Of a stretch of DNA of 53,731 bases, positions 1-53,731 are shown piece after piece (within the stretch, counting starts at the first letter, position 1; every line of letters begins with the position of its first letter). Position numbers and translations under genes: made by a program. The stretch comes from a virus (Duplodnaviria; Caudoviricetes). The stretch is from positions 1-53,731 of IMG/VR virus record IMGVR_UViG_3300037071_000543; one strand, written 5' to 3'. The notes under the pieces are model-generated. The model had not been told where the DNA came from and did no database searches. It saw nothing but the letters and a program-made list of their open reading frames with translations.

Positions 1-951
1 CGCCGCCTTGCTTCGACCGTTCGCAACTTCCTGCTTGGCCGCTTCGATGGCGTCCTCCTCCGTGACGCCTTCCGGCAGCGGGACCGGCCTGACAGTGGAT
101 GCCGCATCCGAGCCAGCCGGTGCCGGGGTCTCGCCTTCGCGTGCCTCCGACGCCGCGCCCGGGGTCCACGAATCCGGGTCCATGCCCATGCTGCGCAGCA
201 CGCGCCGGGTGTGACCGACCGCCGCCGTGACCTGCGCGTCGATCTGCTCCGCCGTGGGATTGCCCATGTTCTTGCGGCTGACATCCATGATGTTGTTGAA
301 CACCGACGCGCCGATCACCGCTGGATCGGCGTTCTTGTTCTTCAGGACCAGCCCCTTGGCTTCCTCCAGCGGCGTGCCGAGGTCGAGCAGGTATTGGATC
401 GTCTTGGCGTCGGCGCTGTTTTCGTTGTCCTTCGTGACGATGTTGACCAGCTTGCCGTCCTTGTCGACGGTGGGCTTGAAAATGCCGGACTCCAGCGTGC
501 CGGTCTGGCCCTCCCTTGTGGAGACCACCGGGGCCGCAGCCGCGCGATCCGCCGCCGCGATGCCTTCCGCAGAGGTGAGACGGGACAGCGTATCCTTTTC
601 CTGCGCCGCGATCTGGTCGTTGGACAGGTCCTTGCGCGCGCCGATTTCCAGCTTGGTTATCCGCTCCTGCGCTGCGATTTGCGCCGCCGATAGCCCCTCC
701 CTCGACTTCCGTTCCTCCCGGGTCAGAGCCTCCTGCGAGGCGATTTGCGCGGTTGTCAGCTTCTCCTGCGAGGCCCGCGACAGGGCGCTTTCCTGCGCCA
801 AGAAGGATTGCCGACGCACCTCGCGGGCATCCTCGCGCTCCGCCTCAAGCTGCCGCAGCTTCTCCTCGCGGGTCGCCTTGATGGCGGAAAGCTGGCCTTC
901 GCCCCAGCCGCGCGCCGCGCCGCCCGCCAATGCCAGTGCGAACCCGACCAT
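1..951 (-). CDS. Putative internal virion/DNA ejection protein, running off the window edge (not in ORF track)
   Basis: ATG at 951, just after the stop of 954-1694, opens a stop-free frame to base 1 (MVGFALALAGGAARGWGEGQLSAIKATREEKLRQLEAERE...). Gly/Ala N-terminus followed by coiled coil is typical of podovirus ejection proteins. Confidence 0.65.
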   Translation of the reverse strand, partial: MVGFALALAGGAARGWGEGQLSAIKATREEKLRQLEAEREDAREVRRQSFLAQESALSRASQEKLTTAQIASQEALTREERKSREGLSAAQIAAQERITKLEIGARKDLSNDQIAAQEKDTLSRLTSAEGIAAADRAAAAPVVSTREGQTGTLESGIFKPTVDKDGKLVNIVTKDNENSADAKTIQYLLDLGTPLEEAKGLVLKNKNADPAVIGASVFNNIMDVSRKNMGNPTAEQIDAQVTAAVGHTRRVLRSMGMDPDSWTPGAASEAREGETPAPAGSDAASTVRPVPLPEGVTEEDAIEAAKQEVANGRSKAA

Positions 952-953
952 CG

Positions 954-1694
954 CTATTCTCCTTTCAGCGCCCTGCGCATGCCCTTGGGCTTCGGCTCGA
1001 AGTCTCCCGGCGCATTCGGCCCGCCAGCCGCCGCAGGATTGCCAGCTTGCCCTGCTTCGTCGCTCGCGGCGAGGTCCCGCATGATCTTTTCGAGGGTGCC
1101 GTTCTGATCCATCGCGACCAGCCGGTCGAGGTCCGCCTTGGCCGAGCCCTGATCTATCTCCCCGACCCTAGTCAGCCGCTCGCGGAACCTATCGAGCGCC
1201 ATCAGCCACGCCCGTTCCAGCCCATCCTTGTCCTGCGAATAGTCCTTGATCTTGCCGCGCCGGGAAACCTCCGCAAGCTCCTCCAGAATGTCCGCGCCCG
1301 CATGGTAGAGCACGTCCGGGGGAACCTGATGCCCGGCCTGATCGGCGGCCTGCGCCACCCGGGCGACAACCATTTCGGTGGCCGCCGCGAGACCGCCAAC
1401 CGGATCGCCTTCGTTGCCCTCTTCGGCCCCACCCTCCAGCATCGTGACAATCTGCGGGAAGGTGTTGTCGGAATAGATCAACTCCCACGCCCTGCCGACA
1501 AACCGCTCCATTTCCGCCTGCTCTTCCGGCGAGGCTTGGGTGATTCCCATCTCCTCATCGCCGACCGCAGGCGGCATTGCTGGCTCTTCGTCTGGCCGCG
1601 ACAGGTCTTCACCCCCGGGCTCGACCACCTCCTCTTCGGGCGGAGGCTCTTCGATAGGTTGCCGCATGCCACGGCGTTGCGGATCGAGTGCCAT
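954..1694 (-). CDS. Acidic hypothetical protein in the ejection-protein cluster
   Basis: Likely start MALDPQRR at 1694 overlaps the upstream stop (TAATG). Confidence 0.7.
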   Translation of the reverse strand: MALDPQRRGMRQPIEEPPPEEEVVEPGGEDLSRPDEEPAMPPAVGDEEMGITQASPEEQAEMERFVGRAWELIYSDNTFPQIVTMLEGGAEEGNEGDPVGGLAAATEMVVARVAQAADQAGHQVPPDVLYHAGADILEELAEVSRRGKIKDYSQDKDGLERAWLMALDRFRERLTRVGEIDQGSAKADLDRLVAMDQNGTLEKIMRDLAASDEAGQAGNPAAAGGPNAPGDFEPKPKGMRRALKGE

Positions 1695-3775
1695 TATTCG
1701 AGCCCCATGTATTTCGGTGAATATTTCGGAGAGTTGATGTCCCACTTCATCTCAGGCGTCGGCCTCCAGATTCCATCTCCGAGGTATTTCTCTTCGAAGG
1801 TTTCGGTGGTCGGAGTCACGGTCGAGGTCGACTTTTCGCGAGCCTCCTTCCGCGCCGCCGCGTCCGCCAGAATGTCGGCGGTCAGCCGCTCCGGGTCGCC
1901 GTGGTCCGGGTCGCCCGTGCCCTCGCCGGGCTGATAGTAGTTCTCGTGGGTCGCGGCGAAATCGATCAGGTTTTCGCCGATCGACTTGCCGCTGAAAAGC
2001 AGTGAGGCGAGTTGCGCGCCGACGCCCGGGAGCCCGAGCGTGCTGGTCATCACGTCGATGCCGGTCGCGGCCACCTGCCCGAATCCGGTTCGCTGGTAGG
2101 GTGGCGCATCCCGAGGTGTCGGCTTTGGAGCCCGCATCGGAAGGGTCGGATCGGTAGGCTCGACAGTCGTCGTCGGTGCCGCTGGCGTGGCTGGCGTGGC
2201 TGGCTCGACACCTGCGGTCGTTGTCGTCGGCCTCGGAGTCGGTGTCGGCACCGTGGTTGCGGCAACATTGACCCCGGCTTCCTCCAATGCGTTTCTCACC
2301 GCCGCTTCGATCGACGCCATCGTGGTCGGGCTGCTTGGGTCCTGCCCTTGCTCGACCGCCGCTTCCGTCGCCCGCTGCCGCGCCGCCGCCTCAATTTCAG
2401 CAGGCGACTGGGTGGGAGTCGTGGCCGCGACTTGGGTCGTGGAGGTCGACGCCTTATCGAGCGTGCCAGCCATCTTGCGGTCGACATAACCCAGCACGGA
2501 GCCGATCGACTTACCACGCATAATCGAACTGTTGGCGGAGACGGCGGCTGCTCCCAGCACGTCGATCGCCCGATCGTCTGGATTGGCGTTATAGGCGGCC
2601 ACCGCGCCCTGCGGCCCGAGGAAGTGCGAGGCATAGAGCGATTCCGGCGTGACCGCGATGCCGTTCTTCTGAAGATTCGCCGCGTTGTCGATGGTGTATT
2701 GCGCCGTCATCGCCCGGGAGATTGTCGGATCGTTGCGGAGGTCGAGCTTTTCCTGCCGGGAGAGGTGGGCCAGCGTCGGATTTACCCGGTCGAACATGCC
2801 CATCCATGTGCCCGAGGTGAATTGCCCAAGCCCGGTGGCGCTCGAATTGGGGTTTTTGGCCCTTGGATTGTTGGCGCTTTCGACGCCGATCATGCGATCG
2901 ACCACGGCATTGAGGAAGGAATCGGTCATGCCGAATTTCCCACCCACATTGAGAATACCGGCTTGGGTCATGCTTTCCGCCGCGCCGCGTCGAGCCACCT
3001 CTGCCTTGTAATCCGACCAGTCTTGCATGCTGGCGTTTTCCATGCCGCGCACCGATGAGGCCTGTTCGGCCCGGCGCGCTGACAGGTCACTGACGGCTTT
3101 CGCCGTGGTGTAGGCGTCCATGCTTTCGTTTTCGAGCGTGCGGCGGGCCTCCGCCATGTTCATTTGGCTCGCCGTCGCGCCACCAAACCCGGAATATCCA
3201 CTGACCGACGCGCGATCGGCGGCCCGTGCTGCCGCTGTCGAGGTGCCAGCGCCCGGGTCGAACCCGGTGGCCGTGCGACTAGCCGCCGCGCGTGTCGTGT
3301 CGCCCGAATATCCAGCGACGGAAGACCGTTCGGAAGCGCGTGCCGCCGAAGCCGCCCCGATCGAGGTGGCCGACGATGAACGGGCTCCACCTGATGCGGA
3401 AGACTTGGCGACCCCCGAGGTGCCGCTCGACTTGCTATCGCCGGAATATCCAGAGACGGAAGCGCGATCGGAGGCACGCGCCGACGCCATCGAGCCGCTG
3501 CTCTTGTTGCTGGTTGAACCGGCATTGCCGCCGCTGCGGGCTCCGCTGGAGGAGGAGCTTGAGGCGCTTTTGCCCGAGCCGCTTAGGCTCTTGCCGCCCG
3601 AGCTTTGCGAGTCAGAGCGCGCGCTGCCGGTGCTGCCAGCCTTCGATGCGCTCGAACTGCTCGAACTCTTGCTCGAACTGGAGCCGCTGTAGCTGGCCGC
3701 ACCCGAGCCGCTTTTCGACTTGCCGCCCGAGCTTGGCGTATCGCCACGGCCCTGATTGCCGGTGCCGTTGTACAT
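1694..3775 (-). CDS. Virion-associated lytic transglycosylase (SLT-like) / ejection protein
   Basis: IGVES-ANNPRAKNPNSSATGLGQFTSGTW (catalytic Glu and GLxQ motif) and YASHFLGPQGA. Ser/Gly-rich N-terminus and Thr/Pro-rich linker. Confidence 0.8.
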   Translation of the reverse strand: MYNGTGNQGRGDTPSSGGKSKSGSGAASYSGSSSSKSSSSSSASKAGSTGSARSDSQSSGGKSLSGSGKSASSSSSSGARSGGNAGSTSNKSSGSMASARASDRASVSGYSGDSKSSGTSGVAKSSASGGARSSSATSIGAASAARASERSSVAGYSGDTTRAAASRTATGFDPGAGTSTAAARAADRASVSGYSGFGGATASQMNMAEARRTLENESMDAYTTAKAVSDLSARRAEQASSVRGMENASMQDWSDYKAEVARRGAAESMTQAGILNVGGKFGMTDSFLNAVVDRMIGVESANNPRAKNPNSSATGLGQFTSGTWMGMFDRVNPTLAHLSRQEKLDLRNDPTISRAMTAQYTIDNAANLQKNGIAVTPESLYASHFLGPQGAVAAYNANPDDRAIDVLGAAAVSANSSIMRGKSIGSVLGYVDRKMAGTLDKASTSTTQVAATTPTQSPAEIEAAARQRATEAAVEQGQDPSSPTTMASIEAAVRNALEEAGVNVAATTVPTPTPRPTTTTAGVEPATPATPAAPTTTVEPTDPTLPMRAPKPTPRDAPPYQRTGFGQVAATGIDVMTSTLGLPGVGAQLASLLFSGKSIGENLIDFAATHENYYQPGEGTGDPDHGDPERLTADILADAAARKEAREKSTSTVTPTTETFEEKYLGDGIWRPTPEMKWDINSPKYSPKYMGLE

Positions 3776-4458
3776 CAGACCCTCACAGCTTCAATCTGCC
3801 CGGATTGCGGATTGTACTTCCACGCCTCTCGCGTCTTGACCGCCATCGTGTTCGCGCCGCCCATGCCGCTACCGCCGCCGACCAGCGCGGATGACGGGAC
3901 CTTGTAGCTATCGGTAATCCGCTGTTCCCGTTCACGAACTGCTTGACGATCGGCCTCCGCCATATCCTCCTGCGACTTGATTTTCTGGTATTCGCCGATG
4001 CCCTGCCCGAGCCCCATCAGCAGCCCGGCCCCACCTTCCGAACTCAGGAAATTGCCCATCCCCTTCAGGAACCCGCCCGTTGACGAACTGGCCCCAGTGG
4101 CCGCGAGACCTGTCGCGGTGTCTGCGGCGGTCACTGCGGCGGTTGTCGCAGCCGGTAGCGCGCCCGCGAAGCCTCCGGTGGCACCTGCCACCCCGGCAGC
4201 GGCAGGGGCCGCAGCGCCCGCCGCAAGCACCCCTGTGGGGCCACCGCTCAGGACCTTGGCCGCGCCATTGAACAGACTGCTCAGGATGCCGGTGCCGCCG
4301 CCACCCAGCAGGCCGGACAGGCCAGCCGCGCCAGCGCCCGTGGCCGCGCTGCCGGTGAACACCGACGCGCCGACTCCCCGCATGGCGGAACCCAGCTTGG
4401 CGACACCCGTGCCGATCGAGGAAAAGACCTTGGTTATGCCGCTGACAAGACCGGACAT
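3775..4458 (-). CDS. Gly/Ala-rich DNA pilot/ejection protein
   Basis: Hydrophobic Gly/Ala-rich stretches followed by a charged helix, in the ejection cluster. Confidence 0.6.
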   Translation of the reverse strand: MSGLVSGITKVFSSIGTGVAKLGSAMRGVGASVFTGSAATGAGAAGLSGLLGGGGTGILSSLFNGAAKVLSGGPTGVLAAGAAAPAAAGVAGATGGFAGALPAATTAAVTAADTATGLAATGASSSTGGFLKGMGNFLSSEGGAGLLMGLGQGIGEYQKIKSQEDMAEADRQAVREREQRITDSYKVPSSALVGGGSGMGGANTMAVKTREAWKYNPQSGQIEAVRV

Positions 4459-4949
4459 TTCTTCTCTCCCAACTCAAGACGGTGGATGATGCCGTACTCC
4501 TTCATCCCGAATTGCTTCCGCAAAATACGGCTGGTCGCGGCTGGGTTGTCGGTGATGACTGCCGACGCCGCGATATGGACCTCAACCACAAGCGGATTTT
4601 TCTTCGCCCACTCGACCATGTTGCGCATGAGGATCGCCGCCTCGCCGGGCTTGGCGTGGTCGTTGACGATCCAGAACAGGTCCGTCGCCATCAGCTTGTC
4701 GCCGATCGCATAGATGCGGGCCAGCGTGGCGTACATCAGCCCGTCGATGCTGCCGTCATTGTCGACCACCTGCACCCAGCACGCGCCGCCCTTCTGGTGG
4801 CCGTGGCGGCCTATCCCGGAGATAACCAGCCGCTTGGCTTCCTCCACATCGACACCGACCGCGCTACCGGCGTAGTGCGAGCGGGCATGGCAATCGAGCA
4901 AAAAGCGGACGATCGCATGGGTGTCGGCGAATTTGGCGTCTCGGATCAT
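4434..4949 (-). CDS. GNAT-fold acetyltransferase-like protein
   Basis: MIRDAKFADTHAIVRF start, DLFWIV...GEAAILMRNMVEWAK. Position matches the GNAT-like genes of podovirus tail/ejection modules. Confidence 0.65.
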   Translation of the reverse strand: MIRDAKFADTHAIVRFLLDCHARSHYAGSAVGVDVEEAKRLVISGIGRHGHQKGGACWVQVVDNDGSIDGLMYATLARIYAIGDKLMATDLFWIVNDHAKPGEAAILMRNMVEWAKKNPLVVEVHIAASAVITDNPAATSRILRKQFGMKEYGIIHRLELGEKKCPVLSAA

Positions 4950-4951
4950 GG

Positions 4952-5962
4952 TCACCAATTCAGGTCGACGTTGTACATCTGCTCGACCAAGTTCAGTTGC
5001 GTATTGCGCAAGTTCTTCGCGGCGGTGAGGTAGTCGGCGCGACTGGTGGAGTCGAGATTCGTGTTGGCCATGATGCTCTGGTAGGAGCTTTGGTACATGG
5101 TTTCCATCGAGGTCAGCATGTCAGCCGCCGCCGCGCGATCGCTCGCCGCCAGATTCCATTTGGCAATCGTCGTCTGGAGATTGCGGTCGAGATTGGCTTC
5201 GCTCTGCCGGTAGGCGATGTCGGCCTGCTGCATTTTCTCCGCCGACGCCCGGTCGAGCTTGCCCTCCGACATGCGGAAATTGATGTCGTTTTCCTGCAAG
5301 ACCTGCTGAAGCGCCCGGTTCGCCGCCTCGATGCCCTCGGTCGAGGCGATCTGCCGGATTTGCTGCTCGTTCGCCGCGTCGATCTGCTGGGTCTGGAGGG
5401 TCTGCGCAAGATCGCGATCGAGGTCCGCCTGCGTGCCCAAGAAGCCGCGTTGCGCGATGTTTTCCGCCGTCTGCCAGCCGCGTTCGGCCACTGCTTCCTT
5501 GCTCTGGAATTTCTCTGTCCCGAGCCGTTCGCCGGTCTGGAATTTCTGTTGCGCCTCCTGCGCGGTCATCCCGTATTCGAAGGCGCGCGCCGCTTGGTTC
5601 TTGCCGTAGGCCTGCGCCGCGTCCTGCTGGGCGATCGGCAGGATGTTCTGGAGCACCGCGTCCTGCGATGCGCCGACCGCCATTGAGGAGTTCAAGAGAC
5701 CACGGCGATTTGCTGCCTTCAGGCCCTCTGTGCGCGCCATCTGGTTGAGCTTGGAGTCGGCGGCGGCCAGCTTGGTGACTTGGCTGGCCACCGTGTCATC
5801 CACCTGCGACGGCGCGATCGTTGGCATCGCCTTGTTCGGCTCATCCGGGGTGAGCTTCGACCAGTCCTCATAGGACATTCCGCCCATCGCCGCCGCGTCG
5901 TAGAGCCCTTTCGACTTGATCGACTTGTTCGGATCGAGATTGCCTGCGGTGACAACGGCCAT
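4952..5962 (-). CDS. Internal virion (ejection) protein, coiled-coil
   Basis: Likely start MAVVTAG at 5962 (TGATG coupling). NRRGLLNSSMAVGA motif and Gln/Ala-rich helices. Confidence 0.65.
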   Translation of the reverse strand: MAVVTAGNLDPNKSIKSKGLYDAAAMGGMSYEDWSKLTPDEPNKAMPTIAPSQVDDTVASQVTKLAAADSKLNQMARTEGLKAANRRGLLNSSMAVGASQDAVLQNILPIAQQDAAQAYGKNQAARAFEYGMTAQEAQQKFQTGERLGTEKFQSKEAVAERGWQTAENIAQRGFLGTQADLDRDLAQTLQTQQIDAANEQQIRQIASTEGIEAANRALQQVLQENDINFRMSEGKLDRASAEKMQQADIAYRQSEANLDRNLQTTIAKWNLAASDRAAAADMLTSMETMYQSSYQSIMANTNLDSTSRADYLTAAKNLRNTQLNLVEQMYNVDLNW

Positions 5963-7392
5963 CAGTAGAACTCCCAAATCCGCATGACGGCGGGAGCCCC
6001 ATTGCCGCCCGCGCCGCTGGTGGCAGTCTGGCACCCAGCCGCGCCCGAGCCGCCGCTGCCGAAATTGTTGCCGGGGCTTCCATTGACGACGCCGGGACCT
6101 GTCGAAATCGCGTGGTAGGCTCCCTGACCCAAATTGGTCGAGCCGCCTTCACCTGAAATCGCCGTGGTGTCTGGACCGCAGGACAGGCCGCGCCCGCCGA
6201 TCGCCGCGCCGCCGCCCGTTTGCAGATTGGTCGAGCCGCCAGCGCCGCCGCCTAAGATGATTTGGTTCTGGCTGGCGTTCATGGTGCCGTGCTGACCGGC
6301 GAAGCCACCGTCCCATGTGTAGACCGTGCCAGCGACCGTGATCGTCGTATCGCCACCTTCAAGGCCCGGCAGCGCCAGCCGCCCCAAGCCGCCCGCGCCA
6401 ATCACCACCGCCGCGTTGACGACATTCACGACATCGAGAATCGGGGTCCAGCCGTAGCGGCCAGCGCCGCCGCCGCCGCCTGCGCATGCGGTGCCCACGG
6501 CTGCACTGCCGGTAATGCCGCCACCCGCGCCGCCGCCACCCACCGCCTCGACCAGAATTTGCCGACATCCGGCTGGCTTCGTCCATGTGCCGCTGGCGAC
6601 CATCATGGTGATGGTGAACGGCTTGCCGGGGAAGACCGTGCCGACGCCATCGCCGACCGCGAAGTTGTTGGTGGTCGAGTTCCACTGGAGTTGGCCTTCG
6701 GCGGTCGGAACCGGGGCCGCGCTCGCCGTCAGATTCAGAACCGGCGAGGTGATCGTCTTGCCGGTGAGCGTCTGCGTGCCGTTGATCGTCGCCACGCTGC
6801 CTGCCGCCGTGCCCGGCGTCGAGATGATGAGATTGCCGCCAGCCAGCGTCAGAACGTTGGCGGTATGGGTGAGCGTGAGGTCGCTCGCGGCCCAGTTGAT
6901 GACGCTGCCCGAGGCAAGGAACAGGTCGGACCAAGAGAGCGTCAGACTGCCGAGCGGAGCGCCGTCATTGGCGGCGGGCGCGACCATCACGTCGAAGGAA
7001 TAGCCGCCAGACGCCGCTTCTGCCCCGGCAAAGCGCAGGCTGTTGGCGACATGGGTGATGGTGACATCGCCGGACAGCCAGTTGATGACGCCGCCATTCG
7101 CCAGAAACAGGTCGGAAAAGGCGTTGCCGACCCCTCCGAGCGCCGCCGTGTCGTTGCCATTTGGCAGTGTCGGGCCGTTCGATATGATGCCGCTCTGCCC
7201 GAGAACGGTGCCGGATGCGATGACGTTGCCGTCCTTGTCGACGGAAAACTTGTTGATCGCGCCGACTTGCAGTTCGAGCAGCATAGAGCCAGCCGCCGAC
7301 GCCGCATTCGTCACGTTCATCTTGATCGCGGTGTAGACGGTGCCCGCGCTGTTCCAGAGCGCCGACATGGCATTGATGAATTGGTTGGCCAT
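5962..7392 (-). CDS. Tail fibre with Gly-rich C-terminal domain
   Basis: Duplicated unit PxxNDxAxLG...SDLFLAxGxVINWxxxDxTxTH. C-terminal SGTWTKPAGCRQILVEAVGGGGAGG Gly-rich domain. Confidence 0.7.
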   Translation of the reverse strand: MANQFINAMSALWNSAGTVYTAIKMNVTNAASAAGSMLLELQVGAINKFSVDKDGNVIASGTVLGQSGIISNGPTLPNGNDTAALGGVGNAFSDLFLANGGVINWLSGDVTITHVANSLRFAGAEAASGGYSFDVMVAPAANDGAPLGSLTLSWSDLFLASGSVINWAASDLTLTHTANVLTLAGGNLIISTPGTAAGSVATINGTQTLTGKTITSPVLNLTASAAPVPTAEGQLQWNSTTNNFAVGDGVGTVFPGKPFTITMMVASGTWTKPAGCRQILVEAVGGGGAGGGITGSAAVGTACAGGGGGAGRYGWTPILDVVNVVNAAVVIGAGGLGRLALPGLEGGDTTITVAGTVYTWDGGFAGQHGTMNASQNQIILGGGAGGSTNLQTGGGAAIGGRGLSCGPDTTAISGEGGSTNLGQGAYHAISTGPGVVNGSPGNNFGSGGSGAAGCQTATSGAGGNGAPAVMRIWEFY

Positions 7393-7395
7393 TGC

Positions 7396-9267
7396 TTACC
7401 TCTTCAGGCCGCGCCGCGAGAAGTTGTAGGTTTGTGACGAAATCGTGTGCTGCCGGGCGATCGCCGATTCGTGGATCAGGGTGGCTGAGACATTCGGGCC
7501 GATGCCGTTGATGTGATGCTCGATCCGGCCCTCGACGGGCTGGGTCCAGTCGACCTCCGAATAGGGCTGGGTGGTGATGATCGAGGTGCCGGACAGGGAG
7601 TCGGCGAACGCCTCCTCACCGCCGATTCCGTGGGCGTAGTCGACATCGAAGGCCACGCCGATGGTGATCGGATCAGGCGAGTCGATTTCGAATGTCGCCT
7701 TTGTCCAGCGCGTGTTCTGCGAAGGCGATCCAGCCGCGTTGAACGGGAGCCGGATGTAGCTCTTGATCGGCTCACCGTCGAAGGACGTGCCGCGATTGAG
7801 TTCATAGACGAACCCGTCCTGACAGCCGACGAACAGGCGATCGCCCTGCCCGGGCACGACCTCGCCGGAACAGGCGCAGAAGACCTCGATCGGCACCTTG
7901 AACGGCAGTGTCTCGGGCTCCTTGCGCCCGATGTAGACGGCGAGCCCGGTGCCGTCATTCCAGAACAGCCGGTATTGATCCTTGGCCTTGATGCGCAGCG
8001 AGGCGACCGGGAGCACGCCTTGTTCGCGCTTTTGCCGGATCAGCTTCTCGATCTGCTGGGTGACGGAACCGAGCCGCCAGTCGCCGAACGCCGATGTCGT
8101 CGGCAAGGTGCGGACACCACCGTCATCCAAGAACATCGGGTCCTTCATCATTTGCGCCGTGTACGGCTGTGCGCCCGAGGCGTCGGAAATCGGGTTGAGG
8201 CTGAAGGTCGTGGTGTCGTCGCCCGTGATGTACTCGATGCGGTTCTGCGCAAAGACCATCAGCGAGGTCGCAGCGGCAGACAGGAGCCCGGTGATCTGCT
8301 CGCCGAATGAAATCTCGCCAGCGCCCGTGGTGGTGACGAACTCCAGCGGCTCCCCGAGCGATGAGTTGATGATCGTCCCGGAGGTGAACCCCAAAAACAG
8401 GTGGTTCTTGAAGTGGGCGATGAAGGAAGGCGCGTCGAACAGCGCCGACATGATGATGAAGTCGCCATTGTCCGCGACGATGTTGTCGCCGTTTTGCGCC
8501 AGCAGGAAGGAGATTTCGATCGATTCGCCGCCCGTGATGCCGGTGAAGATCGGTGACAGGAAGGTCCCGCTCCACTCGAATGCGGTGTCGGTGCCGCTGC
8601 AAAAATACATGCGGGTCCGCGAGGCCGCGCCGTAGAAATTATGGTTGATGAAGTCGTATTTGCCGCCCGGCTGGATGCCGAGCGCGTTCATCGCCGTCAG
8701 TTGCGCCGACCCGGATGACGACAGCAATTCCTCACCCAGCGTGAAGGTGTCGTGCTCCTGCGAGACAATCAGGTATCCAGCCGCCGTGCCGTCCCAAGCG
8801 CCTTCGCGCAGCACCACGCGATCGATGAAGGCGGTAGCGAGCGAAGTCACGCCAGCCACATACTCGCCGATTTGAAATTCGGTGTCGCCGGACGCGAACT
8901 CCATGAGCGATCCGAAGATCGCTGGCACCCAGCCAGCACTGTCGGCCCGGTACATTCCGGCAGCGCCGCCGTCCACCTTGTCGCGGAAGGAATAGACGTT
9001 GCCGTCGAACACCCACACGCCGCGCACCGGACCAGTACCCGGCACCGGGCCGATCGCCGCGCGGCGGAGGGTGACTTGTTCAGGAACCGTGGTGTCGGAC
9101 GGGCGCGGATGGCCGTCGAACCGCTCATAGCCGCCGCTTGAGGTGTAGCCCGCGTCATCCGGCTCGTAGTTAAGCCCGGCGATCGCCTTTCCCGGCTTCA
9201 CGGCGATCGGCGGGGTGGCCAGATCGAGGCCGCCAGCCATCAGCGAGGTGTGGACCTGTAGGGCCAT
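7396..9267 (-). CDS. Tail nozzle / DNA stabilization protein (P22 gp10 / T7 gp12-like)
   Basis: About 620 aa, beta-rich (IAHFKNHLFLG, QYRLFW, LFVGCQDGFVY), directly downstream of the adaptor. Start by TAATG coupling. Confidence 0.7.
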   Translation of the reverse strand: MALQVHTSLMAGGLDLATPPIAVKPGKAIAGLNYEPDDAGYTSSGGYERFDGHPRPSDTTVPEQVTLRRAAIGPVPGTGPVRGVWVFDGNVYSFRDKVDGGAAGMYRADSAGWVPAIFGSLMEFASGDTEFQIGEYVAGVTSLATAFIDRVVLREGAWDGTAAGYLIVSQEHDTFTLGEELLSSSGSAQLTAMNALGIQPGGKYDFINHNFYGAASRTRMYFCSGTDTAFEWSGTFLSPIFTGITGGESIEISFLLAQNGDNIVADNGDFIIMSALFDAPSFIAHFKNHLFLGFTSGTIINSSLGEPLEFVTTTGAGEISFGEQITGLLSAAATSLMVFAQNRIEYITGDDTTTFSLNPISDASGAQPYTAQMMKDPMFLDDGGVRTLPTTSAFGDWRLGSVTQQIEKLIRQKREQGVLPVASLRIKAKDQYRLFWNDGTGLAVYIGRKEPETLPFKVPIEVFCACSGEVVPGQGDRLFVGCQDGFVYELNRGTSFDGEPIKSYIRLPFNAAGSPSQNTRWTKATFEIDSPDPITIGVAFDVDYAHGIGGEEAFADSLSGTSIITTQPYSEVDWTQPVEGRIEHHINGIGPNVSATLIHESAIARQHTISSQTYNFSRRGLKR

Positions 9268-10304
9268 TACGCCAGCGCCGCCCCCCATGTGACCTTGGGA
9301 AGCTGGTGCGCCTCCAGCATCGAGAAATTCGGCAGCATGCGCAGCCGCACGACCGGAATGCGCGGGCCTTCATCGAAGCCCTCGACGTACTGGAGCGCCG
9401 CGTCCTTGATGATCGTGTGGAACTCGGATGGCATTTCGGGAATGTCGGCATCGGCGGTCAGGTATTGGGCGCTTTTGCGATATTGCCCGCGCACCCGGTA
9501 AAAGCGGCTTGGAGGTGGCGAGACGATCAGCTTTTGGTCTGGCGTGAGGCTGTAGACCTGCGGCATGCCGGGCGTCTGGACGCCACGAAGCTGGGTTTCG
9601 TAGAACCGTTCCCACTCCATGAAGCGCAGGTAGCCCTCGCCGCTCTTGCCTGCGCCCGCGCTCGACTCCAAGGCGTAAGCGAACTGAAAAAAGAGATACA
9701 CCGGGTTGGCGACAGCTACATCCTTGGGAAAGACGCCAGTCATATTGGTCAGCCGCATGTAGCCGTGGCCTTGCGCCGCCGCCCAGTCGCCCGACGACAC
9801 AATGGCAGCGACGTTCGCCTTTGGTTGACCCGCCGTCGCTGCCCATATTTCGTCGCCAACCAAGAACGGCCCGAAGATTCCGGCATCATCGAAAGGCAGC
9901 ATGTCGTCGGTCTCATAGATCGACAGGCCGATGTCGGACCCATCGCCCTTGAAGCCCCATTGCGAAAACCGGGTGATCGGCAGGCCGGTGCGCTCGTCCC
10001 GGAAGTCGGTCCCGGCATACTGGGTCTGCACTGGCAAGGTTTCATCGAACGGCTCGGGCGGATCGCCGCCATATAGGGAATAGGTGATCGCCGGGATCAA
10101 CTCCCCGACGAACTCACTGTTGAGCCAGCGCCAGCCTCGGTGGGCATTCTGGATGTCGATGTAGGCCTCGCGCACATAGTCCACGATCAGCCGCAGCCGG
10201 TTGGGTTGCCCGATGACCGTCGAAGGTCTCAGGCTCCCATCGGCCAACGCCTGAATCGTGCCAGTCTGCTGGACCGTCTGCTGGACGATTTCGAGGAAGT
10301 TCAT
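9267..10304 (-). CDS. Head-tail adaptor (tail tubular protein A-like)
   Basis: MNFLEIVQ...YIDIQNAHRGWRWL N-terminus and LTADADIPEMPSEFHTII C-terminus, plus synteny. Confidence 0.7.
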   Translation of the reverse strand: MNFLEIVQQTVQQTGTIQALADGSLRPSTVIGQPNRLRLIVDYVREAYIDIQNAHRGWRWLNSEFVGELIPAITYSLYGGDPPEPFDETLPVQTQYAGTDFRDERTGLPITRFSQWGFKGDGSDIGLSIYETDDMLPFDDAGIFGPFLVGDEIWAATAGQPKANVAAIVSSGDWAAAQGHGYMRLTNMTGVFPKDVAVANPVYLFFQFAYALESSAGAGKSGEGYLRFMEWERFYETQLRGVQTPGMPQVYSLTPDQKLIVSPPPSRFYRVRGQYRKSAQYLTADADIPEMPSEFHTIIKDAALQYVEGFDEGPRIPVVRLRMLPNFSMLEAHQLPKVTWGAALA

Positions 10305-10909
10305 GCAGCCTCCTCGTCCTCCCAGTTTTCAGCGCCTTCCTCCCGGGCGATCTGCCGCAACTGCTCTTCGTGCAGCCGCTCCTGCTCCTCCGCCTCCTCG
10401 CGAATCGCGGCGGCCTTTTCCGCCTTGGTGAGGGGTGGCTCGATCAGGAACACGGAGACCGGATATTCCGGGACCTTGCGCCATCCGGTGATCTTGGAGT
10501 CGTCGTCGGTGATCGCGATGTGGGCCACCGCGTTCATCAGCACATGGTAGTATTTGTAGTCGAGCCAGCAGGTTTCAGCGCGCGGAATCCAAATTCCGAT
10601 TCCGTTGACCGAGGCAAAGACCGGCTCACTGCCGCCCGGCTTTTCCTGCGGTTCGATGCGAAGCTGGACACTGCGCCGGTTCGCCCGATGGCGCACGCGC
10701 GGCGGGGCCTTGCGGACCAGCGGAGGGGCGGGCTCGTCCAGACCGTCATCAATCTCGATGTAGTCGACGGGCATGCCAGCCTGCGCCAGCTTGGCCTTGA
10801 TACCGGCCAGCCCCATCTTGGCGTTCACGTCGAGATTGAGGTTTTCGACCACATGGTTGGCGAGCGCCGTGGCGTTCAACAGGTCGATCGGAATCCTACT
10901 TTTTCCCAC
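10301..10909 (-). CDS. Hypothetical protein (head module)
   Basis: Coupled ORF containing VFASVNGIGIWIPR. Confidence 0.65.
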   Translation of the reverse strand: MGKSRIPIDLLNATALANHVVENLNLDVNAKMGLAGIKAKLAQAGMPVDYIEIDDGLDEPAPPLVRKAPPRVRHRANRRSVQLRIEPQEKPGGSEPVFASVNGIGIWIPRAETCWLDYKYYHVLMNAVAHIAITDDDSKITGWRKVPEYPVSVFLIEPPLTKAEKAAAIREEAEEQERLHEEQLRQIAREEGAENWEDEEAA

Positions 10910-11312
10910 GAGACTTTCCCTCCTTGAACTTGATGCCGACTTGCTTGAGCGCGGCGATCTGCGCCTCGGTCACCTCGATCGGCACGCCCTTTTCGAGGCG
11001 GGTCATGTTGCCCTCGACGTACAGCGGGACGGTGCCGCCTTCGTCGCCCTCGATGGTTATGGTCGAGGTGTCGGCGGGAGGCTCCGACTCCTCAGGTGGG
11101 GGCTCGTCCTTTGCTGCGGGCGGCTCCTCATCAGGAGTCTCTACGGACTCCGTGGTATCAGCCGGGGCGTCGGCGGCTTCCTCCGCCGCGTCGATCATGG
11201 CCTCATCGGCCTCCTCCGGGAGTTCTTCGCCGGTTTCGATGTCGTCTTCCGGCAATTCGGTGTCGTCGCCCGAAGATTTTGCTGGCTTCTTCGGCGCGGA
11301 TTTCTTGGCCAT
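10896..11312 (-). CDS. Acidic hypothetical protein
   Basis: Start MAKKSAPKK at 11312 with AGGAGG RBS. Confidence 0.65.
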   Translation of the reverse strand: MAKKSAPKKPAKSSGDDTELPEDDIETGEELPEEADEAMIDAAEEAADAPADTTESVETPDEEPPAAKDEPPPEESEPPADTSTITIEGDEGGTVPLYVEGNMTRLEKGVPIEVTEAQIAALKQVGIKFKEGKSRGKK

Positions 11313-11368
11313 GAGTGGCCTCCTTTGGGGTTGGGGAAGTGCCGGGCAGGAGACCCCGCCCGGAGATG

Positions 11369-11887
11369 TCAGACGGAAGTCGACAGCGCGGTGGCCACAG
11401 CGCCCGAGCCGACCAGATTGGCGTCGATCATCCAGAGCCCTGCCGCGATGTCGACGCATTCGACTTTCGAGCCCTGTAGGCCGCCCGTGGTCGAACCGTT
11501 CATGGTCAGAGTGTCGTCGGCCCCGGTGGCCGCTTCGTTGGAAGCAGCCGCGAAGGTCGCGGTCGAGATGCCGACATTGCCGGTCAGCACGTCCGTGGTG
11601 TTGCCCACCTTGATGACGCCGGACCCGGTGAGCGTGGTCTGCACGATCACCGTGTACTTGTCCTGACTGCCGGTCGCGGCGGGCAGGGTGGCCACGATGC
11701 CAGCCGCCCGGTTGAACAGGGTGATCCGGCCTTCATGGTCGATGCGGTTGAGCGTCACGGTGGCCGCCGTGATGCTGACCACCGACTTGTTTGCGCCGCC
11801 CTCACGCAGGTAGCGTTCGAGCATGTAGTCGTCGCCCCGAGCGATGGCCGACCGGGCGGCGGCGGAGTCCAGTGCGTTGAAAGTCAT
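11369..11887 (-). CDS. Putative capsid decoration/structural protein
   Basis: Ala/Thr/Gly beta-rich, TLPAATGS motif, downstream of the MCP. Confidence 0.55.
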   Translation of the reverse strand: MTFNALDSAAARSAIARGDDYMLERYLREGGANKSVVSITAATVTLNRIDHEGRITLFNRAAGIVATLPAATGSQDKYTVIVQTTLTGSGVIKVGNTTDVLTGNVGISTATFAAASNEAATGADDTLTMNGSTTGGLQGSKVECVDIAAGLWMIDANLVGSGAVATALSTSV

Positions 11888-11913
11888 GTGCGTCGGTCTC
11901 CTTCAGAGGGCGA

Positions 11914-12477
11914 TTAGGTGTCCTCACGGAACGCAATGAAGCGCAGCACCTTGGCCTCTTCGGCGATCACCGATCCGATGGTGAAGCCTTGGGCGTTGGT
12001 CGCTGCCGCGCCTTCGTAGCGTGAGATGGCCGAGGTGCCAGCCACGACCGGAGTCGCAGCCGCCGCGACGGCGACGTTGTGAACCACATTGGCGGTGACG
12101 GTAGCGTCGTCGGTGCCGAGCACACCGGATGCCGCATTCTGGACGACGACTGTTTCGCCCGCGAAGGTGCCGACCAGCGACCCTTCTTGCAGGACAAGGA
12201 AGCCAGCCGCATCGCCAGCCGCGAACGAGCCCGAATAGAGCAGCACGTCTGCGACTTGCGCGGTGGCCCGGGAGGTATTGCCCCGGATGGTCGACCCCTT
12301 GATGATTTCCACGGTGCCGCCCGAGGTGAACGGGACCACCCATTGCAGGAAGGCGGTCGTGATGATGTCGCCGTCCGACGAATTGAAGAGTTGAACGCAG
12401 GTGGGAATCCACCCGAGTTCGACGTTGATGGCCGCCCCATTGCCTACGAGGATGCCGGTCTTGATTGCGGGCTTCAT
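11914..12477 (-). CDS. Putative capsid decoration/structural protein
   Basis: Immediately after the MCP. NVELGWIPTCVQLFN motif and AGGAG RBS. Confidence 0.55.
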   Translation of the reverse strand: MKPAIKTGILVGNGAAINVELGWIPTCVQLFNSSDGDIITTAFLQWVVPFTSGGTVEIIKGSTIRGNTSRATAQVADVLLYSGSFAAGDAAGFLVLQEGSLVGTFAGETVVVQNAASGVLGTDDATVTANVVHNVAVAAAATPVVAGTSAISRYEGAAATNAQGFTIGSVIAEEAKVLRFIAFREDT

Positions 12478-12500
12478 GACGAAAGCTCCTGTTTCCGGTT

Positions 12501-12530
12501 AAAGCGAAAAGGCGGGATCGAGCCCGCCTT
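12501..12530 (-). terminator. Rho-independent terminator after the major capsid gene
   Basis: Minus strand reads AAGGCGGG-CTCGAT-CCCGCCTT-TTCGCTTT. Confidence 0.7.
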
Positions 12531-12539
12531 CAATGAGGA

Positions 12540-13538
12540 TCAGAGTTGCGAAACCGCGACTTCCAGACGGGCCATCCAAGCCTGATTGAGGATCAGCGCG
12601 GCGTGGTAAGTCTTCCAGCCGACGTAGCCTCGCTGGCCGAGCGGGTCGTCCTTGGTCTTCTGCCCCACCGGAATAACCGTAGGAGAAACAGCACCTTGGC
12701 CGCGTAGGGCGACCATGCCCCATGCGTCCTGCCCGAAGTAGATGACGGGATAGACATCGGCGTTGACACCGCCCGTCGAGACCATCGAGCCAGCCGCGCC
12801 ACCCGCGTTCAAGAACGGGTTGAGGTCGGGCGACAGCATGTAGCGGACATCCTCGACCGAGCCGATTTCATGCTCCGAAATCGGGTTGCGGGTGCCGTAT
12901 TCGGCAACCACCTTGAAGCCGGGCATGTTTCGAATATCCGACTCAACGTCAGTGTGCGCGACCGCGATGAACGCACCTTCGACCGCCCGCGTGCCGTAGT
13001 CCGAGGACGGCGACAGCGACCGGGTGATCTTGGTTGCCTTCAGGGACTTCAGCGACCGCAGGACGGCGCGCTGCTTGCCGAGCGTGATCGGCGTATTCAC
13101 GTCCGTGCGGACGGTGCCGTTGGCGTAGTAGACAGAGGTGCCAGCGCGGACCACGCCATAATTCAGCGCCTCGATCGTCCGGCCAATGTTCTCGCCAGCC
13201 TGCATCGAAGCATCGTTCAAAACCGGGTCCTCATGCAGGTCCTCGATCTTGTCGGTGACGACGACCACTTGGCCGTACTGCCGCAGGGTGGCCGCGACAT
13301 CTTCGTAGCTGAATTGCGTTTCGGTCGGGGTGACGCCTTCGACCAGCGGCGTGGTGGCTGCTGTGAAGACTCGCGGACGCCGGAACTTGATGGTGTCCGT
13401 CTTGTTTTTCGGCATCGGCTTGGTCAGGCCGAGCTTTTCCAAGACCATGACGGGCTTGGCGTGGCGGAGCATTTGCCTCTCCGCGTAGACGTTTGTGCGG
13501 GGAGAAATTCCGCCATCGGAATATTGGGTCATCGGCAT
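12540..13538 (-). CDS. Major capsid protein, N4-gp56 family
   Basis: MPKNKTDTIKFRR, PLVEGVTP, LRQYG, EIGSVEDVR, DDPLGQRGYVGWK and ILNQAWMARLEVA motifs. Confidence 0.92.
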   Translation of the reverse strand: MPMTQYSDGGISPRTNVYAERQMLRHAKPVMVLEKLGLTKPMPKNKTDTIKFRRPRVFTAATTPLVEGVTPTETQFSYEDVAATLRQYGQVVVVTDKIEDLHEDPVLNDASMQAGENIGRTIEALNYGVVRAGTSVYYANGTVRTDVNTPITLGKQRAVLRSLKSLKATKITRSLSPSSDYGTRAVEGAFIAVAHTDVESDIRNMPGFKVVAEYGTRNPISEHEIGSVEDVRYMLSPDLNPFLNAGGAAGSMVSTGGVNADVYPVIYFGQDAWGMVALRGQGAVSPTVIPVGQKTKDDPLGQRGYVGWKTYHAALILNQAWMARLEVAVSQL

Positions 13539-13572
13539 TGAAGCGGTCCTTCACAGTAGACCGCTCAATCCC

Positions 13573-14559
13573 TCATGCGTTGCGATACTTCTGCTCCTCC
13601 GGGTCTATGTCTCGGAAGGCGTTCCACAATTGCTGCGGGTCGCCATCTTCCGGGATGCCGCTGACGGTAGGGCGGGAGCCCCCACCTTGCGGCGATGCCG
13701 AGCTTGCCAGTTGTGCCGCGCGCCGGGAATTGAGCCCTTGGTTCGGAGCCTTGACAGGTGGCGTGACCTCCTGCGCAGGCGGTGCTTTGGCGGCGTCAAC
13801 GAACTGCTTGAAGGCGTCCATCGTAGCGATCGCGCCTTGCGGATCGATGATGGCCTCCTGATTGGTAAGGAAGGCTTGGCGCAATTTAAGCGGCTGATCG
13901 ACAATCCACTTGCCGAACGCGGCTCCGTTCTCGCGCAAATAGCCGTCCCAGCCGGGATGCTTGCTTTCGAGCAGAGTTTCGTTCGCCTTCAGTTCGCTGT
14001 CCATCTCAAGATCGGCGGCCTCTTGGCGGCTCTTCTCGACGGCATCGAACCGTGAAAGTTTCTCAGCGATCGGAGCCAGCTTCTTCTGAAGCGGGGTGGC
14101 GATCTCTGGATATTCAGCGGCCAATTCAGCAAGTGGATCGGCGGCTTCTCCGTCCGCAGCGGGTGGGGGCTGTTGCGCAGCAGCCGCGTTCCGCTCCTTG
14201 AGCCTGCGAGTGTAGGAGGCAATCCGGCCTTCGATCGATCGGCGGGCATGCTCCGTCTGCGCGGTCTCAAGCGCCTTGACCTGTGCGTCGTGCGCGGCCT
14301 TCAACTCTGGCGGCGCTGTTGCCCACGGGTCGGGGGCGGTCTTGTCGTCCTCCGGTGGTTTGGCTGCGGCTCCCGCGCCGGGTGCGGCTGGCTTCTCCTC
14401 CGGTGGCGTATCTTTACCATCTTCGGGATTTTCTGCAAACGCATCAGGATCGTGGCCGTTGGCCGCAGGCTTCGCGCCCACTTCGGCGGCCTCCGCCTCC
14501 TCCATTTCCTTCCAGAAATCCTCTTCGGTCTTTTCTTCGTCGGGCTTCAGTTCGGGCAT
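13573..14559 (-). CDS. Capsid scaffolding protein
   Basis: Acidic, Pro/Ala-rich and helical, LESKHPGW motif, between portal and MCP. Confidence 0.7.
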   Translation of the reverse strand: MPELKPDEEKTEEDFWKEMEEAEAAEVGAKPAANGHDPDAFAENPEDGKDTPPEEKPAAPGAGAAAKPPEDDKTAPDPWATAPPELKAAHDAQVKALETAQTEHARRSIEGRIASYTRRLKERNAAAAQQPPPAADGEAADPLAELAAEYPEIATPLQKKLAPIAEKLSRFDAVEKSRQEAADLEMDSELKANETLLESKHPGWDGYLRENGAAFGKWIVDQPLKLRQAFLTNQEAIIDPQGAIATMDAFKQFVDAAKAPPAQEVTPPVKAPNQGLNSRRAAQLASSASPQGGGSRPTVSGIPEDGDPQQLWNAFRDIDPEEQKYRNA

Positions 14560-14568
14560 GCTTCCTCC

Positions 14569-14799
14569 TCAGACGCCGCTGCGATCGCGGGGTCGTAGCT
14601 CATGCGGTATCGCGGTCTTCGGGACAACGGCTGGCTTCACCAACTCCAGCACCTCCCGCATGGCCGCGATCTTGCCGCGCAAATACTGGCTTTCGCCATA
14701 GGCTTGGTCCGGCTGTTCGAGCCGGGTGCGGGCGGCCTCGATAATCTCCAGCGCCTTGGCCGCGACCTCGCGCCAAGTGTCGGTGTAGGCGTCGATCAT
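14569..14799 (-). CDS. Small conserved protein between portal and scaffold
   Basis: YLRGKIAAMREVLEL motif; ATGA coupling to the portal gene. Confidence 0.65.
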   Translation of the reverse strand: MIDAYTDTWREVAAKALEIIEAARTRLEQPDQAYGESQYLRGKIAAMREVLELVKPAVVPKTAIPHELRPRDRSGV

Positions 14800-17213
14800 G
14801 CTGCCTTTGCCTTCTTCTTCGGCTTGGAGCCGCCGCTGACATAGCCGCCAGAGGAGGTTGGAATCTCGCCGCGCGCCCGGGCCTCCGCCGCGTTCTTCTG
14901 CTCGATCGCCACCTCGGAGGCGAATATCCGCTCCTTCGACTGGTTGTCGAGTTCCTTGCCCGCCAGCATAGCCTCAAGCTCCTGCACGCTCATGTTGAGG
15001 TTGGCGGCCAGCCCGTTCATCTGCGCGTCGTAATGCTTATCAGCGACATACCGCTTGGTCGCATTGTCCTGATTCGATAGCTGGACCTGCAATTCCGCCC
15101 GCTTGATTTCCGCCTCCTTGGCCTCCCTCGCCTGATCGGCGGCCACCTTGGCCGCGACCGCCGCTTCGCTTTCGGCCTGCGCCGCCGCGAGCACCGCGTC
15201 GATTTCGTCGTCGGTCAGCATCACCTCTTCAGCCGGGATCATGTAGGCTTGGAAAATCTTCTTCAGCAGTTCGCGATTGCGCAGCATCGGCCCGAAGATC
15301 GGATGGCCGCCAAGCTGGATGGCGATCACCATGAGATTCTGCGCCTGCAATTCGCGCATCAGCAGCACGCTCGAACCGCGCGCGTCGACCTGATAGTCGC
15401 CCTTGATTTCCTCTTTCGGGTTGAACTGCATGTTCCAGTCGTAGGACCGCCGAATGTCCGGCGTGGTCACATCGTCATCGAAGTTCTTGACGAACGAGCG
15501 GAACACCACATTGGCGGAATTGTGCATCAGCGCGGTGCCGAGCGCCGTCTTCTCGACGTTCTGCGTGCCGACTTCGCCCTGCTGGCCCTGAATGGCCTGC
15601 GGCACCGACGACATCTTGTCGATGAACCGTTCGCAGAGGGCGATGATGTTTATCATGTCCTCCTGCCGGGCCTCGATATGGAATAGCTGAAACGGCGGGT
15701 TCTCCTTCTGGATGCCGTTCTTGGCCCGCCAGACCTTGCGGGGCTTCAGCTTGTAGTCGCCGTCTTCCGGCTCGATGTTCTGCGTGTCGATGATGACCTG
15801 CGGGCCGCTCGACACCCCGGCGTTGTCCATCATGGCGCGGAATGCGCCGTTCAACGCCGACTGCGGATCGCGCAAAAGCGCGGGCATGCCGTAGCCGAAA
15901 ATCGAGGCTTCGTCCTTGATGAGATTGTAGACCGAGTAGATGCACTCGCCGGAATCGTATGGGTAGACGGCGAATTTCAGGATTTCGCCCTGACAGAACC
16001 AGATGCAGACGTTGATTTCGATGAGTGGGTCGATTTCCTCGATCTGCCGCAGCGCCTCCCCGGCGATCGTCTGCACGGTTCCGTCGCGGCTGGAGGTGAG
16101 CATGTGCATGGCGAGCGCCTGCATGTCCTCGGGCTCCAGCGGCCCATAGTATTCGAACACATGGTAGAGGTCGCCCGTGACCTGCTGGGTGGCCGCCCGG
16201 ATGTTGCGAAGCTGTGCGAGGTAGGACGGCGCGGTGGTCGACGGGGCCAGCGTCAACAGTCGCCGGATCGCATCCTTGTCGAAGCCCTGTAGGTGCTGAA
16301 GCTGGCGGATCATGCGCCGGTTCATCAAGTGGCGCTCGAACGTGCCGTTGCCGTTCTCGATGTCGGTGGCGTCCATGTCGGGGAAGAATCCCCAAATGTC
16401 GACATCGCGGAATGCGGGTTGCTGGCCGGTCGAGATGTCGAGCCGGTACTCGCCTGACTCCTCATCGGTCTTCCAGCCGCGCCGCACCTTGTCGCCAGTG
16501 ACCGGACCCTTGGTCACCCCGGTGCCGAGCTTGACGCTGCAATCGATCTGCTTGCGCTTGATCGTCTGGTAGCGGCATTCGGTCAGTTGGTCGTCAATCT
16601 CCTTCTCCATGAGGTCCGACCGCTTGCGGGCCTCTTCCAGCTTGGCCGACAGCATGGCCGCCGCCGCCTTCGCCTCATCAGCCTCCGCCTGCTTTTCCTG
16701 CGCCTGCGCGGCGAGCGCCTGCTGCTCCTCCGGGGGAGCTTCCGCGCCGATTTCCTGCGCTTGCGCCGCCTGATCCTGCGCGGCCTTGGCCTGCTCGATC
16801 TTCTCGCGCGCCGCCGCTGCGGCGGCCTCCACCTTGTCCGACAGCGTGGGTACGGGCGTCGGCGAAATGCCCCAGTTCTTCTCGTCGGTGGGGAATAGCA
16901 AGTCCTTCAGCCGGGCCGCCATCGCGTCGGTCTTGTCCCGGGTGACGTTGATGAAAAGCTGCGACCGCTCCTCCTCGAACAGGACCTTGGCGGTCGCCAT
17001 GTCATAGCGCCCGTGATACTGCTCAAGATCTTCAATCCAGCGGGTTTCGAGCGATTGCCGCTTGCCGATGCGGGAATTGACCTCCGCCTCCAGCCGCCCG
17101 ACGATCGCCTTCAACTGGTCCTTCGACGGTGGCCGAATCTCCTGCTGGCTGCGAATGCTTTGCGGCAATTGCGGATTCGACGCCGGGGGGTTTTGAACCA
17201 TCATGTCGGCCAT
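14796..17213 (-). CDS. Portal protein
   Basis: About 805 aa; LFINVTRDKT, LGTGVTKGP, FFPDMDA, SIFGYGMP, RAMMDNAG, IKGDYQVDARG. Likely start MADMM at 17213. Confidence 0.85.
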   Translation of the reverse strand: MADMMVQNPPASNPQLPQSIRSQQEIRPPSKDQLKAIVGRLEAEVNSRIGKRQSLETRWIEDLEQYHGRYDMATAKVLFEEERSQLFINVTRDKTDAMAARLKDLLFPTDEKNWGISPTPVPTLSDKVEAAAAAAREKIEQAKAAQDQAAQAQEIGAEAPPEEQQALAAQAQEKQAEADEAKAAAAMLSAKLEEARKRSDLMEKEIDDQLTECRYQTIKRKQIDCSVKLGTGVTKGPVTGDKVRRGWKTDEESGEYRLDISTGQQPAFRDVDIWGFFPDMDATDIENGNGTFERHLMNRRMIRQLQHLQGFDKDAIRRLLTLAPSTTAPSYLAQLRNIRAATQQVTGDLYHVFEYYGPLEPEDMQALAMHMLTSSRDGTVQTIAGEALRQIEEIDPLIEINVCIWFCQGEILKFAVYPYDSGECIYSVYNLIKDEASIFGYGMPALLRDPQSALNGAFRAMMDNAGVSSGPQVIIDTQNIEPEDGDYKLKPRKVWRAKNGIQKENPPFQLFHIEARQEDMINIIALCERFIDKMSSVPQAIQGQQGEVGTQNVEKTALGTALMHNSANVVFRSFVKNFDDDVTTPDIRRSYDWNMQFNPKEEIKGDYQVDARGSSVLLMRELQAQNLMVIAIQLGGHPIFGPMLRNRELLKKIFQAYMIPAEEVMLTDDEIDAVLAAAQAESEAAVAAKVAADQAREAKEAEIKRAELQVQLSNQDNATKRYVADKHYDAQMNGLAANLNMSVQELEAMLAGKELDNQSKERIFASEVAIEQKNAAEARARGEIPTSSGGYVSGGSKPKKKAKAA

Positions 17214-17215
17214 AA

Positions 17216-17965
17216 TCAGTATCCTGCCCTGTGATCGGCGACACCCATGCCAGCGCCGTGGCCGTTCGGCTTCATCGGCGGCAGCGTGGCCACCTTGTTC
17301 CACGTCAGCCACAGATACCGCATGTCATCCATGAGGTGATCGGCTTGGTGAGCGACGATCTTGCCCTTTTCGTCGCGCTGGTAGACCCGGTATTCCGCCT
17401 TGAAGTTCTGGAGCGTCGAGAAAATCTTAAGCTGCCCGAGCACCAAGGCCTGCCAGACCGCGACCAGCCCGGCCTCCAATTCGTTGTTGGCGTCGATCAG
17501 CTTGAGCCCGAGCGACACATATTCCGCCTTGAGTTGGGTGCCGTCCTTCTGGCTGGAGCCCTGCGATGCCGGGTCGATCGCGCCGCGAATCCACTCGCCG
17601 CGCGTCTTGATCGCCGCCGCATGGACGACCGGAAGCTGCTGGCCCTTATAGTGCTCCGAGTACAGGTAGATGATCCCGTCGACCGGGTTTTGCGCGCCCC
17701 ACAGCGCCGCCGTCCGGTTCCACCCTACATCCAGCGCATAGGCCTTCTTCCAGCCCCACGGGATCGCAAACGGCTTGACCTCGATGTCGCCGATCGGAAC
17801 CGGATAGATCACGCCAGCGCCCATCGACGGCTCGCCCCTCGATCGCGCATCCCGCAGGTACGGCGGGGTCGAGTCCAAGAGTTCGCGCTTGCCCTTCTCG
17901 TCCAAGTGGGGAACGTCATCCCACCCGGCCTGCACGATGTATCTGGACGGGGCGACTTCAGGCAT
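17216..17965 (-). CDS. terL: Terminase large subunit, C-terminal part (end of ATPase/lid plus RNase H-like nuclease)
   Basis: AGWDDVPHL...RDARSRGEPSMGAGVIYP, ALDVGWNRTA (catalytic Asp), AIDPAS, DHLMDDMRY match the C-terminal half of P22 gp2-type TerL. Own GGAG RBS. Confidence 0.88.
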   Translation of the reverse strand: MPEVAPSRYIVQAGWDDVPHLDEKGKRELLDSTPPYLRDARSRGEPSMGAGVIYPVPIGDIEVKPFAIPWGWKKAYALDVGWNRTAALWGAQNPVDGIIYLYSEHYKGQQLPVVHAAAIKTRGEWIRGAIDPASQGSSQKDGTQLKAEYVSLGLKLIDANNELEAGLVAVWQALVLGQLKIFSTLQNFKAEYRVYQRDEKGKIVAHQADHLMDDMRYLWLTWNKVATLPPMKPNGHGAGMGVADHRAGY

Positions 17966-17968
17966 CAG

Positions 17969-18184
17969 TCACTCCACCAACTTCGGAAGACTCATCCCGC
18001 CACCCGACCCTATGAGGTCGAGCAGCAGCAGGATCACGATGATGCACAGCACCACGATGGCCGCCACCTTCAAAATCCTCTGCGGCGGCTCCGGGATGAA
18101 TTGATCCACCACATACACGAATAGGTAGTAGAGAATGCCCATAATCAGCAGGTAAATGATGAGGTTGATAATCGCGCCTATCAT
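17969..18184 (-). CDS. Small two-TM membrane protein (possible holin)
   Basis: MIGAIINLIIYLLIMGILYYLF...PEPPQRILKVAAIVVLCIIVILLLL. Confidence 0.6.
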   Translation of the reverse strand: MIGAIINLIIYLLIMGILYYLFVYVVDQFIPEPPQRILKVAAIVVLCIIVILLLLDLIGSGGGMSLPKLVE

Positions 18185-18195
18185 CACAGCACCTC

Positions 18196-21100
18196 TCAGT
18201 TGTTCATCCAGCGTGACATGACCAGCATCAGGCCCTCGCGCTGATCTTCCCTGCCGTCGACCACGCCGGGCCGGGAGGCGAACACGCCACCTGCCCGCAT
18301 GAACATCGGCTGGCCGGTCGGGAACACACGGGCCACCCATTCGACCTCGATGGAGTCCTCTGGCGCGGTGAGCGCCTGCATCTGCACCCCGGTGAGGGTG
18401 ACTTGGACGTGGTAGCGAATGAGGATGGTGACGGTGCCATACTCAGTTTGCAGCGCGTCGATCGTTGACGCGCCCTGCGGCGGATCGTTTTTGTACGGGT
18501 GGGTTGGGGACAGAAGGCCCTGTAGTCCCCACTTCCAAGCGAGGTAGCCGTCGATCTTGGGATAGACGCTCTCGGTCAGATCGGCGTTGTAGAGCACCAA
18601 CTCCGCGACATCGAAATCGCCGGTATCGGCCTGCGAATCGGGGTCGCGGCCACCCAGCCCGTATTCCCCTCCCATGCCGCCCGGCAGGCCGGAAGACGCC
18701 GCGACTGTTCCGTTCTTGCGAAATTCGGTGATGGTGCCGTCCGCGTTGCCGCCGTAAATCTTCCAGTCTTGGTTCGAGGTTGAACCAGTAAGGGCCGACA
18801 CGGTATCGGCGAAGGCGTCCTGCCCGTCCGGCGAAAAGCCGACATAGAGGTTTTTCGGGGCCATCGCGGCAAAGCAGTAGCCGTCATGCGGGAAGCCGGT
18901 CACGGGGTTCCACTTGCGCACCACGTAGGCCATCGACCATATCGCGTCGGTGAACTCGGCATCGCCGCGCAACCGGCTTTGCAGCGCGGTGAAGCGGACG
19001 ACCGGGCGGCCATTCATCGCGGTTGACCGATAGACCGGCAGCGGCGTGCCGACCATCACGGGATCGAGGCCGATCGCCTCATCCGTCAACGGCCATTCCG
19101 TGACCTCTTCGCCCTCCTCCAGATCGAGCATGGTGGCGTCGAGGTGGACCCTAAGCCCGCCGATCAGGCTGGGCCGCCACGGCAGGTAGCCGAATCGGAT
19201 GTTGTTGAAGGTGATGAACGACATCGAGCCCGGGCTCACCGTCATCGCGACCATGTAGTTGCCGGACGGGTAGACCTCCATGAAGCCCTGCGTGACCGCG
19301 TGGGTGATGCCCAAGCTCATCGTCAACTGGAAGCCGGTGATGAAGACGCGCCGGTTCTCGACCGCCTGCACGTCGCCGACCGAGGCGACCAAGAAGTTGC
19401 CGGTGATGACATCGGCGTCGACATCGACACTGACATCCGCGATCACGTCGCCACGGCTCATCGTCATCTGATTGCCGGTGACGAAGACCTCCCCGGCAGA
19501 AGGCGTCGAGACGGTGACCGTGCCCGATGCGATCGTCATCAAGTTAGTGGTCAGCAGGCCGAGCGTCTGCGGCCCGGTGACGAAATCGTCAAAGAAATTG
19601 CCGATCGAACCGCCGCCGATAATCCCGGTATCGGTCGAGGTGAGTGTGGCCCCGATCGCTCCCGAAGCCATCAAGGTGCCGTTCTTGAACACATACCAGT
19701 TCGATCCGACCGCCGCGAGGCGCAGCACATCGCCGTCGACATAGCCGCCATCGCCCGAGTTATAGATTTGCGCGATGGTGCCGAGCCCCGCCGTCTCCCG
19801 CCAGACTTCGACATGCCCGAAATTGATAGCCGTGGTCGCGCCGTGGAAGAGGCCGACGAACTGATTGTGGTCCGGCATCCGGCAGCACGCGCCGGGGCCG
19901 TAAATCAATTCATCTCCGATCGCGGTGAACTCGATGAAGTGGTCGAGCACGCCGGGCGATGGGTTGCACTTGTACGCGGAGCCGGACTCATCGACGGAGG
20001 TCGAGCGCAACTGGTTGCCGCTGACCGCCAGCCCGGCGAACCGGCCATCATGCACCCACGTTCCGCCGCTTGAGGCGATCGGCGTCGATTCGAGTGGGCC
20101 GTCCGCCCGGTCGAAATGGTCGTAAAACAGCGGATCGGCGAAGGTGGTAAGTGGCCCGGCCTCGAAATTCTCGGCGACCTCGCCGATGAATCCTCGACCG
20201 ACAATGCCGGTGCCGACATCGTTGAGCGCCGCGCCGATCGCCCCGCTCGACATCACCGCGCCGTCATTCTTGAGCGTCCAGTTGGAGCCCTCGCATTCAA
20301 GCCGCAGGAGGTCGCCGGTCGCCACCGCAGCCGCGCCCGAGGTGTAGAGGGTGACGAACGTGCCAGCCACCCGGCGAGCCACTACGACCTGCCCAGCGCC
20401 CGCGCCTTCGTTGCCGACATGGAAGCCGACGAAGTTGTTGCGATCGGCCAACCGGCAGCAGACAAACGATTGCGCGCCAACGTGCGAGATGGAGCCAGCC
20501 AGCCCGGCAGGCACGATGCACTCGACATAGTGGTCCGCCGATCCGACCGATGGCGTCTTGTAGGCGGAGCCGACGCTATCGGTGACCCCCGCGTACAGAA
20601 TGTTGTTGAACACCGACAGCCCGTGGACGATCGCGCTATCCCATACCCAGTTCCAACCGCCCGAGGCGGTCTTGCACGGCGCTTCCTCCAGCCAGCCGTC
20701 CGCCCGGTTGAAGGTGTCGGCGAAGGTGGTTTCCGTGCCAGCCGAGACCGAGACGTTGTTGAGGCTCATCGTCAGCAGGTTGGTGGTGAGTGTCGCGCCG
20801 CTCGCCGCGCCGCTGGTCAGCCCGGCCTCGAAATTGTCGAGGAAAGGATTCTGCACCGCCTGCCGGTTATGGATGCCGACCCGCGTGCCGATCCAGCCAG
20901 AGGCCGACAGCGCCATCGAGACGATCAGCACGGCATTCAGCCGGACCTCGATCTGATCCCCGGCAATCCGCGCCTCGATCGTGTCGCCCGAGGCAATGCC
21001 GTGATTGGTGTTGTAGATCGAGGTGAAGGTGCCGCCCGTCACCCGGTAGATTTGCAGGTTCGCGCCAGCGGTTCGCAGGCCGATGTACTTGTCCCGGCTT

Positions 21101-21984
21101 TCGCCGCGCAGCACGACGAAGCTGTTCGCGCTCGCATCCCGGGAGGTCCACGAAACCCAGTGGTTGACGTTGCCGATGTCGAAGTAGGTGAGCGACCCGC
21201 CGCTGGTGGTGTTGGCCGCCGCCCACTGGTTTCCAGAAATGCCGCCCGTGTTGACGCCGAGCCCGTCCGTCGCCCACGTCTGCCCGCCCGAGGTTGTCGG
21301 AGTGTTTTCGATCCAGTTGTCGGCGCGGTTGAAGTTGTCGGTGAAGGTGGCCGCGCCCTTGTCGATGCCGCCGACCGATGGCGAGGAGGTCGACATCGCC
21401 ACTTGCGAGCCGGTGGCGTTGACGCTGATTGCGCTGGCCAGCGACCCGAACTCAAGATCGTCGGCGAAGGTCGCCACCGTGGTGCGCGCCACCACCCCGG
21501 TATCCGTGGAGGTGAGCGTGCCGTTGCCGATCGCCCCGGAGGTGACGACCGTGCCGTTCTTGCGCAGTTGCCAGTTAGTGCCCGAGCACTCCAGCCGCAG
21601 CACGTCGCCAGCCGCGACAGCGCCGCCAGCCGAGGAATACAAGTTCGACAGCGAGCCGCCGACGCGCCGGTAGACCTCGATCACCGAGCCGTCATTGCGG
21701 ACTCCGACGAAGTTCGAACGATCGGCCAACCGGCAGCAGACAAACGGGCCGCTCGAAATCGAGGTGGTGGCGACCTTGTACTGGGCATAGTGGTCCGCCG
21801 TGCCCTGATTGACCGACTTGTACGCGGTCCCGGTCGAGTTCGAGGTGTTGCAGCGAAGCTGGTTGGTGTTGATCTGGAGCCCGGCAGCGACCAGCCCGTC
21901 ATGGGTCCAGTCGCCACCGCCCGACGCCGTGGCGGAGGCTTCCAGATTGGCATTGGCCCTATCGAAACTGTCGGTGAAGGGCAT
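18196..21984 (-). CDS. 1262-aa virion fibre/adhesin with four tandem beta-sandwich repeats and a LamG/ConA-like C-terminal domain
   Basis: Four domains begin FxDxF(D/N)RA(N/D). Short xTGxxxxxSxGxV stalk repeats. WRPSLIGGLRVHLDA...GYLAWKWGL...HPYK domain. Confidence 0.7.
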   Translation of the reverse strand: MPFTDSFDRANANLEASATASGGGDWTHDGLVAAGLQINTNQLRCNTSNSTGTAYKSVNQGTADHYAQYKVATTSISSGPFVCCRLADRSNFVGVRNDGSVIEVYRRVGGSLSNLYSSAGGAVAAGDVLRLECSGTNWQLRKNGTVVTSGAIGNGTLTSTDTGVVARTTVATFADDLEFGSLASAISVNATGSQVAMSTSSPSVGGIDKGAATFTDNFNRADNWIENTPTTSGGQTWATDGLGVNTGGISGNQWAAANTTSGGSLTYFDIGNVNHWVSWTSRDASANSFVVLRGESRDKYIGLRTAGANLQIYRVTGGTFTSIYNTNHGIASGDTIEARIAGDQIEVRLNAVLIVSMALSASGWIGTRVGIHNRQAVQNPFLDNFEAGLTSGAASGATLTTNLLTMSLNNVSVSAGTETTFADTFNRADGWLEEAPCKTASGGWNWVWDSAIVHGLSVFNNILYAGVTDSVGSAYKTPSVGSADHYVECIVPAGLAGSISHVGAQSFVCCRLADRNNFVGFHVGNEGAGAGQVVVARRVAGTFVTLYTSGAAAVATGDLLRLECEGSNWTLKNDGAVMSSGAIGAALNDVGTGIVGRGFIGEVAENFEAGPLTTFADPLFYDHFDRADGPLESTPIASSGGTWVHDGRFAGLAVSGNQLRSTSVDESGSAYKCNPSPGVLDHFIEFTAIGDELIYGPGACCRMPDHNQFVGLFHGATTAINFGHVEVWRETAGLGTIAQIYNSGDGGYVDGDVLRLAAVGSNWYVFKNGTLMASGAIGATLTSTDTGIIGGGSIGNFFDDFVTGPQTLGLLTTNLMTIASGTVTVSTPSAGEVFVTGNQMTMSRGDVIADVSVDVDADVITGNFLVASVGDVQAVENRRVFITGFQLTMSLGITHAVTQGFMEVYPSGNYMVAMTVSPGSMSFITFNNIRFGYLPWRPSLIGGLRVHLDATMLDLEEGEEVTEWPLTDEAIGLDPVMVGTPLPVYRSTAMNGRPVVRFTALQSRLRGDAEFTDAIWSMAYVVRKWNPVTGFPHDGYCFAAMAPKNLYVGFSPDGQDAFADTVSALTGSTSNQDWKIYGGNADGTITEFRKNGTVAASSGLPGGMGGEYGLGGRDPDSQADTGDFDVAELVLYNADLTESVYPKIDGYLAWKWGLQGLLSPTHPYKNDPPQGASTIDALQTEYGTVTILIRYHVQVTLTGVQMQALTAPEDSIEVEWVARVFPTGQPMFMRAGGVFASRPGVVDGREDQREGLMLVMSRWMNN

Positions 21985-22011
21985 GCGTCGAGCCCTCCCG
22001 GGAGCCTTCGA

Positions 22012-22449
22012 TCAGACGATCCTGATAATGGCGTTCGATGCGTCGGCGGCTGGGAAGATCACCGTGAAGTCGCCAGCCGACGATGACTTGTCGGACCCGA
22101 ACGACAGCACGACCACCGAAGGATCGGCCACGGGCGTGGTCACCGTGTCGTTGTAGATCATCGCGCCATTGGCGGTGATCGTCGCGGTCGACCATGTGGT
22201 GTCGGCGAAGTCGGCGATCGCCGTCGACCCGGAGAGCGTCACGGTCTGCCCGGTGAGCACGTTGCCGGTCGCCGTGTAGCCGGTGCCCGAGACCTCGCCG
22301 GATGCCGTGTAGGCCCCGGTGGTGCCGTCGAGCGTGGCCCCCGAGGTGTACAGCGCCATCTTGAAGGTGTTGCCGCCTGTCCCGAGATTGTGCATCCCGA
22401 GCATCACGTCGCGCTTGAAATTCTGGCAGATAGCTTGCGTGATCGCCAT
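22012..22449 (-). CDS. Conserved phage structural protein (MAITQA...FKMALYTS family)
   Basis: FKMALYTSGATLD, EVSGTGYTATG, FGSDKSSSAGDFTVIFPAADASNAIIRI; a widespread phage virion family. Confidence 0.7.
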   Translation of the reverse strand: MAITQAICQNFKRDVMLGMHNLGTGGNTFKMALYTSGATLDGTTGAYTASGEVSGTGYTATGNVLTGQTVTLSGSTAIADFADTTWSTATITANGAMIYNDTVTTPVADPSVVVLSFGSDKSSSAGDFTVIFPAADASNAIIRIV

Positions 22450-22450
22450 C

Positions 22451-22714
22451 TCACTTCCCCTTTTCGAGCATCAGGTGAGTCTGATAGGCGCGGTCGGATG
22501 CTATCGCCCGCTTGATGCCGTCGAGCACGACGACCTTCATCTGCTCGCGGAAGGCATGGGCTTGGTCGCGGATCGGTTGCGGCGCGGTGTCCGCCACCCG
22601 GATCAGCTTGTCAACGATGCGCTCCGCGAAGAACTCGGGGGGATGTCCACCGTTCGAGGTGGTGACGACTTGGACGGTGCCGACAGCCATCGGCTGTTCG
22701 TCGGTCCAACTCAT
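22451..22714 (-). CDS. Conserved small phage protein
   Basis: VVTTSNGGHPPEFFAER...IRDQAHAFREQ; a family usually found next to the MAITQA-type gene. Confidence 0.65.
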   Translation of the reverse strand: MSWTDEQPMAVGTVQVVTTSNGGHPPEFFAERIVDKLIRVADTAPQPIRDQAHAFREQMKVVVLDGIKRAIASDRAYQTHLMLEKGK

Positions 22715-23268
22715 AGGATCAGCGCCTTCATGGCCGCGATGCGGTTTTCGAGGTCAGCCTGCTCTTTCGCGATCTTGTGCTCCAGCGCGTTGAGCTTGGA
22801 CTCACGATCCTCCAGCGTCCAGCGCACCTGCGCCGCCAGCTTCTCCTGCTCGACCACCGTCCGCTCGCGCTGCTCGATTTCGTGGCGCTTGGCCGCGAGG
22901 GTGGCGAAGGCTTCCGCGAGTTCGCCGTCCTTCTTGGCGTACCCGGCCAGCATCTCGGAGTCCTGTTCGTCGGCCAGCTTGATCTTGCGGGTGAGGTCCG
23001 CCTCCCGCTTGTCCAGCCCCTCGCGGGCGAACGCGATGTCGGCCTCATGCTTGTCGAGTTCTTCCGTCTTGGCGGTGAGCACCTGCTCGCGCTCATCCAG
23101 CTTTTTGGCCAGCCCGTCGAGCTTCTGCTGCGCCGCGATCATGCTCGCCATTGCGTTCTGGATTTCGACAATACGGGCTTCCGTCGCTTGCGGATCGGAG
23201 ACGATAGCGAGCAGCTTGTCGAGCGAATCGGTGGCCTTGACTGCTTCCCCCCGGGTGCCGCTCATCAT
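22711..23268 (-). CDS. Coiled-coil protein
   Basis: Heptad-rich E/K/A/L sequence; coupled ORF. Confidence 0.65.
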   Translation of the reverse strand: MMSGTRGEAVKATDSLDKLLAIVSDPQATEARIVEIQNAMASMIAAQQKLDGLAKKLDEREQVLTAKTEELDKHEADIAFAREGLDKREADLTRKIKLADEQDSEMLAGYAKKDGELAEAFATLAAKRHEIEQRERTVVEQEKLAAQVRWTLEDRESKLNALEHKIAKEQADLENRIAAMKALIL

Positions 23269-23269
23269 G

Positions 23270-23575
23270 TCAGAGGCTCCCGATGACGGCGATCTTGAAG
23301 CTCCTGCCGGGTGGCACCCCGGTGAACCGGGTTTCGCCCGCAGCCATGCGCTGCGCCGTGGTCACTGCGGTGGGATTGACGCCCCAAGCCACGCAGCAGG
23401 CTTCCTGCGCATGAACCATCAGGAAGGCGGTGCGCTCATTGAAGGCGTTGGACTGGGTGGAAGCGCCGGTCACGACGACCGTTTGCTCCGCGTTGGCGGG
23501 CTCGACCCCAGCCGCGACCCCGTAGCCGCCAAGATCGCGGGCGAGGTTGGCGTACTCCGTCACGAACAGCGGCAT
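23270..23575 (-). CDS. Small beta-rich putative structural protein
   Basis: GGAGG RBS; LFVTEY...GVNPTAVTT...AAGETRF. Confidence 0.6.
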   Translation of the reverse strand: MPLFVTEYANLARDLGGYGVAAGVEPANAEQTVVVTGASTQSNAFNERTAFLMVHAQEACCVAWGVNPTAVTTAQRMAAGETRFTGVPPGRSFKIAVIGSL

Positions 23576-23631
23576 GCCCGACCTCCCTCATCGATGTCTG
23601 TGAGGGCGGAGAATATTCCTCATATCGGTTG

Positions 23632-23653
23632 AAAACACAATCGCTTGTGTTTT
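23632..23653. promoter_or_regulatory. Perfect 9-bp inverted repeat upstream of the virion operon
   Basis: AAAACACAA-TCGC-TTGTGTTTT in an AT-rich intergenic gap. Confidence 0.5.
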
Positions 23654-23766
23654 TGGCCTCCGGGATCGATTCCAGCCCGACAATTACCCGGACGTTACCG
23701 CTGGGGTGGCACCTATGCGATCCTTGCATGGCGGGGCGTGTCAGCCATCCAGCAAGGGCGCATAGC

Positions 23767-24069
23767 TCAGAATTTGAAGTCGACCCCCTTGCTGCGGTCC
23801 TTCAGCCGGACGGCGAGGTCGCCGATCGCCCCGTTGAGCGCGCCGATCATCTTGGTCACGTCATCCTCGGTGTACTCGTACAGCGAGCGGTTGCTCAGGT
23901 TGCCCATGTTCTTGATGCCACCGAGCGTCCGCGTCATGCGGAATGCGCCAATGCGCAGGAACTTCTCGCGCTTGGTCTCGGTCCTGCCGGGATGCAACAC
24001 CACGGGCGGCTCTGGCGGTGGGCTCTCATGCTGGGGAGGGACTTCCTCCGTGATCTTCCTGCGTGGCAT
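23767..24069 (-). CDS. Conserved small helical protein (ETKREKFLR...GNLSNRSLYEYT family)
   Basis: Recognisable conserved motif of unknown function; GGGAGG RBS before ATG 24069. Confidence 0.6.
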   Translation of the reverse strand: MPRRKITEEVPPQHESPPPEPPVVLHPGRTETKREKFLRIGAFRMTRTLGGIKNMGNLSNRSLYEYTEDDVTKMIGALNGAIGDLAVRLKDRSKGVDFKF

Positions 24070-24082
24070 GTCATCCTCCCTG

Positions 24083-24256
24083 TCAGTGCGCCTGTCGGCG
24101 CTTGTGAAGCGCGTCTTCCTTGCCCCGCGCATAGGCCCTTCGAAGGGCGTCGGCGATCTTCTCGATGCCGTCTTCAGCGTCATCGGTCAGGTTGTCGTAG
24201 ATGTCCTTCGCCTCGATCGCATTCCAAGCCTCCCGGATTTCCTTCTTCATGCCCAT
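24083..24256 (-). CDS. Hypothetical 57-aa protein (not in track)
   Basis: MGMKKEIREAWNAIEAKDIYDNL...; TGATG coupling. Confidence 0.5.
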   Translation of the reverse strand: MGMKKEIREAWNAIEAKDIYDNLTDDAEDGIEKIADALRRAYARGKEDALHKRRQAH

Positions 24257-24486
24257 CAGATCACCAAGCGCAAATCGAGTTCCTGCCCGGTGACCGAGCG
24301 CGGCGGATCGTGATGCAGCAGTTCGCGGTCGAACTCCCCGAGCCGGTCCTCATCGTGCGTCTGCGGCGAAATCAGCGGAATCAGGCAGGTGACCGGCGTT
24401 CCTGATTCGGTCTCGCCTTCCCACACCCGGGCGCTGGCCCCGTTGACCATAACCACCTTGTCCGTCGAGGCGATCGTGATCTTCAT
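24256..24486 (-). CDS. Hypothetical protein
   Basis: Coupled ORF; ARVWEGETESG motif. Confidence 0.6.
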   Translation of the reverse strand: MKITIASTDKVVMVNGASARVWEGETESGTPVTCLIPLISPQTHDEDRLGEFDRELLHHDPPRSVTGQELDLRLVI

Positions 24487-25058
24487 TGCTCGGGCTGCTC
24501 CTGCTCGTCCGCCTGCCGGTAGCGATCCTCACCCTCCAGAAACATCAGGTAGGCATGCGCCCGGGTGACCACCTGTTCGAGCGAGCCATGCGGATCGGCC
24601 TCCTGCGCCATGCGGAGTGCCATCTCGCGGCGGAAGTCGGCGCGATCGCGCTGCCGCCGCTCCTCCTCACCGGCTTGACTGAACACCCCGACATTGGCCC
24701 GGTTGACAAATTGTTGCTTGGCCGCGTCCGCGTAGCTGCCCGGGCCGCCCTTGCCCTCGACGGAGAGCGGAAGAGGCGGCGGCATGCGCAGGAAGTCGCC
24801 TTCAGCGTGCGCCGTGGCGTCCATGCTAGGGTCTGTCGGCTGCGGGCCGGTCACCCCGTAGGGCTCATCGAAGTCGCTATCCTCCATGTCGGGAGGCGGC
24901 GGAGGCGGCGGGTCCATCGGAGCCGTCAGGTCCACCTGCGTTTTGGTAGGCTCGATATACGGGATCGGCTTTGAGGTAAGCGCCTCATCCTCATCGAACT
25001 CGGGCAGCTTGTAGCCCGGCATTCCCGTCACTGGGTCCTTCACGAATGGCATGGTCAT
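24483..25058 (-). CDS. Pro-rich hypothetical protein
   Basis: GGGAGG RBS upstream of ATG 25058/25052. Confidence 0.55.
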   Translation of the reverse strand: MTMPFVKDPVTGMPGYKLPEFDEDEALTSKPIPYIEPTKTQVDLTAPMDPPPPPPPDMEDSDFDEPYGVTGPQPTDPSMDATAHAEGDFLRMPPPLPLSVEGKGGPGSYADAAKQQFVNRANVGVFSQAGEEERRQRDRADFRREMALRMAQEADPHGSLEQVVTRAHAYLMFLEGEDRYRQADEQEQPEQ

Positions 25059-25118
25059 CCTCCCTTGGAATTTCGTACTACACCCGAGTGCGCGATTATT
25101 CAATCCGTGATCCCGGCA

Positions 25119-25385
25119 CTATGAAATCCTGAATGGCCCCTCATCCGCCAACTGCATCACCGGGACGATCGACCAATCCTCCGCCAGCATGTCCGTCTGG
25201 CTGGCCAGCCACGGCACCAAATCGCCCTGCACGGTTCGCATGAAGATGTACGGCAAGGTCATCTTCGAGTTCTCATCCGGGACTTGCAGCGCGAGGTACA
25301 TCCCCTTGCCGTTCCACCCCTTGCGGCACACCAAACCGCCATCCCGCAGCCGATCGAGCGCCCAGCCAAAGTCGGTCTTTTCCAT
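25119..25385 (-). CDS. tad2: DUF2829 / Tad2-family anti-defence nucleotide sponge
   Basis: DFGWAL..L..G..VCRKGWNGKGMYL...PWLASQTDMLAEDW is the DUF2829 signature. GAGGAGG RBS. Confidence 0.85.
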   Translation of the reverse strand: MEKTDFGWALDRLRDGGLVCRKGWNGKGMYLALQVPDENSKMTLPYIFMRTVQGDLVPWLASQTDMLAEDWSIVPVMQLADEGPFRIS

Positions 25386-25396
25386 GTCCGTCCTCC

Positions 25397-25630
25397 TCAA
25401 TTCAGCCGCGCGCCCGGCAGCGCCGGGACTCCCGCGAGCGTTCCACCTGCCAGCACAAGCTCGACCCCGGCGTCGGTCAGCTTGAAGGTAAGCCCGTAAT
25501 CCTCATCATCGACCGGCACGCAGAGCCCGGCCCGGTAGGCCGCGCGCCATTGTTCCGCCCGTTCCTCCGAGCATTCCTCATCCGCGATGAACTCCGCGAG
25601 CACACGCTCGACCAGCAAAGCCTCATCCAT
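25397..25630 (-). CDS. Hypothetical protein
   Basis: Coupled ORF with GAGGAGG RBS. Confidence 0.5.
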   Translation of the reverse strand: MDEALLVERVLAEFIADEECSEERAEQWRAAYRAGLCVPVDDEDYGLTFKLTDAGVELVLAGGTLAGVPALPGARLN

Positions 25631-25862
25631 CGGTTTCCTCCTCGAACCGGGCCAGCGCCCGGCGCAGCGCGTCCGCCTTGATCTGCGTCTCGACGCTGAT
25701 AAGCCCGCCGTTGCCGCCCTTCCACTGTGTGCCGATCATGATCCCATTGTCATCGAACGAGATGGATTCGACCAGTTCCTTGGCCGCGTGCCATAGCTGG
25801 CCGACCGACTCCGCCCACAGCGACACCTCATCCGGGTTCATGCCCTCGGGCGTCAGCGTCAT
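25623..25862 (-). CDS. Hypothetical protein
   Basis: ATGA-coupled start MTLTPEG. Confidence 0.55.
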   Translation of the reverse strand: MTLTPEGMNPDEVSLWAESVGQLWHAAKELVESISFDDNGIMIGTQWKGGNGGLISVETQIKADALRRALARFEEETDG

Positions 25863-26311
25863 CGCAATTCCTCGAACGCAGCCCAGTCGAACACGAAGCA
25901 AGGCTCCATATCGCCCGGCGATCCGTTGCGATCCTTCCGCCCGGCCCAAATGACACGATCGCTATGCAGGTTCATCCGGGTCCAGCGGATGACGCCATCA
26001 TCGAAGCGAACGGCCAGACGGGACGGAGTGCCGCTGCACTGCTTGAGCGCCCAGCACGATCGCACCTTGAGCACCGACAACCAATACCCGTCACCGTCGC
26101 GATAGCGCCAGTTGCGGCCTTTAGCCTCAAGGTAGAAATCGACTGGCGGGTGATCGCCGCAGCCACGCCTGAGCATGGCGAAGTCAGGCCCGTAGGACAG
26201 GGCGTTGATCTTCTCGAAATCGTAGCCCCAAGCCTCCGCGCACTCCTTGGCGATCGCCCGCTCGACGGCCTTGGTTGCGTCGTTTTCGAATAGCGGACGC
26301 GCCGTCATCAT
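25859..26311 (-). CDS. PD-(D/E)XK-like nuclease
   Basis: GPDFAM...FYLEAKGR motif. Confidence 0.6.
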   Translation of the reverse strand: MMTARPLFENDATKAVERAIAKECAEAWGYDFEKINALSYGPDFAMLRRGCGDHPPVDFYLEAKGRNWRYRDGDGYWLSVLKVRSCWALKQCSGTPSRLAVRFDDGVIRWTRMNLHSDRVIWAGRKDRNGSPGDMEPCFVFDWAAFEELR

Positions 26312-26628
26312 GTGTCAGCCAATTCGAAGGCTGCAACGATTTGCGCGACGTTGACCGACGCCGTGGTGCGGCTGGTTGGCGCAAACAGGAGCCGTCCCGG
26401 GCTGTCCCGCAGCCAGACATCCTCCCCGGTCTTCATGGTGACATCGATCCACAGCGAACCATCAGCCGCCAGATGAACCGCTTCGATACACTCGATCGCG
26501 AGCGTGTGCCCGGTGATAAGCAAAAGGCCGAACGACCAGCAGTCATCCATCATGCGAGGGATAAACCAAGCAGGAAGCAGCCTCTTCGCATCGATCCCCT
26601 TTGTGAGATATTCCTCACTCACATCCAT
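26308..26628 (-). CDS. Hypothetical protein
   Basis: Start MDVSEEY; coupled to the downstream gene. Confidence 0.55.
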   Translation of the reverse strand: MDVSEEYLTKGIDAKRLLPAWFIPRMMDDCWSFGLLLITGHTLAIECIEAVHLAADGSLWIDVTMKTGEDVWLRDSPGRLLFAPTSRTTASVNVAQIVAAFELADT

Positions 26629-26645
26629 CACATCCCCCTTTGCCG

Positions 26646-26960
26646 TTATTGCGGACGGCCACTGCCGTTGAGATTCACCACCTTCTTGGCGGCCTCCATA
26701 GCGGCCTCCGCCTCGGCCACCTCCTTGTCGTAAAGGCGCTTTTCGACGCGCCATGCCAGTTCGCCCTTCAGCGCGGCGATGTCCTGCTCCAAGCAGACCC
26801 TCCGGTGCTCAAGCTCCAGCTTGGCCAGTTCCCGCTTCAGGGAGCTATCCGGCGTGTCTTCGATCTGTTCCTTGGCTTCCCAACCGCTACCGAACTCTTC
26901 CCCCCATTGCCGGTCGATGTATTTGTCCGCTGCCCGGATCATATCTGCCAGTACGCTCAT
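26646..26960 (-). CDS. Hypothetical coiled-coil protein
   Basis: ATGA coupling; GAGG RBS. Confidence 0.55.
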   Translation of the reverse strand: MSVLADMIRAADKYIDRQWGEEFGSGWEAKEQIEDTPDSSLKRELAKLELEHRRVCLEQDIAALKGELAWRVEKRLYDKEVAEAEAAMEAAKKVVNLNGSGRPQ

Positions 26961-27148
26961 TGTTCCTCTCCTCTTTTTTCTAGTATCGCAATCTGCTTCT
27001 TAAGACCATCGACCAGCTTGCGGGCCTCCTCCGGTATGATCTTGAAGGTGATAGACACCTCATCGTGCTTTCCTGATAGTGTCACCATGATAACATCGAC
27101 GAAGATGCTTGCCTTAATATTGATGCCGCTATCCGGTCCTCTTGCCAT
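26957..27148 (-). CDS. Hypothetical protein
   Basis: Start MARGPDS overlaps the TerL-N stop (TGATG). Confidence 0.55.
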   Translation of the reverse strand: MARGPDSGINIKASIFVDVIMVTLSGKHDEVSITFKIIPEEARKLVDGLKKQIAILEKRGEEQ

Positions 27149-27936
27149 CACATCATCCCTAGTTGTGGTCGATCGCTTGCCATTTGGAATTGCTGCACGG
27201 TCTCGGTGATCCCCTGAAGCGGGGTGAAGGTGAGGAGCATGATGCCGTTGGTCGTCATCAGGCGAATGATGCACTCGCCGTAGACATCCATCGGGCATTC
27301 CTCATCCGCCCAAATCACATGCTGGGACGTGCCCTCGAACGAGCCTCGACCTTGCTCGTAGGATTTCATACCCAAGGTCGACCAGCCGCCCGACACATGC
27401 CGGACCTTCACCAAGTCGGTGAGGTCTTCGACGCCGCGCTTCCACGTCACCCTGCCTATCAGATTGCCCGGGACCATGCCGGTTCCGGCGAGTTGCTTGC
27501 GAGTGCCATCGTAGGCCACAGGGCCGAGCAGGGCGGCCTGCACGATGTCGCGGGTGGATTCGTTCTTCTTGCCGCACGCCCACGCCCTGACAGGCCCGTC
27601 AAAGCGCCTGCCGTCCCACCAACCGGGATAGAGCCCGGTGAGGTGCGCGGTCACCTCGAACGCCCCGGTGATCGTCTTGCCTACACGATTAGCTGCCAAA
27701 AAGCAGCGTTCCCGGTAACTGGCCCCAGCCTCGAAGAACTCGACATGCTTCGGGTAGTGACGCCGGGCATAGACAAGCACGGTGCCGTCGAGGTCGAGCC
27801 GGTCTTCATCCGGGAAGAGTTCGAAGAACTGGCGCTGCTGGAGCCGTCGCGACATGGTGGCCGCGAGCGCGGCGTAGTGCTGCCGGGTTTGCAGCGGGAG
27901 GAGGTCCATGTCCTCCAGAGGCAGGAGGTCCAGCAT
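27148..27936 (-). CDS. terL: Terminase large subunit, N-terminal ATPase part
   Basis: YPKHVEFF, Walker A AANRVGKT, KSYEQGRGSFEG, Walker B VIWADEE and coupling motif TFTP, as in P22 gp2. Stops 21 aa after TFTP. Confidence 0.9.
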   Translation of the reverse strand: MLDLLPLEDMDLLPLQTRQHYAALAATMSRRLQQRQFFELFPDEDRLDLDGTVLVYARRHYPKHVEFFEAGASYRERCFLAANRVGKTITGAFEVTAHLTGLYPGWWDGRRFDGPVRAWACGKKNESTRDIVQAALLGPVAYDGTRKQLAGTGMVPGNLIGRVTWKRGVEDLTDLVKVRHVSGGWSTLGMKSYEQGRGSFEGTSQHVIWADEECPMDVYGECIIRLMTTNGIMLLTFTPLQGITETVQQFQMASDRPQLGMM

Positions 27937-27937
27937 G

Positions 27938-28207
27938 TCACTGGACGGTCATCGGGACGAAGCTGACCATCTCTCCGAGTTCGCCCTTTTGGGCCGCGTC
28001 GTGGACTACCCGCTGCATCGCGTTGCGAAAGCCGTCATCGCCGAAGGACCGCGCCACCCCGAGCGCCACGATGAAGTCGACCGGCACCGGCTCGTTCGCT
28101 TCGTGGTCGGGAATCGTGATGAAGCACTGCCCTTTGCGGATTACCATCTTGATGTCGCCCGGCTCTGGTTCGGGCGGGTGGTCGTATTTAGTCACCGTCG
28201 CTTCCAT
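27938..28207 (-). CDS. Hypothetical protein
   Basis: ORF ending 1 nt before the TerL-N start. Confidence 0.55.
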   Translation of the reverse strand: MEATVTKYDHPPEPEPGDIKMVIRKGQCFITIPDHEANEPVPVDFIVALGVARSFGDDGFRNAMQRVVHDAAQKGELGEMVSFVPMTVQ

Positions 28208-28458
28208 CGTCTCTCATCCCCATTCGAAGGAAGCGGCAGGGAGAGAAAGGCCCTAAACTCCCTGCCGCCGATTCCCATCACGGACTTTCCTAGCCGCGTC
28301 ACCTTGACCCCAACAATAAACTGGCACGAGGAGCCAGCGGGAGGCGGGGAGGTGACTTTTCGTTGTTGGGCTGGCCGCTCGCCCTCAAAATGCGCCTCCC
28401 TACCTACCGAGTGAATGCCGATTCCCATCCGGCCACCGTACCACGAAACTGCCAGAGG

Positions 28459-28896
28459 TCAATGCTTCACGCCAGCCTTGATCGATCGCACCTCCGCGTG
28501 GATCGCCGCCATTTCGAAGCGGATTTCGTCATCCGTCATCGAACTGTAATTGTGGTTGAAGGTCGAGACGTTGACGCTCCGATCGATGAACAGCCCAAAC
28601 AGTTTGGCCTTGCACGCCCCGGCTTGGACGGCGGCTGACACCTGCCCGAGCTTGAGCGCGTAGGCTCGATCCTCATCGAACTGCGCGGCCATCGAATCGA
28701 TCGTCACCTCGACCCGCGCCAGCGCCTTGCCTTGGAGTTCGGCGATCCGCGCGACGACATTGCCTTTTCTAGCCAGCCTCGACGCATGTTGCATGGATGG
28801 TCGATACCCTGCCAGCGCATATGCCTCATCCAATGTCTTGCCGGTGACGCGGAACTGACAGAACGATTCCTGTCTGGCATTTTTGAGAATTGGCAT
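28459..28896 (-). CDS. terS: Terminase small subunit
   Basis: LKNARQESFCQ...EAYALAGY...ASRL...VVARIAELQ HTH and KAKLFGLF. Likely start ATG 28896. Confidence 0.8.
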   Translation of the reverse strand: MPILKNARQESFCQFRVTGKTLDEAYALAGYRPSMQHASRLARKGNVVARIAELQGKALARVEVTIDSMAAQFDEDRAYALKLGQVSAAVQAGACKAKLFGLFIDRSVNVSTFNHNYSSMTDDEIRFEMAAIHAEVRSIKAGVKH

Positions 28897-29071
28897 CAGA
28901 CATCCTCTGAGTTTGCCAAGCGGTGAGCGCCGCGTGATGCTGATCGACGTTCCGGCTTGGATTTTTCCATGCGAATTTGAACATCGCCATTTTCTGCTCT
29001 TCGGCAAGTGCCTCCCGGTTGGGATAGCTTTGAACGAATACGTCCCATTTGGCTTTGTGTTCTGGCGTCAT
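28826..29071 (-). CDS. Hypothetical protein
   Basis: GGAGGGG RBS; overlaps the terS start. Confidence 0.4.
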   Translation of the reverse strand: MTPEHKAKWDVFVQSYPNREALAEEQKMAMFKFAWKNPSRNVDQHHAALTAWQTQRMSDANSQKCQTGIVLSVPRHRQDIG

Positions 29072-29100
29072 TTTCCCCTCCGGTTCATCGAAAAAGTGGC

Positions 29101-29312
29101 TGGACCATGTGGTTCAACCTCCCCTCATAGAGGGGGAGGGTTGTGAACCAGTCCACAAGGGTGGTCTCCGGTTTCGATTTTGGTCCAACCAATGTTGCTA
29201 TGTAAATATGTGAAAACATTAACAAATCTATCGATGCTGGTTCAACCTAAACCCCTGAACCAAAAAGGGCTGGACAAATCGCTTTTGGTTCACACTTTAT
29301 GCGGGTGAACCA
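29101..29312. repeat. Candidate replication origin with TGGTTCA/TGAACCA repeats
   Basis: Exact heptamers at 29110, 29144, 29238, 29256, 29286 and 29306, variants at 29101 and 29181, around an AT-rich core at about 29190-29230, at the helicase 3' end. Confidence 0.55.
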
Positions 29313-30547
29313 GCAACTTCTGATGTGCCTAATTCGAGCGCCTTTTCGCCCTCCTTGGTGAGGACCAGTTTGCCCGAATAATCACGCATCCACTTCTTTT
29401 CGCGGAGCCGATCGACGGTCCTGCGGGCGGTGCTTCGCGATGTCTGCGCCTTCACCGCGATTTCGCGCTCTGACAGGTTGGCCTCCGCGTGGACGGCGGC
29501 GAGTATGGCAAGCTCGACCCGGTTTTGTTCGGTCTTGAGTTCGGCCTCGCGGCTTTCGACCATTGGCCGGACCACGGTGGCCGCCATCTGGTTGCCTTCG
29601 CTATCGAGCAGGTATTCAGGCTTGATGATCGCGGACTCCAGTTTGATCGGATCGAACGGGATGCCGCGCAGCTTGCCGAGCCAGTGGAAGGTGGCGACGT
29701 TGCCCTCCACCCATGAGGTGAGGTTGCCGTCGAGTTCATTGGTGATGGCCGAGCCGCCGCGTGGCAGCAGATCGTCGCGCTTGGCCCGCTTGACCGGGTG
29801 AGCCACGATAATCCCGACAGGTCGCGCCGGGTGGAACTCCAGCAGCGATCGGAAGTCGGCGGCGAAGTCGAGCATGGCCGTATTGAGGCTGTCATCGTCG
29901 CCGAGGAAGAAGGCTTGCAGGCTGTCGAAGACGACCAGCGCAAGGTCTGGATACTCGCCGAGCAAATACTGGATGCGATCGGTCGCCTCCGAGATGTCGA
30001 ACACGCCTTCATGCCAGACGATCGGCAGATCGTAGGGATCGATGCCAAGCTCCGAGCACATCCCGTAGAACTGGTAGCGGACGTTATCGGGGTTTTCGCC
30101 AGCGAAAATTACAACCGTGCCTTGCTGGCACTTGCGACCGCAGAACCACTCGCCGCGCGCCACCTTGATGGCCATCAGGAGAGCGATCAACGTTTTGCAG
30201 TGCCCAGTGTTGCCGGTGAATGTGTAGGTCGATCCGCGTAGCAAAACACCTGCCACCAAATAATCCGGTGGTTGCATCTTTTCGAGAAATTCGACGGAAC
30301 TGATGAAGCCGTTGAACTTGCGGCCTCGCTTGCGGGCCTTTTTGGGCTTGGAGAAAGCGCCTTCGCCATTGAAAAACGGTCGTTGGCCCGGCTCATGTGT
30401 CACAAAACACCTGCCGACCGCTTGAATTGTGGGGGAAAATGGATAGATTGCATGGGAGTAGACCCTCCTCATCCGTTCGCAGGTTGGTGGAGTTTCTGGG
30501 GCCGGTGGTGTTCGAAGCACCCCGGCCCCCATTCTTATCCGGCTCAC
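29297..30547 (-). CDS. AAA_25 / RepA-type SF4 helicase with C-terminal winged HTH (start uncertain)
   Basis: PPDYLVAGVL, Walker A GNTGHCKT, FAGEN, LVVFDSL, VAHP, RGGSAITNELD, and C-terminal SEREIA...SRSTARR. Confidence 0.8.
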   Translation of the reverse strand: MSRIRMGAGVLRTPPAPETPPTCERMRRVYSHAIYPFSPTIQAVGRCFVTHEPGQRPFFNGEGAFSKPKKARKRGRKFNGFISSVEFLEKMQPPDYLVAGVLLRGSTYTFTGNTGHCKTLIALLMAIKVARGEWFCGRKCQQGTVVIFAGENPDNVRYQFYGMCSELGIDPYDLPIVWHEGVFDISEATDRIQYLLGEYPDLALVVFDSLQAFFLGDDDSLNTAMLDFAADFRSLLEFHPARPVGIIVAHPVKRAKRDDLLPRGGSAITNELDGNLTSWVEGNVATFHWLGKLRGIPFDPIKLESAIIKPEYLLDSEGNQMAATVVRPMVESREAELKTEQNRVELAILAAVHAEANLSEREIAVKAQTSRSTARRTVDRLREKKWMRDYSGKLVLTKEGEKALELGTSEVAGSPA

Positions 30548-30575
30548 CGGATTTTTCTAGCCCCATAGTCCGATT

Positions 30576-31043
30576 TCAAACCGACACCCGGACCTGTCGG
30601 CGGATCGCTCCCCAGCCTTCGAGCACGGCCAGCGCATCATCCACGGTGTCGACCCACGCCACCTTGCCCCCGGCCTGCTCGACCTCATCCATGAACAAAA
30701 GCTGTGATTCGGTGGGCTTCTCGCCGCGCCGCTTGAGTTCCAGCACATGCACGCGCGCGCCGCCCGGCTGGATCAGGATGAAGTCGGACACCCCGGCCCG
30801 GGCTCCCATGCGCTTGAGCCGTCCGCCCTCGATCGATCGGCGGGTGATTGTGCCGTCCTTGTTCTCCTTCCAGATTGCCGATCGCTCGCCGCCGTTGGGC
30901 GGGTGAAACCACAGCCAGCCCGGAGCCTTGCCAACCCGCAGGTAGTCGGCGATGACGCAGTGCATTTCGAACTCGGTCGCGCCTGTCGGTCTCACTCCGC
31001 GCTGCCGTGGCCCCTTCAGCAAATCCAGTTGGCGCTCGACCAT
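30576..31043 (-). CDS. VRR-NUC family nuclease
   Basis: WFHPPNGG...LKRMGARAGVSDF...LELKRRGEKPTESQ. Confidence 0.85.
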   Translation of the reverse strand: MVERQLDLLKGPRQRGVRPTGATEFEMHCVIADYLRVGKAPGWLWFHPPNGGERSAIWKENKDGTITRRSIEGGRLKRMGARAGVSDFILIQPGGARVHVLELKRRGEKPTESQLLFMDEVEQAGGKVAWVDTVDDALAVLEGWGAIRRQVRVSV

Positions 31044-31123
31044 CGTAGTACAATCCCTCTTGCACTCCCCGCTGCAATCTGTAACCTTGGCATTTCACTT
31101 TGGCTACAGGGAGGATGAGACCC

Positions 31124-31249
31124 GTGAAAACCTTGATTGCGACTTTCGTACTATCGCTGGCGCTGGCTGGCGTTGTTTACGCCAAGACCTGCCGGACCAC
31201 CTGCACGACGATCGGCGACACCCAGTTCTGCCGCACCTCATGCCTCTGA
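31124..31249 (+). CDS. Small secreted Cys-rich peptide (not in track)
   Basis: GGGAGG RBS and GTG start: MKTLIATFVLSLALAGVVYA-KTCRTTCTTIGDTQFCRTSCL. Confidence 0.6.
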   Translation: MKTLIATFVLSLALAGVVYAKTCRTTCTTIGDTQFCRTSCL

Positions 31250-31256
31250 CCGGAGG

Positions 31257-31346
31257 ATGTTCGACTTCATCGACTTCAGGGAACTGATTTTCATATTCCT
31301 GTTCGGCATGGTGTTCGGCTTCGTGCTGGGCGTCATCCTGATATGA
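31257..31346 (+). CDS. 29-aa single-TM peptide
   Basis: MFDFIDFRELIFIFLFGMVFGFVLGVILI, fills the gap between neighbours. Confidence 0.4.
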   Translation: MFDFIDFRELIFIFLFGMVFGFVLGVILI

Positions 31347-31354
31347 GGTGAGCT

Positions 31355-31753
31355 ATGCCGCAGCCGTTCAACCGGACTTGGATCATCAACGCGCCGTGGG
31401 CGCACCCGGTCTGGAGCCAGTACGCGCTGCTGCTGTACGACCTGACCACGCCGATGGACGACCTGCCGCCGCCTATCCTCTACCGGGAGGGCGACACCCA
31501 TGAGTTCCTGCTGTACGCGATGGACCCGGATGTGCCGGTCAAGCCGGGCAAGGAACCGCCGAAGGACACCGAGATGCAGCTACTTGGTCCGGCGAATCAC
31601 GGCTATCAGTTCAAGGCGGACTCCGACGCGGCGGCGGAGCAGCGTATGGATGAGGTGGTCGAGGCGATCGAGCAAGGCGTACTCCACCCGGACACCGACT
31701 TCCGCAAGGACTGGGACGAGATATTCAAGGACGCCTATTCGCTCAAGAGGTGA
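31355..31753 (+). CDS. Hypothetical protein
   Basis: GAGGT RBS; APWAHPVWSQY motif. Confidence 0.65.
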   Translation: MPQPFNRTWIINAPWAHPVWSQYALLLYDLTTPMDDLPPPILYREGDTHEFLLYAMDPDVPVKPGKEPPKDTEMQLLGPANHGYQFKADSDAAAEQRMDEVVEAIEQGVLHPDTDFRKDWDEIFKDAYSLKR

Positions 31754-31757
31754 CACG

Positions 31758-31922
31758 ATGCCACTGAAAAAGGGCAAGTCGAAAAAGACCATCTCCAAGA
31801 ACATCAAGGAGATGAAGAAGGCCGGATACCCGCAGGATCAGGCGGTGGCCGCGAGCCTCGACACCGCGCGCAAGTCGGGTGCCAAGATTCCGAAGCATAA
31901 GGGCATGAGGCTGAAGTCGTGA
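31758..31922 (+). CDS. Small basic phage protein (MPLKKGKSKKTISKNI family)
   Basis: Widespread phage motif ...QAVAASLDTARK. Confidence 0.7.
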   Translation: MPLKKGKSKKTISKNIKEMKKAGYPQDQAVAASLDTARKSGAKIPKHKGMRLKS

Positions 31923-32122
31923 AGACCAGCGACGTTCTTGCCGCCGCCAAGAAGGTGCCGAAAGGCGATGGTAAAGGCGCGATCAAATGCCCGCGTTGCC
32001 CGAATACGCTGCACTGGTGGCGCAAGGGCACCCGCCTGAAACTGCGGTGCGACATGGAAACCTGCCTGTGGGATGACGTGATCGAGACCAGCGTCGTGTC
32101 GATGCGGGGAGGTGACGAATGA
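31919..32122 (+). CDS. Zinc-ribbon small protein
   Basis: KCPRC...RCDMETC. Confidence 0.55.
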   Translation: MKTSDVLAAAKKVPKGDGKGAIKCPRCPNTLHWWRKGTRLKLRCDMETCLWDDVIETSVVSMRGGDE

Positions 32123-32316
32123 CGACCCGGGAGGAGTTCGACGGCGTGTTCGGCAAGGTGCTGAAGGCGCTGCCGCTGGTTCCAAAAGAGGGTTTCAGCG
32201 GCTCGTTCAAGTGCCCGGCCTGCGAAGACGGCACCGTCTATTGGAGACGCGCGCCGCGCAACAAGCACCTGCGGCTGCAATGCAGCACGCCAAACTGTGT
32301 CTGGATGTTCCAATGA
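32119..32316 (+). CDS. Zinc-ribbon small protein, paralogue of the previous gene
   Basis: KCPAC...QCSTPNC. Confidence 0.6.
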   Translation: MTTREEFDGVFGKVLKALPLVPKEGFSGSFKCPACEDGTVYWRRAPRNKHLRLQCSTPNCVWMFQ

Positions 32317-34455
32317 AGCTCGATCCCCGCTGGCTACCGCGCTCCTACCCGGAGCTATTGCAGGACGTGATTGCCATGCACGCCAACATCGATTCGCATG
32401 ACACCACCGAGGCCAAGCGCATGGCGACCATGCTCGAACCTGCGGTGGTGGTCGCCCGCGAGCAGCTTGACAGAATCACCCAAGCCGCGATCGCCCGGAT
32501 GATTGGCGGCCAGCATGGGTAAGCTCTCGCCGATCGTCTCGCGTCAGATCGACATGCTGACCGACGACCTTTCGCTGACCTGCCACGGCGCGGATGTCGG
32601 CATCGTCGCGGTCGCGCTGGCCCGGGTGCTTTCCAGCGCCCTGATGAACATCCCGGACGGGCACCGCGATGTCGCCTTTGACGCCTTCGTCGTGCTGGCC
32701 CGCAACAACCTGCTGCTTGGCGAGAAAGGCCAGAAGGTCGAGGAAGCATGGAACAGTATTCAACCACGTTCGAAATAATCCGCACCGTGATCGACCGCGC
32801 CGACCGCGCCATGCGCGAGCGGAACATCTACGCCAGCATCACGATCGAACTCGACCAGAAGGACTGGGACGAGTTCCGTCACACCCTGCCGCCGATGGTT
32901 ACTCCCTTCATCGCGATCCGGGGGATCACCCCACCGCCCGATGATTTCGTCGCGGTCACCGTGGGTGGGCATACCGTGAGGCTGAAGCAATGAAGAAGCA
33001 GTACGCGGGGCGGAAGGTGACGGTGGCCGAGCCGAGGGTGACCATCAACGGCGTCGACCTGTCAGTCGGGCAGGCGATGACGCTGCGGGTGGCAATGGCC
33101 CAGTTTCTCGAAGACATGAGCCACCCGAACGCGCTGGGCACCGACGAGCACGGGCGCAGGATGACTGCCGCTTACCGCGAGCACGCCCGCAACATCAGCG
33201 CCATGATCCTGCGCCTATGAGCAAGAATCTGGTTTTCATCCTCCCACCGAAGGACGGGCACCTCACCGCGCCGCAGAACGAGCCAGCGCGGAAGCTGACG
33301 CACAAGCGGCTGGCGTGGCTGCAAATTCTCGAAATGGGGCCGGGTCACCGGAACAGCAATGTCGGCTTCTACTGCATGACTGCCGGGTGGAGCGAGTGGA
33401 ACTATGTCGACGCCAAGACCGGCGAACACCTCACCTCCGAGGCTGCGGCGGCGCTACGCTACGATGAGCGCGTCCGCACAGATGGGGAGCGGCTGACGCC
33501 GAAAGGCCGCTGGATCGCCAAGTTTGGCCGCGTGGGAGAGATTTATTGACCGAGCACCAAGACTGGAAGTGGTGGAAGGACGAAGCCTACAAGGCAGCGA
33601 CCCGCGCCGATGCTGCGGAGAAGGACGCGGCGGCGTTGCGAGAGGCCATAGAGCGTGTGCTTACCGGCAGGGAAGTTTACAAGGGCGACCACACAGAAGT
33701 GGAAAGTTACGACACCGGCACCATAGAGAACATCCTCAGTGCCGCGTTGGAGGCCAAGCCATGACGCCCGATGCTGATCCGGTGGCTTGGCAAAACCGCT
33801 ATCGGTCGCGGAGTTGGCCGTCAGAAGAATGGTCGGAGTGGTCGGAATGGCGTGATGGGAAGCAGCCTGAGTTGCGGACAAAAGCAGAAGACGGAGGCTG
33901 CTACGACACGGAAGAGCGTCCGCTTTACACACGTCCCGACCCTGAACTTGTCAAGGCTATGGGCCGCGCCGAGGCTGCGGAGCAGCGGGTGGTAGAACTG
34001 GTGGAATCGCGCAACGGAATCCTCGACCAGCGTGATGCCTTCCATAAGCGCGTCAAGGAACTGGAGGCCTCGCGCAGCGAAATTATCATCCTGCGCAATA
34101 CCTTCCGTAAGCGCGTCAAGGAACTGGAGGCGCGGCTGGCGAGTGAAGAGTCGGCGTCGAGCCAGACCCGGGCCGAACGCTATAATCTGGCGCAGCAGGT
34201 CAAGGAACTGACCAGACGGCTGGAAGCCCTGCAACAGGAGGTGTCGAAATGACCCGAACGGAAGCGATCGACCGCGTGCTGACCTATCTGCGGATGCTGC
34301 TTGGACGGCCCGGTATCGACCCGGAAATGGTGGCCAAGGCCAACGAATCGATCATCCTGCTAGAGCAGGAAAAGGTCGACATCGCCACCCGTGAGGCCGA
34401 ACTTGCGGCGATCACCGACAGCCTGCAATCGATCCTCGGTTCGCGATCGTCTTGA
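32313..34455 (+). CDS. Run of coupled small hypothetical genes (32313-32522, 32515-32778, 32748-32993, 32990-33220, 33217-33549, 33546-33764, 33761-34252, 34249-34455)
   Basis: Consecutive ATGA/TTGA-overlapping ORFs. 33761-34252 carries a repeated KRVKELEA. Confidence 0.55.
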
Positions 34456-34481
34456 CGCTGCCTGTAGCATCCGGTTACAAC
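34452..34481 (+). promoter_or_regulatory. Sigma70-like promoter overlapped by a 17-bp operator
   Basis: TTGACG-18-TACAAC; TGTAGCATCCGGTTACA at 34463-34479. Confidence 0.6.
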
Positions 34482-34504
34482 TACGCCAAACCGGGAGGAT
34501 AAGC

Positions 34505-34825
34505 ATGCCGCTTGAAATCGTGCAGCGCGCCGCCGACAAAGCGGGCGGGCTGGCAGTCTTGGCGCGGGCGCTTGGCATCAGCCACACGGCATTCTATCGC
34601 TGGAAGGCGGTGCCGCCAGATCGCGTGCTCCAGATCGAGGAGATAACCGGAATCCCCCGATATGAAATCCGGCCCGACATCTACCCGTCACCCGACCGGC
34701 AAGAGCAGATCAATATCGAATCGGAATTGCGCGCGATGATTCGCCGCTATACGACCCGGCTGACCAGCCAGCAAATCCGCGCCGCGCTCCGCACCGCCAT
34801 CAACGAAGTGCGAGACCTCCCGTGA
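34505..34825 (+). CDS. Cro/YdaS-like HTH regulator
   Basis: GGLAVLARALGISHTAFYRWKAVPPDRVLQIEEITGIPRYEIRPDIY. Confidence 0.85.
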   Translation: MPLEIVQRAADKAGGLAVLARALGISHTAFYRWKAVPPDRVLQIEEITGIPRYEIRPDIYPSPDRQEQINIESELRAMIRRYTTRLTSQQIRAALRTAINEVRDLP

Positions 34826-35208
34826 CCACGCCGTCCTATGTCGAGTTCCGATCGTCGCTCTGTGCCTGCCGACCGCGCATGGAGCCCAAACCACAGGGCA
34901 TCATGCCGCTGATACGGACCCAGCATCGCGGCTACCGGACGGTCAAATATCTGGTCGACGTGTTCCCGGAGAAGGTCGACCGCAAGCGCCTGCGCATGGC
35001 GGCTGGAATCAGTGGCCGCGACCCGCGCCATAGCGCCAACTTCGAATGGCACCTCCTGCGGATCAACGATACCTTGCCGCTCACCGGCTGGCAGATCGAG
35101 TCCAACGAGACCGACACCCTCTACTGGCTGGAGCCAATCAACGAAGGGCACCACATGCGGTTGGTGCGCGAATTTCAAAGGAGACGGGAGCATGCCAGTG
35201 GGACATAA
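34822..35208 (+). CDS. Hypothetical protein, possible winged helix
   Basis: GTGA-coupled ORF. Confidence 0.45.
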   Translation: MTTPSYVEFRSSLCACRPRMEPKPQGIMPLIRTQHRGYRTVKYLVDVFPEKVDRKRLRMAAGISGRDPRHSANFEWHLLRINDTLPLTGWQIESNETDTLYWLEPINEGHHMRLVREFQRRREHASGT

Positions 35209-35797
35209 CTCGGGCCAGTTGACGGAAGACGAACGCAAATCGCTATTCTTCAGCCACGTCCGCAAGCGCATGGCGATCGACGCCAAGATCAAGACCTTGC
35301 GAACCGAGCGCAAGGAGGACGGCGCGGCGGCGCAGAGCTTTGGCATCGTGCTGAAGGACATGGACTTCGCCATCGAAGCCATGCAGGCCGACGACAAGGC
35401 GAAGATCAGCGACCGCTACCTCTCGCACGGCGAGATTCTCAACTGGCTTGGTCTGGTCACCGGCTTTCAGGCGGACCTGCTGCGCGATCGCGCTCCCGCC
35501 CTCGATCGCATCGAGAATGACGGGCAGGTGGCCGGGCTGGCGGGCAAGAGCGAAGGGCAGAGCGGATACCCGGCCAAGTCGGATGAGGACACGGCATGGC
35601 GCAAGGGCCACCGCGAAGGCCAACGGATCATGCGCGACAACCTCAAGGCCGCGATGGACAAGAAGAACGCGGAGAACAAGGCGACCGTCGAAGGCCTCAA
35701 GGGCGACAAGCCCAAGCCCGAGCCCAAGAAGACCGGCAAGGTGGTGCCGATGAGGCCGAAGTCGACCAAGCCGCCGACCCCGCCGCCTGCTGCATAA
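35192..35797 (+). CDS. GapR/DUF2312-like DNA-binding protein
   Basis: GHNS N-terminus, then IDAKIKTLRTERKE...AQSFG..LKDM helix pattern; basic tail. Confidence 0.5.
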   Translation: MPVGHNSGQLTEDERKSLFFSHVRKRMAIDAKIKTLRTERKEDGAAAQSFGIVLKDMDFAIEAMQADDKAKISDRYLSHGEILNWLGLVTGFQADLLRDRAPALDRIENDGQVAGLAGKSEGQSGYPAKSDEDTAWRKGHREGQRIMRDNLKAAMDKKNAENKATVEGLKGDKPKPEPKKTGKVVPMRPKSTKPPTPPPAA

Positions 35798-35912
35798 AAC
35801 GGCATCGCATCAGGTGAGAATCCCCGGAAAGGATGCTCGCGCCTGCTGCATAAAAACAGGGGCGCTAAAATTCAAAAACGAATTATGACGCCCCCAAAAA
35901 AGGAGAATTTGC

Positions 35913-36269
35913 ATGGCCCAAATGTTGAAACTGTCCGGCGATCCAGATGACGACGACCTTGAGGAGGCCGTCGAGGCGGCGATGAAGGACCTCGCGCCGC
36001 CGAAGGTGAGTGATCCAGTCGGTCGACCCTTCAACCCCGAGCAGTCAGCGCCGCCCGGCACGCTGGTGACCCAATACCGGCAGTCGTTCGCCAACCAGAT
36101 TCGCCTGCTTCAGGAGCGCATCGACACGCTCAACAACGAAGCCCGCATGCTTACGAGCGAATACCGCCGCAAGATGGAGGAGATTGAGACCAAGCTCCGC
36201 CGCCTCACCGTGGTCAAGGCGTCGGTCGAGGGCGCGCACACCCACCTGCTGCGCCGGGAAGATGAGTGA
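35913..36269 (+). CDS. Coiled-coil hypothetical protein
   Basis: AGGAG RBS. Confidence 0.6.
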   Translation: MAQMLKLSGDPDDDDLEEAVEAAMKDLAPPKVSDPVGRPFNPEQSAPPGTLVTQYRQSFANQIRLLQERIDTLNNEARMLTSEYRRKMEEIETKLRRLTVVKASVEGAHTHLLRREDE

Positions 36270-36828
36270 CTGGTTCTTCGCCCCGCTCAGGCCGCTCTAC
36301 TACGAAGTGATCGTCATCGACCCGGCGTTGCACTTCAAACTGTACAGCGAGGCCGGGGCGAAGAAATCCCCGCAGGCCCAATACCGGACGATGGCCGACA
36401 ATGACATTCTCGACCTGCCTGTCGGAAGCCTCGCGTCGTTGGGATGCCTGATGTTCCTGTGGGCGACCGCGCCAAAACTGCCGCTGGCGCTCAAGATGGT
36501 CGAGGCGTGGGGCTTCACCTACAAATCCGTCATGGTCTGGCGCAAGGTGACCACCAACGGCAAGGTCCGCTGGGGGCCGGGCTACCGGGTGCGATCGACC
36601 GGCGAACTGGTCATCGTCGCCACCCTCGGCAATCCCCGGCAGACCTACATCCCGCCGACGATCTTCGATGGCGTGGCCCGCGAGCACAGCCGAAAGCCGG
36701 AGGAGTTCTATGCGCTGGTCGAGAAGATCATGCCGCACGCGCGCCGCGCTGACGTGTTTAGTCGACAGCTTCGCCCGGGCTGGGAGAGCTTCGGCGATCA
36801 GACACTTCTGTTCGAGGAGGGAAGCTGA
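36262..36828 (+). CDS. MT-A70-family adenine methyltransferase
   Basis: YEVIVIDPAL, LFLWAT-like MFLWAT, AWGFTYKS, REHSRKPEEFY, FSRQLRPGWESFGDQ. Confidence 0.85.
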   Translation: MSDWFFAPLRPLYYEVIVIDPALHFKLYSEAGAKKSPQAQYRTMADNDILDLPVGSLASLGCLMFLWATAPKLPLALKMVEAWGFTYKSVMVWRKVTTNGKVRWGPGYRVRSTGELVIVATLGNPRQTYIPPTIFDGVAREHSRKPEEFYALVEKIMPHARRADVFSRQLRPGWESFGDQTLLFEEGS

Positions 36829-37421
36829 TGTTTGTGGCCGCGTACCGCCGCACAATGGCCAGCGCCAAGCGGATCATCGAAGACGAGGACAACCCGACGC
36901 CGCGCCGCGCCAAGCTCATCGAGCAGGCGCGCGCATGGCAGGAAAAGGCACACGCGCGCCAACGCCGGTTCGACGCCGACCAGCGCGCCGCCGACGAAAC
37001 CCGCAATCGGCTGATCGAGGAGTCGCCGGTCAGGATTCCGATCCTCGAAATACCGACGCCGCTCGACATCATGCAGAAGGTCGCCAACTGGCACGGGATA
37101 ACTCTGGATGAACTGCGCGGCGAGTCGCGGGAATGGCCGACGATCGCTGCCCGATTCGACGCGATCGCCGCCGTCTACCTGAATTGCCGGATGGGCGGGA
37201 AACCCCCGAGCCTGCCGTACATGGCCCGGTTCTTCGGCCAGCGTCACCACACGACGATCCTTGCCGCGCTGAAAAAGCGCAAGATCACTCGGCAGCCTGC
37301 TTCTTCTGCGATGACGGCATCCGCGAGCGTATGCGTTGACGAATCTTCTGCCGCGTCTTCGACGGTGGTGAAGGAGGCGCAGGCGGCGCAGGCGGAGGCG
37401 GCGGCGGCATCGCCTGCTTGA
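36828..37421 (+). CDS. DnaA C-terminal (domain IV)-like HTH protein
   Basis: VANWHGITLDELRGESR...ARF...SLPYMARFFGQRHHTTILAALKK. Confidence 0.75.
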   Translation: MFVAAYRRTMASAKRIIEDEDNPTPRRAKLIEQARAWQEKAHARQRRFDADQRAADETRNRLIEESPVRIPILEIPTPLDIMQKVANWHGITLDELRGESREWPTIAARFDAIAAVYLNCRMGGKPPSLPYMARFFGQRHHTTILAALKKRKITRQPASSAMTASASVCVDESSAASSTVVKEAQAAQAEAAAASPA

Positions 37422-37569
37422 GCGTATCATTGACCCGCTGTAGCCAGCCCGGCCCGGTCGCTCTGTAATAATCCACGATTTCCGGCTCCAGCCGCAGCGT
37501 CAGCAGTGCCTTGCGCGACGGTGGCCGCCCGACCTTTTTCTTCTCTTTCACTTCCATTTTCGCCGTCAT
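37285..37569 (-). CDS. BrnA-antitoxin-like ribbon-helix-helix protein (orphan)
   Basis: GRPPSRKALLTLRLEPEIVDYYRATGPGWLQRVNDTL matches the BrnA C-terminal signature. Confidence 0.75.
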   Translation of the reverse strand: MTAKMEVKEKKKVGRPPSRKALLTLRLEPEIVDYYRATGPGWLQRVNDTLKQAMPPPPPPAPPAPPSPPSKTRQKIRQRIRSRMPSSQKKQAAE

Positions 37570-37595
37570 GCCGATGCTCCCAACTTTTTTAATTC

Positions 37596-37641
37596 CGTAC
37601 TACGATTTACCCTTGCTGGCAAACTCGTTTCGTACTACGTA
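37596..37641 (+). promoter_or_regulatory. Divergent early promoter with paired CGTA(C/G)TACG boxes
   Basis: CGTACTACG at 37596 and 37631; TTGCTG-17-TACGTA. Confidence 0.65.
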
Positions 37642-37679
37642 ATAGGTGGACGGGAAGAAAGCAAGGAGAAACCACGGAA

Positions 37680-38896
37680 ATGAAAACAGCCTTCCAGACC
37701 TACGCCAGCCAAGCCCGGGAGAAGGGCGACACGGCGCTGGCCAAGCGGATCGAGATGGAAAGGCGGATGGCCAGTGCGCTGGTCAAGGCCTGCCTCGAAC
37801 GCGGCTACTGGGTCTCGGTCAATGACGGCGGCGAATGGGTGGTCAAGCACTCCCGCAGCTACCAGAGAGTGATGGAAGCCCTCTACTCGACCGACCTCGA
37901 CTTGGTTCGGATCAGCAAGCTGGACGACGAAGGCGCGATCAAGGGAGCCGGGACCTTCCACCTGATCTACGGGAATGACGGCTACGACCTGATCGCCGAC
38001 CACTCCGACAACGAAGCCTGCAACGCGATCTGGAACGAAGTGATCGGCCCGCTGGCCGACAAGATGCAGGCCTGACAACCGCGCCGGGGCGGACCCCCGG
38101 CATCCTCCACGGGGAAACCCAAATGACCGAGTTCGAAAAGTGGATGGCCAAGGTCGACGCCATCCTGATGAAGAAGTGCGGCCTCGACAGCCGCGACCTC
38201 GATGATTGGCGCTACGCCGACGCCTTCGAAGAGGGGGAGAGCCCCGCCCATGCGGCGAGGGACGCCTACGAAGCGGCGAACGGAGACTACTGATGGGCTA
38301 CCGAATTTACGAAACAGAAGGCCACATCCGCCGCACGGTCGCGGTGGACATCCCCTCGATCGCCGAGGCCCGCGCCTTCCTTGAGGGTTGGGGCGAGGTG
38401 ATCTGTTTCGAGCGCGATCCAGACTACGACGCCGCCGACTGCGCCCTGCTGCGCAAGAGCGGCAACCTCCACGTCTACGCCATCGAAAGGAACTGAAATG
38501 GAACGCTACCTTCAACTCTTCGAAGACCCCAAGGACGCCGTGGCCGAGGGTTACGCGGAGTTCAACCGCAACCCGACACTCACGGTCGACATCCCGGACG
38601 GCGGCTTCACCATCTCCGCCCGGACCAGCGAGGGCAAGCGGGTCACCTTCGCCTTCCAGCCCTACCGCCACGGCGGCCCGCCCCAGTGCGTCGATGTCGC
38701 CTACCACGACAACGGCACCTTCCGCCTCGATCGCCCGGACGACAAGATACCGACCTTCAACATCATAGTCTTCGGGCAGACCTCGCACGGTCGCGGCCAC
38801 TCCGACCAGTTGGACACCCGCAAGGCCGAGTTCAAGCCCGGGATCGTCTGTGTCCTGATGGACGGCAAGAAGGAGACCAACGATGCCGAGAAGTGA
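37680..38896 (+). CDS. Early hypothetical genes (37680-38075, 38123-38293, 38293-38496, 38498-38896)
   Basis: Strong RBSs and high-GC3 codon use; hairpin GCCGGGG-CGGAC-CCCCGGC near 38083-38101. Confidence 0.6.
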
Positions 38897-39674
38897 TTAC
38901 GAAGCCCGCCAGAACGCCCGCCGCGAGCGACTGGCTGACAAGGCCGAGCGGCTGCGCAAGGAAGCACAGGCCCGGTCCAAGGCGGGCTGGGACGCCCTGC
39001 ACGCCATCCCCTTCGGCCAGCCGATCCTTGTCGGCCACCACTCCGAGCAGCGCGATCGCAACTACCGCAAGCGCGCCATCGGCAACATCGACAAGTCGGT
39101 GATGCTCAACAAGGCCGCAGGCGAGGCCGAGGCCCGCGCCGACAACATGGGTAGCGGCGGAATCTCCAGCGACGACCCGACCGCGATCGACAAGCTCAAG
39201 GCCAAGCTGGCCAAGCTGGAGGCCGAGCAGGCGCAGATGGTCGCCACCAACAAGGCGGTGCGATCCAAGGACCCGACCGCCGCCCTGACCGCGCTGGGCT
39301 TCGGAGCCGCCACGATCGGCGCGCTGCTGACGCCCGACTACGCGGGGCGCAAGGGCATCCCGAGCTACGCCCTCTCGAACGCCAGCGCGGTGATCCGCCA
39401 GACCCGGCAGAGGATCGAGCAACTTGAACGCGAATGCACTCGCGTGCAAGTGGTGACCGAGACCAACATCGGGCTCACGGCGATCGAGAACACCGACGCC
39501 AACCGGGTGCAACTGATCTTCCCCGGCAAGCCCGACGCGGAGACCCGCACCCTGCTGAAGCGATACGGCTTCCGCTGGAGCCCGAGCGAAGGCGCGTGGC
39601 AGCGGCTCCTCAACAACGCGGGCATCTACGCGGCCCGCACCGTGATCGACCACCTCACAGCAAAGGAGACATAA
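38883..39674 (+). CDS. DUF3560 domain protein
   Basis: IPFGQPILVGHHSE, ISSDDP and LKRYGFRWSPSEGAWQR motifs. Confidence 0.85.
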   Translation: MPRSDYEARQNARRERLADKAERLRKEAQARSKAGWDALHAIPFGQPILVGHHSEQRDRNYRKRAIGNIDKSVMLNKAAGEAEARADNMGSGGISSDDPTAIDKLKAKLAKLEAEQAQMVATNKAVRSKDPTAALTALGFGAATIGALLTPDYAGRKGIPSYALSNASAVIRQTRQRIEQLERECTRVQVVTETNIGLTAIENTDANRVQLIFPGKPDAETRTLLKRYGFRWSPSEGAWQRLLNNAGIYAARTVIDHLTAKET

Positions 39675-40966
39675 ATGGCCAAGCAGTATCCCGACCGGAC
39701 CCTTGAGAAGGCGCTGCGCCAGCGCGGCTTCGATGTCGTCTGCCACTGGCAGATGAAGGGACCGCCCAACACGATGATCGCGTGGATGGAATACCTCTTC
39801 GCCAGCAACGGCGAGGTGGGCGGCGGGATGATCGTCCAGACCTTCAAGGAAGGCGGCTGGTCCGTCTACGTCGCGCCGACCCACAAGAACGACACCGAGA
39901 CCACGATCGACGCGGTGATCGCAACACTCGAAAGGAAATGCACATGACCAAGCATGACGACCGGCTCCCGGCATTCTGCGCCAGCCGGATGCCGACCACC
40001 AACGAGCCTATCCTCCTTCACCGGGGCCACAAGGGTTTCTGGCCCGCGCCTTTCCCGGAGTTCGACCCGGAGGAGTTCAACCGCGACATGGGCGTCACCA
40101 ACGCGCAGCGGATGGCGATGGAGATCGGATCGATCTTCGGCTTCGACGTTCCCGGGGCGAACCCGGACATGCACACCCACCTCAACTGTGGAGAGACCAA
40201 ATGAACACCCACCGCTTTGACAGCACGGGCGATGCCTACGACGAATGCCAGTGGAACGAAGAGGTCAAGACCGGCGACACGCTGGTGATCGAGGAGCCCG
40301 ACTGGCGCGGCGGTGTCATCGGGCGCGACGAAGACGGCTTCAAGGTCTACGCCCACGCGGACAATCCGATCGCCATCACCGTAGTCGGGCTGGCATGGGC
40401 GTGGCCGCTGGCGGTCACCGTCGAGCGCGGCGAGCTTCACACCATCGAGGACAGCCTCGACGCCTACGAGCGCGTGATCGCCGACGCTGGCATCACCTGC
40501 GACCAGATCAAGGTGGCGCTCGACGCGGCCACGGGCATCAACGCCCCGGTTCGCCCGCTCTGGAGCGAATACCTCAAATCGAAAGGCAAAAATTAACATG
40601 CCCTACAAGAGCGACACTCACCCGCGCTGCCGGTACTGCGGAGAACTGATCCGCAAGTACACGCACACCGTCTGGTTCAACCGCCCGCGAAGCGGTCGAC
40701 CGGAAATCCCGCGCACCAAGGAGGAGGCGCAAAAACTCATCAACGGCGTCATCACATCGGTCAGATGGGAACGTTACGACCCCGACGCCCTCTGCAAGGT
40801 GGTTGGCAAGCCCGAGTACGATTACATCGACTGGATCGGCGTGTGGGACGGCGAGAGCTATGTCCATGAGTTCTTCTGCAACGGCGAGCACGCCAAGCAG
40901 TTCGCCAACCTGATGGCCAGCAACGGCCACGTCACGCGGGCCTTCATCGCCAAGGGTGGAGCCTGA
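39675..40966 (+). CDS. Early hypothetical genes (39675-39947, 39944-40204, 40201-40596, 40598-40966)
   Basis: Coupled ORFs with RBSs. Confidence 0.6.
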
Positions 40967-41856
40967 TGCTCCTCCCGCAGGCCGACGCCGTGAACGTGAT
41001 AACCGAAGTGCTTGAACACCTCGCCGACTGGCCGATCAAGACCGCTGCCGGATTCCGCAATGCGGTCTTGGAAGGCGGCTTCGCCGTCAACCCGCTGCTC
41101 AACATCAAGAAGGAGGAGGACGCGCTGTTCCTGAAGGCTGGCATCGAGACGACCGTGCGCGAAGGCCGCATGATCGACTTCGGATTCCTGCCCAACGACC
41201 TCATCAAGCTGGAGAGCGTGCGCTCCCGCAAGATGTTCGAGGCGCAAGAGTTCGATCTGCCCTACGAAATCTGGCTGGGCGTGGCGCGCTGGGAAGGCGG
41301 GATGAACGGATACCTATTCAGCCAGTCGCCCTACAACCCCACCGACATCACCGCGATCGAACTCTACGGCGTGACGATCCCCCACTTGGGCGACCTGATC
41401 CTTGTCTATGATGTCATCAGCATCGACATCGGAACCCCGACCCGAGTCCGGGTGGCCGACTTCGGCGCGCCGCAGACCGTCGAGGATATGGAAGCCCGTG
41501 GCGCGAACTCCCTCGACCCGCTGGTTACCTTCCTCCGCCTGCTGGCCGACGCCTCGATCCCGGTCGCGGACATCCCGGAGCCGGTCAAGTTGAACAAGGC
41601 GCGGGCCAAGCACGGCAAGCTGCCGATCCCGCCGCATACCGAGGTCTGCACCCGGGATTATGTGGTTGCCTTCCGATCGGCCAGCACGGCCACAGGGGAA
41701 GGCAGGGGCGGGCATCACGCCTCACCCGTGGCACACTGGAGGCGGGCGCACCATCGCCGTCTGGCGAGCGGGAAAGTGGTGCCAGTGCGGTCGAGCAAGG
41801 TGAACTGGCGAGACACGGCGGAGATGCACCGGCTGTTTTACCGGGTGCCAAAATAA
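40966..41856 (+). CDS. Conserved phage protein with C-terminal HASPxxHWRRxH motif
   Basis: KLNKARAKHGKLPI...HHASPVAHWRRAHHR. Confidence 0.65.
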   Translation: MLLPQADAVNVITEVLEHLADWPIKTAAGFRNAVLEGGFAVNPLLNIKKEEDALFLKAGIETTVREGRMIDFGFLPNDLIKLESVRSRKMFEAQEFDLPYEIWLGVARWEGGMNGYLFSQSPYNPTDITAIELYGVTIPHLGDLILVYDVISIDIGTPTRVRVADFGAPQTVEDMEARGANSLDPLVTFLRLLADASIPVADIPEPVKLNKARAKHGKLPIPPHTEVCTRDYVVAFRSASTATGEGRGGHHASPVAHWRRAHHRRLASGKVVPVRSSKVNWRDTAEMHRLFYRVPK

Positions 41857-41864
41857 TTTCGTTT

Positions 41865-41910
41865 CGTAGTACGATTTCTGTTGACCGGCCCGCGAATATC
41901 GTAGTACGGT
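41865..41910 (+). promoter_or_regulatory. Early promoter with paired CGTAGTACG boxes
   Basis: CGTAGTACG at 41865 and 41900; TTGACC at 41881. Confidence 0.65.
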
Positions 41911-41930
41911 ATTCGTGAAAGGAGCCGACA

Positions 41931-42579
41931 TTGAACGACAAGACCGACATCATCAGCGGCGGGGTCGTGGAACTGAATGGCAGGCGCTACAGCGTCAACC
42001 AGTTCAACCGGACCCTGAGCATCGCCAACATCACCCGGCGCTGGAGCGGCGGCGGGGTCATCACGGTCTACCGCAGCCTCAACCGCTTCGGCCCGACCTT
42101 CAAGGCGGTCTCGGTCGCCTACTGGGCCGGAAAGGAGACCTCATGACCATCCTCTGCGACACCATCTTCGAGTTCCTCGACGTGATCGACGGGCTCGTCC
42201 GGCGCGGCCTGACCTTCCGGGCCGACGCCAAGACCTTCACCATCGAACTCACCGGAGGCTACTGATGAACAAGGCAAGAGAAGCCCTGACCCGCGCGGTC
42301 AACAAGGCGATCGCTGACGGAGCGCCGCGCTACGTGAACAAGCCCGCCTTCGACTGGAAGACCTACCCCAACCCCGACGACATCCGCAGCGGGTGCAAGG
42401 TCTCTTGGTACTACTACCGCAGCCGCGAGGATGCGGAAGCCTGCTCCGTGGCCGCCAAGCACAACGCCATCCGGCAGAGGGAGCTTGGCTTCGACTTCGG
42501 CTACCAGAGCCCGGGCTCGATCGAGATGGCTCACCCCAACTCCAAGTACGCCGGGATGTGGGAGGTGTGCCTCCCTTGA
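41931..42579 (+). CDS. Early hypothetical genes (41931-42146, 42143-42265, 42265-42579)
   Basis: Coupled ORFs with AAGGAG RBSs. Confidence 0.6.
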
Positions 42580-43112
42580 CCACGGCAGACATCCGCAACA
42601 TCGTTCAAGATCAAGCCGAAGGCTGGGCGCTCATCGGAGCGCCCGCCCTGATGGAGCGGTTCGTGCTCCGCAACGGCCAAGTCTGCAAGGGCGGCAAGCT
42701 GCCCACTGGCTACCGGCGAGGCCGGGCCAAGCAGTGCTTCATGAACTCGATCAAGCTGGTCACCCGCAAGCCCGGGCTCCGCTACGTCGAGGGCTACACG
42801 ATGGGCGACGAAATCCCCTTCCTCATCCATCACGGATGGGCGCTCGACGCCGACGACCGGGTGATCGACGTGACCCTGCCGGAGCCCGACCGATACCAGT
42901 ACATCGGCATCGTGATGACCCGCGAGAGGATGCTGGATGAAGTATCCCGCCTCGATGTCTACGGCGTCCTCGATACCGGCTGCGGGCTCAACGCCGACTT
43001 CATGTTCCGCCACGACCCGCCGCTGGAGGCGATCGTCAAAAAGGTGATCGCGGACGGCAAGAACTACCGCGCCATCCTCCAGAGCAACCACGAAGAAAGG
43101 ACCGACCAATGA
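42576..43112 (+). CDS. Papain/transglutaminase-like Cys-His-Asp protein
   Basis: QCFMNS...YVEGY...IHHGW...VIDVT. Confidence 0.5.
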   Translation: MTTADIRNIVQDQAEGWALIGAPALMERFVLRNGQVCKGGKLPTGYRRGRAKQCFMNSIKLVTRKPGLRYVEGYTMGDEIPFLIHHGWALDADDRVIDVTLPEPDRYQYIGIVMTRERMLDEVSRLDVYGVLDTGCGLNADFMFRHDPPLEAIVKKVIADGKNYRAILQSNHEERTDQ

Positions 43113-43315
43113 CCGAAACGATCGACCTGACACCGACATGGCTGGGCGTCCTGCCCGCGCTGCTGGCGGCCTACGAGAACGGCACATGGCGCGGCAAGAC
43201 GATCGCGCTTGAGGAACTGACCCGCATGGCCAAGCTCGCCGACAAGTACGCGGCGATCGGGAAGGCGGATTTCGAGGCCGAGAAGGCCCTGAAGATGGCA
43301 ACGGAGGGACGCTGA
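43109..43315 (+). CDS. Hypothetical protein
   Basis: TIDLTPTWLGVLP motif; coupled. Confidence 0.6.
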   Translation: MTETIDLTPTWLGVLPALLAAYENGTWRGKTIALEELTRMAKLADKYAAIGKADFEAEKALKMATEGR

Positions 43316-43316
43316 C

Positions 43317-43664
43317 ATGCTGGAACTGAAATCGGCCAAGGGCGACCGCGCCCAACACTACCAGAACCTCAACGACTGGAGCCGCAACGGCTACCCGGCG
43401 CGCGAGATGCTGGGCAAGTTCTGGCAGATCGACGCCTACACCTACGACGAGGCGCTGGGCCAGCTTCCCCCGGAATACTGTCCGGGCGGCTTCCGCTGGA
43501 TCGAGTACCTGACCGGCGACATCTCCGCCACCTTCATCCGCGTCGGCGGCGACTATTGGTGCGGCTACACCGACAAGACCTCGACCAAGCCGGGCCTTCT
43601 CATCAACACCGTGACCAAGCGGATGATCGAGGGAGCCCGCCGATCGGCCCAACGGGTTTCGTAG
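43317..43664 (+). CDS. DUF1419-like protein
   Basis: IDAYTYDEALGQLPP...FRWIEYLTGDISATF...YWCGY. Confidence 0.55.
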   Translation: MLELKSAKGDRAQHYQNLNDWSRNGYPAREMLGKFWQIDAYTYDEALGQLPPEYCPGGFRWIEYLTGDISATFIRVGGDYWCGYTDKTSTKPGLLINTVTKRMIEGARRSAQRVS

Positions 43665-43691
43665 CACGGACCCCTTGCATTCCGTAGTACA
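43660..43691 (+). promoter_or_regulatory. Promoter with CGTAG(C/T)AC(G/A) boxes
   Basis: CGTAGCACG at 43660, TTGCAT at 43675, CGTAGTACA at 43683. Confidence 0.55.
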
Positions 43692-43723
43692 AATCACCAC
43701 GTTCGAATATGGAGGTTAAGACG

Positions 43724-44621
43724 ATGACGCAACGCCAGAAACTCAAGGCCATCATGGCCCACCCCTACTACCAGACGCTCCGCAAGAGCTTCGGCGCGAA
43801 GGACTCGCTGGCCACGATCCGGCTCCTGATCGCCTTCAACACGGGGCAGAAGACCACCCAACCCGAGAACCGGAAGGAATGCAAATGACCGACCTGATAG
43901 CCATGCCGACACTGGGCAAGACCGAGAGCGGCGGCGAAATCAAGATGCGCCGCACCCTGATGCCGAGCGCGGGCGCGGTCCCGGCTGAAATCGTGCTCTG
44001 CTACCTCCCGCACAATCCGGTCACGCCCTTCGTGACGTGGCAGCGCAACACCGACGAGTTCGTGTCGACCTACTGGGGCCACTACTTCCAGAGCAGCGAG
44101 ACCGACGAAGCGATCGCCGACTTCCTGAAGCGGGGGAGGTAGACATGCAGGCCAAGGACATCAAGATCGGCAACGAATACGCGGTCCAATACAGCGGCAA
44201 GATCGTCTTCCTGCGGGCGGTCGAGACGATCGCCGTCAATGACGGTCGCGTCACGACCAACCACGTCGCTGGCTACCTCGACGGCGAGACCGGCTACTCG
44301 AAAGTGCGGTTTCCGGTGAAGTCCATCCTTGATGACGCCGAATCCTACAAGCTGGCGGAGGCCGAGAAAATCCGCCGTCGAGCGGCTGAAGAGGCGCGGC
44401 TCGCGACCGAGACGAAGAAGAGGGAATATGCCAGTTGCCTGCTTGCCAAAGCGATCGGCGCGGCAGTCATCTTGGAGAGTAGGGCCAGCCCGAACCGGGA
44501 GAAGCTGGACGGCCCTTGCATCTCTGCCGTCCGCCGCGACATTACGATCAACCAGCACGCCATCGACGCCCTGACCAACTTCTTGCAAGACCAAGGCGTC
44601 AAACTGGATGAAGAGATGTAA
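43724..44621 (+). CDS. Early hypothetical genes (43724-43888, 43885-44142, 44145-44621)
   Basis: GGAGG RBSs; coupled. Confidence 0.6.
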
Positions 44622-44648
44622 GATCGGCCAGCAACCGAGGGCACGATC

Positions 44649-45479
44649 ATGGCTGACCTAATCCCCACCCAGCAACCGGCATTCATGGGCGAGTGGAATT
44701 TCGTCACCACCTACACCGCACCGCCGTCAACCGGGCAGGTGCGGATCAACAACGCCACGCAGACCGCCGCGACCTTGTTGTGGGTCCATGAGGTGACCGC
44801 CAACGGTCTCGATGCGATCCCGGTCCTGTCGCAGCTTGTGCCCGGGCATGTGCTCGACATGCACGACAAGGACGATCCGCTCAAGTGGCAGCACTATGTC
44901 GTCACCGCGCCGCCGATCGACAAGGGCACCTACTGGGAGATTCCGGTCGCTTGGCTGAAGGGCGGCAACGCCGTCACCCAGCAGCGAATCATGTTCTCCT
45001 GCGTCGGCATACGTGTCGCGGTCACTGGCCGCCAGATGGCAGTCAGCCGTGGCAGCTTGACCGTCGACCTATCGAAGAGCGTCACGGTCTACCTGCAAGG
45101 CGCGGCGATGATCGCCCGGACCCCGGCAACGATCGAAAGCACGGGCGAGACCATCCATCACGAATATGCCTTCCCGTTCAGCAACGCGGCTGGCATCAGC
45201 CCCGGCATGACCTTGCGGCAATGGTACGCCGGGCAGGCCGCGATGGGCTTCATCTCCGCGAACCCAGCCGCCAATCTAGTCGGCAAGCTATCGCAGCTTG
45301 CGTTCCGGGTGGCCGACTCGATGATCGCTTTCGAGCGGCGGGAAGCTGCCGGGTTTATCGAGCCGCCTGTACCCACGGCGCAGCCGCCGCGCGGATCACA
45401 GACTCCGCCATTGAGGCAGTCGATCGCGCCCGGCAAGGCGCAGATAACTGTCCTACAAAAAAGATCGGTGAGGGGTTGA
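44649..45479 (+). CDS. Chimeric protein: fibre-like N-terminus plus AFP...GMTLR-type C-terminus
   Basis: PPSTGQVRINNATQTAAT..., VTGRQMAVSRGSLTV, AFPF...GMTLRQWYAGQA...AFRVADSMI. Confidence 0.55.
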   Translation: MADLIPTQQPAFMGEWNFVTTYTAPPSTGQVRINNATQTAATLLWVHEVTANGLDAIPVLSQLVPGHVLDMHDKDDPLKWQHYVVTAPPIDKGTYWEIPVAWLKGGNAVTQQRIMFSCVGIRVAVTGRQMAVSRGSLTVDLSKSVTVYLQGAAMIARTPATIESTGETIHHEYAFPFSNAAGISPGMTLRQWYAGQAAMGFISANPAANLVGKLSQLAFRVADSMIAFERREAAGFIEPPVPTAQPPRGSQTPPLRQSIAPGKAQITVLQKRSVRG

Positions 45480-45503
45480 CACCCTGTAACCAATGGCTAC
45501 ATT
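45476..45503 (+). promoter_or_regulatory. Sigma70-like promoter overlapped by a 17-bp operator
   Basis: TTGACA-16-TACATT; TGTAACCAATGGCTACA at 45485-45501. Confidence 0.65.
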
Positions 45504-45537
45504 TATGTAAGAAGAAACGTTCTTGATGGGATAGATC

Positions 45538-46455
45538 ATGAACCAGACAAGTCGGAGGGAGCCCGCCCGGGGCGGCTACCTCTTCGAAGATCACGAAGGC
45601 ACGGACCTCCGCGCCTCACCCCGGTCCTCAAACGACGACATCCGCCGCAACACCTCGATCGTCAACGGTGGCGATCGCACGGAGATGGTCGACTGCCCGA
45701 AGTGCCGGGGCTCTGGCATGACGCGGTGGGGAGCCTGCTTCAGGTGCCAGAAGTCTGGCCAGCGCGGCAAGGTCTCGATGCGATCGGCAGCAGCCAGCAA
45801 GGCGGTGAAGACCCGCGAGAAGAACGTGTGGGAGGCACGCGAGGAGTTCAACCGCGAGTGCTCCAAGGAACTGGCCTACATGGCCAAGCGAGCCGACAAG
45901 GGCTCGACCTTCTACCGGGGCCTGCTCGACGGGCTCAACACCTACGGGACGCTCACCGAGAACAAGCTGGCGATCGTCCGGGCCGATATGGCCAAGGACG
46001 CCGAGTTCTGGGCCGCCAAGCGCGCCGCCGCCCCGGTGGTGAACATCTCCGCGATCGAAGCCCTCTTCGCCACGGCGGTCGAGAACGACATCAAGCGCCC
46101 GGTCTTCCGCGCTGACGGGCTGGAAATCAGCCGGGCACCCGCGACGGGCCGCAACGCTGGCGCTCTCTACGTCCGCAGGGATGGGGAGTACGCGGGCAAG
46201 ATCGCGGGCGGCAAGTTCCAGAAGGTCTACAACGCCCCCGCCGACACGCTGGATCGCCTGCTCGCGGTCGCGGCTGACCCGCTGGCCGAGAGCGTCAAGT
46301 ACGCTCGCAAGACCGGCAACTGCGGATGCTGCGGGCGCGGGCTGGTCGATCCGGTCTCGATCCGCTCCGGGATAGGCCCGATCTGCGCTGAGAAGTGGGG
46401 CCTCGACTGGAGGCGCGATGCGGCTCGCGAGAGCCTGCGCGCGGAGGAAGAGTAG
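45538..46455 (+). CDS. DUF6011 domain protein with N-terminal Zn finger
   Basis: CPKCRGSG..CFRC; C-terminal TGNCGCCGRGLVDPVSIRSGIGPICA. Confidence 0.75.
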   Translation: MNQTSRREPARGGYLFEDHEGTDLRASPRSSNDDIRRNTSIVNGGDRTEMVDCPKCRGSGMTRWGACFRCQKSGQRGKVSMRSAAASKAVKTREKNVWEAREEFNRECSKELAYMAKRADKGSTFYRGLLDGLNTYGTLTENKLAIVRADMAKDAEFWAAKRAAAPVVNISAIEALFATAVENDIKRPVFRADGLEISRAPATGRNAGALYVRRDGEYAGKIAGGKFQKVYNAPADTLDRLLAVAADPLAESVKYARKTGNCGCCGRGLVDPVSIRSGIGPICAEKWGLDWRRDAARESLRAEEE

Positions 46456-46546
46456 GGGGGAGGGTGGCCGCGCTTCCGGGGGGATGAGTGGAGGTGGTGC
46501 GGCCACCCAAGTTCTCATGGCAAATGAGAGACGAAAGGACACTATC

Positions 46547-46924
46547 ATGAAATCGCTGGCTTTGGCACTGGCACTTTTTGCCAGCCCGGCCTTTGCCGAC
46601 GCCAGCCTGCCGCCACCCCAGTACGACATCGGTGGCGAAGCCGAATGGGAGACGGTGGCGCTCCTCAAGGAAATGTTCGGAGCCGACACGCCGGTCCTCT
46701 ACGGGGTCGCGGTCGAGGACGTAAAGTTCTTCTGCGACTTCATTTCGATCGAGCGGTACGGGACATTCTACCCAGCGGTGACTGGACCCGGCGAGACGCT
46801 GGTCGGATGCCTGATCCGCGATGAGCCCGACTATTCGAACCCGGCGATCGTCTACTCCTCCGGGAAGGTTTTGAGACACGAAGTCGGCCACCTGCTTGGC
46901 TGGCCCGGGGAGCACCCGCGATGA
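46547..46924 (+). CDS. Secreted protein with HExxH motif
   Basis: Signal peptide MKSLALALALFASPAFA; VLRHEVGHLLGW. Confidence 0.55.
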   Translation: MKSLALALALFASPAFADASLPPPQYDIGGEAEWETVALLKEMFGADTPVLYGVAVEDVKFFCDFISIERYGTFYPAVTGPGETLVGCLIRDEPDYSNPAIVYSSGKVLRHEVGHLLGWPGEHPR

Positions 46925-47223
46925 GCGACATGCTGGCTATGATCGTGAAGCAGCCAAGGAACTACTGCGCCACGGCGGGCGACGTGTGGGCATCGATCGA
47001 CACCATTGCCGAGATGTCCGGGATGTCGCTGGGCAGGCTGGCACTCACGGCTGACCTCGACCAGTCGATGTTCGCTCCCAGTCGGCGGGCGCGCAACGCG
47101 CTGTCACTGTCCACGATCCTCAAGCTGCTCGACGCCTTGGACCTTACGATCGGCGACTGGGCAGAACTGGTCGAGGCCGAGGTAGCGAAGCGCATCGATT
47201 ACGAACGCAGGAGAGGTTTATGA
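46921..47223 (+). CDS. XRE-like HTH protein
   Basis: VWASIDTIAEMSGMSLGRLALTADLDQSMFAPSRR...LSTILKLL. Confidence 0.6.
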   Translation: MSDMLAMIVKQPRNYCATAGDVWASIDTIAEMSGMSLGRLALTADLDQSMFAPSRRARNALSLSTILKLLDALDLTIGDWAELVEAEVAKRIDYERRRGL

Positions 47224-48197
47224 CTGACGCATGGGAATCTTGGCGGAAGCGGCTTGTGGACCCGCGCATTCCGATCACCACCACCCCTGAATGGGGTTTC
47301 TACAAGACCCGCTACGAGAACAAGCCTTGGGAGCCGGTCGCCATCTGGCAGGACGAAAACGGCAAGTGGATCGCGTACCGCTCCGGGAAGGAAGTCGAGA
47401 CCGAGAAGATCGACAAGCTATGGGAGTGGTGCTGCGGTCGACCGATCACGGAAGAGGCCTACGACAAGGCGGTTGAGACCGGCGAGTGGGACGGCGACGA
47501 CCCGACCGTGGCCAGCATGATCGGCCACAATGTCGGTGATATTTCCGATGTCGAGCTTCTGAAGGACCAGATCGAAAACGCCAAGCAGGGAGCCGACGCC
47601 TACCGCAAGATCACGTCCGACGATCAGGCGGCGAAGGCGCAGTCGCTCCGGGCGCGGATGAACGAACTCGCCGGGCTCGCGGACAAAAAGCGCGAGGCGC
47701 TGAAAAAGCCGCACCTTGAGGCCGGGCGGCAGGTGGATGCCGAATGGCAACCGATCATCAAGGACGCCAAGGCGGTCGCTGACGTGCTGCGCAAGGCGAT
47801 CGAGGATCACGAAACGGCGAAGCTGCAAGAGCGCCGCCGCATCGAACGCGAACGGCAGCGGGCAGAGCAGGAGAGATTGGCCGAGGAAGAGCGCGCCCGG
47901 GAGGAAGCGCGCGCCGCCGAAGCCGCAGGACGGACGGTCGTGTTACCCCCGACGCCTGCACCTCTCCCGCCCCCGCTGCCACCGCCAGAGACCAAGGTCA
48001 AGGGCACCTATGGCCGGGCCGCCAATGTCGGCACGGAACTGGTCGTCACCGCCGTCATCGATCAGGACGCGCTCTACCACTTCCTGCGGGAGCATAACGA
48101 CCTGCGGCGGTGCCTGTACGATCTTGCGACCCGGGCGGTGCGGGCCGGGCACAATCCTCCCGGCATCACCTACGAAGAAAGGGCGAAGGTCACATGA
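47220..48197 (+). CDS. Coiled-coil protein of the recombination module
   Basis: PEWGFYK...WEPVAIW, IGHN, KKPHLEAGRQVDAEW, PGITYEE. Confidence 0.6.
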   Translation: MTDAWESWRKRLVDPRIPITTTPEWGFYKTRYENKPWEPVAIWQDENGKWIAYRSGKEVETEKIDKLWEWCCGRPITEEAYDKAVETGEWDGDDPTVASMIGHNVGDISDVELLKDQIENAKQGADAYRKITSDDQAAKAQSLRARMNELAGLADKKREALKKPHLEAGRQVDAEWQPIIKDAKAVADVLRKAIEDHETAKLQERRRIERERQRAEQERLAEEERAREEARAAEAAGRTVVLPPTPAPLPPPLPPPETKVKGTYGRAANVGTELVVTAVIDQDALYHFLREHNDLRRCLYDLATRAVRAGHNPPGITYEERAKVT

Positions 48198-48655
48198 CGA
48201 TCGAGTTCATCAAGGGCCGGAATTTCACCGAGTCGGATTTTTTCGAGTTCATCGGCCCGCCCGGCAACGGCAAGACCCTTTCGCCGCTGCCGCATGCGGA
48301 GCCGATCGACCCGCTGGAGTTCTTGAATCTGCTGGCCAGCGGCGGCCACGGCATGGTTCCTAAATGGGGCTACGCCCGCTTGCCGGAAGATGAGTTTCGT
48401 AATACACGTAGCCAGTGGACCCAGTTCTTTCTGACCACCCACATGGGGCGCGGGCTCGACGGCAGCGGCTACGCGGTCACATGGGGCGGAGCCCGGTGGA
48501 TCGACGGCAAGGCGTATCAAACGCCGATCGTCCGGCGCTTTGCCATCTGCAAGCATGAGAAGGAAGACGCGCCGGGCGCGAATCACTCGCGCGGCTGGCA
48601 TCCCGGGCACTGCAAGCTGTGCGGGATGGATATGTCCTACGATAGCGGAGATTGA
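48194..48655 (+). CDS. Hypothetical protein with C-terminal Cys/His cluster
   Basis: ICKHE...RGWHPGHCKLCG. Confidence 0.6.
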   Translation: MTIEFIKGRNFTESDFFEFIGPPGNGKTLSPLPHAEPIDPLEFLNLLASGGHGMVPKWGYARLPEDEFRNTRSQWTQFFLTTHMGRGLDGSGYAVTWGGARWIDGKAYQTPIVRRFAICKHEKEDAPGANHSRGWHPGHCKLCGMDMSYDSGD

Positions 48656-49698
48656 AATTGGCCAACGAAGTCGCGCTGCAACCGTCCCGCCTGCCGATCG
48701 CCCCGGCGATCGCCAAGGAATACGACCTCTCCCCGGCAAGCTGGCGGGTGCTGGTCGAGCAGACATTCCCAGCTGCCAAGACGGTCGAGGCCGTGCTCAT
48801 GGCGCTGGCCTACTGCCACGCCCGCAAGCTCGACATCTTCAAGCGGCCAGTCCACATCGTCCCTATGTGGAGCCCGCAAAAGGGCGACTACATCGAAACC
48901 GTGTGGGAGGGCATCGCCTCGATCCGCACCACCGCGAGCCGGACAGGCGAATACGCGGGCATCGACGCGGTGGAGTTCGGCCCGGTGGTCGAGCAGACAT
49001 TTCGCGGCGAGGCCTACGACTACAAGGCCAAGCGCATGGAGCCGATCCAGAAGGACGTGCTCTACCCGGAATGGGCGTCGGTCGTGGTCTACCGGATCAT
49101 CAAGGGCGTCAAGTGCGCCTTCCATGCCAAGGTCCACTGGCGCGAGATGTACGCGACGATGGGCAAGTCTGGCGTGCCCAACGAGATGTGGACGAAAAGG
49201 CCGTTCGGCCAGATCGACAAGTGCGTCGAGGCCGCCGCGCTGCGCAAGGCTTTCCCGGAGGAACTGGGCAACACCTACATCTCCGATGAGATGGAGGGCC
49301 GGACGATCGACGCGGAGGCTGGCCCGGTTGCCGAGGTGAAGCCACGGCTGGCACCGCCGAAGCCGCCTGCCAAGGAGGAGACCAAGCAGATCGAGGCGGA
49401 GCCCGAGAAGACCAAGGCGGAGCCGAAAAAGACCCCGCCGAAGCCGCCGACCGCCAAGAAGGAACCGGAACCGGAGGAGGAAGGTGAGGCCGAAGGCGAG
49501 GCCGAGCAGGCCGAGACCCCCGGCGACATGCTGTCGATGCTGGATGAGGCGCTGTCGGCGGCCACGACCGTCGAAGAGGTCGAGCAAATCTATGACGAAT
49601 CGGACATCGAGGCCGCGCTCCAGAGCCATCAGAACGGAGACCAGTTTGCTGGCGTGGCGCTGGGCATCAAGCGCAGGCACATGAAGCGGGTGGCGTGA
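48652..49698 (+). CDS. bet: Bet/RecT-family single-strand annealing protein
   Basis: YCHARKLDIFKRPVHIVPMW, GIASIRTTASRTGEYAG, MWTKRPFGQIDKCVEAAALRKAFPE. Confidence 0.88.
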   Translation: MKLANEVALQPSRLPIAPAIAKEYDLSPASWRVLVEQTFPAAKTVEAVLMALAYCHARKLDIFKRPVHIVPMWSPQKGDYIETVWEGIASIRTTASRTGEYAGIDAVEFGPVVEQTFRGEAYDYKAKRMEPIQKDVLYPEWASVVVYRIIKGVKCAFHAKVHWREMYATMGKSGVPNEMWTKRPFGQIDKCVEAAALRKAFPEELGNTYISDEMEGRTIDAEAGPVAEVKPRLAPPKPPAKEETKQIEAEPEKTKAEPKKTPPKPPTAKKEPEPEEEGEAEGEAEQAETPGDMLSMLDEALSAATTVEEVEQIYDESDIEAALQSHQNGDQFAGVALGIKRRHMKRVA

Positions 49699-50597
49699 TG
49701 GCTGTCTCGCGCGGCAAGGTCAGCGACGGGCCAAAGATTTCGATGGTGGTCGAGAAGGGCCGACTGGTCCCTGCGTCCGCCTTCGACTTCGAATTGCTCA
49801 ACGCATGGCGCGAGGGCGCGATCGTCAACGTCAGCCCCGTGCTGGCCCAAAACAGGCCGCTGGAGCGCCGCTACTTCGCGATGCTATCCAAGCTCATCAA
49901 GGTCGCGGAAACGCCTTGGACGAACACCGAGGCGGCGCACGAAGCGATTAAGCTGGCGACCGGGTTTGTCGAGCCGTACCAGAGGAAAAACGGCGAGTGG
50001 GCTGCGGACGCGCGCCACATCTCGACGTTCACCGACACCGAATTGCAGGAGTTTTTCGAACTGTTCTGCGGCATTGTGCGCAGGCGGTTCGAGATTGACC
50101 CGGACACCCTGCGCAAGGAAGCGCCGGACACGGGCTCTCTTCCATCCAGATCGTCGGAGGCTTCCAGCGCGACTGCCGGAACCGACGATGGCCCCGGCGT
50201 TGACCCTATCCCGGTCGACGCTGGGGAACCTTTCTCCTCTGCCCCCCCGGCTTTGGTGGAGGACGAACCGGAGGCGGGTGATGTTTCTCCATCGTCACCC
50301 GCCGATGGTCCGCTCACCAAGGAAGACATGGCTTGGCTGAAGACGGCGGCGCGCATGCTGGTCGCGGCCACGGCTGTCGGCGGTGGTGTGTCAGAGGTCA
50401 CCGTTCTCGACCGGCAATGGGCGGCGATCCTCCGCTACAACACCGCCCGGTCAGTCACCCCGCAGGCCCGCGCGATCGCGCTGCGCATTCACGAATATTG
50501 CGATGCGGCGGTCGTCGGCGGAGGTCCGTTCGAGCGCGACTGGATCGCCAATATGGCAGGCTGCAAGGTCGAGGATTTGCGCCCGGAGGCACGATGA
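49695..50597 (+). CDS. Hypothetical protein, NinB/DUF1367-like N-terminus
   Basis: RRYFAML...HEAIKLATG...HISTFTDTELQEFF. Confidence 0.5.
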   Translation: MMAVSRGKVSDGPKISMVVEKGRLVPASAFDFELLNAWREGAIVNVSPVLAQNRPLERRYFAMLSKLIKVAETPWTNTEAAHEAIKLATGFVEPYQRKNGEWAADARHISTFTDTELQEFFELFCGIVRRRFEIDPDTLRKEAPDTGSLPSRSSEASSATAGTDDGPGVDPIPVDAGEPFSSAPPALVEDEPEAGDVSPSSPADGPLTKEDMAWLKTAARMLVAATAVGGGVSEVTVLDRQWAAILRYNTARSVTPQARAIALRIHEYCDAAVVGGGPFERDWIANMAGCKVEDLRPEAR

Positions 50598-51008
50598 AGA
50601 TCAACCTCGCGAAGGACGAATCGGAACGCGAGTTCGACTGGGAACTCCACTCTTGGAGCATCCCGAACCCGGAGGGTGCGCCCGGTCATTTCAACATCTG
50701 GCACCAAGACGGCGGGATCGCGCTCTCCAACGATGAAGACCTGTACGAATCCATCCAGATGGATACCGCCGAGGAGGTCGACCAACTGATCGAGCGGCTG
50801 ATCGCGGCGAGAAAGGACGTGTTTGGTGTACACGAACAAGGAGAAGGCTGACGAAGCCCGGCGCGAGGTGGGCTACCGCGAGCACGTCTATGAGCGGCGC
50901 GTCAATGACGGGAAGATGTCCCGGCAGACTGCCGATCGGCGGATCGCGATCATGAAGGAAATCCAAGAGGAATATGAAGCCGCAGCCGCGACGGAGCGAC
51001 TGCTTTAA
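50594..51008 (+). CDS. Two small hypothetical genes (50594-50851, ~50823-51008)
   Basis: Coupled ORFs; the second has the REVGYREHVY...GKMS motif. Confidence 0.55.
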
Positions 51009-51022
51009 CAGGAGACTGGCAA

Positions 51023-51463
51023 ATGGGAATTTTCGGAAAACTTCTTGGCTCCAAGGCCAAGGACGCCGTGCAGAAATTCAGCGGCAACACCGACTTCCTT
51101 GAGGCGCTGTGCGCCGGGTGCGCGCTCACCGCTGCGGCGGAAGGCGGGATCGATGACAAGGAGTTCGACACCACGCTGAAGGTCATTCAGGCCAACAGCG
51201 CGATCGCTGCCGGGTTTTCGACACGCGACATTGAAAGCGCGTTCTCGCGGATGGCCCCGAAGACCGGCACGCGCATGGGCAAGAGCGAACTCAAACGGGA
51301 GATTGAGGAGGCGGTGGCGCGCGACAAGAACATGGGCGAGGCGATCGTGCTGGCCTGCCTCGACGTGGCCGATACGGGCGGCATCAGCCCGGAGGAAGAG
51401 ACGGTGATGAAGACGATCGCCGAAATCTGTCAGGTGAATTACGAAAAGCTGAAGGCCGGTTGA
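51023..51463 (+). CDS. terB: TerB-family (tellurite-resistance-like) protein
   Basis: DFLEALCAGCALTAAAEGGIDDKE...LDVADTGGISPEE. Confidence 0.8.
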   Translation: MGIFGKLLGSKAKDAVQKFSGNTDFLEALCAGCALTAAAEGGIDDKEFDTTLKVIQANSAIAAGFSTRDIESAFSRMAPKTGTRMGKSELKREIEEAVARDKNMGEAIVLACLDVADTGGISPEEETVMKTIAEICQVNYEKLKAG

Positions 51464-51464
51464 A

Positions 51465-51674
51465 ATGAAATTCCAATCCGATCCGCCCCCTGTGACGGAC
51501 AGGGCGCTCGACTGGGCGCGGCAGCGCATTCTCGGGGTCGCCATATCGGCGGCCTCCTTCGTCACGCTGGTCAGCCTGATCGCCCCGGCGTGGCTCGACT
51601 TCCTGCTCGACCTGTCGATGGTCGGGCTGATCGCTCTGGTCGGGAAGCTGGCGAGGAAGAAGGTGCCGAAATGA
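51465..51674 (+). CDS. Two-TM membrane protein
   Basis: Two hydrophobic segments and a basic C-terminus. Confidence 0.6.
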   Translation: MKFQSDPPPVTDRALDWARQRILGVAISAASFVTLVSLIAPAWLDFLLDLSMVGLIALVGKLARKKVPK

Positions 51675-52138
51675 GGTGCAATTTTTGCGACATCATTCTG
51701 AATGCCGACCCGGGCGAAGGCCCAATCGAGAACGGCCAGATTTCACTGTGCGCCAACTGCGGCGAGTGGCATGTGGTCGACGGCCCGGATAGCCTGCGCA
51801 AGCCGACGCCCGAGGAGTACGAGACGATCGTGACCACTCCCGAGTACAAGACCATCCGGGCGATGTGGAGGGTCGTCAACGAAGAGTTGAGTGGGGAGGA
51901 GGCCGGGCTGACATTCCGGGCGGAGTGGGAAGAATACCGGCAAATGGTCTGCAAAAAGCTGGGTCCGAAAGGGCAGCGGTATGTCAATGACGCCTTCTAT
52001 GCGGGCGCTATCAGCCTGCTAAAGTGCCTGAAGGACACCGCGAACGGGGCCACCGCCAGAGATGACAAGTTCGACGCCTTCAAAGGATTGCACGCGGAAC
52101 TGGCGGCCTACATCGAGTTCAGGAGGATCAATCGATGA
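51671..52138 (+). CDS. Zn-ribbon hypothetical protein
   Basis: CNFC...CANCG; AFYAGA. Confidence 0.6.
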   Translation: MRCNFCDIILNADPGEGPIENGQISLCANCGEWHVVDGPDSLRKPTPEEYETIVTTPEYKTIRAMWRVVNEELSGEEAGLTFRAEWEEYRQMVCKKLGPKGQRYVNDAFYAGAISLLKCLKDTANGATARDDKFDAFKGLHAELAAYIEFRRINR

Positions 52139-52488
52139 GCTTGGAAGAATCCGACGCGGCTGCTGCCGCCGTCCAGAAAACGCCGAACCGGGTGACCCTC
52201 GACTACATCAGGTCACGGATCGCCTACGAGCATGTCTACACGCTCGACACGGCGGGCGACGAAGCCCGGTGGCCGAATGACTTCAACCCGTGGGTCCATA
52301 CCTGCTGCGCGATGGTCCTGAAAAACGGATTCGTCGTGTTCGGCCACTCCGCGCCCGCCGACCCGGAGAACTACAACGCGGAGCTTGGCGCGAAATTCGC
52401 CCGGGAGGATTGCATCCGGCAGATATGGAAGCTGGAGGCCTACCTGCTGCGCGAGCAGATGATGGATCAAGGGGCGTCCAATGACTGA
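52135..52488 (+). CDS. tad1: Gp49/Phage_gp49_66 (Tad1-like) anti-defence sponge
   Basis: RVTLDYI...TCCAMVLKNGFVVFGHSAPADPENYNAELG...IWKLEAYLL. Confidence 0.8.
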   Translation: MSLEESDAAAAAVQKTPNRVTLDYIRSRIAYEHVYTLDTAGDEARWPNDFNPWVHTCCAMVLKNGFVVFGHSAPADPENYNAELGAKFAREDCIRQIWKLEAYLLREQMMDQGASND

Positions 52489-52684
52489 CCGGATGCTTCA
52501 GTTTTTCGCCCATAACGACATGCCGGACAATGAGATGGACGTGGCGATCCAGTTCGACACGCTGGCCCATCAGGTCGTCAAGAACCTGCCACGCACGCCC
52601 GAGCGCACGGTCTGCCTGCGCAAGCTGCTTGAGGCGAGGGATTGCGCGCTGCGCTGCCTGATCGAGGACCAGCATGTCGGGTGA
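52481..52684 (+). CDS. Helical-hairpin protein, possibly Acb2-like sponge
   Basis: LQFFAH...LAHQVVKNLPRTPERTVCLRKLLEARDCALR. Confidence 0.5.
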   Translation: MTDRMLQFFAHNDMPDNEMDVAIQFDTLAHQVVKNLPRTPERTVCLRKLLEARDCALRCLIEDQHVG

Positions 52685-52928
52685 TGAATACCGCGCGGTC
52701 ACCGCGACGGTCTTGCGAGTAAGCCCCAACTCGTTCGAAATCCGCACGCCTCCGACCCGGATTGAAAGCCGGACGCCGGGGGCGCGCACCGCGATTCCGC
52801 GATCGCTGATCCACGGGGCGGACGATCGCTACATCGAGACCATGCTGCCGCGCGGCGCGGTCGAGCCGTTCGAGTGGACGTTCCGGCTGGTCGAGTGGAA
52901 GGCCGAGCAACTGGGGCTGGCCGGATAA
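52674..52928 (+). CDS. Hypothetical protein
   Basis: AIPRSLI...EWKAEQLGL. Confidence 0.55.
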   Translation: MSGDEYRAVTATVLRVSPNSFEIRTPPTRIESRTPGARTAIPRSLIHGADDRYIETMLPRGAVEPFEWTFRLVEWKAEQLGLAG

Positions 52929-53285
52929 ATGGGCATCGTCTCAAAGCGCCTCCGCGATTCCGCCAAGGGCCGCGACTGCACCTTGCGCTTTGACTGCTGC
53001 AACTTCCTGCCGGAAACGACCGTGCTGGCCCACCTGCCGAGCCCCGTGGGAGGCGTTGCGACCAAGGGCGATGATTGGCATGCGGTGTTCGCTTGCGCCG
53101 CCTGCCATGCCGCGCTGGACGAAAGCCGCTACCTCAACGCCACGGCTGGCTATGCCCTGCGTGCCCTGCAAAGAACGCAGGCGATTTGGGTCGCGGAAGG
53201 ATTGCTTGTCGTCGCGGGCGATCGCGAGCCCAAGCCGCGCCCGACCACCTCCAAGAACCTGCCACCAAAGAGGCTGTTCAAATGA
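52929..53285 (+). CDS. DUF1364/YbcO-family HNH-like nuclease
   Basis: LRDSAKGRDCTLR...CNFLPETTVLAH...KGDD...FACAACH..LD. Confidence 0.85.
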   Translation: MGIVSKRLRDSAKGRDCTLRFDCCNFLPETTVLAHLPSPVGGVATKGDDWHAVFACAACHAALDESRYLNATAGYALRALQRTQAIWVAEGLLVVAGDREPKPRPTTSKNLPPKRLFK

Positions 53286-53443
53286 ACCCGCATGCCGCCT
53301 ACGCTCTGGCCCACCCGGTCTTCGACCCGGAGACGCAAATCACCCGCGCCTACTTCTGGCGCGATGGCCGCCTCAGTCTAGGGCTGACCGTCAATATCGG
53401 CATGGAATGAATCCGCTACGCCGATGGCCGACCACTCTGGCAG

Positions 53444-53704
53444 TTGAGCATCGCGCTCACCAAGAGTGATGGGTCAGTGGTGCCGGTGCTCCGTTGGAGT
53501 CCGAATGCAAGGCGGAAGATCGAGGCGGCCCGGGATGCGATCTTCCGGCAGATCGGCACGACCGAGCCGCTGATCGAGGAGGAAGGCGTGTCGCCATTCG
53601 GCGCGCATATCGTCTCGATCAACTGGCGCAAGCCGCTCAAGATCGAGGAAGTGAACCAGATGGGCCAGACGCCCGAGGTCAAGGTGCGACCGGGCCGGGC
53701 TTAA
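53444..53704 (+). CDS. Hypothetical protein
   Basis: Last complete ORF on the plus strand; start uncertain. Confidence 0.4.
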   Translation: MSIALTKSDGSVVPVLRWSPNARRKIEAARDAIFRQIGTTEPLIEEEGVSPFGAHIVSINWRKPLKIEEVNQMGQTPEVKVRPGRA

Positions 53705-53731
53705 CGGGAGTTCCTGCCTTCGTGCGGCTTT

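Follow-up and report, generated by a model that had tools for sequence, protein, structure and literature searches.

The large terminase of a soil phage is encoded in the window, a stretch of 53,731 nucleotides (IMG/VR record IMGVR_UViG_3300037071_000543; a linear contig with a CheckV completeness of 72%), by two genes some 9.2 kb apart, and we consider it probable that these represent an old two-chain terminase that is held together by strand complementation and whose inter-half gap has turned into a cargo site. TerL-N and TerL-C are separate, co-oriented ORFs on the minus strand, each with its own start and stop, exactly where the initial annotation had put them, and the gap between them measures 9,182 nt (27147 down to 17966). 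Our reading of the ORF list places 17 ORFs in this gap rather than the approximately 16 counted before, all of them co-oriented, as had been said. The large-terminase feature of an ATPase and a nuclease on one polypeptide is thereby absent: there are two ORFs, and the ATPase profile is divided between them. The two halves lie between the genes for TerS and the portal protein, a gene order that is the same in relatives:

28459..29007, minus strand: TerS, the small terminase subunit (phrog_51, E 1.4e-9)
27938..28207, minus strand: 89-aa ORF between TerS and TerL-N, ending 1-2 nt from the TerL-N start
27148-27936, minus strand: TerL-N, ATPase core; ORF of 262 aa (Pfam, PHROG)
17216-17965, minus strand: TerL-C, end of the ATPase domain and RNase H-like nuclease; ORF of 249 aa (Pfam, PHROG, PDB)
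14796..17312, minus strand: portal protein (phrog_332, phrog_156, phrog_1216); likely start 17213

In relatives, TerS homologues lie upstream of TerL-N and portal homologues come after TerL-C, a full-length portal following TerL-C in all five isolate loci checked (L038, L039, L041, L043, L046). The TerS match to Pfam Terminase_2 stays under its cut-off (E 0.0012, 19.9 bits; cut-off 26.1), while the 89-aa ORF has no Pfam or PHROG family match and has homologues of 33-47% identity at the same position in L002, L003, L010/L022 and L014. Both ends of the gap are neatly joined to their neighbours: the TerL-N stop overlaps the ATG of the next ORF (TGATG), the TerL-C ATG, preceded by a GGAG 6 nt upstream, stands 3 nt beyond the end of an ORF for a small membrane protein, and the likely portal start comes directly after the TerL-C stop. 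The junction sequences hence display the coupling and the TerL-C ribosome-binding site that had been described for them. Searches with Terminase_6N, Terminase_6C, TerL_ATPase and Terminase_3 found no second, intact terL in the 72%-complete record.

TerL-N carries the core of the ATPase. Its translation, which ends in ...QQFQMASDRPQLGMM*, contains AANRVGKT, VIWADEE and TFTP, which we take to be Walker A, Walker B and motif III, respectively, and it matches Pfam Terminase_6N (PF03237; E 6.2e-15, 55.9 bits against a cut-off of 22), with residues 78-249 corresponding to profile positions 1-148 of 215. In a 43-row alignment of split forms, D211, E212, E213, T238 and P239 were invariant, and G86, K87 and T88 were kept in at least 90% of the rows, bearing out the three motifs first proposed for this half. 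The protein stops about 12 aa past the helix that comes after TFTP. An N-only family exists in PHROGs (phrog_31467), where it is listed as 'unknown function'. A PDB sequence search with TerL-N, both as a single protein and as the 43-row profile, gave no match at E up to 0.01, and the break is consequently not mappable by sequence onto a solved full-length structure.

TerL-C, whose translation starts with MPEVAPSRYIVQAGWDDVPHL, carries the nuclease. Residues 48-220 match the nuclease domain of P22 gp2 (4dkw, E 3e-15), a match that reaches E 1.8e-36 with the profile of split forms, and Terminase_6C (PF17289) scores 23.1 bits against a cut-off of 22.6. Across the 43 split forms, D79, D131, H210 and R216 were invariant and D209 and D213 were kept in at least 90% of the rows, in line with the nuclease Asp motifs noted earlier for this half. 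Residues 1 to ~47 correspond to the last strand and the C-terminal part of the ATPase domain.

The break falls within the ATPase region and not at the linker between ATPase and nuclease, as the initial annotation had proposed. The Pfam ATPase model is divided, TerL-N covering its positions 1-149 and residues 2-56 of TerL-C its positions 156-210 (the latter a weak match of 11.8 bits, E 0.0023), and ~47 TerL-C residues precede the P22 nuclease-domain construct. The cut sits in a loop, after the helix that follows motif III and before the next strand. TFTP and DVPH lie 37-45 aa apart in nine fused forms with both motifs and 41-48 aa apart in the four split forms listed, a likeness indicating that nothing was lost at the cut, and in total ~14 residues at the N/C junction are unaligned.

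Co-folding of TerL-N with TerL-C yielded ipSAE values of 0.75, 0.76 and 0.72, compared to a best value of 0.00 in three controls, with a partner pLDDT of at least 77 and a contact agreement of at least 73% between runs. The pair hence passed a mark that 58 of 80 solved complexes and 2 of 110 mismatched pairs attain, a calibration that holds only roughly because our own alignments were fed to the co-fold, and the pass could stem from single-chain TerL folds that the model has memorised. The top contacts (76:8, 78:10, 80:12 and 82:14, TerL-N:TerL-C) form a parallel ladder in which the opening TerL-C strand runs alongside the TerL-N P-loop strand. Comparison and modelling together support the earlier idea of a two-chain motor formed by fragment complementation. 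The large terminase would be made as two polypeptides, TerL-N providing the ATPase core through motif III and TerL-C providing the next beta-strand, the remaining ATPase domain and the nuclease. The first TerL-C strand (approximately residues 7-15, SRYIVQAGW) would slot beside the TerL-N P-loop strand (residues 76-82), and because it would complete the ATPase sheet, we infer that one functional TerL is assembled.

Related phages share the breakpoint, with variable spacers, which is the outcome foreseen in the initial annotation for a survey of this kind. The same cut was found in eight other viral contigs, with spacers of 2.9 (L007), 4.7, 7.5, 8.8, 8.9, 11.2, 11.5 and 12.2 kb, and 79 loci in bacterial genomes comprised 46 split at the site, 25 fused and 8 with the N half only, the spacers of the split ones ranging from overlapping stop/start codons up to 4 kb. 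Isolates are among the carriers, including Aminobacter aganoensis DSM 7051 (spacer 1.8 kb), Aminobacter sp. UC22_36 (complete chromosome, spacer 4.0 kb) and members of Fulvimarina, Aureimonas and Azospirillum, among them Fulvimarina endophytica and Azospirillum agricola. With TerL-N as the query, the best 150 cluster representatives divided into 69 N-only proteins (defined by a protein end within 25 aa of the break), 63 fused and 18 unclear ones; in a search of 144-459 aa, the best 120 of 2,635 matches were all 236-283 aa long. On a tree of 82 N+C rows, the split and fused states required 8 changes, compared to a mean of 23.6 upon shuffling, and the window resides inside an all-split group of 31 rows (support 87) from several bacterial phyla. 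We conclude from these comparisons that the split is old and inherited and that the window is the long-spacer extreme of a widespread arrangement, not a one-off oddity; being common in related phages, the cut looks like a working design and not like damage.

Among eight GenBank phage records that we inspected, six are fused (RHph_N3_2, EBPR podovirus 1, MW202478, CV-1-33, StenR_269 and Phriendly), DES1 is split elsewhere, and the uncultured MW202785 is split here, while no cultured plaque-forming phage with this cut was found in this set. Rhizobium phages with a TerL that aligns through the last residues of TerL-N proved fused on inspection.

The gap between the halves contains a variable part, next to TerL-N, and a more conserved part:

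23767..27147, minus strand: variable accessory block of ~11 small co-oriented ORFs (ORF list)
25859-26311, minus strand: PDDEXK_14 nuclease in the accessory block (PF24579, E 1.3e-13)
25119-25400, minus strand: Tad2-like protein in the accessory block (PF11195, E 1.6e-25)
23612..23640, minus strand: promoter-like motif TTGTGT-N17-AATATT in a 191-nt non-coding gap upstream of p101
23270..23575, minus strand: p101, the most widely shared spacer resident
22711..23268, minus strand: p185, with homologues after p101 in L003, L014, L038 and L039
22451..22714, minus strand: p87, small conserved ORF with homologues in 5 relatives
22012..22449, minus strand: p145, small protein (phrog_644, E 8.9e-21, function unknown)
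18196..21984, minus strand: 1,262-aa repeat-containing protein (phrog_2804)
17969..18340, minus strand: small hydrophobic protein ORF; likely start near 18184

Few ORFs of the accessory block have homologues in sister contigs, and its Tad2-like gene is a candidate anti-Thoeris gene. Homologues of p101 (49-65% identity) occupy the spacers of L002, L003, L007, L008, L014, L022, L038, L039 and L069; it belongs to no Pfam or PHROG family and finds only unnamed viral clusters in the protein atlas. No Pfam or PHROG family matched p87, and only sub-threshold Pfam matches were obtained for p185, which we read by eye, not with a tool, as a coiled coil, and for the small hydrophobic ORF, which has homologues in L002, L003, L008, L014 and L022. 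For p145, which has homologues in sister contigs, the atlas lead is the fibre gp80 of podophage GP4 (0.86, under the reliability mark), so that it may be fibre-associated. Residues 17-156 of the 1,262-aa protein match the phrog_2804 'virion structural protein' (E 2e-13), its gene has internal repeats spaced ~570-1300 nt, and it varies among relatives, the L007 equivalent having a GDSL esterase domain; it is likely a fibre or other virion protein.

The initial annotation had also suggested that the halves are expressed from different promoters. A general scan of promoters and terminators gave 3 promoter-like and 10 terminator-like sites, no excess over shuffles. The TTGTGT-N17-AATATT motif stays conserved across six relatives although the intergenic region around it aligns poorly. 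The window contains one copy versus 0.01 expected, for a pattern derived from these same data, and of 129 loci, 11 have a single copy in coding orientation, all of them in the window's clade. The suggestion hence drew nothing from the general scan and gained one lead, a possible promoter inside the spacer.

On the reading that we prefer, an old two-chain terminase, the comparisons show a first state of two adjacent, translationally coupled genes, still common today, after which the new intergenic boundary gained inserted genes, reaching 4.7-12.2 kb in the window's clade and becoming, we infer, a cargo site. The cargo here would comprise a variable set of small accessory genes including the Tad2-like gene and the PDDEXK nuclease, and a more conserved set of p101, p185, p87, p145, the large fibre-like protein and the small membrane protein, which may have its own promoter. 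It is conceivable, if rather unlikely, that the cut is in addition a selected design that times terminase assembly and offers a protected landing site for swapped genes. The motor would then become active only once TerL-C is made, since the nuclease chain holds the ATPase strand, and the spacer promoter (23612-23640) may drive TerL-C with the fibre block and portal; host-range and anti-defence genes such as the fibre module and the Tad2-like gene would be swapped between phages at the boundary, and half-proteins present until late infection might look different to terminase-sensing defences.

We think it improbable that the halves are rejoined, be it by DNA excision, giant-intron splicing, RNA trans-splicing, a split intein or ribosomal bypassing. 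Split inteins are larger than ~14 residues, so that the ~14 unaligned junction residues are too few for one. Herpesvirus UL15 is spliced. Phage terL genes are interrupted by spliced group I introns in Jug phages, with RNA reads (PMC12880540), and reportedly by introns in Bastillevirinae (PMC11878797). The window resembles these genes and UL15 in having terL divided into pieces that share a strand, but those are rejoined at the RNA level, whereas the window has no recognised ribozyme, separate starts and stops, and a gap full of translated-looking genes. An Rfam search of 16500-29500 on both strands at E up to 1 returned no match, with no ribozyme at the insert borders. Mobile insertions in the ATPase region of terL also occur as inteins near Walker A in related N-only TerL proteins (P0030, Intein_splicing, 47.9 bits; P0051, Hint_2, 30.9 bits); such terminases form one chain after splicing, whereas neither TerL-N nor TerL-C has a Hint or intein domain in Pfam. 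The view in the initial annotation that no intron or intein sits at the break is hence upheld. Rejoining finds a possible hint in an HNH-like ORF at the same site in a Rhizobiaceae MAG (L069; 20.3 bits versus a cut-off of 27.5), which opens with a copy of the first 14 TerL-C residues. In the window, by contrast, the spacer lacks flanking direct repeats, those present being short and chance-like or inside the fibre gene, and the scanned spacer ORFs (16 against PHROGs, 10 against Pfam) include a PDDEXK_14 nuclease and no recombinase family and no HNH, GIY-YIG or LAGLIDADG match. A 50-aa ORF in the 0.2-kb spacer of L009, examined as a NUMOD4-type homing endonuclease remnant, matched Pfam HTH_3 only. 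Excision of the spacer would remove its conserved genes too. Furthermore, TerL-C has its own Met/Val start codon at the same place in 43 of 43 rows, and adjacent split forms overlap by 4-nt stop/start codons (ATGA or GTGA; L035, L028), for which excision or splicing is no explanation. Contigs from four sequencing runs, an assembly product that drops rare forms, included none that joins N directly to C, and the sequencing runs listed for the stretch comprised no RNA run.

We give similarly little credence to the notion that one half works by itself, with TerL-N as a nuclease-free motor or TerL-C as a free-standing nuclease and the other half dispensable or supplied by a helper phage. The packaging motor of phi29 is nuclease-free, and the N-only family phrog_31467 and orphan N halves would fit such a view. 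In four genome loci, the N half is followed by 8-10 kb of DNA that lacks a C half, and a genome-wide search for one found none in three of them and only a distant one of 32% identity far away in the fourth; these may be decayed prophages or incomplete MAGs. Against it, TerL-C gives the ATPase sheet a strand in the co-fold, the Pfam ATPase profile runs on into TerL-C, all viral contigs with TerL-N and more than ~5.3 kb of downstream DNA also have TerL-C, and both halves are constrained. Median dN/dS was about 0.12 for TerL-N (0.115, 15 pairs) and 0.15 for TerL-C (0.153, 70 pairs), and 0.175 and 0.132, respectively, for the parts flanking the junction, all rough values as dS was near saturation (~1-1.6, one pair undefined). 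They point to purifying selection on both halves, and the relaxed selection that the initial annotation had named as a counter-indication was not seen.

This selection likewise speaks against a defective element, in which a 9-kb insertion would have broken terL, leaving two ORFs to decay in a cryptic prophage. Such a view could draw on the linear, 72%-complete record and on some bacterial genomes in which an N half was detected and a C half was not, but the catalytic residues are kept across the 43 split forms, the arrangement is inherited across the 31-row clade from several bacterial phyla, and both halves retain neat starts, stops and coupling. A depth of ~218 in run X1, a possible source sample, suggests abundance, depth being no measure of replication. 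We regard a defective element as scarcely plausible.

An assembly or gene-calling artefact, for which the metagenomic origin of the contig and low-depth odd joints in other runs might be cited, has a negligible chance, since the same split occurs in independent contigs from several metagenomes and in isolate genomes, and Logan contigs at a depth of ~154-218 span both junctions without difference. In run X1, one contig of 9,376 nt matches 17279-26654 without difference and another of 832 nt spans 26625-27456, and contigs from X4 and X6, of a different study, bridge the TerL-C start.

Compared with known systems, the terminase resembles single-chain Terminase_6 proteins such as P22 gp2 in family, motifs and position between TerS and portal, the closest GenBank phages being 40-60% identical, and differs in that these relatives have a single polypeptide and the window has two pieces 9.2 kb apart. 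Free-standing homing endonucleases have left other phage genes in pieces, such as nrdA in Aeromonas phage Aeh1 and DNA polymerase genes in some phages. Split DNA polymerases are also described in OM43 phages (PMC10580990). As with these, the break interrupts a domain of an essential enzyme, at a permissive loop, and gives two separately translated chains that must reassemble, and one relative, L069, has the HNH-like ORF at the site; but no endonuclease gene of this kind was recognised among the scanned ORFs of the window's gap, which contains up to ~17 genes and not one, and the terL cut is clade-wide, inherited and also found without any insert. In the cultured Xanthomonas phage DES1, terL is likewise annotated as a pair of CDS, which flank a 165-aa ORF, whereas its break lies in the first third of the ATPase region and a single small ORF is inserted. 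Our search of the open-access literature and bioRxiv turned up no account of a TerL encoded by two genes in this way.

Large terminases are regarded as single-chain motors, and both structural and single-molecule models assume a covalent link between ATPase and nuclease. If true, a natural and widespread cut inside the ATPase sheet marks where the fold tolerates fission, and the split TerL would offer a ready two-piece system for studying the communication between ATPase core, lid and nuclease, directly testable in the split-terL prophages of cultured hosts such as the Aminobacter and Azospirillum isolates. For annotation and marker-gene work, it would imply that a TerL of ~250 aa that looks 'truncated' can be one part of a functional two-part enzyme. 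Overall, our analysis suggests that, once a core gene is split, the internal boundary can become a multi-kilobase cargo site with fibre and anti-defence genes.

We found the large terminase to be divided over two ORFs. On the minus strand of the record (linear, 53,731 nt, CheckV completeness 72%; relatives from soil, with Hyphomicrobiales-type hosts), the packaging genes run in the order TerS, 89-aa ORF, TerL-N, 17 co-oriented ORFs, TerL-C and portal:

28459-29007, minus: TerS
between TerS and TerL-N, minus: 89-aa ORF
27148-27936, minus: TerL-N, the N-terminal half, 262 aa, Pfam Terminase_6N
17216-17965, minus: TerL-C, the C-terminal half, 249 aa, Pfam Terminase_6C, with a match to the P22 gp2 nuclease domain
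14796-17312, minus: portal

The Terminase_6N match of TerL-N lies far over the cut-off but covers only positions 1-148 of 215 of the profile. In a six-frame family search of the window, ATPase model positions 1-149 fell at 27187-27705, while positions 156-210 fell at 17798-17962, i.e., TerL-C residues 2-56, with a weak match of 11.8 bits. As the ATPase model thus runs on from one ORF into the other, the initial annotation was correct in reading two terminase genes with the break inside the ATPase region. Further along TerL-C, residues 48-220 match the crystallised nuclease domain of P22 gp2, and the Terminase_6C match begins at residue 85. The TerL-N stop shares bases with the next ORF's start (TGATG), and the TerL-C ATG lies 3 nt past the preceding stop, with GGAG upstream. 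Family searches revealed no further terL family member in the record, at its completeness of 72%. The gene directly upstream of the packaging genes (29297-30547, minus) encodes 416 aa, with an AAA_25 ATPase domain (E 6.3e-18) followed towards the C-terminus by a winged-helix region; its product likely acts in replication or recombination.

A survey of related phages, proposed in the initial annotation, found the same breakpoint with a variable spacer in both viral contigs and bacterial genomes. The closest GenBank phage relatives share <60% identity, and six of the eight records whose annotation was inspected carry a fused TerL (Rhizobium phage RHph_N3_2, EBPR podovirus 1, MW202478, CV-1-33, StenR_269 and Phriendly). 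In the uncultured circular genome MW202785, the split falls at the window's site and gives two CDS 133 nt apart, each labelled 'large terminase protein', and the cultured Xanthomonas phage DES1 (locus L037, OK624832 31002-33335) is split at a different, earlier site, its annotation listing a 118-aa 'terminase family protein', a 165-aa hypothetical ORF and a 398-aa 'large terminase protein'. In IMG/VR, the N half occurred at 9 loci and the C half at 25. All contigs of the window's clade (72-84% identity) that extend far enough carry both halves, at spacers of 4.7, 7.5, 8.8, 8.9, 11.2, 11.5 and 12.2 kb; the spacer of L007, at 60-62% identity to the window, is 2.9 kb. More distant viral contigs form a graded series of single fused ORFs (L029, L030, L032, L033), two ORFs with an ATGA or GTGA stop/start overlap (L035, L028), and small spacers of 0.2 and 0.55 kb (L009, L034).

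Upon surveying bacteria and archaea at one genome per species, we obtained 593 stretches encoding a relative, of which the best 79 loci were kept: 46 split at the window's site, 25 fused, and 8 with the N half only within the locus. Spacers of the split loci range from overlapping codons to ~4 kb. These loci include cultured isolates and one complete chromosome, among them Aminobacter aganoensis DSM 7051, Aminobacter sp. UC22_36, Fulvimarina endophytica, Aureimonas sp. Leaf454, three Azospirillum, Sphingopyxis flava, Acetobacter musti, Vibrio galatheae, Halomonas and relatives, and Acidovorax. A full-length portal follows TerL-C in all five isolate loci checked (L038, L039, L041, L043, L046). 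An exhaustive HMMER search with TerL-N over 1.84 billion cluster representatives gave 2,797 matches; among the best 150, 69 were N-only, ending at most 25 residues from the break, 63 had both parts and 18 were unclear, and ~27 of the 69 N-only proteins carry insertions of 117-608 aa. A search of a 90%-identity library, limited to proteins of 144-459 aa, gave 2,635 matches, of which the top 120 were all 236-283 aa.

For a FastTree phylogeny, we matched the N and C parts of 54 split and 28 fused forms (82 rows in total, leaving out one-half loci, L035 with its C half cut at the contig end, the ambiguous L057 and L089, and second loci on the same contig). On this tree, the split/fused label requires 8 changes, at least 5 of these forced by well-supported branches, against a mean of 23.6 for shuffled labels and none of 500 shuffles as low as 8. 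The window sits inside a group of Alphaproteobacteria and Acidobacteriota prophages whose 31 rows are all split (support 87) and in which spacers extend from 8 nt (Fulvimarina) over 0.3-4 kb to the 4.7-12.2 kb of the window's clade. The split state is therefore old and heritable, and one loop was severed or joined again several times; being unrooted, the tree carries no direction of change.

Co-folding of TerL-N and TerL-C, likewise suggested beforehand, supported the compatibility of the two chains. With a separate 43-row alignment for each chain, ipSAE values were 0.75, 0.76 and 0.72 versus 0.00 for the best of three controls, with partner pLDDT of at least 77 and contact agreement between runs of at least 73%; the mark applied is attained by 58/80 solved complexes and 2/110 mismatched pairs. 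The predicted interface comprises TerL-N residues 53-87 and 238-252 and TerL-C residues 3-21, 29, 37 and 40-48. Since the top-confidence contacts (76:8, 78:10, 80:12, 82:14) are in register and run in the same direction, the model points to SRYIVQAGW of TerL-C pairing, strand parallel to strand, with the part of TerL-N that leads into the P-loop. ASCE ATPases have the strand order 5-1-4-3-2; from its position in the sheet, we take the TerL-C strand to be strand 5, which would put the cut after strand 4 and its motif III and before strand 5. What the model has learned from terminases folded as one chain may have contributed to the co-fold result, which shows compatibility of the halves with a normal TerL fold and not binding. 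An HMMER sequence search found no solved structure for TerL-N. One half acting alone may apply in places, given the orphan N halves in four genomes. In the window's clade, however, both halves are always together, and the TerL-C strand appears to be required for the ATPase fold.

Rejoining of the halves at the DNA, RNA or protein level fits the data less well. We looked for a ribozyme, for flanking repeats and, among the spacer ORFs scanned, for a recombinase and found none, the junction is tiny, two-gene forms with overlapping codons exist, and both halves have conserved starts and stops of their own; among close relatives, N proteins end in a conserved tail and C proteins start with a conserved M-[PG]-E-[VI]-x-x-S-R. 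Three N-only relatives of TerL-N (P0004, P0030, P0051) have 125-608 aa inserted past the Walker A region, and intein, Hint or LAGLIDADG domains were found in all three on scanning (P0030 and P0051 over the cut-off, P0004 just under), so some lineages combine the split with an intein. In a Rhizobiaceae MAG (L069), the ORF at 13785-14378, directly upstream of TerL-C (14369-15109), opens by nearly repeating TerL-C residues 1-14 (MPAITESRYLVQAS) and continues as an HNH-like protein (HNH_5, 20.3 bits, under the cut-off), which looks like a homing-endonuclease insertion with target duplication.

Selection on both halves and inheritance of the split across the clade speak against decay of terL. Relaxed selection, which the initial annotation had set against a two-gene terminase, was not seen: pairwise Nei-Gojobori dN/dS among close relatives had a median of 0.115 for TerL-N (15 pairs, range 0.086-0.178) and 0.153 for TerL-C (70 pairs, range 0.055-0.259), with 0.175 for the last 40 codons of N and 0.132 for the first 47 codons of C, values that are rough given the high dS (~0.7-2.8, one pair undefined) yet far under 1 for both halves. 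Across 43 aligned split forms, the Walker B acids and TFTP never vary, nor do D79 and D131 of the nuclease; Walker A G86, K87 and T88 as well as nuclease D209 and D213 are kept in at least 90% of rows. Both halves thus seem to be kept working. The TFTP-to-DVPH distance is similar in fused (37-45 residues, 9 forms with both motifs found) and split forms (41-48 residues, 4 forms), so the cut sits in a variable loop, with no structural element missing.

An artefact is least tenable, as the same split appears in independent assemblies. In sequencing run X1, which may be the window's source sample, a 9,376-nt contig spans 17279-26654 and an 832-nt contig spans 26625-27456, at a depth of ~154-218 with zero differences, and contigs of another study (runs X4, X6) bridge the TerL-C start. 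No contig in the runs examined joins TerL-N to TerL-C; since rare forms are lost from contigs, a joined form at low frequency could escape. An X4 contig of depth 2.4 joins 27804 to 18018, and X5 and X6 contigs of depth 3-3.6 join 20188 to 17233 with 23 other letters between, probably reflecting either chimeras or related strains whose modules are rearranged.

The DNA between the halves carries diverse genes. Its TerL-N-side half (27147 to 23767) holds ~11 small ORFs, few of them common to sister contigs and two with a family assignment, listed here with the largest gene of the other half:

25859-26311, minus: PDDEXK_14 'phage putative PDDEXK endonuclease', 150 aa (E 1.3e-13; also phrog_7141), the sole nuclease-like gene of the gap
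25119-25400, minus: Tad2-like (Thoeris anti-defence 2) domain protein, 93 aa (PF11195, E 1.6e-25, whole profile)
18196-21984, minus: repeat protein, 1,262 aa, variable, N-terminus assigned to 'virion structural protein'

Going by its family name, the Tad2-like protein is a candidate sponge against Thoeris signalling. A 191-nt non-coding gap follows, holding TTGTGT-N17-AATATT (23612-23640), a candidate promoter that is kept in six relatives where the flanking DNA is barely alignable; the window has a single copy, as does each of 11 clade loci, always in coding orientation upstream of p101. The block downstream, on the TerL-C side, is more conserved than the small-ORF half and comprises p101 (also in the spacers of L007, of Aminobacter L038 and L039, and of L069), p185 (read from sequence as coiled-coil), p87, p145 (phrog_644, weakly linked to a fibre protein of a podophage), the 1,262-aa protein, and, adjoining TerL-C, a small membrane protein. 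Repeats ~570-1300 nt apart occur inside the 1,262-aa protein, and its N-terminal domain is found at least 4 times by tblastn; one X1 contig jumps 289 nt within its gene (21597-21887), which suggests repeat-number variants. The large spacer gene of L007 (11464-12897) ends in a GDSL/SGNH esterase domain (E 1.3e-11); such domains are often found in tail spikes, including ones that deacetylate surface polysaccharide. In L010/L022, the p87/p145 genes lie between TerL-C and portal, ~3.7 kb before portal, instead of between the halves, so this block moves; these loci show a second insertion point in the packaging module. The gap thus behaves as a cargo site would, taking up accessory genes and genes for host recognition.

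Related gene divisions are described in the literature, i.e., intron-split terL in Jug phages, with RNA evidence (PMC12880540), split nrdD, and split DNA polymerases (PMC10580990). In the open-access full-text literature, we found no report of terL being divided within its ATPase domain into two genes that are each translated. The proteins are already in databases, labelled 'terminase family protein' or, for the N half in PHROGs, 'unknown function', so the sequences are not new; for the two-gene reading, we found no earlier description. A two-gene terminase is not a new kind of system, but it would be surprising to a packaging specialist, and the split is readily testable in cultured lysogens.

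Follow-up and report, generated by a model that had tools for sequence, protein, structure and literature searches.

The locus considered here lies in a window of 53,731 nt (the whole stretch of phage DNA that was analysed) and raises the question of whether two small overlapping genes encode one known and one new protein for sequestering nucleotide immune signals, and whether the second is a relative of a known sponge or a partner of the first. In the preliminary description, ORF A was called a Tad1-like protein of the Gp49 family and ORF B was likened to Acb2 and suggested as a partner of A. Both ORFs are present as described, at 52135..52488 and 52481..52684 on the plus strand, and the overlap of 8 nt was read from the sequence as claimed. 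The features of the locus are given below.

51590..52138, plus strand: upstream ORF of 182 aa, whose stop overlaps the start of A (ATGA); part of the same putatively coupled gene chain
52135..52488, plus strand: gene A, 117 aa; Acb4-family protein (PF13876, N4 Gp49 / Sf6 gene 66), predicted cyclic-dinucleotide sponge
52469..52474, plus strand: Shine-Dalgarno-like AAGGGG, six bases before the ATG of B; putative function
52481..52488, plus strand: A/B overlap of 8 nt, ATGACTGA; the start codon of B lies inside the end of A
52481..52684, plus strand: gene B, 67 aa; one of the helical-hairpin proteins of a very large phage family without a name; homodimer predicted, candidate anti-defence sponge
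52674..52928, plus strand: ORF C, 84 aa, the first 11 nt of which are shared with the end of B
52929-53285, directly after ORF C: YbcO/HNH-type nuclease gene (PF07102, E 4.3e-20; phrog_131)

Gene organisation and coding character

The overlap of the start of B with the end of A would be expected to couple the translation of the two genes. The A-B order is conserved in a 96.8%-identical metagenome contig (L313), which was also used for comparing the base substitutions. Gene A differs from its counterpart in 7 bases, all 7 at third codon positions, with 0 residue changes, and it appears to be under purifying selection because all seven changes are synonymous. In B, 6 base differences were found, 4 of them at third positions, leading to 2 residue changes, and in ORF C 10 of the 15 base differences fall at third codon positions. 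A and B are more than chance ORFs. The 182-aa upstream ORF has no Pfam or NCBIfam match and gave weak PHROG matches at E 0.02 only, and for ORF C no family was found in Pfam, PHROG or NCBIfam and no usable feature hit in the ESM Atlas. The neighbours in the window include an exonuclease-like gene, a RecT-like annealing protein and NinB/Orf, in addition to the YbcO nuclease.

ORF A as a member of the Acb4 family

ORF A was found to match the Pfam model PF13876 (Phage_gp49_66) with an E value of 3.4e-21 and 76 bits against a cut-off of 27, over model positions 1-81 of 82, and a six-frame search of the whole record with PF13876 returned the same match at 52192-52458. It also matched phrog_322 (E 1.1e-29), and the NCBIfam scan gave no match. 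Relatives of A are present in 752 phage records, and the N4 homolog shares 36.8% identity with it. The earlier assignment of this gene to a family of nucleotide-signal sponges holds, but the family is Acb4 and not Tad1, as PF13876 corresponds to Acb4 according to Chang et al. 2024 (PMC11722364). The same source describes Acb4 as having no structural homology to Acb2, Tad1 or Tad2, reports that 3'3'-cGAMP was bound by 8 of 8 Acb4 homologs tested and that SPO1 Acb4 acts alone as a homotetramer, and gives 1,331 Acb4 homologs in its Table S3. ORF A adds an unexceptional member to a sponge family already in the literature, and the corrected label, PF13876 as Acb4 rather than Tad1, is useful for annotation.

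The likeness of A to Tad1 extends to its being a small phage protein of a sponge family and nothing more. The PF24729 (Acb2/Tad1) hairpin was not found in A, for which the Pfam scan at E <= 1 returned PF13876 only, and the PDB sequence search with A at E <= 10 listed Acb4, an AROM protein and SurA, with no Tad1 chain. No paper naming both 'Gp49' and 'Tad1' was found in the literature search. The predicted fold of A also matches Acb4, which is unrelated to Tad1 as described in PMC11722364. The AF2 model of A, built from a 6-sequence alignment with a pLDDT of 76, has helices at residues 3-12, 22-27 and 82-115 and strands at 29-38, 54-62 and 67-72, in agreement with the SPO1 Acb4 fold of three antiparallel strands, N-terminal helices and a long C-terminal helix. 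In the Foldseek search with this model, the top ten rows were chains of 9e4w, the structure of SPO1 Acb4 (gp1.3, the founding member) with 3'3'-cGAMP, with E values from 4.9e-3 to 1.1e-2 (no row at E <= 1e-3), prob 1.00 and TM by target of 0.62-0.70. A resembles SPO1 gp1.3 in passing the Pfam model, in its predicted strand core with flanking helices and in its best solved matches, whereas the identity between the two proteins is about 20%.

The ligand-contact residues of SPO1 Acb4 compared here are K36, F48, E49, V56, Y57, F62, N63, I66, T70 and K81. In the alignment A6, three of the ten are identical in A (F66, N81 and K99, corresponding to SPO1 F48, N63 and K81), two are conservative (SPO1 F62 to Y80 and I66 to L84) and five differ or are gapped, with V, P, A and F in place of E49, V56, Y57 and T70 and a gap at K36. 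The N4 homolog likewise departs from SPO1 at several of the ligand-contact positions. An insertion of 12 residues (about residues 39-50) is present in A, and its nearest relatives lack it. The SAPADP motif remarked upon earlier was confirmed in A and 4 of 5 aligned relatives, the N4 homolog carrying SACVDP. From the family membership, we infer that A, as an Acb4-family protein, binds nucleotides.

ORF B as a conserved helical-hairpin protein

ORF B is the more interesting part of the locus, as it belongs to a large and strongly conserved family of proteins of about 65 aa with a modelled homodimer. It has no Pfam match and no NCBIfam match, and it matched two PHROGs of unknown function, phrog_5120 (E 2e-15) and phrog_1761 (E 5.6e-14); the family is called unnamed by its Pfam, NCBIfam and PHROG labels, with no claim of its being unpublished. 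All 82 of the 82 candidates from a word search with B were found at E <= 1e-3. At the same threshold the family comprises 6,900 representative clusters (50% identity), with 176 GenBank phage records, and its members occur in phages of no fewer than three bacterial phyla (Proteobacteria, Actinobacteria and Cyanobacteria). The identity across phages of distant phyla is 32-49% over 67 aa, and 11 residues are invariant among 37 family sequences, many of them in the modelled dimer interface. By its conservation, B is a real gene.

The AF2 model of B (mean pLDDT 94.5) consists of a short helix (residues 4-9) followed by two long helices (16-35 and 40-66) joined by a Pro-containing turn, which bears out the earlier helix-Pro-helix description. 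Two long antiparallel helices are also the feature of the Acb2-type protomer, an arrangement which is generic. Oligomer modelling, which had been proposed in the preliminary description, gave a confident dimer: in the four-copy model a symmetric antiparallel dimer was obtained with scores of 0.71, 0.71 and 0.73 against 0.02 for the best control. At least 82% of the contacts were common to the runs, the partner pLDDT was 81, and contact with a further copy was seen at residues 44 and 47 only. In the calibration, 20 of 30 solved pairs and 1 of 23 single chains attained the mark used for the four-copy models. The modelling suggests that B associates with itself. Natural proteins with two tandem copies of B are also present (P0204, P0205, P0207, P0212, P0296 and P0351).

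Among the longer B proteins, 52 were scanned with Pfam and no sponge domain was found (PGDYG once and DUF7323 once), and no fusion of B to PF13876 or PF11195 was present among the 120 longer forms listed.

Genomic neighbourhood of the B homologs

The B loci are scattered over unrelated places in the genomes, and no gene recurs beside them: the most frequent neighbour family is present at 5 of 80 loci. Some homologs sit between genes for terminase subunits, some within a set of head genes, and some with a MazG-like gene on one side and a dNMP kinase on the other. Such varied positions without a recurrent neighbour are typical of accessory genes. Tad2 was found above the Pfam cut-off in 5 of the 129 B-carrying viral records, and in four of these five it lies within 1.6 kb of B, with overlapping stop/start codons in two. 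In L214 the Tad2 gene is joined to the B homolog by the same 8-nt layout as in our window (ATGAGTAA), and in L075 the B homolog is joined to the Tad2 gene by a 4-nt ATGA. The closeness of B and Tad2 has P of about 9e-4 under uniform placement, a null which ignores the clustering of accessory genes and was applied with four families tried. In one further genome (G051), a PF24729 gene lies 1.07 kb from B. Most B genes adjoin no known sponge, because 124 of the 129 records have no Tad2 gene and all 129 have no Acb4 gene.

Possible functions of ORF B

The explanation we prefer, held tentatively and with rather less than even confidence, is that the locus is an anti-defence cassette in which a known sponge (Acb4) is combined with an independent, candidate sponge-like protein B. 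The cassette would belong to the early region of recombination genes (nin-like) in a phage of temperate type. As expected from its family, A would form a tetramer and soak up CBASS cyclic dinucleotides such as 3'3'-cGAMP, and the CBASS effector of the host would thereby never be switched on. B would be translated by coupling to A, yet act independently; its hairpins would pair into a symmetric antiparallel dimer, a four-helix bundle, in which the invariant charged residues E41, R42, R47, K48, E51, D54 and R58 and the likewise invariant aromatic residues F8 and F9 near the N-terminus may form pockets. These pockets could sequester a second nucleotide immune signal, so that a wider range of defences would be blunted. 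Nucleotide binding by A or B, the identity of the ligands and the effect on defence are what we infer in this scheme. Phage sponges for nucleotide signals are in general short, homo-oligomeric proteins with positively charged pockets where protomers meet, and they bind a signal and let it go intact; of these features B has the short length and, in the model, the homo-oligomer. None of the comparisons related B significantly to a known sponge. The hairpin, the predicted self-association, the homologs placed by Tad2, Acb2 or Acb4 genes and the sub-threshold matches in one register are pointers towards a sponge, a function for which B is a candidate.

More broadly, the B family could represent further widespread sponges of immune signals, either as an eighth family or as a deep dimeric branch of the Acb2/Tad1-hairpin superfamily, in which invariant basic, acidic and aromatic residues would line pockets for a nucleotide signal, with modular pairing by codon overlap to Acb4 or Tad2 so that several defences are countered from one transcript; we consider this possible but doubtful. 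Seven sponge families are characterised in the October 2026 review (PMC13712596). If B sequesters an immune signal, a major family would be added to these seven, and if this is true a function would be assigned to thousands of phage ORFs. The repeated codon coupling of B homologs to known sponge genes adds to the interest of the family.

Alternatively, B may be a small protein that binds and inhibits or regulates some highly conserved protein of the host, or it may block a defence effector directly, in which case its proximity to sponges would reflect no more than the general clustering of accessory and anti-defence genes in phages. This is a possibility which we hold to be somewhat unlikely. 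Phage inhibitors are often small helical dimers, and the unusually high conservation across distant phyla, the invariant residues located at the modelled dimer interface and the lack of a recurrent neighbour gene are all consistent with it. About 22 of the 120 longer forms listed join a ClpA N-domain to B, which would also fit a host protein target, but these forms may instead have arisen at prophage junctions or as chimeric gene calls, with no functional link behind them. Their ClpA part is 81-89% identical to the ordinary ClpA of Xanthobacteraceae genomes, and at the genome loci the match covers the ClpA part only and ends at ClpA residue 153-161 in 80 of the 80 best loci. As the fusion was absent from the best 80 viral loci (where the match covers the B part only) and from the best 80 genome loci, it was dropped as functional evidence. 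The co-location with Tad2, including the overlapping codons, and the conserved basic residues suit a sponge as well.

A role of B outside defence, such as one in packaging or DNA metabolism, with B lying beside A by chance, is considered unlikely. The recombination genes neighbouring it in the window and the terminase, head and MazG-like/dNMP kinase genes beside other homologs agree with such a role, but positions as varied as these speak against a single housekeeping function, and so does the co-location with Tad2 (P about 9e-4, uniform null).

Comparison of ORF B with Acb2 and Sequestin

That B is Acb2-like may be suggested by the hairpin protomer, the predicted self-association, the homologs beside sponge genes and the sub-threshold matches in one register, but no test was significant, and the sequence comparisons do not establish that B and Acb2 are homologous. 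B and Acb2 (PF24729; T4 Vs.4, PaMx33 Acb2 and Acb2 homolog 43, 9ptq) are alike in a length below 100 aa, in two long antiparallel helices with a Pro-containing turn, in the second-helix pattern L-x-E-A ... A-x-R-A, in aromatic residues near the N-terminus and in accessory positions in phages, once 1.07 kb from a PF24729 gene. On the other hand, neither the Pfam model nor the profile-profile tests recognise B, its model from four copies is a dimer, unlike the Acb2 hexamer, and B has no reliable alignment to the ligand residues of Acb2. Table S1 of Hadary et al. 2025 is said to list 4,204 Acb2 homologs.

With the profile of the B family (A1), the second-best match in the PDB was Acb2 homolog 43 (9ptq; E 0.18), with residues 18-60 against 16-58 of 76 and the turn and second helix aligned; with a larger B profile this match was gone. 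PF24729 was the sole Pfam match on two B homologs, in 2 records (E 0.057 and 0.075; 13.7 and 14.1 bits), and both matches share the same register (HMM positions 20-55 and 21-56). In the ESM Atlas, the cluster nearest to B had a score of 0.96, with PF24729 in 18% of its members, 22 of 30 feature hits were in the PF24729 set, and a cluster with 79% PF24729 had a TM of 0.79.

PF24729, with a gathering score of 27 bits, did not match B in the Pfam scan or the six-frame search, although the positive control T4 Vs.4 scored 71 bits. It was found in 0 of 37 members of the B family, then in 2 of 143 at noise level (best E 0.17), and at the B locus in 0 of 80 records even at E <= 10. The profile comparison and structure search that had been put forward as checks did not favour the relationship: hhalign of A1 against 28 T4-type Acb2 sequences gave a probability of 0.5%, and Foldseek returned only generic helical matches. 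Against the PDB, Foldseek with the B monomer gave nothing at E <= 1e-3 (best 0.75), a 67-aa hairpin being an uninformative query, and the best Z with VIA-align wide was 7.3, the matches being generic helical ones with no sponge among those listed. The PDB sequence search with B alone listed NLRP1 LRR fragments only (E 0.45), and HMM searches run either way with B proteins and 120 T4-type Acb2 proteins returned nothing significant. By hhalign, the B family gave a probability of 0.1% with an Acb2-like protein co-resident with a B homolog and of 3.3% with a PF24729-like ORF in L227 (21 bits, sub-threshold). The failed profile test between B and Acb2 is weak evidence, because a co-resident PF24729 member (34 bits) also found no Acb2 chain when run with phmmer against the PDB.

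In the Acb2-like reading, B would be a true but very divergent member of the Acb2/Tad1-hairpin superfamily, forming an Acb2-like hexamer that binds cyclic di- and trinucleotides or 3'cADPR, and this is judged decidedly unlikely. The match of A1 to homolog 43, the position of PF24729 exactly on the B homologs, the feature hits in the ESM Atlas and the natural two-copy forms, which suit an assembly built of dimers, argue for it; Acb2 itself consists of three dimers (PMC13712596, Table 1). Every one of these matches lies below any accepted threshold, however, the hhalign and two-way HMM searches and the 0 of 80 records tell against it, and the four-copy model of B contains dimers with almost no contact between them. 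The only PF24729 match in the window, at 47601-47732 within a 325-aa ORF (13.7 bits), was regarded as fortuitous, since the control gave hits in 11 of the 14 genomes.

Sequestin (PF21825, crAss001_48) was also compared. It is described in PMC12265669 as an all-helical protein of 60-80 aa that stands alone in most phages and adjoins or is fused to Acb4 and Tad2, with Acb4-Tad2 and Acb4-Sequestin fusions reported, and it is modelled there as an antiparallel homodimer with interface pockets. B is of similar size, is likewise helical, is also modelled as an antiparallel dimer and lies by Acb4 or Tad2 as well. In contrast to Sequestin, no PF21825 match was found in B by Pfam or, at E <= 10, anywhere in the record (the T4 positive control scored 67 bits), and no B-Acb4 or B-Tad2 fusion was present among the 120 longer forms listed.

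Relation of ORF B to ORF A

That B is an obligate partner or subunit of A in a hetero-complex is very improbable: the stop/start overlap with its Shine-Dalgarno-like site and the A-B order conserved in L313 would fit such a pair, but PF13876 was found in 0 of the 129 B-carrying viral records (searched with positive controls), none of 54 Acb4 loci had B within 3 kb, nor did any of 3 more distant metagenome relatives of A have it, SPO1 Acb4 is reported as a homotetramer on its own (PMC11722364), and the same kind of coupling joins B homologs to Tad2 genes. The earlier suggestion of a Gp49 partner is not supported. Clustering is seen among known sponge genes: 3 of 50 Acb4 records also contain Tad2, phage N4 among them, and there it always lies within 0.8 kb of the Acb4 gene.

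Organization of the locus

The window is a linear record of 53,731 bases with a CheckV completeness estimate of 72%. Genes A and B are members of a longer chain of coupled genes, which reads as follows:

upstream of gene A: ORF of 182 aa, its end joined to gene A by an ATGA overlap
52135-52488, plus strand: gene A, ORF of 117 aa
52481-52684, plus strand: gene B, ORF of 67 aa
52674-52928: gene C, ORF of 84 aa, overlapping the end of gene B by 11 nt
directly after gene C: YbcO/HNH-type nuclease gene

The two ORFs and their 8-nt overlap (ATGACTGA) were read from the window sequence just as the preliminary description had given them; the ATG of gene B lies inside the 3' end of gene A and is preceded six bases 5' by AAGGGG. 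Exonuclease-like, RecT-like annealing protein, NinB/Orf-like and TerB-like genes are found upstream of this chain, and the locus lies in the early, nin-like recombination region of a phage of temperate type. The TerB-like protein (51023-51463), encoded two genes upstream of gene A, narrowly exceeds the PF05099 cut-off (24.9 against 24.4 bits) and also matches phrog_632 'tellurite resistance' (E 1.7e-23). Gene C matched no family in Pfam, PHROG or NCBIfam and had no usable ESM Atlas feature match.

A metagenome contig of 1,079 bases (L313), 96.8% identical to window positions 52112-53191, has kept the order A, B, C, YbcO. Its seven base differences in gene A all fall at third codon positions and change no residue, while gene B has six differences (four at third positions, two residue changes) and gene C has 15 (10 at third positions). 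All three genes are coding and evolve under purifying selection.

Gene A and the Acb4 family

Gene A was found to match Pfam PF13876 (Phage_gp49_66) at 76 bits (cut-off 27), and also phrog_322. The founder of this Pfam family is SPO1 gp1.3, named Acb4, for which Chang et al. 2024 (PMC11722364) report 1,331 homologs and a tetrameric sponge taking up 3'3'-cGAMP and related CBASS signals; this ligand was bound by all eight homologs tested there. The same report describes Acb4 as sharing no structural homology with Acb2, Tad1 or Tad2, so the earlier 'Tad1-like' label for gene A has to be replaced, and a literature search for 'Gp49' together with 'Tad1' found no paper. In the PDB sequence search, the only sponge match was Acb4 (9e4w; weak, E 0.32). 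With an AF2 model built from a six-sequence alignment (pLDDT 76), the first ten Foldseek matches were 9e4w chains with probability 1.00 and TM by target of 0.62-0.70, at E values of 4.9e-3 to 1.1e-2 and none below 1e-3. Relatives of gene A are present in 752 GenBank phage records, including phage N4 (36.8% identity). These results identify gene A, with high confidence, as a new Acb4-family member.

Gene A, SPO1 gp1.3 and its N4 homolog were aligned, and the ten ligand-contact residues of SPO1 Acb4 were scored. F48, N63 and K81 are identical (F66, N81 and K99 of A), F62 and I66 are conservatively replaced by Y and L, and E49, V56, Y57 and T70 are changed to V, P, A and F, respectively, whereas K36 stands opposite a gap. 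The motif difference remarked on earlier was seen as well, with SACVDP in N4 and SAPADP in A and four of its five aligned relatives. The ligand specificity is therefore not readable from the sequence. Gene A also carries a 12-residue insertion at about residues 39-50 (52249-52284), between the N-terminal helices and the first strand, which is missing from its five nearest relatives and modelled with low confidence (mean pLDDT 51, residues 41-50). Another Acb4 homolog (L094 2489-3070, on the contig of L110), which shares 55% identity with A, is extended at its C-terminus by ~90 residues; such extensions are mentioned in the Acb4 paper (PMC11722364).

Family, predicted fold and predicted self-association of gene B

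Gene B matched two PHROGs of unknown function (phrog_5120, E 2e-15; phrog_1761, E 5.6e-14) and no family in Pfam or NCBIfam. All 82 candidates from a word-index search stood at E <= 1e-3, and in an exhaustive profile search 6,900 representative clusters passed E <= 1e-3, of which 4,663 remained at E <= 1e-10. By tblastn it was located in 176 GenBank phage records, which comprise phages of Erwinia (48), Acinetobacter (45), Gordonia (26), Vibrio (16), Brevibacterium (11), Mycobacterium (7) and others. All of the 11 homologs inspected were annotated as hypothetical but one, an 'anti-TRAP domain protein'. Gene B is a real gene of a widespread, unnamed family. In 37 aligned sequences F9, P37, E41, L46, R47, K48, L49, L50, E51, D54 and R58 are invariant. 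The small helical hairpin described earlier was recovered by AF2 as a confident model (pLDDT 94.5; helices 4-9, 16-35 and 40-66).

Oligomer modelling, which the preliminary description had proposed, returned dimer contacts but little beyond them. Four-copy models scored 0.71, 0.71 and 0.73 against 0.02 for the best control, shared at least 82% of contacts between runs and had a partner pLDDT of 81; in a two-copy calibration of the score, 20 of 30 solved pairs reached the mark, as did one of 23 single chains. The confident contacts lie between two copies, at residues 20-60, whereas a further copy is contacted through residues 44 and 47 alone. Among these contacts are like-with-like pairs (28:28, 48:48, 49:49 and 52:52) and crossed pairs (45:56), describing a predicted two-fold antiparallel dimer. 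The natural tandem proteins with two full B copies (P0204, P0205, P0207, P0212, P0296 and P0351) fit a dimer as the basic unit; P0203 has two copies and a fragment. The invariant residues Q7, F8, F9, H13 and D54 lie outside the confident modelled interface and would be available for ligand or higher-order contacts.

Some family members are longer. About 22 of the 120 longer proteins listed carry PF02861 (Clp_N), for example P0395, P0402, P0403, P0406, P0412, P0416 and P0421, and the nine mapped with the B profile consist of ClpA residues about 4-145, a short linker and a complete C-terminal B domain. Their ClpA part shares 81-89% identity with ordinary ClpA from genomes of Pseudolabrys and other Xanthobacteraceae; the match ends at residue 153-161 in all of the best 80 genome loci (L233-L312), and the best 80 viral loci all lack the ClpA part. 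These proteins may be true fusions, or they may reflect chimeric gene calls or the junctions of prophages that integrated in clpA. B homologs also form the C-terminus of a 132-aa ORF in the IMG/VR record G051 (L061 2797-3195) and of a 150-aa ORF in Erwinia phage pEa_SNUABM_23 (L006 1734-2186). No family was identified for their N-terminal parts, which may be real extensions or the result of wrongly called starts.

Proposed role of gene B and its relation to Acb2

Our preferred reading, put forward tentatively, is that gene B encodes a small, independent anti-defence protein that forms homo-oligomers and is most probably a sponge. It would sequester a second nucleotide signal independently of A, and would have been joined behind A through modular codon coupling, as with Tad2 elsewhere. 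Its working mode would be alike in outline to those of Sequestin and Acb2, although it is a demonstrable member of neither family. As the main rival, a protein-binding inhibitor or regulator is somewhat unlikely, and a role outside defence is unlikely.

A true Acb2-type hexamer is quite improbable. The four-copy model is a dimer, and PF24729 (Acb2_Tad1_hairpin), which scores 71 bits on the control T4 Vs.4, has no match to gene B itself or to any of 37 family members, and reached 2 of 143 in a larger set at noise level only (best E 0.17). With hhalign, the B profile gave a probability of 0.5% against 28 T4-type Acb2 sequences, 0.1% against a genuine PF24729 member from a B-carrying contig and 3.3% against a PF24729-like ORF, itself at 21 bits and below cut-off. 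HMM searches between B and Acb2 in either direction gave nothing significant, and fold searches with the monomer gave generic matches only. On the other side, 'Acb2 homolog 43' (9ptq, E 0.18) ranked second among the PDB matches of the 37-sequence profile, aligned on the turn and second helix, but it was gone with the larger profile. PF24729 also matches exactly at the B homologs of Vibrio phage martha (record E 0.0035, HMM 20-55; one of eight phage records) and of G176 (E 0.0065, HMM 21-56; one of 49 records), and is the sole family in direct Pfam scans of both (E 0.057 and 0.075); in 80 other records it fell on no B homolog, even at E <= 10. In the ESM Atlas, the cluster nearest B scores 0.96 and has PF24729 in 18% of its members, and 22 of 30 feature matches fall within that set; these are leads only. 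These results do not establish B as a member of the Acb2 family. Remote homology and convergence would both fit the pattern that the two share in the turn and second helix. The B family may already be among the 4,204 Acb2 homologs counted by Hadary et al. 2025 (10.1101/2025.08.24.671296). A 15-bit PF24729 match on the minus strand of G134 (38953-39057), inside a 212-aa open frame opposite its B homolog (38983-39159, plus), lies in high-GC DNA and is probably no more than an antisense shadow.

Genomic company of gene B

An A-B hetero-complex, the earlier partner-of-A reading, is hardly to be credited, as PF13876 was found in none of the 129 B-carrying IMG/VR records (80 + 49; the positive controls, the window and SPO1, both passed) and B at none of 54 Acb4 loci within 3 kb. 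It was also absent beside the three more distant metagenome relatives of A. Gene B is not tied to A. It has no recurrent neighbour either, the commonest occurring at five of 80 loci, and elsewhere it is flanked by terminase subunits, sits within the head genes, separates a MazG-like gene from a dNMP kinase, or makes up the C-terminal part of the 150-aa Erwinia phage protein.

Tad2 (PF11195) genes above cut-off were present in five of the 129 records:

G065: Tad2 gene begins within the stop codon of B (ATGA)
G170: start of B overlaps the end of the Tad2 gene by 8 nt (ATGAGTAA)
G017: Tad2 1.56 kb from B, in one gene string
G131: Tad2 1.4 kb from B, opposite strand
G051: Tad2 16 kb from B

Tad2 thus lies within 1.6 kb of B in four of five (P about 9e-4 under a uniform-placement null that ignores accessory-gene clustering, with four families tried; 1.5e-3 without the short fragment G065). 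PF24729 genes were seen 1.07 kb upstream of B in G051 (33 bits) and at 13.7 kb in G174 (41 bits), with a 20-bit relative at 2.3 kb in G178. Sequestin (PF21825) was found in none of 80 B-carrying records, its search control being positive. A known sponge gene, where present, tends to be near B.

Known sponges do cluster in the way seen for B with Tad2. According to Tal et al. 2025 (PMC12265669), Acb4-Tad2 fusions are frequent, and Sequestin, a helical antiparallel homodimer of 60-80 aa, was discovered because no other family is so often fused to Acb4 and Tad2. Tad2 occurred in three of 50 Acb4 records, always at most 0.8 kb from the Acb4 gene. In phage N4 (L099 1498-2351), the Acb4 homolog (locus tag gp48, annotated hypothetical) is directly followed by the DUF2829/Tad2-family gene (locus tag gp49), forming a two-sponge cassette.
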